Under the pieces are notes generated by a model. It made no database searches, had not been told where the DNA came from, and worked only from the letters and a program-made list of their open reading frames with translations. DNA of 64,000 bases from Squalus acanthias (lineage: Eukaryota). Positions within the stretch are counted from its first letter, which is position 1. Each line of letters opens with the position of its first letter. The DNA is taken from contig CM059432.1 of the NCBI GenBank assembly GCA_030390025.1, forward strand, positions 53,694,001-53,758,000. Direction: 5' to 3'. Positions 1-64,000 of the stretch are shown here, piece by piece. The position numbers and the translations under genes are program-made.

Positions 1-93
1 ATCCTCTGTCTTCTATCTTTCCTGATCTTACCCCGCCTGGGGTCTCCTCTACGTTGTCTCTGATTTTCATCCGCCATTAATTCATTAGTACAG

Positions 94-474
94 TTAGTCA
101 TGATTATAGATACACATTTGGCTTATGCACCAAAGTCTTATTACACAGATTACATATATCAAATATACGGTCATTACAAGCTGGAGAACTACCAGAGCAC
201 ATGAAATGATACGAACCTAAGGGTGAGCTGATATATAAACCCCAATATCCCACCAGTGTGAATCGTCCCTTATGCTGTCAATTTCAATATCTATTCTCGA
301 GTTGTCTTGCTCCAAAACATAAAATTGCTTTGGGGAGGAGTTCAGTCGCATCACTGAGCTCACTGAATTCCTCAGACAACAGGAGAATGTCGTACCTGAA
401 TTGTACCACATAACTGTGCAGCTCATACTGGATCGTATTGGCTTTTCCCACGCTCTGTTACCTACAAAACACAA
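94..474 (-). pseudogene. env: env C-terminal remnant (membrane-proximal region plus transmembrane helix)
   Basis: Reading through the TAG at 217-219 gives ...IDSIRDDSHWWDIGVYISAHP*VRIISCALVVLQLVMTVYLIYVICVIRLWC... It lies downstream of IN, and the duplicate copy places it just before the PPT. Confidence 0.6.
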
Positions 475-614
475 TTATTACAGTCACAGTTATAATTCAG
501 TATTACAATAATTAGCACGTCGACTAAGTACATACATTTCAAGTGACAATGATGCAAAACAAATAATACAGAAATTGTGAAGAAAGCTACAGTTTATCAT
601 CTAACCAGGAATAT

Positions 615-3600
615 TTATTCTTTCACAGTTTTCAACTGATTGATATGGTACCATTTAGCCACCTTGGCCCTCCCCTTTTTCCCAGGGAATTGGACCAGAT
701 AAACCGAAGGACTGGCCCTGTCAATAATCGGGAAGGGGCCATTCCACTTTGGTTCGAAGCAATGTTGCTTCTTCCCATAGTTTAGTACCATTATAACATC
801 TCCCACTTGATACTCAAATGGCCGGACCTTCTTGTTGAAGTATTTCTTTGCCTGGTTTTTTGATTTGCCTGTTTGTGTAGCTACAAACATGTTAGTTTGT
901 TCTATGTTCTCTACCACCATTTCAAGCCATTTTTGGTTGGCAATTCCCTGTAGTAAGGGTGTGGATGAAGGGGTTAACAGATGGACTGGCATTCGCATTA
1001 GTCGCCCGGTCATAGCCTGGTAGGGTGAGATACCCGTTGTGCTATGCGGGGTGAATCTAATAGCCATTAGACACATTGGCAACATACTGAACCATTTGGT
1101 GGGGTGATCTGCACAAAATTTGTTTAACAGAGTTTTCAGAGTTCGGTTTCCTCTTTCCACTACACCAGATGATTGTGGCTGATGGGAGATGTGAAGTCTA
1201 TGCGAAATACCCATTATCCATTGCAATTTGGTAAAAATTTGGGCGGTAAAGTGTGATCCCTGATCACTATCAACTTGAATTGGCACTCCCCACCTGCAGA
1301 TCACCTCACCCAATAGAAGGCGAGCTGCTGTGAATGCAGTGTTTGTTTTACATGAAAAAGCCTCCATTCATTTAGTAAATTTATCAACTATAACCAGGCA
1401 ATACCGCAAGCCAGAAGGTCCTGTAGGTAAGGGCCCTATAAAATCAATTTGAAGGTGGGTCCACGGCCCATCGGGAGGAGGGGGACTGCGCAACAGTGCC
1501 CGATTAGTGTGGGCACTTGGATTGTGCTGTAAACAGGGTAGACAACGATTCACCCTATGAGTGGCATCTGTGATGCAATCGGGATACCATACAAATTTGC
1601 GTAGTTTCTGAACAGTTGCGTCAGCTGAATAGTGCCCTCCTACCGGATGTGAGTGCAGGAGATCAAAAATTTCGGATGCCATGGATGGGGGAACACAGAC
1701 AACTGGGAGATCAGATGATAGCCACCGCATACGGGGGTTGAACATTAACAGGGGAGCAGCTTCCCCAGACTGATCCGGAGCCAATTGTGTGTCCGCAGCC
1801 CATGGAGTGGGCTGAGGTAACGGACATCCATTCTGATGCCATGCAATAACAACTGCATAGGGGGAATAACTGGACTGGAGGGAAGGGAGGTCAATGTCCC
1901 CACCTTGGATACTCGAGACTGATCCTAAGGGAGGGGTAGGGGCTTGCCAGAGGTCACCGTTAACAGCGGCGTCCTTGGCAGCATGATCTGCCTGTGAGTT
2001 ACCTTGGGTATGTACATCTGAAGAACGTGAATGGGACTTTACCTTACCAACATAGACAGGGGCTGATCGTGAATTTAAAGAGTCCCAAAGGGAAGCAACG
2101 AGGTCTGCATGGAGCAGGGTCTTGCCATCAACAGTACAAAAATTATTCCTAGCATACAGCGGTAAAGATAACAAAGTGTTAATCGCATAGGCACTATCTG
2201 ACCAGACATTAACAGGTATGTCATGAGTAATTTGGATTGCTGTCACCAGGGCTGCAACTTCAGCATATTGGGCAGAGTGGGGAATGCATTTATACTTAAG
2301 TTCTTGGTCAGGCATGACTACTGCCAATCCAGTAAGGGGCTTTCCGTCCCTGTGATAGGATGACCCATCAATATAGACGTTCTGGGCATCACTTAGCGGA
2401 GTAGGAGAGACGGGGTGATGGTCGAACTCCAGTGGTGGAAGGGGGCACTCACAGCTTCCCCCCTCGTATAGTAGGAGCTGAGGTAGTAGAGTTGTCTGCC
2501 TTGGCGTTATTTCCAAATCTCTCTGAGTTAACAGAATTGTCCAGTGACTGAGTCGGGCAGAGGAGACCAAAGTGTCCCCTGGTTTAAGTAAAAGATTCAA
2601 AGGGGTGTGGGGGCTATGTATGATCATTTTGTTCAGCCCAGTAATAAATGTGAAGTGTTTGATTGCCCAAAAAGTGGCTAGCAGATGTCGCTCACACACA
2701 GTGAAATTCTTTTCCACGCCATTCAAAATACGGGAGGCGAATGCGATTGGCATAAGTTTACCCTGTACCTTTTGGCACAGAACAGCAGCAAGACTCTGAT
2801 TGGTGGATCCCACCTCCAGGTGGAAAGGCTTATCTCGGTCAGGGCTTGTCAGGCATGTGGCTTGCATAACAGCAGTTTTAAGGAGGGACACAGCTGTTGT
2901 ATGTTCAGTGGTCCAGTCACAGGCCACAGCGTCCTCTTCACCCTTTAACAGTTTATATAATGGTTTGGCTAGCTCCGCAAATCTGGGAATAAATGAGCAC
3001 TGGTATCCCACTAGGCCCAGGAAGGAACGAAGTGCGGTTTTGGATGGGGGCAATGGTAAACGCTGAATCACCTCAATCTTATGCTGGTCAGGGCTGAGTC
3101 CCTTTTGTCCCACAGAAACCCCTAAAAATGTCACTTCTGGCTGTAACAGTTGTACCTTTTTGGGGTTAATTTTCAGCCCAGCTTTTAGAAGAAGGCTTAA
3201 TAGCTCTTCCATTAATTTAATATGAGTCTTTTTGTCAGGCGTTGCAAGCAAAAGGTCATCAACATACTGCAGCAGGCAGTCGGGTCTCGAAAAAGGTTTC
3301 AGTGCCTGAGCCATCCGTTTGTGGAATATAGTTGGGGTGTTGTGAAAGCCTTGAGGTAAACATGTCCAACTATAACTTTGATCTTCAAAAGTGAAGGCAA
3401 ACTTGTACTGATCCTCTGACTTAACATGAATACTCCAGAAGCCGTTTGAAATGTCAAAGGTGGAGAAGTAACAGGGGCAACACGGTGGCATAGTGATTAG
3501 CACTGTTGCCTCACAGCGCCAGGGACCCGGGTTCGAATCCGGCCTCGGATGACTGTCTGTGTGGAGTTTGCACATTCTCCCCGTGTCTGCGTGGGTTTCC

Positions 3601-4647
3601 TCCGGGTGCTCCGGTTTCCTCCCACAGTCCAAAGATGTGCGGGTTAGGTTGATTTGGCTATGATAAAAAATTGACCCTTAGTGTTAGGGGGGGATTAAAT
3701 ACGTGGGGTTACGGGGATAAGGTGGGATATGTGTTGGTGCAGGGTGGGATATGTGTCGGTGCAGGCTCGATGGGCCGAAATGGCCTCTATCTGCACTGTT
3801 GTGATTCTGTGAAGTAGCAGCTACCTGGTGGAATCTGGGACAGGAGAGTGGGTGTCTCCCGAACAACAGGGGCGCAAGCTGGGGTTACCGAATTAAGCTT
3901 ACGATAATCAATTGCTAGACGCCAGCTATCATCTGGTTTCTTAACTGGCCAGGTTGGAGAATTAGTGGTAAAAGTGCCAGTGCGGATAACACCCTGCTTT
4001 AACAATGAATTGATAGTAGACCGAACATAAGGTTTACTCTCAGCCGGAATGGAATACTGCTTAACAGGAGGGTGGGAGGGTCCATTAATCTCCTCATCTC
4101 CCGACATCCTACCACAATCATGTTTGGACTTAGCAAAAACCTCTGAAAATTTATGAATTAATGTATTAACCATGGGGTCTTCAGTCCCGGGAAGGGCGAA
4201 ATCTTCGGGTTTTTTAATTGCATATACCGAATGGGCATCCGAAATAGGTGTCAGTGGTCCGTCATTAAAGTGCCACTAAACACACTCACTAGCGTAGTCG
4301 AGGACAGCACAGTGTTTATGCAGCGTGTCACTTCCGAGGATACCTTTCTGGTCATGGGTGGCCATATATACAGGAGAGGGGACATCGACGGAATTCCCAT
4401 CAATGGACAAGACTGTGGAGCTCAATCCCTGATTAACTAACTGAGTAGAAGCATTAAAGCCAGAGAGGTTTAGGGCGGTGCCAGAATGGGAAAAGGGAGC
4501 GGGGTCATGTAAAATAGTCACGGCAGAACCGGAATCCACAAGCGTAACATGGCGGTGGCCTCCATGATCAGTGGCCCGGACAAAGGGTCGTCCGTCCTCC
4601 CCGTACCAGACAGGAAAAGAAGTGGTCACCGTGGAGGCCTCTGACCA
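615..4647 (-). pseudogene. pol: pol: protease, RT, tether, RNase H, integrase
   Basis: PR LVDSGS; RT WRLAIDYRKLN, LPQGFHN, QYVDD; degenerate RNase H (PIAFASRIL...CERHLLA); second RNase H (YIDGSS, SAQYAE, WSDSAY, GNSQAD); IN H..H/C..C, IDFIGP, DSDQG, SSGVVER. In-frame stops at 4276 and 1368, plus a SINE insertion. Confidence 0.92.
3475..3810 (+). mobile_element. tRNA-derived V-SINE (HE1-like) inserted in RT
   Basis: A/B boxes (TGGCATAGTG, GGTTCGAATCC), V-domain TGTGGAGTTTGCACATTCTCCCCGTG, CR1-like tail. TSD GAAGTA(A/G)CAG at 3465-3474 and 3811-3820; removing it rejoins RT. Confidence 0.9.
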
Positions 4648-7600
4648 TCACTGGGGCCGTGAGTCTGGGAGCGCATCTCCACTGCGAGAAACAGCCAAAA
4701 TGTTTTGCCCCCCCCCCCCCCCCGTCTGACTGTGCTTCATGGCCTCAACTACTGCTGAAAGGTGCTCGAGCTGCTGCTGCACAGAATTTAAATCAGACCC
4801 GTTACCTTCACGGATTGGGGGTTGGTAGCGTGGGCCATTTGGACGTCGACTATTGCGGCAGTCGCGAGCATAGTGTCTGGGCTTATAACAGTTATAACAG
4901 ATTACGTGGCGTTTGTCTCCCGACTGGGGAGGGGTTTGTGGAGTCAGAGGGCCCTCCACCACTGACATTTTGGACTCAGTAGGGGTGAGGGACGATTTAA
5001 CTCGGTCCCAAACTCGAATGCAAGCGTCCTTCAGATCAGCCCACGGGGTTCCCTGATGAACAGTAATACCAAGAGCGTCCCTTACAGGGGGTAAGAGAGC
5101 ATCAATGAATGTCAGCTTAAATCCCTCCGTGTCTCAAAACTCTTGACCACTACAGTTTTTCTGGGACTGGTTGTACAAATCATACAATCGATTTGCAAAG
5201 GCTACAGGATGCTCATTAGCCTTTTGCTGGGCGTCCCCAGCCTCATGGGTGAAATTAACTGCGTCCATGCCCAAACGGGAACAAACTGAATCCATAACAT
5301 CCCACCACCACTTACTTTTATCATAGATTTCCCGTGAAAGTGATAATTTGAGTTCCCGTGAAATGCATGACAACAGAACTTGTTTTAAGTCTGTCCACTC
5401 TAACTCAGGGTGACAGTGACGGAATGTACCCCACTAAAGTGGCAGGGGGTTGGGAACCTGAGGAGGGAGACAGAGGAAAGGGAAATAAGGATAAAAGCTA
5501 AAGACAGGAAGGAGAAAAACAAAAGTAGAAGGCAAAGAACTCAACGGTTTAAATCAAACATGGTCACAGTAAATAATAATTCATATAGGTCTGAGAGCGT
5601 TAAAAAAACAAGCCTGAAGGCTTTGTGTCTTAATGCAAGGAGCATTCGGAACAAGGTAGATGAATTAGCTGCGCAAATAGAGGTAAATGAATACGATTTG
5701 ATTGGGATTACAGAAACATGGCTCCAGGGTGGCCAAGGCTGGGAACTCAACATCCAGGGTTATTCAATACTTAGGAAAGATAGGCAAAAAAGAAAGGGAG
5801 GTGGGGTAGCATTGCTGGTTAAAGAGGGGATTAACACAATTGAAAGGAAGTATATCAGCTCTGATGTGCGGAATCTGTATGGGTAGAACTGAGAAATAAC
5901 AAGGGGCAGAAAATGTTAGTGGGAGTGGTATATAGACCTCCAAACAGTAAAACGGAGGTTGGGGACAGCATTAAAAGGGAAATTAGAGGAGCATGCAGTA
6001 AGGGCACAGCAGTCATCATGGGTGACTTTAATTTACATATAGATTGGGCTAACCAAATTAGTAAAAATACTGTGGAGGAGGAATTCCTAGAATGTTTACG
6101 AGATGGTTTTCTGGAACAATATGTCGAGGAACCAACCAGAGATCAGGCCATCTTAGACTGGGTATTATGCAACGAGAAAGGATTAATTAGCAATCTTGTT
6201 GTACGAGGCCCCTTGGGTCAGAGTGATCATAATATGATAGAATTCTTCATTAGGATGGAGAGTGAAGTAGTTGAATCAGAGACTAGGGTCCTGAATTTAA
6301 ATAAAGGAAACTACGATGGTATGAGGCGCGAATTGGGTAGGATTGATTGGGGAATGTCACTCAAGGGGTTGACGGTGGATAGGCAATTGCAAACATTCAA
6401 AGACTGCATGGATGAACTACAGAATTTGTACATCCCAGTGTGGCATAAGAATAAAACAAAAAGGGTGACTCAACCGTGGCGAACAAGGGAAATTAGGGAT
6501 AGCATAAGATCCAAGGAGAGGGCATATAAATTGACCAGAAAAAGCGGTAGCCCTGAGGATTGGGAGCAGTTTAGGATTCAACAAAGGAGGACAAAGGGAT
6601 TAATTAAGAAGGGGAAAATAGAATATGAAAGTAAGCTTGCTGGGAACATAAAAACTGACTGTAAGAGCTTTTATAGATATGTGAAGAGAAAAAGATTAGT
6701 GAAATCAAGTGTAGGTCCCTTGCAGTCAGAAGCGTGGGAAGTTATAATGGGGAACAAAGAAATGGCAGCCCAATTAAATGCATATTTTGGTTCTGTCTTC
6801 ACAAAGGAGGACACAAATAACCTCCCAGAGATGTTGGAGAACATATGGTCTGATGAAAGGGAGGAACTGAAAGAAATCAGTATTTGCAGGGAAATGGTGT
6901 TGGGGAAATCGAAGGTATTGAAGGCCGATAAATCCCCAGGGCCTGATAATCTACATCCTAGGGTACTTAAGGAAGTGGCCCTAGAAATAGTAGATGCATT
7001 GCTGATCATCTTCCAACATTCGATGGAATCTGGAACTGTACCCATGGATTGGAGGGTAGCTAATGTTACCCCACTATTCAAAAAGGGTGGTAGAGAGAAA
7101 GCGGGGAATTACAGACCGGTAAGCCTGACATCGGTAGTGGGGAAAATGCTAGAGTCCATTATAAAGGATGTAATAGCTGAGCATTTGAAAAACAGTGACA
7201 GGATCGGACAAAGTCAACATGGATTTACAAAAGGTAAATCGTGCTTGACTAATCTACTGCAATTTTTTGAGGATGTAACTGGGAAAATAGATAAGGGAGA
7301 ACCAGTAGATGTGGTGTATTTGGACTTTCAAAAGGCTTTCGATAAGGTCCCGCATAAGAGATTAGCGGGTAAAGTTAAGGCACATGGGATTGGGGGCAAG
7401 GTATTGACTTGGATAGAGAACTGGTTGGCGGACAGAAAGCAGAGAGTAGGAATTAATGGGTCTTTTTCCGAGTGGCAGGCAGTGACTAGTGGGGTACCGC
7501 AGGGATCGGTCCTTGGACCCCAGCTATTCACAATATACATTAATGATCTAGATAAGGGAATTAAATGTAATATCTCCAAGTTTGCAGATGACACAAAGCT

Positions 7601-9458
7601 GGGTGGGAGTGTGTGCAGCGAGGAGGATAGCGAGAAACTCCAGGATGATCTGGACAGGTTGGGTGAGTGGGCAGAAGCGTGGCAGATGCAATATAACGTG
7701 GATAAGTGCGAGGTTATCCACTTTGGTGTCAAAAACAGAAAGGCAGACTATTATCTGAATGGCAATAGATTGGGAGAAGGGGAAGTGCAACGAGACCTGG
7801 GTGTCCTTGTGCACCAGTCGCTGAAAGTAAGCATGCAGGTGCAGCAGGCGGTGAAGAAGGCAAATGGTATGTTGGCCTTCATAGCGAAAGGGTTTGAGTA
7901 TAGGAACAGGGATGTCCTGCTGCAGTTGTACAGGGCCTTGGTGAGACCACACCTTGAGTACTGTGTGCAGTTTTGGTCGCCTTATCTGAGGAAGGATGTT
8001 CTTGCCATGGAAGGAGTTCAGCGAAGATTCACAAGGCTGATACCTGGGATGGCAGGAATGACATATGAGGAGAGATTGAGTCGATTGGGCTTATACTCAC
8101 TGGAGTATAGAAGATTGAGAGGGGATCTCATCGAAACATATAAAATTCTGACAGGTCTGGACAAACTAGATGCAGGAAGAATGTTCCCGATGGTCGGAGA
8201 GTCCAGAACCAGGGGTCATAATCTACGGATAACGGGTAAACCATTTAGGACAGAAATGAGGAAGAATTTCTTCACCCAGAGAGTGGTGAACCTGTGGAAT
8301 TCTCTACCACAGAAGGTAGTTGAGGCGAGGTCATTAAATATATTCAAGGGTGAGTTAGATATATTTCTTAAAGCTAAAGGTATCAAGGGATATGGGGAGA
8401 AGGCAGGTACAGTGTACTGAGTTTAGATGATCAGCCATGATCTCATCGAATGGCGGAGCAGGCTCGAGGGGCCGAATGGCCTACTCCTGCTCCTATCTTC
8501 TATGTTTCTATTAATCACTTGTTAGGCCGACTGGGTTCGTCCCCCAGTTTATTGGCCCCATTTCTTCGGCTAGTGCTTTGCACTCTGCCGGGGTCAAACT
8601 TCTACTGGTGGTAGTAGTAGTTACTTCCACATTTGGGGGCAGGTTGTAGGCTACAGAAGATGTATCATTATCGAATTCATCATCCGAGGGTGTAGGGTCA
8701 CCAAATTGGGTGGTAGTAGTGACTATATTAACCTGCTTGGTATCTACCGGGGCAGTTTGTCCTGGATAGGGAGGTGGAGGCGCAGAGGGTGAGGGGCTAT
8801 TTTGGCAGATGGGGTTATTATTGCACTGGGCTTTTCTTGTTAGATTATTCCAGTTAATACCGGGATCCCCTGGTTTAAGGCGAGTAACGGCCGCAACAGC
8901 AGCTGTTTGTCTCCCCAGCTTTCCCTTCAATTCCATAATTTTTAATTCGCAGTGAGTATGGTCAGTGCTCACCAGAGGGGGGTTTTCAAGTAATTCTCTC
9001 AAGGCCCCCCTGGCGTCCTCAAGTTGTGAGATCAGGGATTCATTTTTTATTTTTAAAGCCTTGTTATCCTCAAACACCTGATGGTGGCGTCTTGAGGCAA
9101 GTCGTGCCTCATCTGCCAAGGCTTGTTCTTGATGGAGAAGTGTACAGACTGTGGCATGTCGGCCTTGCCAGTCCTGTAAGTCTCTTGCAAGTTGTGCATT
9201 TCTCTCTTTCAGGAGTACAACTTCGCCTCCCAAGCAAACAGCACACAAGTGGGCCGCGTAAGCCAGCCTATTTCTGGCTTCCTTAACTTTGCATTTCTTC
9301 GCACCCACCTGGGATGCTATCATGCCCCAAATCTCAGAGTAACTCTTCTCACTCTTCTCATCTCCCTGCACTATTCCGATTACTGCTCGGGCCCCCGGAA
9401 CCCCTAACTTATCCGAAAGACTGTTCGCAACCTTTTCTCTAAAATACGCATCTGCCAT
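4648..9458 (-). pseudogene. gag: gag, split by the CR1 insertion at about 5433-8510
   Basis: ATG at 9458 just downstream of the PBS; coiled-coil N-terminal half; PPPY and PSAP late-domain-like motifs; MHR-like QQKANEHPVAFANRL; CCHC knuckle CYNCYKPRHYARDC. Confidence 0.85.
5433..8510 (+). mobile_element. CR1 LINE, 5'-truncated at the ORF1/ORF2 junction (APE endonuclease + RT)
   Basis: ORFs 5410-5886 and 5913-8420 (one frameshift): NARSIRNK, ITETWL, GDFN, SDH, GVPQGS, FADD; (CTATGTTT)-type tail. Confidence 0.95.
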
Positions 9459-9550
9459 TTCGTTTTTACTTTACAACCCGATAAGAATGCCTAGTAACAT
9501 TATAGACTGAACCCGTCCTCAACTCGTTTCGACCACAACAACCCTGTTAC

Positions 9551-9570
9551 ACTCCTGGCTCGGCTCGCCA
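9551..9570 (-). promoter_or_regulatory. Primer-binding site complementary to tRNA-Arg(ACG)
   Basis: Minus strand TGGCGAGCCGAGCCAGGAGT, 3 nt after the LTR ...CTACA. Matches the recalled tRNA-Arg(ACG) 3' end ACTCCTGGCTGGCTCGCCA with one inserted base. Confidence 0.8.
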
Positions 9571-9573
9571 ATT

Positions 9574-10137
9574 TGTAGAGATTCAGGTATCTCTGGTAAA
9601 CAGGATCGAGTGCAAACCAATATGGTGGGTATATTGGGGGAAAAATTCAGTATCGCCCCATTTGAGGCGCAATTATCGGCCAGGCGCAAAGATTAGCGCC
9701 TGGCGCTAATTATCGCCTCCGACTGCAAACTTGACTTTTATCGGCCCTGGAGGTGATTGGAGCGCTAAATCAGGCGCTACACATCTGTCTTAAGGCGCAA
9801 AGGCCGAGGAGCGAGGCGCTAACTCAGAGCGCTGGCGAAGCTCATGTGATGTCAGTCAGCAATGGAACACAGACACAATGGCGCCGGCCAGTTCTTAAAG
9901 GGGAGGGTTGATCTTGCTTTCCATCCACATCCTGCTCATTGCAGCCTTGAATCTTGGCCTGGAGAGACCTGTACATCAAATCTGCTGGAAAGAATAATGG
10001 AGAGGCTGAAGGAAAGAGCTCAGAGTGCAGCCCCCACAGTCTCTTCTAAATCGATACAAGGAAGGGCAAATCAAAATGAACCTGCAAAGTGCTGCTCAGT
10101 ACCCAAAACTCCTTCACACAGCGTTGAATCTCTCCAG

Positions 10138-10168
<31 letters not shown>

Positions 10169-11717
10169 AGAATGCATGGTTCAAAAATGTCACCAACAAA
10201 AAAAGGCAGGAAGCGTTCGCCTTTAAATAGCGCTCCCCCAGTCCCTTCCTGACTGCAAAACGCTCCCCTCAACCTGTCGTTGTTAGCATCAGGCGGTAAG
10301 GCAGGGGGCGCCACTCAATATCCGCTCCGGGACGCTACCGGTGCGTTGCGCACTCGACTGATGTCACGATCTGCCGGCGCAGGAGATCGTGGCGGTACTG
10401 TTTAGCGCCGCCGCAAAATGTCTAGTTAATTTCGCGAGCGGCGCAAACATCGCCGCGCCCGGGCGCTAGTTGCTTTGCGGCCCATTAGCGCCCTCTTAAG
10501 GCGATAACGGGAGGCGCAACCAACTGAATTTTTCCCCCATTGTGTTTCATCAGAGTTTAGGACGGAATATAACACACTAGTAATACAGCAAAAACATATG
10601 ACCGTAACAAGCAGCTTGTACCGGACCCGATCAGACAGACGGCTGGCATGCGTGAGCAGTTCTCTGGCGTCTGGCCCCTCTCTCTCTCTCTCTCTCTCTC
10701 TAGGGCCTTCGATGGTGAGCATGGGATCACTCTCAAAAGAGCATTCGACCAGCCCAACTTCTCTTTTTAACTTCTGTTTGGCTCTCCCTTCCACCGTCTG
10801 TGTGCAAGCCCTTGGGGTGTCACTTTTTATTCTCTTTTTAGGGGTGGGCCTGAGGCCACGTTATTGACAAGACCATTTAACCTATAGAGGTTCCTCCAAA
10901 ACTTCATCAACCAGTGATAGCTCAAGTTCTTTGTGTTGGTGCTTGGATGAAAGTCCTCCCCAAAGAGGGTCTCATTACTTCATCCTTATTTTTACATTTT
11001 GAAGGTTCCTCCATTGGAATCCATCTTATCTCTTTTTACTCTCTCCCCCTTAACCCAGCAAGTACAAGGCCCGGCCCTGTCCTTCTGGCCCCAGCCAGAG
11101 CTGTCGCACATTAACCAGTCGCTATCTCACCATTCTGACCTTCATGATTCCCTCCCCTTTTCTGCTGTGATCGTTTCTCTCAGAACTTTTACATAGCCAG
11201 ACTTCCCATGAATTACGCTGCTTTCAGTGTTCAGTAGCTGTTGTTTTATACCTTTTTTTCCCTTTCAAAATACATGGCAACTTGCAGCTGCTTGGGCTAT
11301 CTCACCTTCACCTAACAAATGGCCCATTCTAAGATGGATACCTTCGCCTCCTCAAATTCCTTTCATTCTATGTCTTTTCCTAATTAACTTTTAATTATCT
11401 TCTCAAGCAGTTCTGCTAAACAAAACTCCAAATTCTATCTGTGGAGATTATAATATGATTATTAGTAATAATGGAAGAAACATAGGTTGGGCCTTTACTG
11501 GCCAAATTAAAGATACATTAACAAAGTCAAAACCCTAACTTACAAACAACAGATAACTAGCCTGGCAGGACCATCCTATGGGCCCCCGTGTGGAATGTTT
11601 ATGTTTCACCTAATCTAACTGATTAAAAAGACTGTCATAAATTCTAATGCAAGCTTTCCAGGAAAATGAAACTTATCATTTAAACACAGTATTTTTAGGC
11701 ACCCCTAGTTTCTAACA
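9574..11717 (-). repeat. LTR (about 1.24 kb after removing the MITE)
   Basis: Starts TGTTAGA right after a PPT-like AAGGTGGGGAC (11718-11728) and ends TCTACA before the PBS. Candidate TATAAAA near 11245 and AATAAA near 10826. Confidence 0.75.
9636..10538. mobile_element. PIF/Harbinger-type MITE
   Basis: TIRs GGGGGAAAAATTCAGT / ACTGAATTTTTCCCCC; 3-bp TSD ATT; homologous inverted copy at 41677-42569. Confidence 0.85.
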
Positions 11718-12430
11718 GTCCCCACCTTGAGAGGGAGAAAAACTCTATTTCGACCTCTCATTTACAAACCTCTACCAACCATGCCAATTCTAAATTATTG
11801 GTTCGACGGTTCAATTCACTATTCCGGTGTTCCAATTCTGCCCCGCCTGGGGTATCCTCTGTCTTCTATCTTTCCTGATCTTACCCCGCCTGGGGTCTCC
11901 TCTATGTTGCCTCTGACTTTCATCCGTCATTAATTCATTAGTACAGTTAGTCATGATTATAGATACACATTTGGCTTATGCACCAAAGTCTTATTACACA
12001 GATTACATATATCAAATATACGGTCATTACAAGTTGGAGAACTACCAGAGCATGTGAAATGATACGAACCTAAGGGTGAGCTGATATATAAACCCCAATA
12101 TCCCACCAGTGTGAATCGTCCCTTATGCTGTCAATTTCAATATCTATTCTCGAGTTGTCTTGCTCCAAAACATAAAATTGCTTTAGGGAGGAGTTCAGTC
12201 GCATCACGAGCTCACTGAATTCCTCAGACAACAGGAGAATGTTGTACCTGAATTGTACCACATAACTGTGCAGCTCATATTGGATCATATTGGCTTTTCC
12301 CACGCTCTGTTACCGACAAAACACAATTATTACAGTCACAGTTATAATTCAGTCTTACAATCATTAGCACGTCGACTAAGTACATACATTTCAAGCGACA
12401 ATGGTACAAAACAAAGAATACAGAAATTGT
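11718..12430 (-). repeat. Second copy of the provirus 3' internal region (env remnant + PPT), upstream of the LTR
   Basis: 11854-12430 is a near-identical direct repeat of 1-579. Confidence 0.9.
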
Positions 12431-12545
12431 AGGCTTTCTGTGCATGTGTGAGTATGTTCCTGACCGGAGTCATGAGCCATGTCATGAGGGGATAAGTCTT
12501 GTTGCCTAGTAGCCAGCCTTTGACTTGCCATGGTGGTTCAAATAC

Positions 12546-14163
12546 AGGGATTGAAGGCCGATAAATCCCCAGGGCCTGATAATCTACATCCTAGGGTACT
12601 TAAGGAAGTGGCCCTAGAAATAGTAGATGCATTGCTGATCATCTTCCAACATTCGATGGAATCTGGAACAGTACCCATGGATTGGAGGGTAGCTAATGTT
12701 ACCTCACTATTCAAAAAGGGTGGTAGAGAGAAAGCGGGGAATTACAGACCGGTAAGCCTGACATCGGTAGTGGGGAAAATGCTAGAGTCCATTATAAAGG
12801 ATGTAATAGCTGAGCACTTGAAAAACAGTGACAGGATCAGACAAAGTCAACATGGATTTACAAAAGGTAAATCGTGCTTGACTAATCTACTGCAATTTTT
12901 TGAGGATGTAACTGGGAAAATAGATAAGGGAGAACCAGTAGATGTGGTGTATTTGGACTTTCAAAAGGCTTTCGATAAGGTCCCGCATAAGAGATTAGCG
13001 TGTAAAGTTAAGGCACATGGGATTGGGGGCAAGGTATTGACTTGGATAGAGAACTGGTTGGCGGACAGAAAGGAGAGAGTAGGAATTAATTGGTCTTTTT
13101 CCGAGTGGCAGGCAGTGACTAGTGGGGTACCGCAGGGATCGGTCCTTGGACCCCAGCTATTCACAATATACATTAATGATCTAGATAAGGAAACTAAATG
13201 TAATATCTCCAAGTTTGCAGTTGACACAAAGCTGGGTGGGCGTGTGTGCTGCGAGGAGGATACTGAGAAACTCCAGGATGATTTGGACAGGTTGGGTGAG
13301 TGGGCAGAAGCGTGGCAGATGCAATATAACGTGGATAAATGCAAGGTTATCCACTTTGGTGTCAAAAACAGAAAGGCAGACTATTATCTGAATGGCAATA
13401 GATTGGGAGAAGGGGAAGTGCAACGAGACCTGGGTGTCCTTGTGCACCAGTCGCTGAAGGTAAGCATGCAGGTGCAGCAGGCGGTGAAGAAGGCAAATGG
13501 TATGTTGGCCTTCATAGCGAAAGGGTTTGAGTATAGAAACAGGGATGTCCTGCTGCAGTTGTACAGGGCCTTGGTGAGACCACACCTTGAGTACTGTGTG
13601 CAGTTTTGGTCGCCTTATCTGAGGAAGGATGTTCTTGCCATGGAAGGAGTGCAGCGAAGATTCACAAGGCTAATACCTGGGATGGCAGGAATGACATATG
13701 AGGAGAGATTGGGTCGATTAGGCTTATACTCGCTGGAGTATAGAAGAATGAGAGGGGATCTCATCGAAACATATAAAATTCTGACAGGTCTGCACAAACT
13801 AGATGCAGGAAGAATGTTCCCGATGGTCGGAGAGTCCAGAACCAGGGGTCATAATCTAAGGATAAGGGGTAAGCCATTTAGGACAGAAATGAGGAAGAAT
13901 TTCTTCACCCAGAGAGTGGTGAACCTGTGGAATTCTCTACCACAGAAGGTAGTTGAGGCCAAGTCATTAAATATATTCAAGAATGAGTAAGATATATTTC
14001 TTAAAGCTAAAGGTATCATGGGATATGGGGAGAAGGCAGGTACAGGGTACTGACTTTGGATGATCAGCCATGATCTCATCGAATGGCGGAGCAGGCTCGA
14101 GGGGCCGAATGGCCTACTCCTGCTCCTATCTTCTATGTTTCTATGTTTTTCTATGTTTCTATG
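12546..14163 (+). mobile_element. 5'-truncated CR1 (RT only)
   Basis: ORF 12530-13990; FADD changed to FAVD; (CTATGTTT)n tail. Confidence 0.95.
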
Positions 14164-14164
14164 T

Positions 14165-14850
14165 AGGTGGAACAGAGGACTGCCGCACAATGGAAGAATC
14201 GCGACTGCTGCCACGATAACGGACATTCACCTGCATGATATGCTGCCTGTGGTCGCACACCAGCTGCACAACGAGGGAATGGAATCCCTTTCAGTTCGTG
14301 AAAATCGCCGAGTTCAGATGAGGCACACGAAGGGCAATATGCGTGCAGTCAATGGTACCCTGAACCAAGAGGAAGCCTGCAATCCATGCAAAACCTCATG
14401 CTCGCTCCTCCTGCTTGTGCAATGAGATGAATGTGTTTCTCTTTGTATAAAGAACCCCTTATATAGCAGTGCACTGCAAACTGCGAGATTTTGCTTATAT
14501 CTCCAGCAGCACCCTCGAAGGAGCAAGATGCATAAATGTTAAGAGCCACGATCACCTTGACAGCCACAGGCAATGCTGTCCTTGACCTGCTTTGAGGTTG
14601 CAGTTGTGGCCGCAGCAGTTGGCAGATTTCACACATGACCTCTTTAGTGAAGCGAAGACGTCTCACGCATTGGTCCTCGGTGAAGTTGAGGCAAGAGAAT
14701 TGCTCTCTGAAGCCCCTGGGTGGATATGTCCTCCTGCTGAGTGCCCTTCTCCCCCTCCTCCTCCTCCTCTTTAGCAGCTTGTCCTGCTCTGCGTGGCCTC
14801 TCTTCATTCTCCCAGTCATGTTCAATTCCCAAAGGAAGCCCTACCAGGCC
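14165..14850 (-). pseudogene. Harbinger (HARBI1-like) transposase remnant
   Basis: CVRRLRFTKE...ALPVAVKVIVALNIYAS; downstream frame VQLVCDHRQHIMQVNVRYRGSS; frameshifted. Confidence 0.8.
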
Positions 14851-14854
14851 ACTT

Positions 14855-15563
14855 ATGTCTGGAAGCACTCAACCGTGTCCGTTCCATTTCCCGCACTTCT
14901 GCCCTCACCCCTGCCCCTCCCTCCCTGAACCACGATAGAGTTCCCCTTGCCCTCACCTTTCACCCCACCAGCCTCCACATTCAACGGATCATCCTCCCCC
15001 ATTTCCCCCACCTCCAGCGTGATCCCACCACCAAACGCATCTTCCTCTCACCTCCCCTTTCAGCATTCCGCAGGGACCGCTCCCTCCGCGACACCCTAGT
15101 CCACTCCTCTACCACCCCCAGCACCCCTTCCCCTTCGCCCGGCACCTTCCCGTGCAAGCGCAGGAGATGCAACACATGCCCTTATACCTCCCCCCTTCCT
15201 ACTCTCCAGGGCCCCAAACACCCCTTCCAGGTGAAACAGCGATTTACTTGTACTTCCTGCAATTTAGTATACTGTATTCACTGCTCACGATGTGGTCTCC
15301 TCTACATTGGGGAGACCAAACGCAGATTGGGTGACCGCTTTGCAGAACACCTCCGTTCAGTCCGTAAGGGGGACCCTGAGCTCCCGGTCGCCTGTCACTT
15401 TAATTCACCGCTTCACTCCCACTCTGACCTCACCGTCCTCGGCCTATTACACTGTTCCACGGAAGCGCAGCGTAAGCTCGAGGAACAGCACCTCATCTTT
15501 CGTTTAGGCACTCTACAGCCCTCTGGACTCAATATCGAGATCAACAATTTTAGATCATAACCT
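14855..15563 (+). mobile_element. Penelope-like element 3' part (GIY-YIG endonuclease); resumes at 18461 after the CR1 insertion
   Basis: NLVYCIHCSRCGLLYIGETKRRLGDRFAEH...GLN. Confidence 0.9.
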
Positions 15564-15582
15564 TTATCTTTATCATGATCTT

Positions 15583-18460
15583 TAGAAGATGGCTTGAAGT
15601 GTGTCTAATTCAATGCAAGGAGCATCCGGAATAAGGTAGGAGAACTTGGAGCGTGGATTGGTACTTGGGACTACGATGTGGTGGCCATTACGGAGACATG
15701 GTTAGAACAGGGACAGGAATGGTTGTTGGAAGTTCCGGGGTATAGATGTTTCAGTAAGAGTAGGGAAGTTGGTAAGAAAGGTGGAGGAGTAGCATTGTTA
15801 ATCAAGGATAGTTTAACAGCGGCAGAAAGGCAGTTCGAGGGGGATCTGCCGTCTGAGGTAATATGGGCTGAAGTTAGAAATAGGAAAGGAGCGGTCACGT
15901 TGTTAGGAGTTTTCTACAGGCCCCCAAATAGTAATAAAGATGTGGAGGAAGAAATTGCAAAGCAGATTATGAATAGGTGTGGAGGTCACAGAGTAGTTGT
16001 CATGGGTGACTTCAACTTTCCAAATATTGATTGGAACCTTTATAGGTCAAACAGTTCGGATGGGATAGTTTTTGCACAGTGTGTGCAGGAGGGTTTCCTG
16101 ACACAATATGTGGATAGGCCGACAAGAGGTGGGGCCACGTTGGATTTGGTACTGGGTAATGAACAGGGCCAAGTGTTTGATTTGTATGTGGGAGAGCACT
16201 TTGGAGATAGTGACCACAATTCGGTAACTTTCACTATTGCAATGGAGAGGGATAGGGCCATACGGCAGGGCAGGGTTTATAATTGGGGGAGGGGTAATTA
16301 TGATGCGATTAGGCAAGAATTAGGGAGTATAAGATGGGAACAGAAACTATCAGGGTAAGGCACAAATGAAAAGTGGAGCTTTTTCATGGAGCAATTACTG
16401 CGTGTCCTTGATAGGTATGTCCCTGTCAGGCAGGGAGGAAATGGCCGAGTGAGAGAACCATGGTTCACAAAAGAGGTTGAATGTCTAGTCAAGAGGAAAA
16501 AGGAAGCGTATGTAAGGATGAGAAAACAAGGTTCAGTTGGGTCGATTGAGGGGTACAAGGTAGCAAGGAATGAGCTAAAAAAAGAGCTTAGGAGAGCTAG
16601 GAGGGGGCATGAGAAGTCCTTGGCGGGTCGAATCAAGAAAAACCCCAAGGCTTTTTACTCTTATGTGAGAAATAAAAGAATGACAAGGGTGAGGGTAGGG
16701 CCGGTCAAGGACAGTAGTGGGAACTTGTGCATGGAGTCAGAAGAGATAGGAGAGGTGATGAATGAATACTTTTCGTCAGTGTTCACCGAGGAGAGGGGCC
16801 ATGTTCTTGAGGATGAGAGTGTGATAAAGGTGGATAGGCTGGAGGTGGTAGATGTTCTGAGGGAAGATGTTTTAGCAATTTTGAAGAACCTAAGGGTCGA
16901 TAAGTCCCCTGGGCCAGATGGGATATATCCTAGGATTCTTTGGGAGGCAAGGGAGGAGATTGCAGAGCCTCTGGCTTTGATCTTTGGGTCCTCACTGTCC
17001 ACGGGGATGGTGCCAGAGGACTGGAGAGTGGCGAATGTTGTTCCTCTCTTCAAGAAAGGAAATAGGAATGACCCTGGTAATTATAGGCCGGTTAGTCTTA
17101 CTTCGGTGGTTGGTAAGATAATGGAAAAGGTCCTGAGGGATAGGATTTATGACCATTTGGAAAGGGGCAACTTAATCAGGGATAGTCAACACGGATTCGT
17201 GAAGGGTAAGTCTTGCCTAACAAATTTGATTGAATTCTTTGAGGAGGTAACTAAGTGTGTAGATGAAGGTAGAGCAGTTGATGTCGTATACATGGATTTT
17301 AGTAAGGCGTTTGATAAGGTTCCCCATGGTCGTCTCATGAAGAAAGTAAGGAGTTGTGGGATAGAGGGAAATTTGGCCGATTGGATAAGTAACTGGCTAT
17401 CTCATAGAAGGCAGAGGGTGGTGGTGGATGTAACATTTTCGGACTGGAGACCAGTTACCAGCGGTGTGCCACAGGGGTCGGTGCTGGGTCCTCTGCTGTT
17501 TGTGATTTTTATCAATGACTTGGAGGAGGGTACTGAAGGGTGGATCAGTAAATTTGCTGATGACACCAAGATTGGTGGAGTAGTGGATGAGGTGGAGGGC
17601 AGTTGTAGGCTGCAAAGAGACATTGATAGGATGCAGAGCTGGGCCGAAAAATGGCAGATGGAATTTAACCCTGATAAGTGCGAGGTGATTCATTTTGGTA
17701 GGGCAAATGTGAATAAGGATTACAGGGTCAACGGCAGGGTTCTGAGGAACGTGGAGGAGCAGAGGGATCTGGGGGTTCATATCCACAGATCTCTGAAGGT
17801 TGCCACTCAAGTGGATAGAGCAGTAAAGAAGGCCTATGGTGTGTTGGCGTTTATTAACAGAGGGTTTGAGTTTAAGAACCGTGAGGTTATGCTGCAACTG
17901 TACAGGACCTTGGTGAGACCACATTTGGAATATTGTGTGCAGTTCTGGTCACCTCACTATAGGAAGGACGTGGAAGCATTGGAAAGAGTGCAAAGGAGAT
18001 TTACCAGGATGCTGCCTGGTTTGGGGGGGAGGTCTTATGAGGAAAGTTTGAGGGAGTTGGGGCTTTTCTCTTTAGAGCGGAGGAGGATGAGAGGCGACTT
18101 AATAGAGGTTTATAAGATGATGAGGGGGATAGATAGAGTGGATGTTCAGAGACTATTTCCTCGGGTAGAGGCAGCTGTTACAAGGGGGCATAACTATAAG
18201 GTGCATGGGGGGAGATATAGAAGGGATGTCCGAGGTAGATTCTTTACTCAGAGAGTGGTTGGGGTGTGGAATGGACTGCCTGCTGTGATAGTGGAGTCGG
18301 ACACTTTAGGAACTTTCAAGCGGTTATTGGATAAGCACATGGAGCACACCAGAGTGATAGGGAGTGTGATAGCTTGATCTTGGTTTCGGACAATGCTCGG
18401 CACAACATCGAGGGCCGAAGGGCCTGTACTGTGCTGTACTGTTCTATGTTCTATGTTCTA
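15583..18460 (+). mobile_element. CR1 LINE (divergent subfamily), EN+RT with one premature stop
   Basis: ORFs 15678-16358 and 16386-18377 are in the same frame; (TTCTATG)n tail. Confidence 0.95.
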
Positions 18461-18878
18461 ACCTCAGCCCCAATCACATTTATATTTTATTTTTTCATCC
18501 ACCCTTTTGTTGGCCACCCCACCCCCCCTTTTTTTACCCTCCCAGAAGCTGGCAGCTGTCCTTCATTCTGCCAGTGCATTTCACACTTCTTTTAGCCTCA
18601 ACCTATCACATTAACACCACCTCTTGCCTTCATCATCTCTTAATGTCTCTTAATGTCTCTTAATCTCTCCTTTTGTTCTTTCATCCCCTCCCCCTTTTCC
18701 CAGCTTTATCCTTGCCTTAAATCTATTTCATTTCCTGCTATTTCCAGTTCTGACGAAAGGTCTTCGACCTGAAACGTTAACTCTGTTTCTCTCTCCACGG
18801 ATGCAGCCTCGCCTGCTGAGTTTTTCCAGCGTTTTCTGTTGTTATTTCGGATTTCCAGCATCTGCAGTATTTTGCTAT
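18461..18878 (+). mobile_element. Penelope 3' UTR / pseudo-LTR
   Basis: Homologous to 27170-27502 and, inverted, to 24364-24587. Confidence 0.75.
18746..18782 (+). ncRNA. Minimal type I hammerhead ribozyme
   Basis: AGTT-CTGACGA-A-AGGTC-TTC-GACCT-GAAA-CGTT-AACT. Confidence 0.75.
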
Positions 18879-19962
18879 CGTATGTCTGGAAGCAACTTGT
18901 TTCAGCATAAGATTTAAATGACAAAAAAAGTACTGCAAGACCAGCCAGACCACTCCCTGTAGAGTATTCAAACTTTAGGCAAGCATTGGAAGCCTCCAAA
19001 AACATGTATAATTGCACCAGCAGCCAGAAGAAATAATCCAGCATCTAACCTGTAAGTAGTTCATGATCCCTTTAAGTAGCGCTGGTGGGGAGTCCTTCAT
19101 TCCGTTTCCCATCGTGCTCAGCTGTGCGAGGTTAAAACAGGGCTGGAATGTGGCTGGAATGGCTGGAATGTGGAGTTCGAACATGGCAGCGGAGGCTTCA
19201 AATCAGCATTGCACACTGATTCGCGTCATCATCTCGTTGCTCTGCATGTTGCTGGTGGATGGTAGACAAAATCAGGCCTTTTGTTCGCGCTGCACTTGGG
19301 CTCCATGCCATTTTTGCTGGCGCATTTTGGGCTGAGTCACAGGCCTTTAACCCAGGCAGGCAAGAGCCAGATTAAAATGCAAAAGTCAGGGTCCTATGAT
19401 GCAATTAGGACCCTAACACCATTTTAACTCTGTGTCACGTGTTTTGCGCTGTGTACCAAATCTGCCAGCAAAACCTAGTGCACAAGAAGGCTGGAAAAGT
19501 TCTCTAATTCATCATTGCCTTTGAATGCAATAAACTTCAAAACATCTTGTTCTGTGTGTATAGAAACAGCAATGGTACCTGTTTTGCAAATCAGAAGGTT
19601 GCATGAAATTTGGACATGTGTGCGCCTCTCTTGCACCTCCAAAAGAAAAGTGATTTTGACTGTGTCCATGTTGATTACGACCAGCATCCTTGGTTTAAAT
19701 GCTGTCAGGATCGTTAGTGTATTCGGGACCTCTCCAGACCCTCATATTAACAGCCATCTTTTTCTGTCAAAATTATCTCAGCAACATCACCACGGAGTCA
19801 GTTTCACAAGATTCCTGATCCTACGTTAGATCTCCTATACTGTCACTGCATGCAGAATACAAATGTGATTGATTTATTTACCATATGCAGTTACAAATGT
19901 GAGTAGATATCTTTTTTGGAAAATAAACACTGAGTATGCTGGACATACTCAGCAGGTCAGGC

Positions 19963-20325
19963 ATGGTAGCCTAGTGGTTATGTTACTGGACTAGAAATCC
20001 AGAGGCCTGGACTAATTAATCCAGACATATGAGTTCAAATCTTACCATAGCAGCTTGGGAATCTAAATTCAGTTAATTAAATCTGGAATTAAAAAGCTAC
20101 TATTAGTAATGATGAACATGTATTGTTGTAAAAACCCCTCTGCTTCATTAATGTCCTTTAAGGAAGGAAATCTGCTAGTCTGGCCTGTATGTGATTCTAG
20201 ACCCACTCATTTTTTACTGCCCTCTGAAATGGCCCAGTCAAAGCCACTCAGAGTTGTATCAAATTGCGATGGTTCAAGAAGGTGGATCACCACTGCCTTC
20301 TCAGGGGCAATGTATGAATAAAAAA
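19963..20325 (+). mobile_element. tRNA-derived SINE with the tail of the second LINE family, inserted in a Penelope pseudo-LTR remnant
   Basis: A/B boxes (GGTAGCCTAGTGG, GAGTTCAAATC); 3' GGTTCAAGAAGG...CTTCTCAGGGGCAAT resembles 33200-33245; GTCAGGCA flanks both sides. Confidence 0.65.
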
Positions 20326-21224
20326 AGTCAGGCAGCATCTGTGGAGAGAGAGAAACAATTATCAGGCCGATGACCTTTTGTCAGAACCTTCATTAGGGCA
20401 TTTTTACTCAATTACGTTTGTGTCAGTAGATGACTATGGCTTTTGATATCTCAGTTTGAAATGCCTTAAGCTGCCACATTAAAAAATATCTGTTTACAGT
20501 CCATATTAAAACCTGCAACATTTGCACTTCCATTTTCACTTTACTTCGGTGACTATCCTCAAGTTGTGATATTTCTTCCTGATCTCTTTCCAGGACCTTT
20601 GGATTTCTGAGCCATGGGCTGAGCGATCCATGTTATCTAGATCTGAAAAGGTCATCCTGCTTTTCATTCAGTCTATCACGAAGCCCAATCACATCAAGGT
20701 CACAAAACCAGGGTTTGTAAACGTTACAAGCAGCCATTTCCTGAGCATTCTGGATTCCTCACTGCATCGCTGGATTTGCAGCCCAATGAATCAGCTTGTT
20801 AACTGCTTGAGAATGTGAAAATGCCAATGTGCAGGTGGCTGCTAATTGGCTGCTTTCTGTCTTGCACGATTAGCAAATTCTTGAAGCATGAATCTAACTG
20901 GAGGAAGCCTAGATATACCCGTCAGTTTAATGGACCTGTGTGACTCACGGACAGAAATAGGTGAACTTTAACACTCCATTTTTAAATGAGGTAAATATAC
21001 TCAGTATTGTCTTTGCTACCGCACAGGGTCCATATTTATCCATGGAGACAAACAGGTTGATTTTCAATTGCCAAAACTGATGTTAACGGGGCTATAATGG
21101 CCTCAAAGTGGGGTCGGTTGACTTACCGCTACCTCAACGTCGCCGATTGGCTCACTGGCACTTTAACAGGGGCTGGGCAGCCAGAGCGCCTGTCTGTTTC
21201 AGCGATAGGATGCTATTAATGTTT

Positions 21225-21562
21225 TTTAAATTTTTTACAATTCATTTATGGGATGTGGGCATCGCTGGCAAGGTCAGCATTTATTGCCCATCCCTAATTG
21301 CCCTTGAAAAGGTGGTGGTGAGCCGCCTTCTTGAACTGCTGCAGTCCGTGTGGTGAAGGTACTCCCACAGTGCTGTTAGGTAGGGAGTTCCAGGATTTTG
21401 ACCCAGCGACGATGAAGGATCAGCGATTTACTTCTAAGTCAGGATGGTGTGTGACTTGGAGGGGAACTTGGAGGTGGTGGTGTGCCCATGCACCTGCTGC
21501 CCTTGTCCTTCTAGGTGGAAGAGGTTGCGGGTTTGGGAGGTGCTGCCGAAGAAGCCTTGGCA
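21225..21562 (-). mobile_element. 3' fragment of the second LINE family
   Basis: Reverse complement of about 32980-33300. Confidence 0.8.
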
Positions 21563-23159
21563 AATCGGGATCCTATGACTTAAAGCAGGACCCTGATTGC
21601 CATTTTAGGACACAACTGATTGGAGCAATGGAGCCGAAGAGACCCAGCAAAGGCAAGGTTTGAATTATTTTTGTGGGGCCACGAGGAGCCAGAGTGCTCC
21701 TACCAGTCCTGGATCCTCCTCTCCACAATTGTGACAGTCCCCCACACTTACCTTGCTGCTGGTGCCCCGGCCCAATATTAGCCAGCCTGCATCTGGTGAG
21801 CTGCATCAGGACGCCAATTTGGCGCCCTGCAGCTTGCCAGTTCGATGTAAATGAAGCCTGGGGCCTCAAAATCACGGCCACCTCCTCACAGTAGGAATGG
21901 GTAACCGGATGGTGCGCTCTGCCAATGGACCGCCCAAAAGTCAAAATCAATTTTTACCGACTGTGTTCTCGGTGGGAAGCCTCATCCACCAAGAATGCAT
22001 ATTGGAAATTTGGGTGCGCACTACATGTGACTTGGCAGTTATTTAAATTAGTTTTGGAAATTTCCCTAATTTGTCACATGTTGGGTGAATCACTGCATGA
22101 AGTTGGAGGTTATCCCCGTGGAGGATATGACAAAACCTTTTTAATCGCATCTGAGAAATCAAGTTTCAATGAGAGTAGATTTTGTATCACAAGATACCTG
22201 ATGGAAGCATTTGTATGATTGATATGATTTATTTTCTATTAATATTGATGAACATTTCCCATTACATATATATTGTATGTGGGGATGGCATTTTTTGTGT
22301 GAAAACTTAGCAAGTGCAGTAGTTTCTGTAATATCCAAGGGTTTCTCTACTGAAAAGTCTGAAAATCTCAGCTCTGTCGTTACCAATTCTGCTTTCTGAT
22401 GTTAGCTTTTTTAATTCAAGATTTTAGCTCTTTTTATTTCAACACAAACATTCCCTACATGTTCTGAAAAAAAAAGCTTAAAAAAAATTATAAACACAGA
22501 GAATAAAAAATCATAGGCTAAAAAGGTGCAGGAAAAATTAAAACTAAAATCCTTACACAGGAAGCAGCTGTCCCTTTAAGAGCTCCTTCGCCCGTGGAGT
22601 TTCTCTTTTCGTCCGCTCCAGATGGGCCAGCAGAGTGCCCAGCATGATCCCATCCTACGTAGGCAGAAAATTGTGCTGTATCTTATTTAAGTCCTTTAAA
22701 ATAGATTTAAATATTTAAAAGAGCACTTTAGGCTGGCCTAAGAGGTGATCTGGGTCTCCACCTAATTTCCTGGCTCCCTTTCTTTACTATCTCTAGCCTT
22801 GTGGCATGGAAAATACACCCACAACCAATTTGCATTTATATAGTGCTGTAAACATAACAAAATGCCCCCAGCTCTTTCACAAAGCAGAGGATGGACTCTG
22901 CGCTGTAGTAGAAGAATTCGGAGAAATGACCGAAAACATATTTAAAAAGATAGGTTTTGAGGGAGAGTTTAAAGGCAGGGAGAGAAGTAGCAAAGTGAAA
23001 GAGTTTCCTAAAGAGTAGGGCCAACTGTTAAAATTCTCTTTAACATCCACCTCTTTGATCAAGCTTTTGGACACCTTGTCCTTTCTTTGTCTCAGTGCCC
23101 ATTGTTTCTGTACACCTCTGTGAAGCCTCTTGGGAGTTTTTCTACATTAAAAGCACATA

Positions 23160-23532
23160 AATCTAGGCTGACACTCCAGTGCAGTACTGAGGGAGTGCTG
23201 CACTGTTGGAGGTGCCGTCTTTCGGGTGAGATGTTAAACCAAATCTGCTCTCTCGGGTGGACGTAAAAGATCCCATGGTACTATTTCGAAGATGAGCAGG
23301 GGCGTTAACCCCGGTGTCCTGGCCAATATTTATCCCTCAATCAACATCTCAAAAACAGATTATCTGGTCATTATCACATTGTTGTTTGTGGGTGCTTGCT
23401 GTGCGCAAATTGGCTGCTGCGTTTCCTATATTACAACAGTGACTACTCTTCAAAAAGTACTTCATTGGCTGTAAGGCCTTTTGGGACGTCCTGAGGTCAT
23501 GAAAGGCGCTATATAAATGCAAGTCTTTCTTT
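23160..23532 (+). mobile_element. Deu-domain SINE (SacSINE/AmnSINE-like), 5'-truncated
   Basis: AAAGATCCCATGG...GGGGCGTTAACCCCGGTGTCCTGGCCAA; L2-like tail GCGCTATATAAATGCAAG(TCTT)n. Confidence 0.75.
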
Positions 23533-24363
23533 CTATATAATTGCAATTGTTGTTGTATCAAAGCCTCATTGGCCACACCCGCAAGATACAACCAACTGGA
23601 TTTACAGGTGTTGCCATATTGACGTGGCTCAGGAAAGTGTCTTCACAGGCTCTGGGTCAGCAGATAATCAGATACAGAGCTATGCCATCTATTGCAGGAA
23701 CGCCACCTGCTAACATCCACCATAATGCTGGCACACAGTGACAGAAATAGTCAGCCTTAAGTCTGCACATGGTGCTTCCTTCTCTTCATTTTGGCTGTTA
23801 CTTCTTAATCACCTGTCCCTTCAGCCTAGACAAAGGCAGCTAATGGTTTGAGATGCTTTTCTGAAGGCTTTCAGAATTTGTCTCCTTTGTGACGCTTGTC
23901 TTTAATTGTCCCAATCCCTTTAAATGTAACTTAGTGACAATTTTACACTTCCACCACTAATGTTCTCCTTACACTTGCTTAAGTCTGCACCTGGATCTGT
24001 GAATAATCATTCAATTGAGCTGACCAAGGAAATTTGAGCACTTTTAGAACATTACCATTCTGATGGAATTAGCGCCACTTCTTAAACATTTAGACATGAC
24101 TTGCATCAGATGAGGAAATTCATACTTACCATCCTGGTACTTGCCCCATTTGCCTGATAGAATCTCTGTTTAGTAGCTGATTATCCTTCTGAGCTTTACA
24201 ATGACCATAATGATCTGCAGGGCCTTATTTGCAAAATAGACTTTTCAAGGTCTCCTTATTCCCCAGAGTTGTTACCAGGTGATTCAACAGCATTATGGAA
24301 GGCTACTCTGATTGGCTACTCAGGTGGGTGTTAGTTGCTGCACACCCAACCTCCAAGAAAGTA

Positions 24364-27300
24364 AAACAGAAAATGCTGGAAAATCTCAGCAGGTCAGACA
24401 GCATCTGTGGAGAGAGAAACAGAGTTAAAGTTTCAGGTTGATGACCTGGGAAAAAATTAGATAGTAACAGATTTTAAGCAAGTGCAGATTTTAAATAAGT
24501 AAAGAAACAAAAGATGGGTCCAGAAGAGGTGTAAATGGGAATGGAAGAATCTTCAACAGCTGCCATCTGAAAAAATGGGGCCAGAGGTTATGGTCTGAAA
24601 TTGTTGAACTCTATGTTGAGTCCAGAAGGTTGTAAAGTGCCTAACCAAAAGATGAAGTGCTGTTCCTCGAGCTTACGTTGAGCTTCATTGGAACAATGCA
24701 AGAGGCCGAGGACAGAGAGGTCAGAGTGGGAGTGGAGCGGAGAATTAAAGTGACAAGTGACCGGAAGCTCGGGGTCACCCTTACGGACTGAACGGAGGTG
24801 TTCTGCAAAGCGGTCACCCAATCTGCGTTTGGTCTCCCCAATGTAGAGCAGACCGCATTGTGAGCAGCGAATACAGTATACTAAATTGCAAGAAGTACAA
24901 GTAAATCGCTGTTTCACCTGGAAGGGGTGTTTGGGGCCCTGGACTGTGGGAAAAGAGGAGGCAAAATGGCAGGTGTTGCATCTCCTGCGCTTGCACGGGA
25001 AGGTGCCGTGGGAAGAGGAGGGGGTGTTGGTAGTGATTGAGGAGTGGACCAGGGTGTTGCAGAGGGAGCAGTCCCTTCGGAATGCTGAAAGGGGAGGGGA
25101 GGGGAAGATGTGTTTGGTAGTGGGATCATGCTGGAGGTGGCGGAAATGGCAGAGGATGATCTATTGAATGTGGAGGCTGGTAGGATGAAAGGTGAGGACA
25201 AGTGGAACTCTATCGTGGTTCTGGGAGGGAGGGGAAGGGGTGAGAGCAGAAGTGCGGGAAATGGAACGGACATGGTCGAGGGCCATGTCAACCACAGTAG
25301 AGGGAAATCCTCGGTTGAGGAAAAATGAAGACATCGGAAGCACTGATATGGAAGGTGGCAGCATCAGAATAGATGCGACGGAGACGGAGAAACTGGAAGA
25401 ATGGAATAGAGTCCTTACAGGAAGCAGAGTGGGCGGAAGTGTAGTCCAGGTAGCCATGGGAGTCAGTGGGCTTATAGTGGATGTTTGTCAATAGCCTATC
25501 CCCAAAAATGGAGACAGAGAAGTCGAGGAAGGGGAGGGAAGAGTCGGAGATGGACCATGTGAAGGTGAGGGAAGGGTGGAAATTGGAAGCAAAGTTAATT
25601 AAATTTTCTAGTTCAGGACAAGGGCAGGAAACGGTACCGATACAGTCATCAATGTACCAGAAAAAGAGGTGAGGGAGGAGACCTGAGTAGGAATAGAACA
25701 AAGAATGTTCCACATATCCCACGTAAAGGCAGGCATAGATAGGACCCATGCTGGTTCCCATATCAACACCTTTAATTTGGAGGAAGTGAATGGAGTAGAA
25801 GGAGAAGTTGTTCAATGTGAGAACAAGTTCAGCCAGGCGGAGGAGGGTGGTAGTGGATGAGGACTGGTGGGGCCTCTGTTCAAGGAAAAAGCGGAGCGAC
25901 CTCAGGCCGACTTGGTGGGGAATGGAGGTGTAGAGGGATTGTACGTCCATGGCGAAAAGGAGACAGTTGGGGCCAAGAAACTGGAAACTGTTAAGTGGCA
26001 GAGGGCGTCGGAAGAGTTGCAGCTGTAGGTGGGAAGAGACTGGATAAGGGGAGAAAAAATAGAGTCAAGATAGGAAGAAATCAGTTCTGTGGGGCAAGAA
26101 CAGGCTGAAACGATGGGTCTACCAGGGCAGTCCTGTTTGTGGATCTTGGGAAGGAGGTAGAAGTGAACTGTGCGAGGTTGGGGGACTACGAGGTTGGTGG
26201 CCGTGGAGGGAAGATCTCCAGAGGAGATGAGGTCAGTGACAGTCTTGGAAATCATGATGGCTTGATGTTCGGTAGTGGGGTCATGGTCCAGGCGGAGGTA
26301 GGAGGAGGTGTCGGAGAGTTGGCTTTCAGCCTCCGCAAGGTAGAGGTCGGTTCGCCAAACAAAAACAGCACCACCCTTGTCAGAAGGTTTAATGACAATA
26401 TTAGGGTTGGATCTGGGAGAACGGAGTGCTGCATGTTCAGAGGGAGGTAGGTTGGAGTGAGTAAGGGAAGCAGAGAAATTGAGTTGGCCGATGTCACGCT
26501 GGCAGTTCACAATGAAAAGATCTAGAGAGGGTAAGAGGTCAAAGGGAGTGATCCAATAGAACAAGAATTCTGAAAATGGGAGAAAGGGTCTGCTGTGCGG
26601 GTGGAAGACTCCTGGGCAAAGAAGTGGGCACAGAGCTGAAGGCGATGGAAAAAGAGCTCAGCATCGTGCCGAGCTCGAAATTCATTGAGGTGGGGGCGTA
26701 CGGAGATGAAGCTCAGGCCTTTGCTGAGGACTGATCGTTCGGGGTCAGAGAGGGGAATGTCAGAAGAGACAGTGAAAACATGGCAGGTGGTGAGATTGGA
26801 AGAAGGGATGGGGTCAGAGCAAAATGAAGGGGAAGAAGGTTCCGGAGGGGCATTGGTGTCCAAGAGTTGTTGAAGCTTGCGATCCTTGACACCCAAAAGG
26901 AAGAAAAAAAGTTTTTGTTAAAGTGTCGGATGAGGCGAAGGATGAAATGGAACTGCTGGACCAGGACAGCTTTGAGATAGAGTGAGTCGGTGCTGCTGAA
27001 GAGAGAGGTCGAGAGCGTGCATGTGGTGGTACGTGGTGTTGAGCGTGGATCTCAGGATGCAGGCGAGAGCAGTGGTTCGAGGAACGCTGAATATCTTGGA
27101 GATATCTGTAATCCTGGGTGGATCCGAAACATGAAGGGTGGAATTTCAGTTGGAATCCATGTGGAATAATCCTCTTCTAGACCCATCTTTTATTTCTTTA
27201 CTTGTCCCATTACCATCTCCTTTTGCCTTGTACCATCATCCCTTTCATCATTTAATCATTCCTGCCTTCCACCCTATCACAGACCTTCCCTTTTGTTCTT

Positions 27301-27502
27301 TCCTCCCCTCCCCCCTTTCCCTGCCCCTGCCCTTGCTTAATATCTGTTACATCTCTAACTTTTTCCAGTTCTGATGAAAGGTCATTGACCTGAAACGTTA
27401 ACTCTGTTTCTCTCTCCACAGATGCTGCCTGACCTGCTGAGTATTTCCAGCATTTTCTGTTTTTATTTGAGATTTCTAGCATCCGCAGTATTTAGCTTTT
27501 GT
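24364..27502 (-). mobile_element. Penelope-like retroelement (RT + GIY-YIG, frameshifted) with inverted 5' pseudo-LTR
   Basis: IKPSDKGG, YLLPKIHK, PGRPIVS, DVQSLYTSIP, YIDD, LYIGET. Pseudo-LTRs at 24364-24587 (-) and 27170-27502 (+). 13-bp TSD CTCCAAGAAAGTA at 24351-24363 and 27503-27515. Confidence 0.92.
27367..27403 (+). ncRNA. Minimal type I hammerhead ribozyme
   Basis: AGTT-CTGATGA-A-AGGTC-ATT-GACCT-GAAA-CGTT-AACT. Confidence 0.75.
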
Positions 27503-28067
27503 CTCCAAGAAAGTACGCTAAGTAAAATCCTATGAACGTGTTATAAAAAGGGGGGAAATTAACTCTCATTTAATGTAGAATCAGTACACTACGAGCTAAT
27601 TAAACCTCATCATCACCTTTAAACCCGGTTATGCTATGCGCTTTAATGCATTTCAGTGCAACTTTTTCCAAAAGCTTTCCTTGTGTATTTATAGCCTTCT
27701 CCAAAGTGAACAGTTTTAATCAATTGTTGTTAGTCCCCTTCATAATCTTGAAAACTTCAAATAGCTTCCTGACAAATTATTTAATCTTTCCTCACAATTC
27801 ACATTCTTGATTCCTGAAATCATCAGAATCATCTTGGTTATTTGCCTTTATACTCTCGCAAGGACAATAAAATCCTGAATAATAATCACTGTGTTTCTGC
27901 TAAATTATATTTGTCCTTATAATATAGAAAAAGATTGCAAATAAATTTTAGAATTAATTTTATTCCATTTTCTAATGTAAACATTAATATTTTCGCAACA
28001 CTGAGCTTCTCTTTCTTAATAATATTCGTAATTTGAAGTGACAGTTTTATGGTAAAGTGCTCAATTT

Positions 28068-28447
28068 TCATAGAATCATACAATAGTACAGCACAGAAGG
28101 AGGCCGACTCTTCGAAGAGCAATCCAGTTAGTCCCACTCACCCCGCTCTTTCCACATATCCCTGCAATTTTTTTCTCCTTCAAGTATTTATCTAATTCCC
28201 TTATGAAGGCTACTATTGAATCTGTATCCACCACCCTATCAATCAGGCAGTGCATTCCAAATCATAACCACTCGTGTAAAAAAGTTTTTCCTCATGTCGT
28301 CTCTGGTTCTTTTGCCAATCACCTTAAATCTGTGCCCTCTCGTTATCGACCCTTCAGCCATTGGAAACAGTTTCTCTTTATTTACTCCTTCTAAACCCTT
28401 CATGATTTTAAACACTTCTATCAAATCTCCTCTTAGCCGTCTCTGCT
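28068..28447 (-). mobile_element. Old CR1 3' fragment
   Basis: IEVFKIMKG...TRGHRFK...RKNFFT plus tail. Confidence 0.8.
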
Positions 28448-28659
28448 CACCACAATAAAATGAAATGTAGTGAGAAATACAATCCAGGCATTTTAAGATT
28501 GAGTTTGTTCTTTCTGTGCAAAAGATGATTTTAAAATTGATAAATTACATATCTCACATTAGTATTATTACATGTATCCATTCTATTATCTTTTGTGTAA
28601 TGCTTTCATTAAAGTTTTTACTTGATGGCTTGAGCTAAAAGTCTAGTATTTTTGCTCTG

Positions 28660-29360
28660 GGTTGAGAAAGTGATGGTGATCCTTCTTCTTGAACCGTTGC
28701 ATTCCGTGTGGTGAAGGTATTCCCACAGTGCTGTTAGGTAGGGAGTGCCAGGATTTTGATGAAGAATGAAGGGCGATATATGTCCAAGTCGGGACAGTGT
28801 GTGACTTGGAGGGGAACTTGGAGGTCATGGTGTTCCCATGCACCTGCTATCCTAGTTCTTCTAGGTGGTGGAGGTTGCAGGTTTGGGAGGTGGTGCCGAA
28901 GAAGCCTTGGCGAGTTGCTGCAGTGCATCCTGTAGATGGTACGTACTGCAGTCACTTTGCACCGGTGGTGGATGAGCTGCCGATCAAGTCGACTGCTTTA
29001 TCCTGGATGGCGTCGAGCTTCTTGAGTGTTGTTAGAGTTGCACTCATCCAGGACAAGTAGAGAGTTTTCCATCACACTCCTGACTTGTGCCTTGTAGATG
29101 GTGCAGAGGCTATAGGGAATCAGGAGGTGAGCCACAGAAAACCCAACCTCTGACCTGTTCTAGTAGCCACAGCATTTATGTGACTGGTTGAGCTGAGTTT
29201 CTGGTGAATAATGACCCCCAGGATGTTGATGTGGGGTAATTCGATGATGGTAGTGTCATTGAATGTCAAGGGGAGGTGGTTAGACTCTTTCTTGTTGGAG
29301 ATGGTCATTGCCTGGCATTTGTGTGGTACAAATGTTACTTGGCACTTATTAGCCCAAGCC
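28660..29360 (-). mobile_element. Degraded fragment of the second LINE family
   Basis: Homologous to about 32500-33240. Confidence 0.75.
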
Positions 29361-29502
29361 ACTATTGATGGAAAGTTGGTTGACAGTTTATACAAAATGT
29401 ATATTACCATTCCTTGTTTTTATTCTCCCAAAATGTATTATCTCATTCTTAACTACATTAAATTGCATCTGCCATGTATCTGCCCCTTCTGCTAAAGTCT
29501 AT

Positions 29503-30252
29503 GGGCTGGATTTTGTCTTGGGGTTGGGTTGGGGTCGTGTAATCCGCATTTCGTGTTTCCCCCCCGACTCCAGATTAATGTGGATGCCTGATGCAATTTT
29601 CACTTAATTGGGCAATTGAGTTGCAGCATGTGGGAACCCTTGAACTAATTAGTGGTTTCAGTCTGAAACCCGCCTCTGATGATGTCATCATTGCTGAGTG
29701 CCTGCTCTCAGAGATTGTCTGGCTACTGGTGAGAGAGGACCTGTCTGCATTGCTTCTGATGTGAGTGGACCTGGATGAATATATATATGAGAGAGAGAGA
29801 GAGAGAGCATTTTTTGCATCCAAGTCCTCTTACACCAAATGCCATGACATTGAATGTAGCAGTATCAGAGGCGACTTTCAGACCTAATACTACTACCTTC
29901 ATCACATCTCCGTTGTAATAGTGGACTTGCAGCCGATAGTCAGCTATCCATTTGTGCTCCCGCCAGGTTTCACTGGAGTGTTTCACACCAGGCGTGCTTC
30001 ACGTCAGAAAAGGTTAAACTAGCTACAACGTTTCAAAATAGCATTACAGACCCAATTTAGGGCTTGTTAAGTGCTTTAATGGCCTCTCCTGCTTCTTGGA
30101 GGTGGGACGGAGTCGGGAACCCCGCGACTGATTTTGTCAAAATTGCGTGGAGGCGGGATGGAGTCGGATGGGGTCGGAAACCCCGACCCCGCAAATTTAA
30201 CCCCCCTACACGCCTCCAAACCCGACTCCATGGGTCATTCAAAATCCAGCCC
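29503..30252. mobile_element. MITE-like element (Harbinger-type termini)
   Basis: 13-bp TIR GGGCTGGATTTTG / CAAAATCCAGCCC; flanks TAT and TTT (imperfect TSD). Confidence 0.55.
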
Positions 30253-30609
30253 TTTGTCTTCCTGAGGTTATGAACAGTTCTGCTCGCTGTTTCCAAACCT
30301 TCTACTTTTGTTCCCTATACTTGAGTAGAAATCAGCTACATATACAGAGAACAAAGTGGAGCCAGCACTTACTGCTGGGGTACACTACTTACAACTCTTC
30401 TTCCAATCTGACCAACATCTATTTATTCTAACTCTTTGTTTCCTGATTGTCATTCAACTTTTCATCCATTCTGCCACAATTCCTCTCATATCATATGCCT
30501 GAATTTTCTAACAAGCCTCTTGTAACACACCTTATCGAAAACATTCTGGAAATCCATATAAGCTAGATCTACTGCATTCTCTTTAAAGCTCTGTAGCCTC
30601 ATCAAGTTA

Positions 30610-33303
30610 AGAATGGTGATAGACAATCAGACAACTAACAGGAGGCTCCATGAGCTTCCCCACCCTCAACTATGGTGGAGCCCAGCACGAGTGCAAGAGG
30701 GCCAAGTGGATGATCCCACTTGGCCCCCTCCTGAGGTCTCCGTCATCATAGATGCCAGTGTCCAGCAAACCCTGACAACATCCCAGCTGTAGTGCTGAAG
30801 ACCTGTGCATCAGAACTAGATGCCCCCAACCCCTCCCCAGACAAGCTATTCCAGTGCAGCTATTACACGGACATCTACCTGAAAATTTGGAAAATTGCAC
30901 AGGTATATCTCCTCCCAATTATCAACAAAACAATTGAAAAAGTAATTAACACATCACACAACACCTACTCCTGAATAGCCTGCTCACCAATACTCAATTT
31001 GACCACAGCCTTGATACAGACATGGATGCAGGAGCTGAATGCCAAAAGAGAGGCAAGTATAGTTGCTCCTGGCATAAAGGCAACATTTGACAGAATATGG
31101 CACCAAGGAGATCTTCTCAACTTTTGGTGTTCCAGCAGCACCCATCCAGGTGAGTATTCCATCACACTCCTGATTTGAACATTGTCGATGGTGGAGAGGC
31201 TTTGAAGTCAATGGGGGTTAAAGTGAAAATCCTCCAGTGGCTGGAGTCATACTGGATATAGAAGAAAATAATCATGACTGTTGGACGCCAATCATCACAG
31301 TCCCAGGGTATTGCTGCAGGAGTTCCTCAAAACAGCATCCTCGACCCAAGTATCTTAAGCTGTTCTCTGTCATAAGGTCAGGACTGGGGCTGTTCACTGA
31401 CAGTGTTCAATTCCATTTACAGATGCAATTTGTGGAGTTGTCAACATTACACCATCAGATCAAAGCTCTGCAGTCCTGACACATCCAATCGTGAATGGTG
31501 GTAGACTATTAAACAACTAACAGGAGAAGGAGGCTCCATGAATATCCCCATCGTCAAAGATATTGGAGCCCAGCACGTGAGTGTAAAAGACAAGGCTGAA
31601 GCGTTTGCAACCATCTTCAGCCAGAAGTGCCGAGTGGATGATCCATATCGGCCTCCTCCTGAGGTACCCACCATCACAGAAGCCAGTCTTTAGCTAATTT
31701 GATTCACTCCACGTGATATCAAGAAACGGCTGAGAGCACTGGATACAGCAAAGGCTATGGGCCCCGACAACATCTCGGCTGCCGTGCTGAAGACTTGTGC
31801 TACAGAACTAGCCGCGCCTCTAGCCAAGCTGTTCCAGTACAGCTACAACACTGGCATCTATCCGACAATGTGGAAAACTGCCCAGGTATGTCCTGTCCAC
31901 AAAAAGCAGGACAAATCCAATCCAGCCAATTACCGCCCCATCAGTCTACTCTCAATCATCAGCAAAGTGATGGAAGGTGTCGTCGACAGTGCTATCAAGT
32001 GGCATTTACTCACTAATGATCTGCTCACTGATGCCCAGTTTGGGTTCCGCCAGGACCACTCGGCTCCAGACCTTATTACAACCTTGGTTCAAACATGGAC
32101 ACAGGAGCTGAATTCCAGAGGTGAGGTGAGAGTGACTGCCCTTGACATCAAGGCATCAGTTGACCAAGTGTGGGGTCAAGGAGCCCTAGTAAAACTGAAG
32201 TCAAAGGCAATCGGGGGTAAAACTCTCCACTGGCTGAAGTCATACCTAACACAAAGGAAGATGGTCATGGTGGTTGGTGGTCAATCATCACAGCCCCAGG
32301 ACATTGCTGCAGGAGTTCCTCAGGGCAGTGTCCTAGGCCCAACCATCTTCAGCTGCTTCATCAATGACCTTCCCTCCATCATAAGGTAAAAAATGGGGAT
32401 GTTCGCTGATGACTGCACAGTGTTCAGCGCCATTCACAACTCCTCAGATAATGAAGCAGTCCATGCCTGCAAGCAACAAGACCTGGACAACATTCAGGCT
32501 TGGGCTGATAAGTGGCAGATAATATTCGCGCCACACAAGTGCAAGGCAATGACTATCTCCAACAAGTGAGAGTCTAACCACTGGCCCTTGACATTTAACG
32601 GCATTACCATCGCCGAATCCCCCACCATCAACATTCTGGGGGTCACCATTGACCAGAAACTTAAACTGGACCAGCTACATAAATACTGTGGCAACAAGAG
32701 CAGGTTAGAGGCTAGGTATTCTGCGGTGAGTGTCTCACCTCCTGACTCCCCAAAGCCTTTCCACCATCTACAAGGCACAAATAAGGCGTGTGATGGAATA
32801 CTCTCCACTTGCTTGGATGAGTGCAGCTCCAACAACACTCAAGAAGCTCGACACCATCCAGGACAAAGCAGCCCGCTTGATTTGCACCCCATCCACCACC
32901 TCAAACATTCACTCCTTCCACCACCGGCGAACCGTGGCTGCTGTGTGTACCATCTACAAGATGCATTGCAGCAACTCAGCAAGGCTCCTTCGGCAGTACC
33001 TCCCAAACCCGCCACTTCTACCACCTAGAAGGACAAGGGCATCAGGCGCATGGGAACACCATCACCTCCAAGTTCCCCTCCAAGTGACACACCATCCTGA
33101 CTTGGAAGTATATCGCCGTTCCTTCATTGTCGCTGGGTCAAAATCCTGGAACTCCTTCCCTAACAGCACTGTGGGAGTAGCTTCACCTCACGGACTACAG
33201 CGTTTCAAGAAGGCGGCTCACCACCACCTTCTTAAGGGCAATTAGGGATGGGCAATAAATGCTGGCCTTGCCAGAGATGCCCAGATCCCATGAACAAAAA
33301 AAA
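30610..33303 (+). mobile_element. Second LINE family (CR1 group, exact clade uncertain): degraded piece at 30610-31440 and younger 5'-truncated copy at 31447-33303
   Basis: KKQDKSNPANYRPISLLS, QFGFR, GVPQGSVLGP, FADD; AATAAA and A-rich tail. Confidence 0.85.
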
Positions 33304-33386
33304 ATCTGCACCACATGGGAAGAGATTTTCCCTGCTGCCTACACGTGACATCTATTCTCCCGAACCGTAGATATTTTAAAGACTGT

Positions 33387-35384
33387 GGCCATAAAATTCG
33401 ACCCATTTGAGTCGGCTGTTAAGGTCAGGAATGCGGCGGCCGCCATTTTGAGAAGGTCGGCAACGCTGCTGTTGCCTGCGCTCACTCCAGATATGGAAAT
33501 GAGTCAGATCGTGACGTCAATCGGCGTGCAACGCTGAACTGACGCACAATCTGGTATTTTGGACATCGCTGCTCCTTTTAACGCCCTCTCCAAACCACGC
33601 GTGGCAGAACATACGTGCAGCAGTATGACGGACTCCCTACCAGCGCTTCTTAAAGCGACACACGCAACTTTCAGGTAAGTTTAGATTTTTGCTTTTGTAC
33701 TGGATTCATTACATTTTATTGGAGTAGTGGTTGGTGTAATACAATTAAAAAGTTGTTAAAATGTGAAGGGAGTGCAGCTGGACGTTTGCAAGGCTTTGGC
33801 TCTTAAAGGATGGCCTCTGAGAACACCACTTGCTCCCAGTCCTGGAGGCTCTAGTTGCAGTCCCCCTTGGGCCGCAGCATGGCATGGAGATGGAGCAGAG
33901 GCAGCAAAGGGGACAAACTGCTCGCAGAGGGAGGAGGAGGAGCAGGAGGAAGAAGAAGCAGAAGAGAAAAAAGCAGAAGGAAGGAGGCAACCCAGACACC
34001 CCTTTCTGGCCGGGATATCCAGGATTGAATCATCCAGCTGCGGTACCAGTGACCACAACCCCAATTCCCCTTTCAACATTAGTCCCACACCTTTCCTTCC
34101 CTCTGTTACTGACCATCACAGCGTCCTCTTGCCAATAATGCTGAAATAAGAGCAACCACAAAGCAAACCTTCCAATCCAACTTTATACATCTATCCATCC
34201 AATTTGACATCAAGAAATCAACTAATCACCCTTGTGCATTCCCTTAGTGACTGTCTTGCGTGTGCCTTTGCCTATCCTAGTGTTCTTACACTGTGCTACG
34301 CCAGTGGCTGCTGCATGGCTGGTGGATGACTGCTAACTTTCAGTGGGGGACACTGCAGATGGCCTTGCAGGATGACCTCGAGGAGCTGGTGGCTGGGAGT
34401 GTGAAATCGAGTGATGGTGTTTCTTCTTCTTTTCTTCACTCTCCTCTCCCTCTTCTTGTTGACCCACTGGCTGGGGAGGCTGGATTTATTGGATGTCTGA
34501 AATGTGGAAGGCACAAGACTAGGGTTGTGGTGAGGGGAGGGCGCTAAAGCAAGAGGTACGTGCTTACACCATGTGCAGCTTGGGATGAGGGGGAAGTGGG
34601 ATGTGTGAAGGAGGATAATGTATGAGGATATGGCCACAGGCTCAGCATTGCCCCTGCCAAGATTGGCCAGCACCGTCTCCTCCAAGGGGGTGAAATGAAG
34701 CTAGGAATGTGAGGTGTGCCTCGTGTTTGGTATAGATTGTTAGTAGGTGAGTGATGGAGGGGGGGTGGTGGGTCATACATTGAGCAGTGTGTGAGGCTAG
34801 TTGTGCAGTTGGTAGGAGACGGCTTTTGAAGATGCATTCACTGACCTTGACTACTGGTCTGATGTCATGAAACTTTTTTGGGCACTGGAGCCAGGTCTTG
34901 GGGGCAGCACTGCTGGCAGTGACTGCCTCGGCGATCTGGTCCTACATCCTTATTTCTGGAGGCCATCCTGGCCCCCTGTAGATGACCTCTCTTCTAGCGT
35001 TGACCTCCTGCACAAAGCTCGAGTGCTGCGTCTAAGACCCTAGGTGCCCTTTCCTTGGCCTGTTGAGCTATTTGGGTTAGTGCTGAAGCACTTTTACCAT
35101 TTTTCATCAGCAGAAGGCAGCTCACCTTTAAGAGGTGCAGACTACCTTTCAGAGGAGCAGGCTAGCTTTAAGTAAAGCTAGCCTCGCTCTAACAACATGA
35201 ACTTCGGCCCCTACTGAGCGCATAGCCTATCAGCAGCGCGTTCAACTCTAGGCTGTGCATTCATTCATTATAATTAGCAGGCAGCACAAAGTTGACATGC
35301 TGCCTGCACTCCTTGAACGGGCGTGGGCATATCTCGCATCACAGTGCCTATGCTCGTTCAAGGCGTGCTATTGGAGTTTGCCCC
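33387..35384. mobile_element. Internally deleted Harbinger element: transposase ends on +, Myb/SANT gene remnant on -
   Basis: Minus strand about 34845-35055: KERAPRVLDAALE..VQEVNARREVIY...DQIAEAVTASSAAPKTWLQCPKKFHD. Plus strand about 33850-34020: Arg-rich and acidic transposase-like termini. Boundaries approximate. Confidence 0.6.
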
Positions 35385-36294
35385 TGAATCCCTGAGATCT
35401 TGGTCCTCAGCCAAAGATAGCCGTTTCTGCCCCCTCCAAGAAAAGATGGCTGTTTCTTAATCATTCCCTCCCAGTTCCTTCTCACTGGTGCTCTGTGATT
35501 CATCCAGTCATATCCCCTCTGTCTCACTAACACCCTTGTCCTCAGTAGAAGTATCTGGGCTGGTGCTTGAGTAAGTAGAATGCCATGTGAGAATCAAGTG
35601 GAGGAAGGGTCCCTCTGAAGGTGTCAGTCCACTTGTTTCTTTCTGTAAGCTTTAAGCACTTGTGAGGGACATATAGGATATTTGTTTCAGGAAGTTGCTC
35701 TCTTACTTGTGAATCAGAAGAAGTGACTGACCTAACGCAGGGGATAGCAAAACCTCAATTCTGGAAGGCTCTATGCCATTACCAAGCTGAAACTGACAGC
35801 TCTATTCCAACTTCTCCATCTCCCACAGCCTTCCCGGGTACCTGCCTAGGAGTTGCACAGCTTCTTTCTCAAGCTTACTGAGGGGGCTAATCCTTTATCT
35901 AGTTGCATATAGGTTTCTCCTTTGCAAAGAATACAAACATTTAGAGATGCTACAGGCGAACTCAGAATGTCTTTTCAGCCATGTGTCCGCAAGATATTCC
36001 ATTGTGAACATGTTTTCAGGTGCAGGCAATGCACCAGTCTTCATTTCTCACTTAAAATTACTGGAAACGTGATAGGGAACAGTTGAATGCTAGGAAAGTA
36101 GATGTACCCTGAGGGAGATGGTTGCTGTCTCTTGTGCCTACCAAGGGTTTCATTCATTTCTTCTTTTATTCTCTGTGGTCCTGGATAATGTGGAGATAGA
36201 AACATAGAAACATAGAAAATAGGTACAGGAGTAGACCATTCGGTCCTTCGAGCCTGCACCGCCATTCAATGCGTTCATGGCTGAACATGCTACC

Positions 36295-39288
36295 TCAGTA
36301 CCCCATTCCTGCTTTCTCGCCATACCCCTTGATCCCCCTAGTTGTGAGTGTTATATCTAACTCCCTTTTGAATATATTTAGCGAACTGGCCTCAACAACC
36401 TTCTGTGGAAGAGAATTCCATAGATTCACCACTCTCTGGGTGAAGAAGTTCCTCCTCAGCTCAGTCTTAAATGGCTTCCCCTTAATCCTTAGACTGTGAC
36501 CCCTGGTTCTAGTTTTCCCTAACATTGGGAACATTCTGCCCGCATCTAATTTGTCTAAACCAGTCAGGATTTTAAATGTCTCTATAAGATCCCCCCTCAT
36601 TCTTCTGAACTCCAGAGGATACAAGTTCAGTTGACCCAATCTTTCTTGATATGTCAGTCCGGCCATCCCAGGAATCAATCTAGTGAACCTTCGCTGCACT
36701 CCCTCAATAGCAAGAATGTCCTTCCTTAAGTTAGGAGACCAAAACTGCGCACAATACTCCAGGTGTGGCCTCACCAAGGCCCTGTACAACTGCAGCATCA
36801 CCTCCCTACTCCTGTACTCAAATCCCCTTACTGTGAAGGCCATCATTCCGTTTGCTTTCTTGACTGCCTGCTGCACTTGCATTCCCACCTTCAGTGACTG
36901 ATGTACCATGACGCCCAGGTCTCGTTGCACCTCCCCTTTCCCTAATCTGCCACCATTCAGGTAATAGTCCGCCTCTCTATTTTTACCACCAAAGTGGATA
37001 ACCTCACATTTATCCACATTGTACTTCATCTGCCATACATTTGCCCATTCACCCAACCTGTCCAAGTCACTCTGTAGCCTCCTAGCATCCTCCTCATTGT
37101 TCACACTGCCTCCCAATTTAGTGTCATCCGCAAATTTGGAGATATTACATTTAATCCCTTCGTCCAAATCATTAATATATAATGTAAACAGCTGGGGTCC
37201 CAGCACCGAACCCTGCGGTACCCCGCTGGTCACTGCCTGCCATTCTGAAAAGTACCCATTTACTCCTACTCTTTGTTTCCTGTGTGCTAACCAGTTCTCA
37301 ATCCACGTCAACACATTACCCCCAATCCCATGTGCTTTAACTTTGCTCACCAATCTCTTGTGTGGGACCTTGTCGAAGGCCTTCTGAAAGTCCAAATACA
37401 CCACATCTACTGGTTCCCCCCTGTCCACCCTATTGGAAACATCCTCAAAAAATTCCAGAAGATTTGTCAAGCATGATTTCCCTTTCACAAATCCATGCTG
37501 ACTTGGACCTATCATGTCGCCACTTTCCAAATGGTCTGTTATGACATCTTTAATAATTGCTTCCATCATTTTACCCACGACCGATGTCAGGCTGACCGGT
37601 CTATAATTCCCTGCTTTCTCCCTCCCTCCTTTTTTAAAAAGAGGGGTTACATTGGCCACCCTCCACTCCATCGGAACTGATCCAGAGTCTAAGGAATGTA
37701 GGAAAATGATCGTCAATGCATCCACTATTTCCAAGGCCACCTCCTTAAGTACTCTGGGATGCAAACCATCAGGCCCCGGGGATTTTTCAGCCTTCAGTCC
37801 CATCAATTTCCTCAATACCTTTTCCCGACTAATAAGGATTTCCCTCAGCTCCTCCCTCTTACCAGATCCTCTGACCACTTTTATTTCCGGCAGGTTGTGT
37901 GTGTCCTCCACAGTAAACACCGAACCAAAGTACTTGTTCAATTGATCTGCCATTTCCTTGTTCCCCATTACGACTTGCCCTGTTTCCGACTGCAGGGGAC
38001 CTACGTTTGTTTTTACTAACCTCTTTCTTTTTACATATTTATAGAAGCTTTTGCAGTCCATTTTAATGTTCTCTGCAAGCTTCCTTTCATATTTTATTTT
38101 CCCTGCCCTAATCAAACCCTTCGTCCTCCTTTGCTGAGTTTTGAAGTTCTCCCAGTCCCCGGGTTTGCTGCTACTTCTGGCCAATTTGTATGCAACTTCC
38201 TTGGTTTTAATACTATCCCTGATTTCCCTTGTTAGCCATGGTTGAGCCACCTTCCCTTTTTTATTTTTACGCCAGACCGGGATGTACAATTGTTGTAGTT
38301 CATCCATGCGATCTCTAAATGTCTGCCATTGCCCTTCCACTGATAGCCCCTTAAATATTGCTTGCCAATTTAACCTCGCCAATTCACGCCTCATACCCTC
38401 AAAGTTGCCCTTATTTAAGTTCTGGACCATGGTCTCTGACTTAACTGTTTCCTTCTCCATCCTAATGTAGAACTCCACCATACTATGGTCACTCTTCCCC
38501 AGGGGGCCTCGTACCACAAGATTGCTGATTAGTCCTTCCTCATTACACAACACCCAGTCCAGGATGGCCTCCCCTCGAGTTGGTTCCTCAACATATTGGT
38601 TTAGGAAACCATCCCTTAAACACTCCAGGAAATCCTCCTCCACCGTATTGCTTCCAGTTTGAGTAGCCCAATCTATATGCATATTAAAGTCACCCATGAT
38701 AACTGCCGTGCCTTTTTTGTACGCACCTCTGATTTCCTGTTTCATACCCTCCCCCACCTCACCACTGCTGTTTGGAGGTCTGTACACAACTCCCACTAAC
38801 GTTTTCTGCCCTTTGGTGTTCTGCAGCTCAACCCATATTGATTCCACATCCTCCAAGCTGATGTCCTTCCTAGCTATTGCATTAATCTCCTCTTTAACCA
38901 GCAATGCTACCCCACCCCCTTTTCCTTTTATTCTATCCTTTCTGAATGTTGAATACCCCTGGATGTTCAGTTCCCAGCCTTGATTGTTCTGGAGCCACGT
39001 CTCTGTAATCCCAATCACATCGTATCCGTTAACATCTATTTGCACAGTCAATTCATCCACCTTATTACGGATACTCCTTGCATTAAGACACAGAGCCTTT
39101 AGGCTTATTTTATTAACATCCTTTGTCCTTTTAGACTTATGATTTAGTATGGTCCTTTGTGTTTCTTGCCTTTGTTTACTCGGCCTTCCCCTATTGTTTC
39201 TCACCCTTCTAACATTTGTTTCTGACTGCAAATTACTTCCCCCTGTTTCGCTACATAGGTTCCCCTTCCCCTGCCATATTAGTTTAAA
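36295..39288 (-). CDS. CR1 ORF2 (APE endonuclease + reverse transcriptase); frame is open back to the slippery site
   Basis: 978-aa track ORF with EN and RT (FADD) motifs; no AUG before the endonuclease. Confidence 0.9.
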   Translation of the reverse strand, partial: FKLIWQGKGNLCSETGGSNLQSETNVRRVRNNRGRPSKQRQETQRTILNHKSKRTKDVNKISLKALCLNARSIRNKVDELTVQIDVNGYDVIGITETWLQNNQGWELNIQGYSTFRKDRIKGKGGGVALLVKEEINAIARKDISLEDVESIWVELQNTKGQKTLVGVVYRPPNSSGEVGEGMKQEIRGAYKKGTAVIMGDFNMHIDWATQTGSNTVEEDFLECLRDGFLNQYVEEPTRGEAILDWVLCNEEGLISNLVVRGPLGKSDHSMVEFYIRMEKETVKSETMVQNLNKGNFEGMRRELARLNWQAIFKGLSVEGQWQTFRDRMDELQQLYIPVWRKNKKGKVAQPWLTREIRDSIKTKEVAYKLARSSSKPGDWENFKTQQRRTKGLIRAGKIKYERKLAENIKMDCKSFYKYVKRKRLVKTNVGPLQSETGQVVMGNKEMADQLNKYFGSVFTVEDTHNLPEIKVVRGSGKREELREILISREKVLRKLMGLKAEKSPGPDGLHPRVLKEVALEIVDALTIIFLHSLDSGSVPMEWRVANVTPLFKKGGREKAGNYRPVSLTSVVGKMMEAIIKDVITDHLESGDMIGPSQHGFVKGKSCLTNLLEFFEDVSNRVDRGEPVDVVYLDFQKAFDKVPHKRLVSKVKAHGIGGNVLTWIENWLAHRKQRVGVNGYFSEWQAVTSGVPQGSVLGPQLFTLYINDLDEGIKCNISKFADDTKLGGSVNNEEDARRLQSDLDRLGEWANVWQMKYNVDKCEVIHFGGKNREADYYLNGGRLGKGEVQRDLGVMVHQSLKVGMQVQQAVKKANGMMAFTVRGFEYRSREVMLQLYRALVRPHLEYCAQFWSPNLRKDILAIEGVQRRFTRLIPGMAGLTYQERLGQLNLYPLEFRRMRGDLIETFKILTGLDKLDAGRMFPMLGKTRTRGHSLRIKGKPFKTELRRNFFTQRVVNLWNSLPQKVVEASSLNIFKRELDITLTTRGIKGYGEKAGMGY

Positions 39289-40223
39289 TCCTCCCGAACT
39301 GCTTTAGCAAATATTACCCCGAGGACATCGGTTCCAGTCCTGCCCAAGTGCAGACCGTCCCTTTTGTACAGGTCCCACTTCCCCCAGAACTGGTTCCAAT
39401 GCCTCAGGAATTTGAATCCCTCCCTCCTGCACCACTGCTCAAGCCATGTATTCAATCTCACTATCCTGTTCTCTCTATTCTGATTAGCACGTGGCCCTGG
39501 TAGCAATCCAAAGATTACTACCTTAGAGGTCCTACTTTTTAATTTAGCTCCTAGCTCCCTAAATTCTGCTTGTAGGACCTCTTCCCGCTTTTTACCTATA
39601 TCGTTGGTACCTAGATGCACCACGACAGCTGGCTGTTCACCCTCCCTCTTCAGAATGTTCTGCAGCCGCTCCGAGACATCCTTGACCCTTGCACCAGGGA
39701 GGCAACATACCATCCTGGAATCTCGGTTGCGGCCACAGAAACTCCTGTCTATTCCCCTTACAATTGAGTCCCCTATCACTATAGCACTACCACTCTTTTT
39801 CCCGCCCTGCTGTGCAGCAGAGCCAGCCATGGTGCCATGAACCTGGCTGCTGGTGCCTTCCCCTGGTAGGCCATCTCCCCCAACAGTATCCAAAGCGGCA
39901 TACCTGTTTTGGAGGGAGATGACCACAGGAGACTCCTGCACTACCTTCCTGATATTGCCCTGCTTCTTGGTCACCCATACACTGTCTGTCCTAGCCTTTA
40001 CCTGCGGTGTGGACAACTCACTAAATGAGCGATTCACCGAGTTCTCGGCATCGTGCATGCTCCAGAGTGAGTCCACCCGCAGCTCCAGCACCGCCATGCG
40101 GGCTGTCAGGAGCTGCAGCTGGACACACTTCCCGCACACGTAGTTGTCAGGGACACTGGAAGTGTCCCTGGTTTCCCACATGGCACAGGAGGAGCATGAA
40201 ACGGGTCCGAGACTTCCTGTCAT
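39279..40223 (-). CDS. CR1 ORF1 (Cys zinc finger, coiled coil, SGNH esterase)
   Basis: CSSC...CGKC, IVIGDSIVRG, HLGTND, DGLH. Confidence 0.9.
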   Translation of the reverse strand: MTGSLGPVSCSSCAMWETRDTSSVPDNYVCGKCVQLQLLTARMAVLELRVDSLWSMHDAENSVNRSFSELSTPQVKARTDSVWVTKKQGNIRKVVQESPVVISLQNRYAALDTVGGDGLPGEGTSSQVHGTMAGSAAQQGGKKSGSAIVIGDSIVRGIDRSFCGRNRDSRMVCCLPGARVKDVSERLQNILKREGEQPAVVVHLGTNDIGKKREEVLQAEFRELGAKLKSRTSKVVIFGLLPGPRANQNRENRIVRLNTWLEQWCRREGFKFLRHWNQFWGKWDLYKRDGLHLGRTGTDVLGVIFAKAVREDLN

Positions 40224-40509
40224 GACTTAACCCTTATGTTACTTTATTACTAAAATTTAAACTTATTTATCTTAGGTCCAGGAGTTAAGTCCCTGAAAAC
40301 AAAATATAAAATCGAACCTACCTTTTAAATTCCCTCTACCCCTAAAGGTTAGAGGAGGTGGGAGGGTGGGAGTCACTACTAGTGTAGTGTCTCGGGTTTA
40401 GCAACCGCTCCACCTATATACGGGTACCAATGAATTGGCCCCGCCCCCTGCCTTTGAAAAAGCCCGCGAAGCTCTTACCCCGCTGGGGAAAAAGGCCACG
40501 TAGGTGAGT

Positions 40510-41082
40510 TTATTGACTCACCTCAGGCCTCTGCCGCTCCAACCAGCTCCGCTCCTCCTTCCCCGCTGCCGACCGCTCTGTGGGAGAGAGAAAGAAAGAA
40601 AGGCTCCTCCTCCCCCGCTGTCGACGCTGGTCTGAGGCCTACCTGAGCCTCGGGCCTCCCTTTATTGACTCACCTCAGGCCTCTGCCGCTCCAACCAGGT
40701 CCGCTCCTCCTTCCCCGCTGCCGACCGCTCTGTGCAAGAGAGAAAGAAAGAAAGGCTCCTCCTCCCCCGCTGTCGACGCTGGTCTGAGGCCTACCTGAGC
40801 CTCGGGCCTCCCTTTATTGACTCACCTCAGGCCTCTGCCGCTCCAACCAGGTCCGCTCCTCCTTCCCCGCTGCCAACCGCTCTGTGGGAGAGAGAAAGAA
40901 AGAAAGGCTCCTCCTCCCCCGCAGTCGACGCTGGTCTGAGGCCTACCTGAGCCTCGGGCCTCCCTTTATTGACTCACCTCAGGCCTCTGCCGCTCCAACG
41001 AGGTCCGCTCCTCCTTCCCCGCTGCCGACCGCTCTGTGGGAGAGAGAAAGAAAGAAAGGCTCCTCCTCCCCCGCTGTCGACG
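40510..41082 (-). repeat. 152-bp tandem monomers (about 3.7 copies) in the CR1 5' UTR
   Basis: Unit TTATTGACTCACCTCAGGCCTCTG... recurs at about 40510, 40662, 40814 and 40966. Confidence 0.95.
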
Positions 41083-41676
41083 AGATGAGTCAGTATCTCA
41101 GAATCTGCATGGGCACTCATGTCTTCACTTACCTTGGCCAATCTGTTAAGGTTATTAAAATGTTTATGGTACTGAACAGCTGTTCTTTGGATAGCATTGA
41201 CTTTCAGTGCCACCTCCCTCCAGACTGCCTGCACATCCTTTCTCTGGGGCATAGCTCCGTGGGTGCCAAAAAGCCTTCATCTACAAGTTTCTCCATTTTT
41301 ATGATAGTATCATAGAATCATAATACAGATGGAAGCCATTCAGCCCATCGTGCCTGTGTCGGCTCTTTGAAAGAGCTATCCAATTAATCCCACTCCCATG
41401 CTCTGTCCCCATAGCCCTGTAAATCTTTCCTTTTCATTTGTTTAACAAATTCCCTTTTGAAAGTTACTATTAAATCTGCTTTCAGGCAGTGCAACTAGAT
41501 CATAACAACTCAGATTCTTTTGTAAATTACCTTAAATATGTGTCCTCTATTACCAACCCTCCTGCCAGTGGAAACAGTTTGTCCTTATTTACTCTCTCAA
41601 ACCCCTCATAATTTTGAACACGTCTATTAAATCTCCCCTTAACCTTCTCTGCTCCAAGGAGAACAATAGAAACATA

Positions 41677-42569
41677 GGGGTAAAAATTCACTTGGTTGCG
41701 CCTCCCGTTAGCGCCTTAAGAGGGCGCTAATGGGGCGCAAAGCCGCTAACGCCCGTGCGCAGCGATGTTTGCGCCGCTCGAGAACTTAACTTGAGATTGT
41801 GCGGCGGCGCTAAAACTTACCGCTGCGACCACCTGCGCGCGCAGATTGTGACGTCATTCCATGGTGCAACGCCCTTGGGGCGCCCCGTAGCGGAAATTGA
41901 GTGGCGCCCCCTGCCTTACCGCCTGGCGCTTCCAACGACCAGAAGACTGGAACGCTATCAATCGCTGTGGGGCTGGGGGGGGCGCTATTTAAAGGGGGCC
42001 TCTTCCGGTCTTTTATTGTTGGTGGCATTTTTGAACTACGCATTCTGAGAGAGAGAGGGAGAGACTTCTGGAGAGATTCAACGTTGTGTGAAGGAGTTTT
42101 GGGTACTGAGCAGCACTTTGCAGGTTCATTTTGATTTGCCATTCCTTGTATCGATTTAGCAGAGAATGTGGGAGCTGCACTCTGAGCTCCTTGCCTGGTA
42201 CTCTCCATTGTTCTTTCCAGCACATTTGATGTGCAAGTCTCTCCAGGCCGAGATTCAAGGCAGCAATGAACAGGATGTGGATGGAAAGCAAGATTAACCA
42301 TCCCCTTTAAGAACTGGCCCGTGCCATTGTGTGTGTGTTCCATTGCTGACTGACATTACATGAGCTTCGCCAGCGCTCCGAGTTAGCGCCTCACTCCTTG
42401 GCCTTTGCGCCTTAAGAGAGGTGTGCAGTGCCTGCTTTAGCGCTCCACTCACCTCCCGGGGCGGTAAAAGTGAAGTTTCCTGTCAGTGCCGATAATTAGC
42501 GCCAGGCGCTAATATTTGCGTCCGGACGATATTTGCGCCCCAAATGGGGCGCGACCTAATTTCTACCCC
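41677..42569. mobile_element. PIF/Harbinger MITE, inverted copy of 9636-10538
   Basis: GGGGTAAAAATTCA...TAATTTCTACCCC; TSD ATA; inserted in a SINE tail. Confidence 0.85.
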
Positions 42570-42981
42570 ATAGAATCTAGGAGCAGGAGTAGGGCATTCG
42601 GCCCGTCGAGCCTGCTCCACCATTCAATATAATCATGGCTGATCATTCAAATCCAGTACCCTGTCCCTGCTTTAATCCCCACAGTACACATATCCCACCC
42701 TACCCCCGTAACCCCATGTATTTAATTCCCCCTAACATATCCCATCCTATCCCCACATATTTAATCCCCCCCTAACACTAAGGGTCAATTTATCATAGCC
42801 AAATCAACCTAACCCGCACATTTTTGGACTGTGGGAGGAAACTGGAGCACCCGGAGGAAACCCACGCAGACACGGGGAGAATGTGCAAACTCCACACAGA
42901 CAGTCACCTGAGGTCAGATTCGAACCCGGGTCCCTGGCGCTGTGAGGCACCAGTGCTAACCACTATGCCACCGTGTTGCCC
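42570..42981 (-). mobile_element. V-SINE (HE1-like) with long CR1-derived tail
   Basis: Head and V-domain like 3475-3700; tail matches the CR1 3' end at 8400-8510. Confidence 0.88.
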
Positions 42982-45900
42982 ACTTCTCCAGTCTCTCCAC
43001 ATAACTGAATTCCCTCATCCCTGGTACCATTCTAGTAAATCTCCTCTGCACCTTCTCCAAGACCTTGACATCCTGCCTAAAGTGTGGTGCCCAGAATTGG
43101 ACACAATACTCCAGCTCAGGCCTATCCAGTGATTTATAAGGTAATTTAAGGTATTTAAAATGTCCCATTATACATAGCATTATTTTATTTCCTCATCTCT
43201 TGTTTTTTTCCTACTTTTCAGTATGGCCCACAAGCCTCCATTCCCAGCCTGCCCACCTTGGTTTTACTGCCTCCAGCCCGCGCCTACTCTCTTTACAATT
43301 TTCATGACCTACTTGCCTGCTGCCCTCCTGTGGTTTCCATTTCCACCCACTCTTATAGCTCACAACTCTTTCATTTCAGTCTGTTCACTGTCCTGTGCCA
43401 CAACATACTGCTTTAATTTTCTGTCTTCCTCTTTTATCTCTGCCCACTTGCTGGTCTCCAGCCCCAGCCCATCCATTTTGATTTTCTCCCTTTTCTCATT
43501 GATATTTCCGACTTTCTCCTTGATTTCAGCCACCTCGTGTAAATTTTCTTTGTCCCATGACGTCCAACCTTATCCTCTGCCTCAACCCAGCTGCTTTCAT
43601 TTCAACTTGCCCCCAATGGCCTTCGACCCTAGCTTTGATTTCACATTGCTCTTTAATAGGCTGCAGGGCATAACCTGGGCTTTTATTTCTTTTTTCGAAG
43701 TGTGATTGCTGAGATCACTCAGAGGTTACAGATATTCTGGCTCCTGTGCCAAATGACTGATACAGAAATGTAAATGTGATATTTGAAGTGTGATGGAGAA
43801 GTGAAGGAGAAGTGTAACATAAATAAGTGTTACTGACAGAAAATGTGCACAAGACAGACGAAGGCCAAAATCCTCAGCCAGAAATAACAGATCCGTGGTA
43901 AAAGTAGCGCATAGAAGGCCCAGCGAAGTCTAAAATTGGGGAAGGACCTGGAATCGCCAGGTCTCCACCTTGAAGACTGCAGCCTTCCAATTTGCACAGG
44001 GGCCTGGAATGGCCTGAACATCTGTCCACCAAACATGGCTTCTGATGTCAGAGGAAGTGGGCGAGATCATTGTCATCTCTATGAGCCAATGAATAGCTGA
44101 GGTGTGACACCTGCTGGCAGTATTCATATTAAATAACCCTGCCCTGATCCCAGATTCTCCAACGAGGTCAGGATTGTAAGGGGGTTCGCGTGTCCGGAGG
44201 TCACCAGTACCTACAACACCATACTATGTTGGGCAGTGGACTGCGGTTTTTCGGCCCCACCATTTTTGCAATATTACTATCGGATGTCTCATGGCATTGC
44301 TTATGAGGACTCAGGGATATGCTGTTTATAACATGGGAGCTATGCCATGTAACACATAATGTATTGACAGTGCTATTGTTTTACAGGGACTGAATTGTAT
44401 GGTATGCAGAGACTTAGAGCAGTGTTTTGGGAATGAAATACAGAAATTGACCATTTTTCAATGAAACACGTAAATGCGTAGCTTTGATTATAACTATATG
44501 TTCCTTTAACTTTTATTGTTTACCTTTTTTAAAGCTTAGGATACACAGAAAGATGCTCGCCGTACCAAATAGGTAGCAGGTGCATGGTAATAGAGTGGAG
44601 TGCATGAAGGTGGTTTCATAAGGTTTGATACTAATGGGACGGTTTCTGGATTTAGATATTATTGGGGTTCCAGCTAGTTTTGGTAATCCTGGAGGGCACT
44701 GTTGGAGTCTGAAAGTTTTGCAATGTGGAAGGCTAGGCATTAAGGTCACGAGCAGCAAAAGGTGATAGGAGCAGCAAAAGATGATAAGGATGGGGAAGGT
44801 ATGGTTAGTTGAGGTGAGAGGCTGTAGGTGTGAATGGCGTGATGAGAAAGGTTAGGATGGGAGCTAGAAAAGGTACAAGGAGAGAGCAGGAGGGGTAAAG
44901 TTTGTGTGCTCAGAGTGGGAGATGTTAGGAGGGAGTGGTGTACGGCAAGAGGTGGGAAGGTATTGGCATATAAAGTGGGAGCAACAAAGAATGGTAGGAG
45001 CACGTAAGAAGTGATGGAGGTTGGGTGTGGGATTGGAATGTGGGAGGAGGGAGTCCCCAAAATTTTGAAGGAATGGATGTTCAGGGTTATAATAGGAGAA
45101 TAGGAAGTGGGAACAGGAGAGACATGGGAACTTGAGGCGGGAGATGTTATGAGGAAGTGGGAAAGGGTGAGGGGCAGGATGACATGGGCACTCAGGGTGG
45201 AAAGTGGTAGGAAGAAGACAGGAGGAGGAATGGACATGCACTCCGGACTGGTAGGGTGACTGCAGAACAGGAGTGAAGGAGAAAGAAAGCTGTAAGCCTT
45301 CCAACCCCTTCCTCCTTCAGTTTTGGGAATCCCTTGTTACTTCTGCAGTTTAAATAAAAGGATCTTCTCCAGAGTTGTAAGGAAGGTGTTAAGGGAATTC
45401 CGCCCTCACACTTCAAAAGCTTTCTTCCTGGCTTTAAATCAGAAGTAGCATTTGAAGTGTGGGGGTGGGATTCCTTAAATGACTTTTCCATAACTTTGGG
45501 GAAGGCCCCTGTTATTTAAACTGAGAATGGTACAAGTAGTCAAATCGTGAGGAAGTCATTTAGGGAATCCTGCTCCCGCCCATCAAAAGATGGTTCGTAG
45601 TTAGGTCCAGAAACATCACTTGTGAATTGCAGGGTATGGGCCATGTTGATTTGAGATCGGGCAAGTAGTGAGAGAGGCCACCATAATGTCTGTGGGACTA
45701 ATTCAGGGGTGGGGGGGGGGGGGCGGGTGAAAGGCCACCTCTGGGGTCAGGTCCAGTAAAGGGAAGGCCATCTTGGGGGTCTGTTGGGCCAGATCAGGTG
45801 GTGGAAAGGTCTCATCATGGTTCTTTATGATCTCTGGGGGCAGGCAGGAGATAGATTGCAGAAAAATAGAATCAGTGAATAAAAGGAAAAAACAGAACTG

Positions 45901-46140
45901 AGAACTTGGGCTTTGAAAAAAAAAATTGGCAAGAAACAAATAAAAAAACAAAATGCCCAATGGCGCTTTGAAAAAAGAGTGGGAAGTAAATAAAAGAACA
46001 GGTATGGACCATCAAAAAAAAAGGTAAAATCCCAAACAGGGTGAATAAAGATACAGATTTTGGCTCAAAGGATTTGGTCTTCATATAGAAACTGCCTTTT
46101 AAATGTGGGCAGAAAAAATAATGCAAGGAAAAGTGCAAAC

Positions 46141-47506
46141 TGTAGCAGTTACTTTATATTTTATCTTATTTTTACTTTTATCACCACCATAACTGCCCAA
46201 AATTTCAGTGTAATTCTATCTGAGCTAAATCCTTAAAGAATATGTATTCTAAAAGCAAGCAAAGCAATCAGCTGCACTGAAGAAAAAGGTTTCTATTTCA
46301 AATCAACTTGGTGTACGTTTGGAACTTTATTCCCGACAAACAATATACACTCATACCCTGGAACACCGAGCTGAAGGGATAATTACTAGTCCTAGCCCCT
46401 TTAGGGCTACCCCGGATCAGGCGTATTCCTCAGACGTTCACTTTCAACTTAAGTTTGAGGTAGCCGAATCCTAAAGACGCTTAATTGGGTCTAAAGGTCT
46501 GAACTCTCTCTCCCTAAAGGAAAGGAACAACCTGAAAATGTTACCGTCCTCCAGATAGCACTTTTAATAAGTTTAGCTAGACTGTAACGTTCTGGATATT
46601 ATGAGGGTCCGGAAAACTCCCCCAGAATTCTGCAACACCTCACCAAAGAGTGTACAGACATTGAGTTTGCGAGTTTGATACAGAAGTCTTATGTGAGATA
46701 ATTCTAAAAATATATAGATTTATTAAAGAACCGACATGTAATTTACATTTGGTGAGTCAATCGCAACATTAACAGTTCCAAAAAGAGAAAGCTTACAATT
46801 CTATTATCAGAGAACTTACTCTCAAATCTTAACTTCCCTACAGTTTTACAGTTTAGTTTTGTGCAGGATATCCACCAAAATCAAAATCAAATACCTTTGA
46901 TCCCCGAGGTACAAAGAGTTGTAGACTTACAGAGCCACCTCTGAAGCCGAGAGTCGCTTTGCCCCTTTACAGCGAGTCTACTATCCCATTTGAGAGTTCA
47001 ATATTTATACCCTTTTCCAGTGGTATTTCCTTTAAGGTTTTCTGTTGATGTAAGCTAATTATCTCTAGTCATGTTTCTGCTGACCCCTGCAATTCTTACA
47101 GTCACCTCAGCTGGTAGCATTTCAGAATTATGTCTCTTCTCTAGGTGTTCTAAGTTTACCATAAAAAATGGTGAAACAGCAGGTGCGTTTTACTTGATGT
47201 CATTTTTACGAAGGCAGATGTTTGTGCTTCTTTACGAAGTGTAAATTAGAACACCTTAACCAGGGTGAACCATTGTCTTGTTCCGAAAGATTCAGACTGT
47301 CGGGAGCCTTTAACCTTCTGTTTCAATAAGGTTATTGATTCAGTGTCAACAACTATCTTATCTCTATGGCCAGAATGCTTTCACAGCTTTTTCATAGTTA
47401 GGTTTCTAGATTTCCAGACCCAGTTCATCATGTTTTAATAAGGCCAGAATTCTTTCATAGAAGGTGTATTTTTCTGAATAGGTTATATGGCTTATTCCTT
47501 CACACA
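46141..47506 (-). repeat. Probable LTR of the foamy-like element (distal boundary uncertain)
   Basis: PPT-like AAGAGGGG (47507-47514) followed by TGTG; TATAAAT near 47005; AATAAA near 46720; possible end ...CTACA at 46141. Confidence 0.5.
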
Positions 47507-48149
47507 CCCCTCTTGACCAAAAAATGAACTCGAGCATCAAGACAGAGTTTGGTCAATGTTACTAATAAGGTTACAATAGCACATTAATTTCACGAGATTC
47601 ACAAGAGCCTAATCATGTGCTACATGAAAATTCCCTTTAAGTCATCCCAGGACAATGTTGTGCCTTATTTTAAATTGAACACAAATTAAAAGGATGATAG
47701 GTACATTGTTATGCAATTAGCGAAACAACATGTACTTAGAATGTCCAATTGGCAGATGTATGTTCCGTAGAGGTGAGTTATTCATACGAGTCAAGGAGAC
47801 GTCATTTGGAACTAGCTGAAGCTTGACATGCTGTTCCTTTGATCCAGCGTGAGGACAGATTCTTGTTTTCGTAAAGGCCTTGCCAGGAGCTCAGTTGATT
47901 CCTTCTTCATCCGCAGTGTTTTCCTCCTTCGTTGAAGTAACTCATTGATCTTTACATGTTTTGGTTGTGGCTTTTTGCAAATCCAATTCCTGAGGCGTTG
48001 CCAAACATCGTGTGGAGGAGTCGGCGACACCGTCTGGCTGACCGTCATCAGTAGTTCGATCACATCCATTTCCTGTGTCGTGCTCCAAGCTGGGTCTTGA
48101 AATACAGTGTACTACTGCACCTTGTATTGTTCCTCCATTTCGGTATCCC

Positions 48150-49128
48150 GCAGGACATCTTTTGAGATTGTCTATGGAGACAGTTTAAAGAATATGCTTG
48201 CCATTCGACTGATTAATATGTATTTTAACTGTTCTTTCGTTAATAACAGAATGTATTTGAACAGGTTTTTTCTACTTCGGTCTTAAACCAGGTTTTTGCT
48301 CGAACTTCTTTTCCTGTACCCATTCTCCTGCTAGGGGTTGCTATGCTTTGTTTGTCAATTTTTTCTGCCTATTTGCCTCCCTTATCCTCTGATCAATTTG
48401 ATGAATCTCCTCTGTTACTTCTTTTTTAAAATCTAACTGTCGCTGTCGGGTCAAGGAATCAGAGAGTGTAGAGGCATCTCAACCCCATACATCAGATAAT
48501 ATGGAGTTTTAGGGGATACTGTCCCTGATGCAGATGTGGGCACATTATTAAGTGATAGCTGCACCTCCGGAATGACGGTGGTCCACTTATTTCCCCTGAT
48601 TCTCAACAGTTTGACCAATAGCTTTTTTACTTACTGGTTTTTACGTTCCACCAGCCCCGCTGATTGCGGATGACGTGGTGTGCTGTGCTCTAACCCAATC
48701 CCCCTTTGTCCGCAGTAGTCTTTGAAGACCTTGGAGACAAAGGCTCCGCCTTTAACGGAGTGTAAGATTTTGGGTGCACCAGCTACAGTAATTATGTCAG
48801 TAATAGCATTGGCGAGTGCGTTTTCCGAAACAGTTTTTGTGGGGACCAGCCAGCAGAAGGAAGTGCATCCATCTACACAAACGAGAACATGCCTGTATCC
48901 CAAAGACGGGGGAAGTGGTACAATAAAGTCAATGAAGAATTTTCCCATTGGCTCATCAGCTTTCACAGGAGCCAATGGTGGTGGCTTAATTAGTGATGAC
49001 TTATTGGTTAAATAGCATGGCTCACAATTTGCCACGTATGTTTTACAGGCCTTAAGCATGCCTGGCCACCAATATAAGGGAGTCAATTTGCAGAATGTTG
49101 TTCTGGCTCCACAATGTGCTTGACCGGG
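48150..49128 (-). pseudogene. pol: Foamy-virus-like integrase (endogenous spumaretrovirus-like fragment)
   Basis: AHCG..LYWWPGM..CEPCYLTN..KFFIDFIVPLPPSLGY..HSTPRHPQSAGLVERKN..KLL..KW..PEVQLSLNN..LTRQRQL..VQEK..LRPK*KKP..TVSIDNLK, collinear with the recalled prototype foamy virus integrase. Confidence 0.85.
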
Positions 49129-49749
49129 CTTTCGTGCATGTGCATCGTATGCGGGAACCTGGAACTCGTAGGGCCATTCACAGCATTTATGACAGCATAC
49201 GCTGTGTGTAGGCTGTCATAGGCCCCGTAAATTCCAGGCCAATGTGTTAGCACTCAAAAATCTTGGGTCAGCTAATTGCATATTTAGTCATAGATCCAGG
49301 TGCAGACGGGGCAAGTATGGGGAGCACATGGGACCGGAAAACCCGCTGGCCTGATCCTGATGTAAGTGCTGGGAATGTGTCTACCCATGACCTCTGGTTC
49401 TGAGCTGTCAAAGTTCGCAGTGCCAGGAAGTGATTACTTAATTTAAATAAGATGAGTGGGTGACCCACCTGCCATCCTATTTGGGAACCTCCTCTTCTTC
49501 TCTGCAGCTTACATTGGTGGATTTCCATTGGGAAACCCATAGATGCCAATAACATGGCAGTGAAAAGAAGTAAATAAGCAAACTGGCATAAAGGCTCATG
49601 AGAACCAATGTACCATGAGGACAAAAAAAACAGGCCAAAAAGAAGTTTCTTTGTAGTCCTTTATATTTACTTACCTGTGCTGATCATTTCCTGGATCCCC
49701 AGCTACAATGGAGGTTATTTTCTCTAACTTTAGAAAGTAAAGAAAAAGA

Positions 49750-50009
49750 TACGGGGTTACGGGGAGCGGGCAGGAATTTGGACATGAGTCTAGGTTCGGA
49801 TCGGTCATGGCCCTGTGGGTAGCGTAGCGGGCCCAGGGGCCGTGTAGCCTGATCCTGCTCCTATTTCGTGTGTCCAATTCCGTTAGGTTCAGGAGATGGT
49901 TCTGTGATAGTAGATTGGCGGTTAGGATCAGATCAGCCATGATCTTATTGAATGGCGGAGCAGGCTCGAGCGGCCAATTGGCCTGCTCCTTGTTCTTATG
50001 TTCTTATGA
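49750..50009 (+). mobile_element. Two tandem CR1-type 3' ends
   Basis: Degenerate tail followed by GATCAGCCATGATCTTATTGAATGGCGGAGCAGGCTCGA...(TTCTTATG)2. Confidence 0.6.
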
Positions 50010-50230
50010 TACGAGAGATCGTAAAATGGTGCTTTGTCATTTAAATATTCTAACAAACCTACCACCTGCTTCAAGTGAGAGTTTTCAATGCCTGCCTACT
50101 AACTCTCTGATAAACCATATTGCTCGCTACAGCTTCAGGGGTCTCTGCCCATATTTGCTCAATGGAATGCCCTGGAAACAGGCACTAATGGGATACTCGG
50201 AGGAAGAATACTGACCCCATAATACCTTTA

Positions 50231-50927
50231 GGGGGAAAAAAAATTGAGTTGCGCCCCCTTTGGGGCGCTAACTTCGCCGGAGTGCTCCTTTTAGCGCCCC
50301 CCAAAAAATGAGCACCCCCGCAGCCAAAATTCATCGGTAGCGCCCCAAGAGGGAAGCGGGGCACTACTAGAAACACCCCGCCTCCCTCTTGCGGCGCTGC
50401 GAGGGAATATCGTGGCGCTACATGCCGCAGTGCCATGCGCTGTGGCACGTCGCGCCGCAGTACTGCAGGCCTTCCTCCGCTTTACCTTGCACAGTGCGAC
50501 CCAGGGCCCAGCTGGGCCACCAGGGATCGGAGTGCCAGCAAAAGAGCCCGGCACTCAAGAGAAGTGCTGGGTTCATGGAGCGCAGGCGGCACTCCACAGG
50601 GGGGCGGCAGAGGAGGCCGGGGATGGCAACAGGGGCAGGTGCTGGCAGGCGGCCAACAACAAAAATGGCCGCCCGGCACCTCGCCTTTAATTAGTACCAC
50701 CCTGGCCGCAGGTAGGTACCCCTGACCCCATCGGGCATAGCGTCCGGCGGTAAGTCAGGGGGCGCCACCGAAGATTACGGCCGGGGCCCTGCGCACGGCA
50801 ATGATGTCAATGGTGCTAACGGTTACCGGCGCCGCTAACCTCCCGCTGAATTTCGCAGGAGGCGTTGGCGGCGCCGTGCCTTCTTAGGGCGCTAACGTGA
50901 GGTGCAAAGCAACTGAATTTTTCCCCC
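50231..50927. mobile_element. PIF/Harbinger MITE with related TIRs and a different interior
   Basis: GGGGGAAAAAAAATTGAGTTGC / GCAACTGAATTTTTCCCCC; TSD TTA. Confidence 0.85.
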
Positions 50928-51815
50928 TTACTATTTGTGGCATTTTACTTCAGGGTATATTTTCATCCTCTTTTCAATAAAATGATTGATCTGGGGTTTT
51001 TTTGCAGATTTTCATGTCTGACAGAAAACCAACCAATGTGACTGCGCCTGTAAAAACGTTGTCCTTGAAATGCTCAATCACCCGTTGTAACTCCGGGTGG
51101 GAGTTCGGTGGAACTCAGAAGCGGCTTCAATGCTGTAAATGGTTAAAAACAGCCATCTATGCTGTATCCCTGGGGTTCTGCTGGTCTTCTGCCGAAGTTA
51201 CGGTGGGAGATCAGGAGAAGCTCTGCTGAATTTCCAGGCTTCTCAATAGCTAATGAGCCAGTTAATTGGTATAAATTATTTCAAAAATGTATTCATTAAA
51301 GGTTTTGATAGAGTAAATAAGGAGAACTGTTTCCACTGGCAAAAAGGCCTGTAACCTGAGGACACAGATTTAAAGTAATTGGAATGCACTGCCTGAAAGG
51401 GTAGTGGAAGCAGATTCAGTAGTAACTTTTAAAAGGGAATTGGATATATACTTGAAAGAAAGAAAGAAAGAGTTGCATTTATATAGCGCCTTTCACCACC
51501 ACCGGACATTCAAAGCGCTTTACAGTCAATGAGGTACTTTTGAAGTGGAGTCACTGTTGTAATGTAGGAAATGCAGCAGCCAATTTGCGCACAGCAAGGT
51601 CCCACAAACAGCAATGTGATAATGACCAGATAATCTGTTTTTTGTTACATTGGTTGAGGGAAATAGGGCCATGGGATCTTTTACATTCACCTGAGAGAGC
51701 AGATGGGGCCTCGGTTTAACGTCTCATCCGAAAGACGGCACCTCCAACAGTGCAGCACTCCCTCAGCACTGTACTGGAGCGTCAGCCTAGCTTTATGTGC
51801 TCAAGTCCCTGGAGT

Positions 51816-54517
51816 ATAGAAACATAGAAGATAGGAGCAGGAGTAGGCCATTCGGCCCCTCGAGCCTGCTCCGCCATTTAATGAGATCATGGCTGATCAT
51901 CCAAATTCAGTACCCTGTCCCTGCTTTCTCCCCAGATCCCTTTAGCCTTAAGAAATATATCTATCTCCTTCTTGAATATATTTAATGAATTGGCCTCAAC
52001 TGCCTTCTGTGGTAGAGAATTCCACAGGTTCACCACTCTCTGGGTGAAGAAATTCTTCCTCATTTCTGTCCTAAATGGCTTACCCCTTATCCTTAGATTA
52101 TGACCCCTGGTTCTGGACTCTCCGACCATCGGGAACATTCTTCCTGCTTCTAGTTTGTCCAGACCTGTCAGAATTTTATATGTTTCGATGAGATCCCCTC
52201 TCATTCTTCTATACTCCAGCGAGTATAAGCCTAATCGACCCAATCTCTCCTCATATGTCATTCCTGCCATCCCAGGTATTAGACTTGTGAATCTTCGCTG
52301 CACTCCTTCCATGGCAAGAACATCCTTCCTCAGATAAGGCGACCAAAACTGCACACAGTACTCAAGGTGTGGTCTCACCAAGGCCCTGTACAACTGCAGC
52401 AGGACATCCCTGTTCCTATACTCAAACCCTTTCGCTATGAAGGCCAACATACCATTTGCCTTCTTCAACGCCTGCTGCACCTGCATGCTTACCTTCAGCG
52501 ACTGGTGCACAAGGACACCCAGGTCTCGTTGCACTTGCCCTTCTCCCAATCTATTGCCATTCAGATAATAGTCTGCCTTTCTGTTTTTGACACCAAAGTG
52601 GATAACCTCGCATTTATCCATGTTATATTGCATCTGCCACGCTTCTGCCCACTCACCCAACCTGTCCAAATCATCCTGGAGTTTCTCGGTATCCTCCTCG
52701 CAGCACACACGCCCACCCAGCTTTGTGTCATCTGCAAACTTGGAGATATTACAGTTAGTTTCCTTATCTAGATCATTAATGTATATTGTGAATAGCTGGG
52801 GTCCAAGGACCGATCCCTGCGGTACCCGACTAGTCACTGCCTGCCACTCGGAAAAAGACCAATGAATTCCTACTCTCTCCTTTCTGTCCGCCAACCAGTT
52901 CTCTATCCAAGTCAATACCTTGCCCCCAATCCCATGTGCCTTAACTTTACACGCTAATCTCTTATGCGGGACCTTATCGAAAGCCTTTTGAAAGTCCAAA
53001 TACACCACATCTACTGGTTCTCCCTTATCTATTTTCCCAGTTACATCCTCAAAAAATTCCAGTAGATTAGTCAAGCACGATTTACCTTTTGTAAATCCAT
53101 GTTGACTTTGTCTGATCCTGTCACTGTTTTCCAAGAGCTCAGCTATTACATCCTTTATAATGGACTCTAGCATTTTCCCCACTACCGATGTCAGGCTTAC
53201 CGGTCTGTAATTCCCCGCTTTCTCTCTACCACCCTTTTTGAATAGTGGGGTAACATTAGCTACCCTCCAATCCATGGGTACATTTCCAGATTCCATCGAA
53301 TGTTGGAAGATGATCAGCAATGCATCTACTATTTCTAGGGCCACTTCCTTAAGTACCCTAGGATGTAGATTATAAGGCCCTGGGGATTTATCGGCCTTCA
53401 ATCCCTGTATTTGAACCACCATGGCAAGTCAAAGGCTGGCTACTAGGCAACAAGACTTATCCCCTCATGACATGGCTCATGACTCCGGTCAGGAACATAC
53501 TCACACATGCACAGAAAGCCTAAAATTTCTGTATTCTTTGTTTTGTATCATTGTCGCTTGAAATGTATGTACTTAGTCGACGTGCTAATGATTGTAAGAC
53601 TGAATTATAACTGTGACTGTAATAATTGTGTTTTGTCGGTAACAGAGCATGGGAAAAGCCAATACGATCCAATATGAGCTGCCCAGTTATGTGGTACAAT
53701 TCAGGTACGACATTCTCCTGTTGTCTGAGGAATTCAGTGAGCTCATGATGCGAATGAACTCGCCCCTAAAGCAATTTTATGTTTTGGAGCAAGACAACTC
53801 GAGAATAGATATTGAAATTGACAGCATAAGGGACGATTCACACTGGTGGGATATTGGGGTTTATATATCAGCTCACCCTTAGGTTCGTATCATTTCACAT
53901 GCTCTGGTAGTTCTCCAACTTGTAATGACCGTATATTTGATATATGTAATCTGTGTAATAAGACTTTGATGCATAAGCCAAATGTGTATCTATAATCATG
54001 ACTAACTGTACTAATGAATTAATGACGGATGAAAATCAGAGGCAACATAGAGGAGACCCCAGGCGGGGTAAGATCAGGAAAGATAGAAGACAGAGGATAC
54101 CCCAGGCGGGGCAGAATTGGAACACCGGAATAGTGAATTGAACCGTCGAACCAATAATTTAGAATTGGCATGGTTGGTAGAGGTTCATAAATGAGAGGTC
54201 GAAATAGAGTTTTTCTCCCTCTCAAGGTGGGGACTGTTAGAAACTAGGGGTGCCTAAAAATACTGTGTTTAAATGATAAGTTTTGTTTTCCTGGAAAGCT
54301 TGCATTAGAATTTATGACAGTCTTTTTAATCAGTTAGATTAGGTGAAACATAAACATTCCACACGGGGGCCCATAGGATGGTCCTGCCAGGCTGGTTATC
54401 TGTTGTTTGTAAGTTAGGGTTTTGACTTTGTTAATGTATCTTTAATTTGGCCAGTAAAGGCCCAACCTATGTTTCTTCAATTATTACTAATAACCATATT
54501 ATAATCTCCACAGATAG
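51816..54517 (-). repeat. Inverted duplicate of about 11435-14145 (LTR U3 part + PPT + env remnant + spacer + CR1 RT)
   Basis: Paired ORFs 51887-53422/12530-13990, 53649-53882/12070-12303 and 54019-54225/11727-11933. Confidence 0.95.
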
Positions 54518-57500
54518 TGTGGTCTCACCTAGGCCTTGTACAACTGCAGCAAGACATCCTTGCTCCTGTACTCGAATCCTCTCGCTATGAAGGTCAACAT
54601 ACCATTTGCCTTCTTAACCGCCTGCTGCACCTGCATGCTTACCTTCAGCGACTGGTGCACAAGGACTCCCAGATCTTGTTGCACTTCCCCTTTTCCCAAT
54701 CTATTGCCGTTCAGATAATAATCTGTCTTCCTATTTTTGCCACCAAAGTGGATAACCTCGCATTTATCCACATTATATTGCATCTGCCATGCATCTGCCC
54801 AATCACCCAACCTGTCCAAATCATCCTGAAGTTTCTCGGCATCCTCCTCATAGCACACACGCCCACCCAGCTTTGTGTCATCTGCAAACTTGGAGATATT
54901 ACATCTAGTTCCCTTGTCTAGATCATTTATATATATTGTGAATAGCTGGGGTCCTAGCACTGATCCCTGTGGTACCCCACTAGTCACTGCCTGCCACTCG
55001 GAAAAAGACCCGTTTATTCCAACTCTTTGCTTCCTGTCTGCCAACCAGTTCTCTATCCAAATCAGTACCTCACCCCCAATCCCATGTGCTTTAACTTTGC
55101 ACGCTAATCTCTTATGCGGGACCTTATCAAAAGCCTTCTGAAAGTCCAAATACACCACATCAACTGGTTCTCCCTTATCTATTCTACCAGTTACATCCTC
55201 AAAAAATTCCAGTAGATTAGTCAGGCATGATTTCCCTTTTGTAAATTCATGTTGACTTTGTCCAATCCTGTCACTGTTTTCCAAGTGCTCTGCTATTACA
55301 TCTTTTATAATGGACTCTAGCATTTTCCCCACTACCGATGTCAGGCTTACCGGCCTATAATTCCCCGTTTTCTCTCTACCACCTTTTTTAAATAGTGGGG
55401 TTACATTAGATACCCTCCAATCCATGGGAACTGTTCCAGAGTCTATAGAATTTTGAAAGATGACCAGCAATGCATCAACTATTTCTAGGGCCACTTCCTT
55501 AAGTACCCTAGGATGTAGATTATCAGGCCTTGGGGATTTATCGGCCTTCAATCCCGTCAATTTCCCTAACACCATTTCCCTACAAATACTGATTTCATTC
55601 AATTCCTCCCTCTCATTAGACCCTATGTTCCCCGACATCTCTAGGAGGTTATTTGTGTCCTCCTTTGTGAAGACAGAACCAAAGTATATAGTTTATTCGT
55701 CAGCCATTTCTTTGTTCCCCATTATAAATTCCCCTGATTCTGACTGCAAGGGACATAGAAACATAGAAACATAGAATCTAGGAGCAGGAGTAGGCCATTC
55801 GGCCCGTCGAGCCTGCTCCGCCATTCAATACGATCATGGCTGATCATCCAAATCCAGTACCCTGTCCCTGCTTTAATCCCCACAGTACACATATCCCACC
55901 CTACCCCCGTAACCCCACGTATTTAATTCCCCCTAACATATCCCATCCTATCCCCATAACCCCACATATTTAATCCCCCCTAACACTAAGGGTCAATTTA
56001 TCATAGCCAAATCAACCTAACCCACACACCTACGCTTGACTTCACCAATCTTTTTCTCTTCCCATATCTATAGAAGCTTTTACAGTCAGTTTTTATGTCC
56101 CAACAAGCTTACTCTCATATTCTATTTTCCCCCTCTGAATTAATCCCTTTGTCCTCCTTTGCTGAATCCTAAACTGCTCCCAGTCCTCAGGTTTGCTGCT
56201 TTTTCTGGCCAATTTATATGTCCTCTCCTTGGATCTTATGGTATTCCTAATTTCCCTTGTTAGCCACGGTTGAGTCACCTTTTTTTTGTGCCAAACAGGG
56301 ATGAACAAATTCTGTAGTTCATCCATGCGATCTTTAAATGTTTGCAATTGCCTATCCACCGTCAACCCTTTAAGTAACGCTCTCCAATCCACCCTAGCCA
56401 ACTCGCGCCTCATACCATCGTAGTTTCCTTTATTTAAATTGAGCACCCTAGTCGCTGAGTCAACTACTTCACTCTCCATCTTAATGAAGAATTCTATCTC
56501 ATTATGATCGCTCCTCCCCAAGGGGCCTTGCACAACAAGATTGCTAATTAATCCTTTCTCATTACATAATACCCAGTCTAAGATGGCCTGATCTCTAGTT
56601 GGTTCCTCGACATATTGGTCCAGGAAACCATCCCGTATAAACTCTAGGAATTCCTCCTCCACAGTATTGTTACTAATTTGGTTAGCCCAATCTATATGTA
56701 GATTAAAGTCACCCATGATAACTGCTGTGCCCTTATTGCACGCTTCTCTAATTTCCCGTTTAATGTCATCCCCAACCTCAGCATTACTGTTTGGGGGTCT
56801 GGATACAACTCCCACTAACGTTTTCTGCCCCTTGGTATTTCTCAGCTCTACCCATACAGATTCCACATCATCAGAGCTAATATCCTTCCTTACTATTGTG
56901 TTAATCTCCTCTTTAACCAGCAATGCTACCCCACCTCCTTTTCCTTTTTGTCTGTCCTTCCTGAATATTGAATACCCCTGGATGTTGAATTCTCAGTCTT
57001 GGTCACCCTGGAGCCATGTCTCCGTAATCCCAATTATATCATATCCGTTTACATCTATTTGCGCAGCTAATTCATCCACCTTAGTACGAATGCTCCTCGC
57101 ATTAAGACACAAAGCCTTCAGGCTTGTTTTTTTAACACTCTTAGTCCTTTTAGAATTATTATTTACTGTAGCCCTGTTTGATTTACACCCTTGATTTCTC
57201 TGCCTTCCACTTTTGCTTTTCTCCTTCCTGTCTTTTGCTTCTATCCTTGCTTCCCTTTCCTCTGTTTCCCTGCACAGGTTCTCAACCCCCTGCCATTTAA
57301 GTTTAAACCCTCCCCAACAGCACTAGCAAACACTCCCCCTAGGACATCGGTCCCGGTCCTGCCCAGGTGCAAACCGTCCAGTTTGTACTAGTCCCACCTC
57401 CCCCAGAACTGGTTCCAATGTCCCAGGAATTTGAATCCCTCCCCCTTGCACCATTCCTCTAGCCACATATTCATCTGAAATATCCTTCTATTTCTACTCT

Positions 57501-57796
57501 GACTAGCACGTGGCACTGGTAGCAATCCTGAGATTACTACCTTTGAGGTCCTATTTTTTAATTTACCTCCTAACTCCCTATATTTAGCTTTTAGGACCTC
57601 ATCCCATTTTTTACCTATATCGTTGGTACCTATATGCACCACGACAACTGGCTGTTCACCCTCCCCCTCCAGAATGCCCTGCAGCCGCTCCAAGACATCC
57701 TTGACCCTTGCACCAGGGAGGCAACATACCATCCTGGAGTCTCATTTGCGGCCGCAGAAACGCCCATCTATTCCCCTTACAATAAAATTCCCTATT
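54518..57796 (-). mobile_element. CR1 (partial ORF1 esterase + ORF2 EN/RT), 3'-truncated at the chimera junction
   Basis: ORFs 57388-57732, 56093-56923 and 54529-55638. Confidence 0.92.
55753..56027 (-). mobile_element. 5'-truncated V-SINE with long CR1 tail
   Basis: Near-identical to about 42570-42820; splits CR1 ORF2. Confidence 0.85.
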
Positions 57797-58432
57797 GACT
57801 TGAACCCACAACCTTCTGACTCAGAGGAGAGTGTGCTACCAACTGAGACACGGCTGAAAAGCTAAAAAAAATTGCAGGGCTATGGGGAAAGAGCAGGCAT
57901 GATTGCCCAAATGGTCTCCTTCTGTGCTGTATGATTCTATGATTCATCCAGTATGAGGTGCACACAACATTTCAGTTTTTGCTCAGGATAAAATATGAAA
58001 AGCCTGTTTCACTGACCAGGTCATGGAGTACCTAGTGTATTGCATCATGGAGAAAGGGGCTTCTGCATCACAGCATACTGTGAAAAGAAAAAGCATGGCA
58101 ATCTGCTAAAGAGCATGTGAACCGGAGTCAGCTACTGTGAGGAGGTACAAGGATGTCTGGAAGAAGTTTCACACCTGAAAAATGCACTAAGGTGTGAAAA
58201 GAATATTACTATAAATATTGGCAACGGACAGATTATGGAAATTAAGGCAAGTGCCATTTACAATAGCTCAATGTAATAAAGTGAAATCATCCGGTTTTAA
58301 TATGGAGACGAAGGACATGAAGTGTACTTTGGCTGCTCTGCACCTGACAAAGCCTAGGTGCAGGGGCCACAGCAAAATGGAGGCCAACTCCCGTGATGTC
58401 CCCTGTGGGTGCCTGGAATTAGCCTTTAACAT

Positions 58433-58504
58433 AGAATTTGAGGGAAGTGATAACCTTGACTGCTCCTAAGAATTTGAGGGAAGTGATAACCTTGACTGCT
58501 CCTA
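58433..58504. repeat. Perfect 36-bp tandem duplication
   Basis: AGAATTTGAGGGAAGTGATAACCTTGACTGCTCCTA x2. Confidence 0.9.
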
Positions 58505-58691
58505 ATAATATGTGGATTGTTAACTGTCCTTGCAAGTTGCCATGGACCAGATGGCACAATTTAGTCACAGCCTTCTGCTGAGCCTGAATATTATTATACA
58601 CTGATCCACCATCATTCCCAGATAGCTTTTTGTACTATTTTTTTTGAATATTCACTTATGGGATCTGGGCGTTGCTGGAAAGGCCAGCATT

Positions 58692-59945
58692 TACATACAT
58701 ACATACAAATTAGGAGCAGGAGTAGGCCACTCGGCCCTTCGCGCCTGCTCCGCCATTCAATAAGATCATGGCTGATCCGATTACTCCACATGCCCGCCTA
58801 CCCCTGATAACTTTTCACCCCCTTGCTTACCAAGAATCTATCTACCTCTGCCTTAAAAATATTCAAAGACTCTGCTTCCGCTGCCCTCTGAGGAAGAGAG
58901 TTCCAAAGACTCACGACACTCTGAGAAAAAAATTTCTCTTCATCTCTGTCTTAAATGGGCGACCCCTTATTTTTAAACAGTGACCCCCTAGTTCTAGATT
59001 CTCCCACAAGAGGAAACATCCTCTCCACATCCACCCTGTCCTGACCACTCAGGATCGATCTTATATGTTTCAATCATGTCACCTCTTACTCTTCTAAACT
59101 CCAGCAGATACAAGCCTAGCCTGTCCAACTTTTCCTCATAAGACAACCCGCCCATTCCAGGTATTAGTCTAGTAAACCTTCTCTGAACTGCTTCCAACGC
59201 ATTTACATCCTTCCTTATATAAGGAGACCAATACTGTACTCCAGATGTGGTCTCGCCAATGCCCTGTATAACTGAAGCATAACCTCCCTACTTTTGTATT
59301 CAATTCCTCTCGCAATAAGCGATGACATTCTATTAGCTTTCCTAATTACTTGCTGTACCTGCACAGTAACCTTTTGTGATTCATGCACTAGGACACCCAG
59401 ATCCCTCTGCATCTCAGAGCTCTGCAATCTTTCACCATTTAGATAATATGCTTCTTTTTTATTCTTCCTGCCAAAATGGACAACTTCACATTTCCCCACA
59501 TTATACTCCATTTGCCAGATCTTTGCCCACTCACTTAACCTATCTATATCCCTTTGTAGCCTCCTTATGTCCTCTTCACAATTTACTTTCCTACCTATCT
59601 TTGTGTCATCAGCAAATTTAGGAACCATACCTTCGGTCTCTTCATCCAAGTCATTTATATAAATTGTAAAAAGTTGAGGCCCCAGCAATGATCCCTATGG
59701 CACACTACTCGTTACATCCTGCCAATCAGAAAATGACCCATTTATGCCTACTCTCTGTTTCCTGTTAGCTAGCCAATCTTCTATCCATGCCAATATGTTA
59801 CCCCCTACACCATGAGCTTTTATTTTCCGCAATAACCTTTGATGTGGCACCTTACCAAATGCCTTCTGGAAATCTAAGTACAGTACATCCACCGGTTCCC
59901 CTTTATCCACAGCACGTTACTTCCTCAAAGAACGCCAATAAATTG
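58692..59945 (-). mobile_element. 5'-truncated degenerate CR1 inserted in the tail of a second-family LINE
   Basis: YLDFQKAF, FADD, VQRRFTRL; (TATG)n tail; host LINE tail resumes at about 58640-58692. Confidence 0.9.
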
Positions 59946-59949
59946 TTAA

Positions 59950-61517
59950 ATTTATCGCCCATCCCTAGTTTCCCTTGAGAAGGTGGTGCTGAGACGCCTT
60001 CTTGAACCGCTGCAGTCCGTGTGGTGAAGGTACTCCCACAGTGCTGTCAGGTAGGGAGTTCCAGGATTTTGACCCAGCGACGATGAAGGATCGGCGATAT
60101 ACTTCTAAGTCAGGATGGTGTGTGACTTGGAGGGGAACTTGGATGCGGTGGTGTTCCCATGCGCCTGCTACCCTTGTCCTTCTAGGTGGAAGAGGTCGCG
60201 GGTTTGGGAGGTGCTGCCGAAGACGCCTTGGTGAGTTGCTGCAGTGCATCTTGTAGATGGTACACACTGCAGCCACGGGTATGCTGGTGGTGGAGGGAGT
60301 GAATGTTTAAGGTGGTGGATGGGGTGCCAATCAAACGAGCTGTTTATCATGGATGGTGTCGAGCTTCTTGTGTTGTTGGAGCTGCATTCATCCACACAAG
60401 TGGAGAGTATTCCATCACACTCCTTACTTGTGCCTTGTAGATGGTGGAAAGGCTTTGGTGAGTCAGGTGGTGAGACACTTGCCGCAGAATACCTAGCCTC
60501 TGACCTGCTCTTGTTGCCACAGTATTTATGTGGCTGATCCATGGTGACCCCCAGGATGTTGATGGTGGGGGATTCAGCGATGGTAATGCCGTTGAATGTC
60601 AAGGGTAGGTGGTTAGACTCTTGCTTGTTGGAGATAATCATTGCCTGGCACTTCTGTGGCGCGAATGTTACCTGCCACTTATCAACCCAAGCCTGAACGT
60701 CGTCCAGGTCTTGTTGCATGTGGGCATGGACTGCTTCATTATCTGAGGAGTTGTGAATGGCGCTGGACTCTGTGCAGCCATCAGCGAATATCCCGATTTC
60801 TGAGCTTATGTTGGAGGGAAGTTCATTGATGAAGCAGCTGAAGATGGTTGGACCTAGGACACTGCCTTGAGGAACTCCTGCAGCGATGTCCTGGGGCTGT
60901 GATGATTGACCTTCAATCACCATGACCATCTTCCTTTGTGCTAGGTATGACTCCAGCCAGTGGAGTGTTTTCCCCCTGATTCCCATTGACTTCAGTTTTA
61001 CTAGGGCTCCTTGATACCAGACTCGGTCAAATGCTGCCTTGATGTCAAGGGCAGTCACTCTCACTTCACCTCTGGAATTCAGCTCCTTTGTCCATGTTTG
61101 GACCAAGGCTGTAATGAGGTCAGGAGCTGAGTGGTCTTGGCGGAACCCAAACTGGGCATCAGTGAGCAGGTTATTGGTGAGTAAGTGCCACTTGATAGCA
61201 CTGTCGATGACACCTTCCATCACTTTGCTGATGATTGAGAGTAGACTGATGGGGCAGTAATTGGCCGGATTGGATTTGTCCTGCTTTTTGTGGACAGGAC
61301 ATACCTGGGCAGTTTTCCACATTGTCAGATAGATGCCGGTGTTGTAGCTGTACTGGAACAGCTTGGCTAGAGATGCGGCTAATTCTGGAGCACAAGTCTT
61401 CAGCACGATAGCCGGGATGTTGTCGGGGCCCATTGCCTTTGCTGTATCCAGTGTGCTCAGCCGTTTCTTGATATCACATGGAGTGAATCAAATTGGCTGA
61501 AGACTGGCTTCTGTGAT
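59950..61517 (-). mobile_element. Second-family LINE, 5'-truncated RT
   Basis: ORF 60168-61433, homologous to about 31675-33260. Confidence 0.9.
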
Positions 61518-62889
61518 ACTAGATCCTATACCTGGGTTAGTTTCTTCTGCATGTTGTCCACCTCCAGTCCCCTCTGAGCTCTTGGGCTGATCTCTTCTCC
61601 TGCACGGAGATAGGAGACAATTCATTTCGGTCAATGCAATGGTAATATTATGAAATCTTGCCCGTTGTTCAGTTTACTAAAGCAGTTCTGAGTTTCCATT
61701 TATATTTCCTCCTTCTCCTGTGCAATTCTGCTGATTGACCTTTAACATCCTTGATTTTCCGTAATGAACAATTTTTACCCCCACTAATTTCTGTGAACAG
61801 ATTTTAGGATGGGAGCACAACTCCATGTATCCATACAAAATGACAAAAATCTTCATCCTACCAGGCTTACTCTCGGTCTGCATCTACTATTACATTAAAA
61901 TTCATGTACAAATTCATGTACAAAGACAAATATGTGCCTCTGTTGTTACAGTTAGTGGTGATTCATTACTTTCTTATAATACACTTCCTGCAACTAAGCT
62001 TATTAGCAGATCACATATCTTAAAATTTAATACATTGATCCTGTTCATCTTCAGGGATTGTACTGCAACAGCATCTAATTTGATTTAAAAAAAAATCTTT
62101 ATGGTGAGCACACAAGTATGTTTTCTACATCAGCAATGATATTCCATAACTAACATAACAAGCAAGTTCACAATGCTAAATATCATTTATTTATTTATAG
62201 AGACTATTCATTTCTGACTTCTTTGCAAGCTAAAACTGATTTTTTAATGTTTGAAAAAAATACCAACAACATGTTCAAAAGATTAAGCCACCCTCACAGG
62301 GATGATTACCAGACCCAGAATGGTTTTGAACTGAGCCAATTTTGGATCTTTTGCAGAATGTGAATTTGGCTCAATCTGCACTTATTTCCATCTGGGTGTG
62401 TCCAGTCCCGGGGAAAGAGAATGGGGCTGAAAATTTGCCCGGCTTTGGTGAGATAGGACTTTAACACTGGTGCAGCATGATTGAGGGTTGAATTATTGGG
62501 TGAAAGCCATTTCTGCCAATGTTACACCCATTTTTCCTTTTGCTAAAAAATTCTGACTTGGGTGGGAGGTGAAAATTCCTCCGCACAAGTTCTGCCCTGA
62601 TTATACAGAATTGAAATTGTCGTCATTTATTAGGAAGTAAATGTGGCAGAACCAAGTTGTGAGCAGACCTGTTGAGTGGAAGTGATCCATGTAAAGGTGT
62701 TAACCGCCTGGAAAACATGTGCCCATTTCAGGATTTTTCTTTTGATCTGGACAGCTGTTGACGTGCACTTCAAACTGCCGAAATAAGAGACTCTTTGGTC
62801 ACGAGCACATTTTCAACCCCGACCCACAGTAAATGATACTATTGAGCAGCATTGGTTTCTCAGTGAGATTCCCTTTTTTGCTATTTTAA

Positions 62890-63355
62890 TGGCAGAGGAG
62901 AAGGAGGAGTAGGACAGAAGAGAGCTAAGGAGACCGAGGCAGCATCAAAGGAGCATGGGGCCAACTGCCAGACACAAACACTATAGGGCCTTCAGATCTA
63001 GGAGGGACTGAGTAAGGAGCTCTGCTGTTAAAACTTCACTTCACTAAGAAAGCTCTGGATGAGCAATGCCACCTTCTGCATGAAGGTCTGCAGTCTCGAT
63101 CAAGTAAGAGAACAGCTCCGTCCATGGCTATTTAAGTCAGCACTGCTCTGAACTTTTATGCAACTGGCACCTTACAAGTTGCAAATGGCAATTTTTGCAA
63201 CATCAGCCAGGGAGCCATTTGAGCCTCCATAATCCTGGTCAGGAAAGGTGGATAATTTTGGCATGACTCCCAGGCAGCAGCAAGACAAGGCCATTTAGTT
63301 CTATCATGCTGTTGGACTCCCCAGACTTCAGGGACCAATAGATGCCACCCACATT
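62890..63355 (+). pseudogene. Degenerate Harbinger transposase fragment
   Basis: LHFTKKALDEQCHLL...KRTAPSMAI*VSTALNFYATG...NISQ, similar to 14349-14825. Confidence 0.65.
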
Positions 63356-63359
63356 GCCG

Positions 63360-64000
63360 GTGTCAGGAGCGGCAGAGAGCGGCGGTACAGTGAGTGTTTA
63401 AACTCACTTTCGCGGGCTTTTTTTCAGAGGCTTACCAATCTCGCAGACCAGCAGTGGCGTTCCAGAGCCACGTCACGATTCAAAAAGTGACGCGGGCAAG
63501 AGGAAGCAGCTGATTGGGTGAGTACGGCCAGGTGAGTATTAATACTACTCTATAGTTTGACAGTTAAGGTTAATAGTTTATAAAGTTTAGAAGGTCTTAA
63601 TTTTGTGGTTATAGTTTCTAAGGTCTCTGTTGTGTAGCGGGGAGTGTTAGTAAACAAGGGCCCTTGAGTATATCATTTAATTGTAATGTAATTTGTGGTA
63701 TTGATATGATTTAATTTAAATTAATTAAAGGGTAAGTCATGACAGCACAACTCAGCCCCGTGGCATGCTCCTCCTGCACTATGTGGGAAATCAGGGACAC
63801 TTCCTGTATCCCTGATGACCATGTGTGCGGGGAGTGTATCCAGCTGCAGCTACTGGCAGACCGCATTGCGGCACTGGAGCTGCGAATAGATGCATACTGG
63901 AGCATTCGCGATGCTGAGGACGTCGTGGATAGCACGTTTAACGAGTTGGTCACACTGCAGGTAAAGGCTGCACAGGCAGGAAGGGAATGGGTGACCGCCA
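63360..64000 (+). mobile_element. 5' end of another CR1 (5' UTR, ORF1 from ATG 63739, runs off the window)
   Basis: MTAQLSPVACSSCTMWEIRDTS..VCGECIQLQLL, homologous to ORF1 at 40223. Confidence 0.85.

What the first reader, a model, noticed from the sequence alone, without database searches (positions are those of the whole stretch)
11435..14163. env/U3-spacer-CR1 chimera duplicated in inverted orientation about 40 kb away, inside one 6-kb insertion
Seen: about 11435-14145 recurs as 54517-51816. There it is fused to a different CR1 cut within RT (...GTGAGACCACAC|TATCTGTGG). The whole block 51816-57796 splits one Deu-SINE and ends in a CR1 tail. Inference: CR1-mediated 5' transduction with template switching carried retroviral sequence, or a later ectopic recombination or conversion event did.
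Basis: partly seen in the sequence, partly recalled or inferred. Interest (0 to 1): 0.7.

Follow-up and report, generated by a model that had tools for sequence, protein, structure and literature searches.

The report
Nested mobile elements copied during DNA repair
In a shark-like genome, an ordinary pile of dead mobile elements was copied about 40 kb away into another retrotransposon, most likely when a broken chromosome used a similar nearby element as its repair template; this is a clear case of a known kind of duplication, not a new element.

Summary
The duplication is real. 11435-14144 (A) recurs inverted at 54517-51816 (B) at 97.8%, and the flanks are not duplicated. The 'chimera' is not an element. 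The 'spacer' is a Harbinger transposase fragment that continues in frame in A's right flank, split by an ordinary 5'-truncated CR1 with an AGG target duplication. Position 11435 lies inside the U3 of a provirus. So A is a nested pile and the donor; B is the copy. B sits inside an older CR1 (E). Its last ~190 bp differ from A's subfamily as much as E does (17 of 187 against 90 of 1037), so they are probably E's own 3' end. Best model (0.62): a break in E was repaired by one-sided invasion of A's 91%-identical CR1; about 2.5 kb was copied and rejoined at a 1-bp microhomology. This works like a repair-mediated duplication. Junction 54517 is not confirmed by reads. Side lead: the provirus looks lokiretrovirus-like.

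The parts
11435..11717 (-). Donor A: first ~280 bp of U3 of a retroviral LTR (LTR 11717 to 9574, split by a 914-bp TIR element at 9635-10548). 11435 is only where the copied tract ends.
   Evidence: Purine tract 11728-11718 then TGT; LTR end CA at 9574 and primer-binding site 9570-9553. Run contigs continue past the matching point in B (records 15, 30, 31). The LTR start is inferred.
11718..12430 (-). Donor A: polypurine tract, 3' untranslated region and the C-terminal remnant of an env-like gene (heptad, WW motif, transmembrane stretch), broken by stops and frameshifts in all three copies
   Evidence: 5 homologues at E 1.3e-9 to 1.5e-4; 4 of the 5 are named shark or skate proteins; tblastn places them at 12285-11989; 96.7% to 1-578 directly behind the integrase
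12431..12548 (-). Donor A: the 'spacer', a PIF/Harbinger transposase fragment
   Evidence: Atlas top hits Plant_tran/DDE_Tnp_4, 0.93-0.95; colinear and in frame with the right flank in loci L002 and L003
12549..14164 (+). Donor A: 5'-truncated CR1 (RT 3' half, UTR, CTATGTTT-type tail), flanked by AGG at 12546-12548 and 14165-14167
   Evidence: 97.6% to CR1 D 6913-8511; junction print-out; closest named relatives are elasmobranch CR1 proteins at 64-77%
14165..14840 (-). Rest of the Harbinger relic, not copied to B
   Evidence: PF13359 DDE_Tnp_4 positions 1-64, E 1.5e-11, for 14165-14398; the extent to 14840 is read by eye from the open frame
52002..54517 (-). Copy B: tract copied from A 11435-~13950 (U3 piece, env remnant, Harbinger fragment, CR1 body)
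   Evidence: 39 differences in 2515 bp; carries A's state at 4 sites where D and E agree against it (12839, 13073, 13091, 13191)
51816..52001 (-). CR1 3' end and tail of B, probably the resident CR1 E's own end
   Evidence: Change point at A-coordinate 13950 (support 13907-13984); 17 of 187 differences from D, as for E against D
54518..57795 (-). Resident CR1 E (5'-truncated, about 9-11% from D), cut in RT at 54518 and interrupted by a SINE fragment with a CR1-type tail at 55758-56027
   Evidence: Blast and binned divergence
57796..57870 (-). tRNA-derived head of the SINE split by E
   Evidence: B-box/T-arm half seen directly
51461..51815 (-). Body and tail of the split SINE; 2 nt of the T-arm stem are missing at the target
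   Evidence: 77% to another copy at 23152-23534; the 2-nt loss is inferred from T-stem pairing
1..9574 (-). Provirus sharing the LTR with A's env piece (gag, protease, RT, tether, RNase H, integrase, env remnant); gag is split by CR1 D at 5433-8511 and RT by a SINE at 3461-3780
   Evidence: ORFs and Pfam

Best explanation
A repair-mediated duplication primed by LINE homeology. SHOWN: at A, a Harbinger relic abuts the env-PPT-LTR end of a provirus, and a young CR1 inserted into the Harbinger frame with a 3-bp target duplication. At the second locus an older CR1 (E) lies inside a SINE, inverted relative to A and about 91% identical to A's CR1. B was copied from A, not the reverse. INFERRED: a double-strand break fell in E's RT 3' region. 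The tail-side end invaded A's CR1 about 190 bp from the tail and copied about 2.5 kb through the CR1, out of homology, through the Harbinger and env pieces and into U3. It then disengaged and was joined to the other broken end at a 1-bp microhomology. About 365 bp of E were replaced. There was no crossover, so no inversion. The product has no evident function.
For: Direction: the Harbinger frame on both sides of A's CR1 is exactly colinear with intact relatives once AGG is counted once (L002, L003), and B lacks the far side. B shares 4 states with A against both D and E. Homologous end: the mismatch change point at 13950 was reached in 14 of 5000 permutations. B against D is 17 of 187 in the tail and 36 of 1401 in the body (Fisher 5.5e-5, boundary chosen after the fact), matching E against D at 90 of 1037. 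Of 10 tail sites where A=D but B differs, 6 carry the state of other CR1/SINE copies in the window, against 2 of 13 in the body (p 0.039). Run contigs from two other coded organisms carry B's tail states at two sites (loose ends at 51942, 26 and 35 records). Nine of the 13 B-specific body sites appear among the 40 rows shown as letters that nearly all contigs read otherwise, while no shown row falls in the tail (77 rows not shown). Non-homologous end: 1-bp microhomology, no filler, no target duplication. The donor is on the same chromosome, 38 kb away. No intron-like gap in 2.5 kb.
Against: E's original 3' end cannot be seen, so the tail assignment is indirect. The tail is also more variable between A and D (9 of 195 against 30 of 1401, p 0.046). 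The window-scan test weakens to 614 of 20000 when adjacent changes are merged (121 of 20000 unmerged). With copy F as the only outgroup, state sharing is 5 of 10 against 2 of 13, p 0.17. Two body sites (12821, 12893), where B has the E/outgroup state against A and D, are unexplained. Size and distance lie outside the class that Pace et al. could call RDs with confidence (within 5 kb, up to 619 bp). No listed contig bridges 54517. An RNA template has the same polarity and would leave the same scar.
Confidence: 0.62

Rival explanations
1. RNA route in two steps, or RNA-templated repair. A + strand transcript from the LTR (antisense to the provirus) ran through env, Harbinger and the CR1 3' end. 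CR1 RT copied it in trans, either into E at 54518 with later recombination between the two CR1 3' parts, or by priming directly on E's broken end.
For: B's outer end lies in U3, where an antisense start is plausible (general knowledge of LTRs; not tested). The transcript would carry the CR1 3' end that stringent LINEs need (PMC3747384 passages). It predicts the same E-type tail. Pace et al. found that most sampled duplicons on other chromosomes bore retrotransposition marks (17 of 29).
Against: It needs either two events or a landing 38 kb from the source in a multi-gigabase genome. No splice gap, no target duplication. No listed contig shows the CR1-spacer junction as a family; the listed loose ends at 53405 run on as normal CR1 (tables cut).
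Confidence: 0.22
2. One reading: one target-primed insertion into the SINE, with template switches between a chimera RNA and an E-type CR1 RNA.
For: The whole block sits at one SINE position with a 2-nt loss and ends in a CR1 tail.
Against: With an E-type tail it needs two switches, E to A and back to E, about 365 nt apart on the same RNA, plus a cis-proximal landing. A resident E explains the SINE split equally well.
Confidence: 0.07
3. Replication template switching (FoSTeS/MMBIR) rather than two-ended break repair: a stalled fork in E switched to A by CR1 homeology and returned by microhomology.
For: Same scar: one homeologous and one microhomologous junction, a cis-proximal donor.
Against: A single copied tract with no further switches or filler. 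It cannot be told from the best model by sequence alone.
Confidence: 0.06
4. Assembly artefact or haplotype duplication.
For: No read or contig shown bridges 54517; no whole genome is held.
Against: A and B differ at 52 positions spread along the tract, with private changes on both sides. The flanks are unrelated. B lies within a coherent SINE > E nesting.
Confidence: 0.03

Closest known systems
Repair-mediated duplications (RDs) by SDSA capture of nearby DNA, Pace et al. 2009, PMC2671141 (read: abstract, introduction, first of three parts of Results, passages)
   Same: Donor and acceptor on one chromosome; acceptor interrupts a transposable element; microhomology plus deletion at a breakpoint; no poly(A) or target duplication; the inverted orientation occurs in their set too (ACSBG2 example).
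   Different: Their 824 confident RDs lie within 5 kb and reach at most 619 bp (distant set up to 3424 bp). This one is about 2.5 kb at 38 kb, and one end is a long homeologous junction in a LINE rather than a microhomology.
One-sided invasion / HR coupled to end joining (Belmaaza and Chartrand 1994, seen only as a reference title in PMC4888836; mechanism recalled)
   Same: One homologous junction, copying beyond the homology, one non-homologous junction.
   Different: Described at induced breaks (recalled); here it is a germ-line fossil with a 91%-identical template.
LINE 5' transduction and chimeric LINE insertions (definition recalled; one search gave search listings only)
   Same: Upstream flank joined to a LINE 3' part and found at a new site.
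   Different: The donor is a truncated passive CR1; the copy's 3' end does not look like the donor's; no target duplication or splicing.
Lokiretroviruses, Wang and Han 2021, PMC7947760 (read: parts 1-2 of 4 of the main text, passages, one supplementary table searched) - for the provirus that supplies the env/U3 piece
   Same: Tether plus second RNase H; gag-pol-env with LTR; env C-terminus related to proteins with a basic cleavage site and a weak F-protein hit; pol branches with coelacanth and frog sequences outside gamma/epsilon-like rows.
   Different: Their abstract lists no cartilaginous fish. PF00523 was not hit, and no named lokiretrovirus was available for the tree.

Membership tests
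Repair-mediated duplication (Pace 2009) | Inserted copy of at least 50 bp interrupts a TE and has an identifiable donor more than 50 bp away | tested here: met
   B lies inside CR1 E; A is shown to be the donor
Repair-mediated duplication (Pace 2009) | Breakpoints show microhomology, deletion or filler, without poly(A) or retrotransposition TSD | tested here: met
   1-bp microhomology at 54517, about 365 bp of E replaced, no TSD; the loss depends on the tail being E's
Repair-mediated duplication (Pace 2009) | Donor within 5 kb (their confident class) | tested here: not met
   Gap of 37.7 kb
Repair-mediated duplication (Pace 2009) | The two TE halves resume within 30 bp of consensus position | tested here: not met
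   E stops at A-coordinate 13585 and E-type sequence resumes near 13950
Repair-mediated duplication (Pace 2009) | [quoted passage not shown] | not testable with these tools
   No genome held; contigs are short and tables cut
LINE 5' transduction | New copy carries the donor element's own 3' end | tested here: not met
   B's tail departs from A and D; moderate strength, and a later recombination could hide it
LINE 5' transduction | Marks of an RNA intermediate or TPRT at the new site (splicing, TSD) | tested here: inconclusive
   None seen, but CR1 insertions often lack TSDs (recalled) and the tract need not hold an intron
LINE 5' transduction | Upstream promoter reading into the element | not testable with these tools
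   No holder on record as RNA
PIF/Harbinger transposase (spacer) | DDE_Tnp_4 homology, colinear with the flank | tested here: met
Lokiretrovirus (provirus 1-11717) | Tether plus second RNase H in pol | tested here: met
   RT_RNaseH at residues 207-311 and RNase_H at 359-498; shared with all retroviruses, so not specific
Lokiretrovirus (provirus 1-11717) | RT groups in the clade sister to other retroviruses | tested here: inconclusive
   Groups with Latimeria and Pyxicephalus rows (96/92), apart from 21 gamma/epsilon-like rows and 14 gypsy-like rows; 38 rows, my labels, no named loki, foamy or class II/III row
Lokiretrovirus (provirus 1-11717) | Env related to Mononegavirales F (PF00523) with RXKR site | tested here: inconclusive
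   No Pfam hit in six frames; of 5 homologues one hits Baculo_F at E 0.0011, below cut-off, and one shows RHRR
DeuSINE / SacSINE1 (split SINE) | Deu core domain | not testable with these tools
   No SINE library; Rfam gave 0 matches. The likeness is recalled; PMC3747384 lists SacSINE1 as a tRNA-headed shark DeuSINE (passage)

The most novel reading that the evidence does not exclude
In shark genomes crowded with 90%-identical CR1 copies, breaks inside a CR1 routinely prime on a neighbouring CR1 tens of kb away and copy kilobases of its flank. This would be a LINE-guided local duplication route that mimics 5' transduction, moves LTR and env pieces without any RNA step, and can be counted genome-wide by its scar: one subfamily switch inside the LINE and one blunt junction.
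Probability: 0.25. Interest if true: 0.55.

Novelty: new member of a known kind. Interest (0 to 1): 0.3.

Why it matters
As a single locus it matters little: every part is a dead mobile element. Its value is as a worked example. Nesting fixes the direction of copying, and a subfamily switch marks the homologous end, so an apparent 'CR1 5' transduction of retroviral DNA' resolves into local repair. If such scars are common, they would add a route to kilobase duplications in LINE-rich genomes and caution against reading LINE-flank chimeras as transductions. The lokiretrovirus-like provirus beside it may deserve its own look.

Tried and rejected
Genome-wide junction search: no genome held. Env by Pfam in six frames: 0 hits; word-seeded search: 0 of 54 candidates; Atlas: no usable hit; only the exhaustive search found homologues. 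One pol frame was out of frame and was redone. Linking E-type bodies to B-type tails through database proteins failed: among the 120 listed of 4158 hits the highest identity was 83%, too distant. A 25-nt CR1 pattern in metagenome contigs gave 0 matches. Runs: no RNA holder listed. Four contig sets were laid, 4 of 22 listed runs; no listed piece bridges 54517, 53522 or 53405 by 31 letters, but the tables were cut and about 2-3 Gb per run would rarely assemble a one- or two-copy junction, so this is no evidence either way. No unsplit copy of the SINE head exists in the window. One Fisher table (6 of 9) was mis-entered and is replaced. Rejected: a spliced antisense transcript as the source of the 12430 and 12546 junctions (the spacer is Harbinger DNA continuous with the flank); a new non-autonomous element family (no junction at 11435 in A); a larger inverted duplication, or a crossover inversion between A and E (A keeps its Harbinger flank); conversion from the SINE tail at 55753-55882 as the sole source of B's tail (it does not cover 13950-14025). 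Earlier scan findings: nothing returned. Paper searches: one search found 0 papers. Searches listed no paper titled on lokiretroviruses in sharks; PMC11089739 passages mention them only for ray-finned and jawless fish. Of the loki paper's supplements only one cut table was held; its sequence sets, which bear on membership, were not seen.

Full report
OBSERVATION. Self-BLAST confirms that 11435-14144 (A) recurs at 54517-51816 (B) on the opposite strand at 97.8% over 2710 columns: 51 substitutions and one 8-bp gap. The 1-kb flanks give only chance scores, so the duplication is limited to this tract. The same search shows a third copy of the retroviral piece at 1-578 (96.7%), a sister CR1 (D, 5433-8511; 97.6% to A's CR1), and the CR1 into which B is fused (E, 54518-57795; 91.5% to A's CR1). 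The host is probably an elasmobranch: the closest named CR1 proteins come from rays, skates and sharks, and 4 of 5 env homologues are named shark or skate proteins. No whole genome is held.

WHAT A IS. Read on the minus strand, 12430-11435 is the 3' end of a provirus. The exhaustive protein search found 5 homologues of the 120-codon env remnant (E 1.3e-9 to 1.5e-4), which align at 12285-11989. One has an RHRR site and one a sub-threshold Baculo_F hit. Pfam itself finds nothing in six frames, and the piece is broken by stops and frameshifts in all three copies. A purine tract at 11728-11718 precedes TGT at 11717; the LTR ends in CA at 9574, before a primer-binding site at 9570-9553. That gives about 1230 bp once a 914-bp TIR element is left out. 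So 'env/U3' is right, but 11435 lies inside U3 and is no junction in A. Run contigs also continue past the matching point (records 15, 30, 31). The same LTR heads the provirus at 9574-1, a tandem arrangement.

THE SPACER. The 118 bp at 12431-12548 translate on the minus strand to a peptide whose best Atlas clusters are Plant_tran/DDE_Tnp_4 (0.93-0.95). A's right flank, 14165-14398, matches DDE_Tnp_4 positions 1-64 at E 1.5e-11. In 2 of 5 fetched Harbinger loci (L002, L003) the flank piece ends at base 825 and the spacer piece resumes in the same frame at 832 or 835, exactly as expected if AGG at 12546-12548 and 14165-14167 is a target duplication. L004 and L005 match both pieces in different frames; L001 gave no clear spacer hit. 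A's CR1 is therefore an ordinary 5'-truncated insertion into a Harbinger relic. The chimera was built in place, and since B has only the near side of the Harbinger, A is the donor. B also shares 4 states with A against both D and E.

WHAT B IS. The block 51816-57795 splits a tRNA-headed SINE; T-stem pairing implies a 2-nt loss (inference). The block is not one insertion: E holds a SINE fragment at 55758-56027 as well as B. At 54517 E stops in RT and B begins, sharing one C, with no filler or duplication. At the other end the A-B mismatch rate jumps from 39 in 2515 bp to 13 in 195 bp. The change point is at A-coordinate 13950 (support 13907-13984), reached in 14 of 5000 permutations; a 200-bp scan gives 121 of 20000, or 614 of 20000 with adjacent changes merged. 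In that tail B differs from D at 17 of 187 sites, the level of E against D (90 of 1037), against 36 of 1401 in the body. Six of 10 B-specific tail sites carry states of other copies in the window, against 2 of 13 in the body (p 0.039; p 0.17 with copy F alone). Loose ends at 51942 in two runs carry B's states at two sites. Nine of 13 B-specific body sites show as near-private letters while no shown row lies in the tail, though 77 rows were hidden. Against this, the tail is also somewhat more variable between A and D (9 of 195 against 30 of 1401), and two body sites where B has the outgroup state remain unexplained. On balance B's last ~190 bp are E's own end.

MECHANISM. One long homeologous junction, copying beyond the homology, one blunt junction, a donor 38 kb away and no inversion: this is the scar expected from one-sided invasion during break repair (0.62; the steps are inferred). 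An RNA template from an antisense LTR transcript has the same polarity. It could give the same product by priming on E's broken end, or by insertion followed by recombination (0.22); proximity and the lack of splicing, target duplication or listed dispersed junctions weigh against it, but only moderately. A single insertion with template switches needs two switches on the same RNA (0.07). Fork template switching (0.06) is not separable by sequence. An artefact is unlikely given private changes on both copies (0.03), although no listed contig bridges 54517. At 7e-10 per base per generation (PMC10587355, passages; another species, wide interval), 1.55% divergence is of the order of 10^7 generations.

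COMPARISON. It works like the repair-mediated duplications of Pace et al. 2009 (PMC2671141). It fails two of their operational filters (within 5 kb; TE halves resuming within 30 bp), so it is not a member of their confident set. It is larger, more distant and primed by LINE homeology. Ectopic recombination between repeats during break repair is well known (PMC7407515 passages). It fails the main test for 5' transduction, carrying the donor's 3' end, at moderate strength.

VERDICT. Real and well resolved, but a new member of a known kind, built from dead elements: interest 0.3. The boldest reading left open is that CR1-guided copying of flanks is a common duplication route in shark genomes (probability 0.25, interest 0.55). 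The provirus has a tether plus second RNase H, its best hits are coelacanth and frog proteins at 38-40%, and it branches with them apart from gamma/epsilon-like rows. It is a lokiretrovirus-like lead whose membership is untested.

Noticed in passing
window 1-11717 (-): Provirus with tether plus second RNase H, a zinc-knuckle gag, an N-terminal frame that looks coiled-coil by eye (8511-9470, no Pfam hit), a primer-binding site recalled as tRNA-Arg and an F-type-like env remnant. It groups with Latimeria and Pyxicephalus pol (96/92). Lokiretrovirus-like; the founding paper's abstract lists no cartilaginous fish.
   Followed up: partly
window 1-614 (-): Only the C-terminal env remnant follows the integrase stop (36 bp gap), so this copy lacks most of env. 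Run contigs show the piece is multi-copy in all 4 runs laid, from 3 coded organisms, suggesting an env-deleted subfamily.
   Followed up: partly
window 9574-12430 (-): Tandem arrangement env-PPT-LTR-PBS-gag: one LTR serves two units. The upstream unit is cut at 12430, where it meets a Harbinger frame in mid-gene (probably an old deletion). The two env pieces differ at 19 of 577 sites.
   Followed up: partly
window 9635-10548 and 41669-42570: Two copies (84.7%) of a ~910-bp element with GGGG...CCCC terminal inverted repeats, probably a Harbinger-type non-autonomous element; one splits the LTR.
   Followed up: no
window 5433-8511 (+): CR1 D with an 851-codon open EN-RT frame inserted in gag; same young subfamily as A's CR1.
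   Followed up: partly
window 36200-40226 (-): Near full-length CR1 (F) with a 1002-codon open ORF2 and a 315-codon ORF1 carrying a GDSL/SGNH esterase domain (PF13472, E 1.4e-13).
   Followed up: no
window 13021-13093 equivalent sites: A 12821 and 12893 (B 53131, 53059): B has the E/outgroup state where A and D share a derived one; possible short conversion tracts or back-mutation. Unexplained.
   Followed up: partly
window 14775-15563 (+) and 24585-26900 (-): Two Penelope-like GIY-YIG element pieces, 89% identical over 699 bp.
   Followed up: no
window 40509-41082: Tandem array with a period of about 152 bp, about 97.7% identical units.
   Followed up: no
window 48470-49215 (-): Integrase fragment of a second LTR element (PF17921, PF00665).
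   Followed up: no
window 31673-33260 and 59950-61517: Inverted pair of another LINE family, 90.4% over 1.6 kb; a further candidate template pair for the same kind of event.
   Followed up: no
window 19960-20052 (+): ARAGORN tRNA-Ser(AGA) call; could be a gene or a SINE head.
   Followed up: no
P0230, P0231 (database proteins): Env-like segments of this family are fused into predicted fbxo15 (Heterodontus) and cadherin-related 5-like (Pristiophorus) proteins; mis-prediction or exonisation.
   Followed up: no

Follow-up and report, generated by a model that had tools for sequence, protein, structure and literature searches.

The window (the whole stretch of 64,000 nucleotides analysed here) contains a real foamy-clade retroviral fragment, one ordinary dead copy among many. 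We consider it probable that what remains here is the 3′-terminal 2.75 kb of a defunct endogenous retrovirus (ERV) whose family lost env and likely spread within germline cells, its gutted copies likely being packaged and integrated by helper Gag-Pol.

The element lies on the minus strand, and translation of the window gave a broken integrase at 49125-48161 (Table 1). It is open over 49125-48634, within a stop-to-stop ORF of 194 aa of which residues 1-30 are host DNA. An earlier note on this DNA had followed the integrase past its listed ORF, through stops and a frameshift, to TVSIDNLK, and so it was found: a stop at 48633 is followed by a frameshift caused by a private 31-nt deletion near 48477 and by stops at 48343, 48274 and 48187, with TVSIDNLK at 48184-48161. 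The order of motifs proposed from prototype foamy virus (PFV) integrase stood for LYWWPGM, KFFIDFIVPLPPSLGY, STPRHPQS, VERKN, LRPK-stop-KKP and TVSIDNLK, all exact or close; the proposed LTREEEL was weak (LTRQRQL). In a PDB search the open part had PFV integrase (IN) as best match (E 3.5e-46), followed by Ty3 (4.1e-9) and HTLV-2 (3e-4), and the C-terminal part, with X for stops, matched PFV IN alone (E 3e-4). A word-based protein search for the window integrase among longer proteins gave one uninformative match. An inherited variant replaces the DDE triad's second acidic residue, which we take to correspond to PFV D185. A central polypurine tract (PPT) copying the 3′ PPT is absent; the purine tract at the corresponding codons, AGGAAAAGAAG, differs from it, and the PFV motif VQERV with which it aligns is presumably the site of the central PPT in that virus.

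Table 1 Features of the window copy and its flanks, in window positions
Feature	Position	Strand	Remarks
Old host interspersed repeat fragment, non-viral, abutting the cut 5′ end	49126..49241	-	many loci match at ~80%; continuation lost here
Integrase, open part (catalytic core, preceded by the end of the zinc-binding domain)	48634..49125	-	Pfam H2C2 and rve; PFV IN E 3.5e-46
Integrase, C-terminal part (SH3), with four stops and a frameshift from a private 31-nt deletion, TVSIDNLK at end	48161..48633	-	
Purine tract AGGAAAAGAAG at the WVQEKK codons	48305..48315	-	aligned with PFV VQERV; commonest form, 90/117 rows
Pol-frame tail, overlapping the env start	47942..48160	-	ORF 47942-48184; same tail in other copies
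Env 5′ stub from the ATG (48138): cytoplasmic start of leader peptide, truncated ahead of its membrane anchor	47862..48138	-	83-89% to env-bearing copies
Mid-env island of 34 nt, part of the family's complex env deletion	47830..47863	-	91-100% to mid-env position, 5/6 env-bearing loci
Post-env region, possible degraded accessory frame, with 3′ PPT and GGGTG border	47505..47829	-	
3′ LTR, 1133 nt, TGTGAAGG...CCCTTCA	46372..47504	-	length class of type-A minis
Host flank, counted as LTR in the earlier note	46141..46371	.	no match in fetched family loci

The classification as foamy-like and not Gypsy was confirmed by the PDB E-values and by the reverse transcriptase (RT) and integrase trees, all trees being built without named orthoretrovirus, lokiretrovirus, coelacanth EFV or CFEFV sequences. 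In the integrase tree, which omits five named proteins with too little IN, the window integrase grouped with SFV, PFV, FFV, Pelodytes, Pleurodeles and one further protein at a support of 99/99. The comparison and phylogeny suggested earlier thus had PFV IN as best match and a foamy group in the tree, and no Gypsy placement was seen. Identities of the family RT were 49-51% with mammalian foamy viruses and 50% with a piece from Scyliorhinus torazame; they fell to 40% with Callorhinchus, to 37% with a teleost protein and to 25-34% with Gypsy-type elements. The RT tree placed the S. torazame RT (GCB66461.1), the family and the mammalian foamy viruses in one supported group. The family is nearer to mammalian foamy viruses than to the Callorhinchus and teleost proteins tested. 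Support in a whole-Pol tree was weaker (84/91), with the chimeric S. torazame protein as a misaligned long branch. The proposed independence from the provirus at 1-12 kb of the window was upheld by the zinc-knuckle Gag and MLV-type IN tail of that provirus and by its lack of DNA match to the viral parts of the family.

Both the PPT-like tract and the TGTG proposed downstream of the integrase are present, after the integrase and env remnant, the 3′ PPT reading AAGAGGGG at 47514-47507 (minus strand). The LTR had been put at about 1.3 kb; it measures 1133 nt (47504-46372), with ends set by 39 other genomic matches, most of them covering query positions 7-1139, and 46371-46141 is host DNA. An LTR extending to 46141 was ruled out by the family matches, by the lack of a family match in the flank and by contigs of other organisms. 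Searches for a 5′ LTR, a primer-binding site (PBS) or the upstream half of this copy found none in the window or in the next 30 kb; its 5′ junction is crossed by a contig from another sequencing run. Positions 48138-47505 are a deleted env remnant, overlooked in the earlier note, and set against env-bearing copies the segment 48200-47505 consists of the env start, a 34-nt mid-env island and the post-env region.

The LTR search of the genome returned 5351 first-look candidates; scoring of 40 of these gave 93% or more throughout. At least 150 close copies were found with the integrase (150 of 150 scored matches at 90% or more); queries with the leader brought up 433 candidates and those with the PPT side 467. 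First-look candidates are not copy numbers; the searches suggest that internal copies number several hundred and that LTRs are far more numerous. The view that foamy-like ERVs are rare did not hold in this genome, with its at least 150 close integrase copies. All 16 single LTR matches that were fetched proved to be solo LTRs, with a 4-bp target-site duplication (TSD) that was perfect in 12 and had one mismatch in 4, and most LTR-sampled insertions are solo LTRs. A pair of LTRs 3.9 kb apart was rejected as an element: the flanks are identical, and a solo LTR has been duplicated in tandem. The LTR had been recommended as a probe for finding and dating full-length copies; two-LTR copies were recovered and their LTR pairs dated. 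These copies carry the PBS GTTGGCGCCCAACGTG and the PPT AAGAGGGG(TG), and the 4-bp TSD is perfect in 11 of 12. A search for foamy Env returned at least 11 matches in 6 regions, a floor set by its stricter first look, and all six regions belong to the same family, their Env matching PF03408 and PDB gp130. Three tiers can be told apart in the family: env-bearing proviruses, which are few, gag-pol copies without env, and copies of 5 kb that we call minis. The junction of the env deletion was intact in 91 of the 98 non-env rows that reach it (the window included; 13 more fall short).

In the copy read, Gag passes into protease in one frame across a single border codon, with no Met before DTG. Exact matches genome-wide gave TGA at this border 111 times, TGG 32 times and TGC 4 times, and 15 of the 20 sense-codon loci examined lie in a gag-deleted lineage. 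This DNA layout does not provide a separate Pol with its own start codon, as made from spliced RNA; the product is likely a fused Gag-Pol or one made by read-through, in contrast to mammalian foamy viruses. A relative protein of 1687 aa has protease, RT and IN behind ~520 residues in one ORF. An engineered in-frame PFV Gag-Pol is infectious (PMC3196705). With Gag and Pol in one frame, Pol could perhaps be packaged here without the RNA signal that it requires in PFV, which counts against the preferred reading given below.

The family resembles the exogenous foamy viruses (PFV, SFV, FFV) in Pol (38-40% over RT-IN; IN 43-48%), in the overlap of the env start with the pol end and in a series of other traits. 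The central Gag domain PF20672 (Gag_FV_central) was found in two other copies, gag being absent from the window copy, and the Spuma A9 protease PF03539 in another (26.3 bits, cut-off 21); RT, RNase H and IN SH3 domains occur in other family copies, and a foamy Env, a tRNA-Lys-type PBS, the 4-bp TSD and a GGGTG border between PPT and U3 are all present. A GGGTG border is reported for fish foamy ERVs (PMC5210030), and excerpts of PMC5210030 and PMC6955096 served for the comparison of PBS, TSD and PPT border with foamy traits. No zinc knuckle or Cys-His box was seen in the three Gag pieces scanned. The family differs from the exogenous viruses in its single gag-pol frame with a TGA (111) or sense (36) border codon, in having no perfect copy of the central PPT and in that most copies lack env. 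It differs also in the ~550 nt from env to LTR, which in six degraded copies held a broken frame running into U3, no consistent TATA and no clear tas/bel2. The WxxW Gag-binding motif of the Env leader is absent, two Trp lying five residues apart in 2 of the 3 copies read. As the spliced-Pol layout, the central PPT copy and WxxW were not found, the element is classed as a foamy-clade ERV and not as a canonical foamy virus.

The minis, of ~5.0 kb, consist of LTR, PBS, gag start, RNase H, integrase, env stub, PPT and LTR; they lack protease and RT, yet they multiplied. At least three independent deletions produced them, leaving the first 43-116 nt of gag. In type A the first 116 nt of gag are joined to the RNase H start, with a 3-nt microhomology at the junction, and in type B 58 nt of gag remain. 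Splicing as the source of these junctions was rejected, since the ends are not GT-AG. Integrase-sampled copies (n=110) comprised 38 of type A, 20 of type B, one other mini, 30 in which pol continues upstream and 21 unclassified. Exact 21-nt junction patterns occurred genome-wide 42 times for A and 48 times for B, with 135 for the unbroken gag site and 0 for controls; scaled by the exact-match rates of the sample, this corresponds roughly to ~106 (A) and ~64 (B) minis. A further multi-copy lineage carries an internal gag deletion.

Because copies sampled by integrase keep integrase by choice, 30 leader loci and 30 PPT-side loci, some of them overlapping the earlier sample, were taken as an ascertainment control. 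Half of the leader-sampled loci (15/30) were minis and all 15 resume at the RNase H start; none of the 30 jumps from gag to the PPT region, and one gag-deleted copy goes from pol into the LTR, which looks private. Long integrase sequence lies upstream in 27 of the 30 PPT-side loci, and 3 stop earlier. Apart from the env deletion, no multi-copy deletions were seen downstream of about pol codon 672. Type-A minis supply the nearest rows to the window copy in the LTR as well as in integrase plus stub (the latter at a non-CpG distance of 2.3-2.8%). As its own 5′ junction is lost, its class is inferred: it would be a type-A mini from which the 5′ half and some host DNA were lost after insertion.

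The catalytic Asp is replaced in 35 of 58 minis (type A, 25/38; type B, 10/20), in 4 of 30 gag-pol copies and, in the same form, in 0 of 6 env copies (minis versus gag-pol copies, Fisher p 3e-5). Since a copy with neither RT nor a working integrase cannot copy itself, such minis would have been mobilised in trans, and the window copy, which shares this inherited loss, was likely copied in the same way. Co-packaged RNAs may have recombined, since two mini types of independent origin share the replacement. A DNA tree of 55 integrase stretches (2 of 57 rows having been dropped for low cover) was poorly resolved, with the classes mixed and the env copies basal.

In the history that we favour, env-bearing proviruses, which still exist in the family, would have been followed by one complex env deletion, common to nearly all other sampled copies. 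Lacking Env, the virus would no longer bud and its capsids would re-integrate in the same cell, as reported for PFV, whose budding is Env-dependent and which, when env-deficient, re-integrates intracellularly in culture (PMC3185757). At least three independent deletions gave rise to the minis, which may have been mobilised in trans and may have kept their 3′ pol segment as a CAS-II-like RNA signal and not as an enzyme. Most LTR-sampled insertions are now solo LTRs, and the window copy would be a type-A mini further truncated at its 5′ side. Three cis blocks are described as necessary for foamy genomes (PMC5035957): CAS-I reaches 200 nt into gag, CAS-II takes up ~1.8-2 kb in 3′ pol, and CAS-III lies around PPT and LTR. 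The blocks kept by the minis match CAS-I, CAS-II and CAS-III, and such signals may be the best account of a useless integrase gene in gutted copies.

The retention of RNase H and integrase could also be explained, within the same family history, if the frame that fuses Gag start, RNase H and integrase had to be translated, be it to yield a useful protein or to escape nonsense-mediated decay. The frame is kept at all four types of gag-to-RNase H junction (three of them independent; chance 0.04), something that one would not expect from an RNA signal alone; it is also kept in 9 of the 16 distinct classable deletions, against one third expected (p 0.05). The 15 of 20 sense-codon border loci in the gag-deleted lineage point in the same direction. 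Variants common to at least three copies gave an omega of 0.35-0.37 in mini integrase and 0.92 in the gag-pol class, from few events and with classes mixed. Variant classing did not show relaxed selection on mini integrase, and the lower omega, like the purine tract that is no PPT copy, runs counter to the RNA-signal reading. However, recombination with helper genomes may have lent the minis their low omega, the frame is broken by some of the multi-copy deletions within pol, and the replaced catalytic Asp, inherited by 60% of the minis, leaves these with no active integrase. We hold a translated frame to be an unlikely cause.

The env-less and mini genomes might instead have spread by reinfection from cell to cell in the particles of env-bearing relatives, like defective interfering genomes. 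Env-bearing copies exist, overlap with the others in age and have been under purifying selection (singleton omega 0.27-0.53). Set against this are the numbers, at least 11 env matches in 6 regions versus hundreds of env-less copies, the basal position of the env copies in the integrase tree and the fact that the dated gag-pol copy has the least diverged LTR pair (1.2% non-CpG), and we regard such reinfection as improbable. The origin of the integrase itself from Gypsy/Ty3 or a non-spuma retrovirus, with a superficial foamy likeness, would accord with the Pfam domains of the window taken alone (H2C2, rve), which are common to Gypsy, and with the lack of named orthoretroviruses and lokiretroviruses in the trees. 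The 37 orders of magnitude between the E-values for PFV and Ty3, the RT and integrase trees and the family's Gag, protease and Env domains, all specific to foamy viruses, make it extremely improbable. Intracellular spread after env loss, with minis packaged in trans, thus remains our preferred reading. It can be extended, tentatively and with more doubt than confidence, to a shark foamy-clade virus with a single-frame Gag-Pol that turned intracellular retrotransposon and repeatedly spawned natural foamy vectors converging on CAS-I, CAS-II and CAS-III. If this were true, the pol-embedded packaging signal, unique to foamy viruses, would be as old as the split between shark and tetrapod viruses and would predate spliced Pol expression.

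Endogenous foamy viruses of cartilaginous fish (CFEFV) have reportedly been published by Wang, Chen and Cui in 2023 (doi 10.1128/jvi.01816-22) and share the host class of our family. Env-less superspreading is said to be a known rule (Magiorkinis, 2012). The family is like the env-less and non-autonomous ERVs MuERV-L and IAP/ETn/MaLR in env loss followed by a rise in copies, in deleted derivatives mobilised in trans and in an excess of solo LTRs, and shared deletions and inactivating changes recur in many insertions with their own TSDs. It differs from them in being derived from a foamy-clade virus and in that its derivatives keep a long internal pol segment. Foamy-like ERVs of sharks have been published (PMC5512871, PMC10699275, PMC4422223), and the described shark and teleost elements CmiFLERV, AciFLERV and ERV-Spuma.0-Sca (PMC5512871, PMC5210030, PMC10699275) have, in the available excerpts, a foamy-related pol, a 4-nt TSD and a PPT border motif as in our family. 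Unlike cichlid-type foamy ERVs, as these excerpts describe them, the family has a small genome without a large accessory block. The minis are built like minimal foamy transfer vectors (excerpts of PMC3185757 and PMC5035957), keeping LTR-PBS-gag start, 3′ pol and PPT-LTR; unlike the vectors they are natural and degraded and retain an env stub, and the signal function of their blocks is putative.

A literature search found no account of env-less, mini or vector-like foamy expansions in sharks, the CFEFV work lying outside this comparison, nor a description of a single-frame gag-pol layout in shark foamy elements. Foamy viruses are described as hard to endogenise (an excerpt of PMC10581153), and env-deficient foamy retrotransposition as a cell-culture phenomenon (an excerpt of PMC3185757). 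The present family looks like a natural, large-scale version of the latter. Its hundreds of independent deletion products may serve as a map of the RNA segments needed to copy a foamy-clade genome, and its single-frame gag-pol bears on the time at which the unusual Pol expression of foamy viruses arose.

Finally, LTR pairs were used for dating. They differ by K2P 0.023-0.059 (non-CpG 0.016-0.049) in 11 minis and by 3.0-5.5% (non-CpG 2.4-4.5%) in four env copies, which overlap the minis in age; the pair of one gag-pol copy is the least diverged (K2P 0.018; non-CpG 1.2%). With the rate of 0.5e-9 assumed in PMC10699275, the insertions would be roughly 18-60 Myr old and, the rate being uncertain, are likely only tens of Myr old. 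Sequencing runs of eight organisms contain the sequence. Contigs of two related organisms fit the host flank at ~95%, depart exactly at 46371 and continue with 389 other letters, so that the orthologous site reads as empty in both. The insertion would then be younger than that split and, taken alone, is silent on the deep age of retroviruses; the hope that the window insertion would inform that age was not borne out. In one further organism contigs cross both junctions, one of them with only 26 letters on the LTR side. The host is likely a cartilaginous fish, as had been supposed: among named proteins, those of Chiloscyllium (78%) and Hypanus (75%) are the most similar to a CR1 LINE protein in the window, those of birds and turtles reaching ~42-57% identity.

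The LTRs of the foamy-clade family, a group of endogenous retroviruses most copies of which lack env, fell into length classes of about 970 to about 1320 nt (L023, L033, L116 and other loci), which apparently arose through U3 duplications. The LTR measured about 1135 nt in the type-A minis, the ~5-kb copies in which the first 116 nt of gag are joined to the start of RNase H. In two gag-pol copies, env-less members whose pol continues upstream of RNase H, it was about 1270 nt long. At another locus, L040 (G000:C13:82376348-82383335), a solo LTR of the family was tandemly duplicated together with its flanks, the duplication unit being 3858 nt. An internal gag deletion was common to a multi-copy lineage of the family (L242-L261, L208 and L210); some of its copies shared additional pol deletions, and the single codon at the gag-pol border was often a sense codon in this lineage.

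Outside the family, the 1687-aa protein P0030, encoded by a single ORF with the order protease-RT-RNase H-IN, grouped with foamy viruses and is possibly a Gag-Pol fusion in another lineage. In P0063, a Scyliorhinus torazame gene model, a foamy-type RT piece was joined to a PR/SET domain; this is probably a gene-prediction chimera.

The window also carried a young provirus, separate from the foamy-clade element, which encoded a Gag with a zinc-knuckle and an IN with an MLV-type tail and which was interrupted by a CR1 LINE. Since the end of its IN immediately adjoined the LTR, this provirus likewise seems to be without env. The inverted duplication included a copy of the proviral LTR along with CR1 sequence, and a CR1 element carried the tandem array at its 5' end.

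Repeats and second provirus in the window
Feature	Position	Strand	Details
Second provirus	1-12430	minus	
Its LTRs	1-578 and 11854-12430	minus	mutual identity 96-98%
Its IN end	615		
Inverted duplication	11435-14023 and 51929-54517		2.6 kb, 98% identity
Tandem array	40509-41082		152-nt unit, 3-4 copies, 97-98% identity
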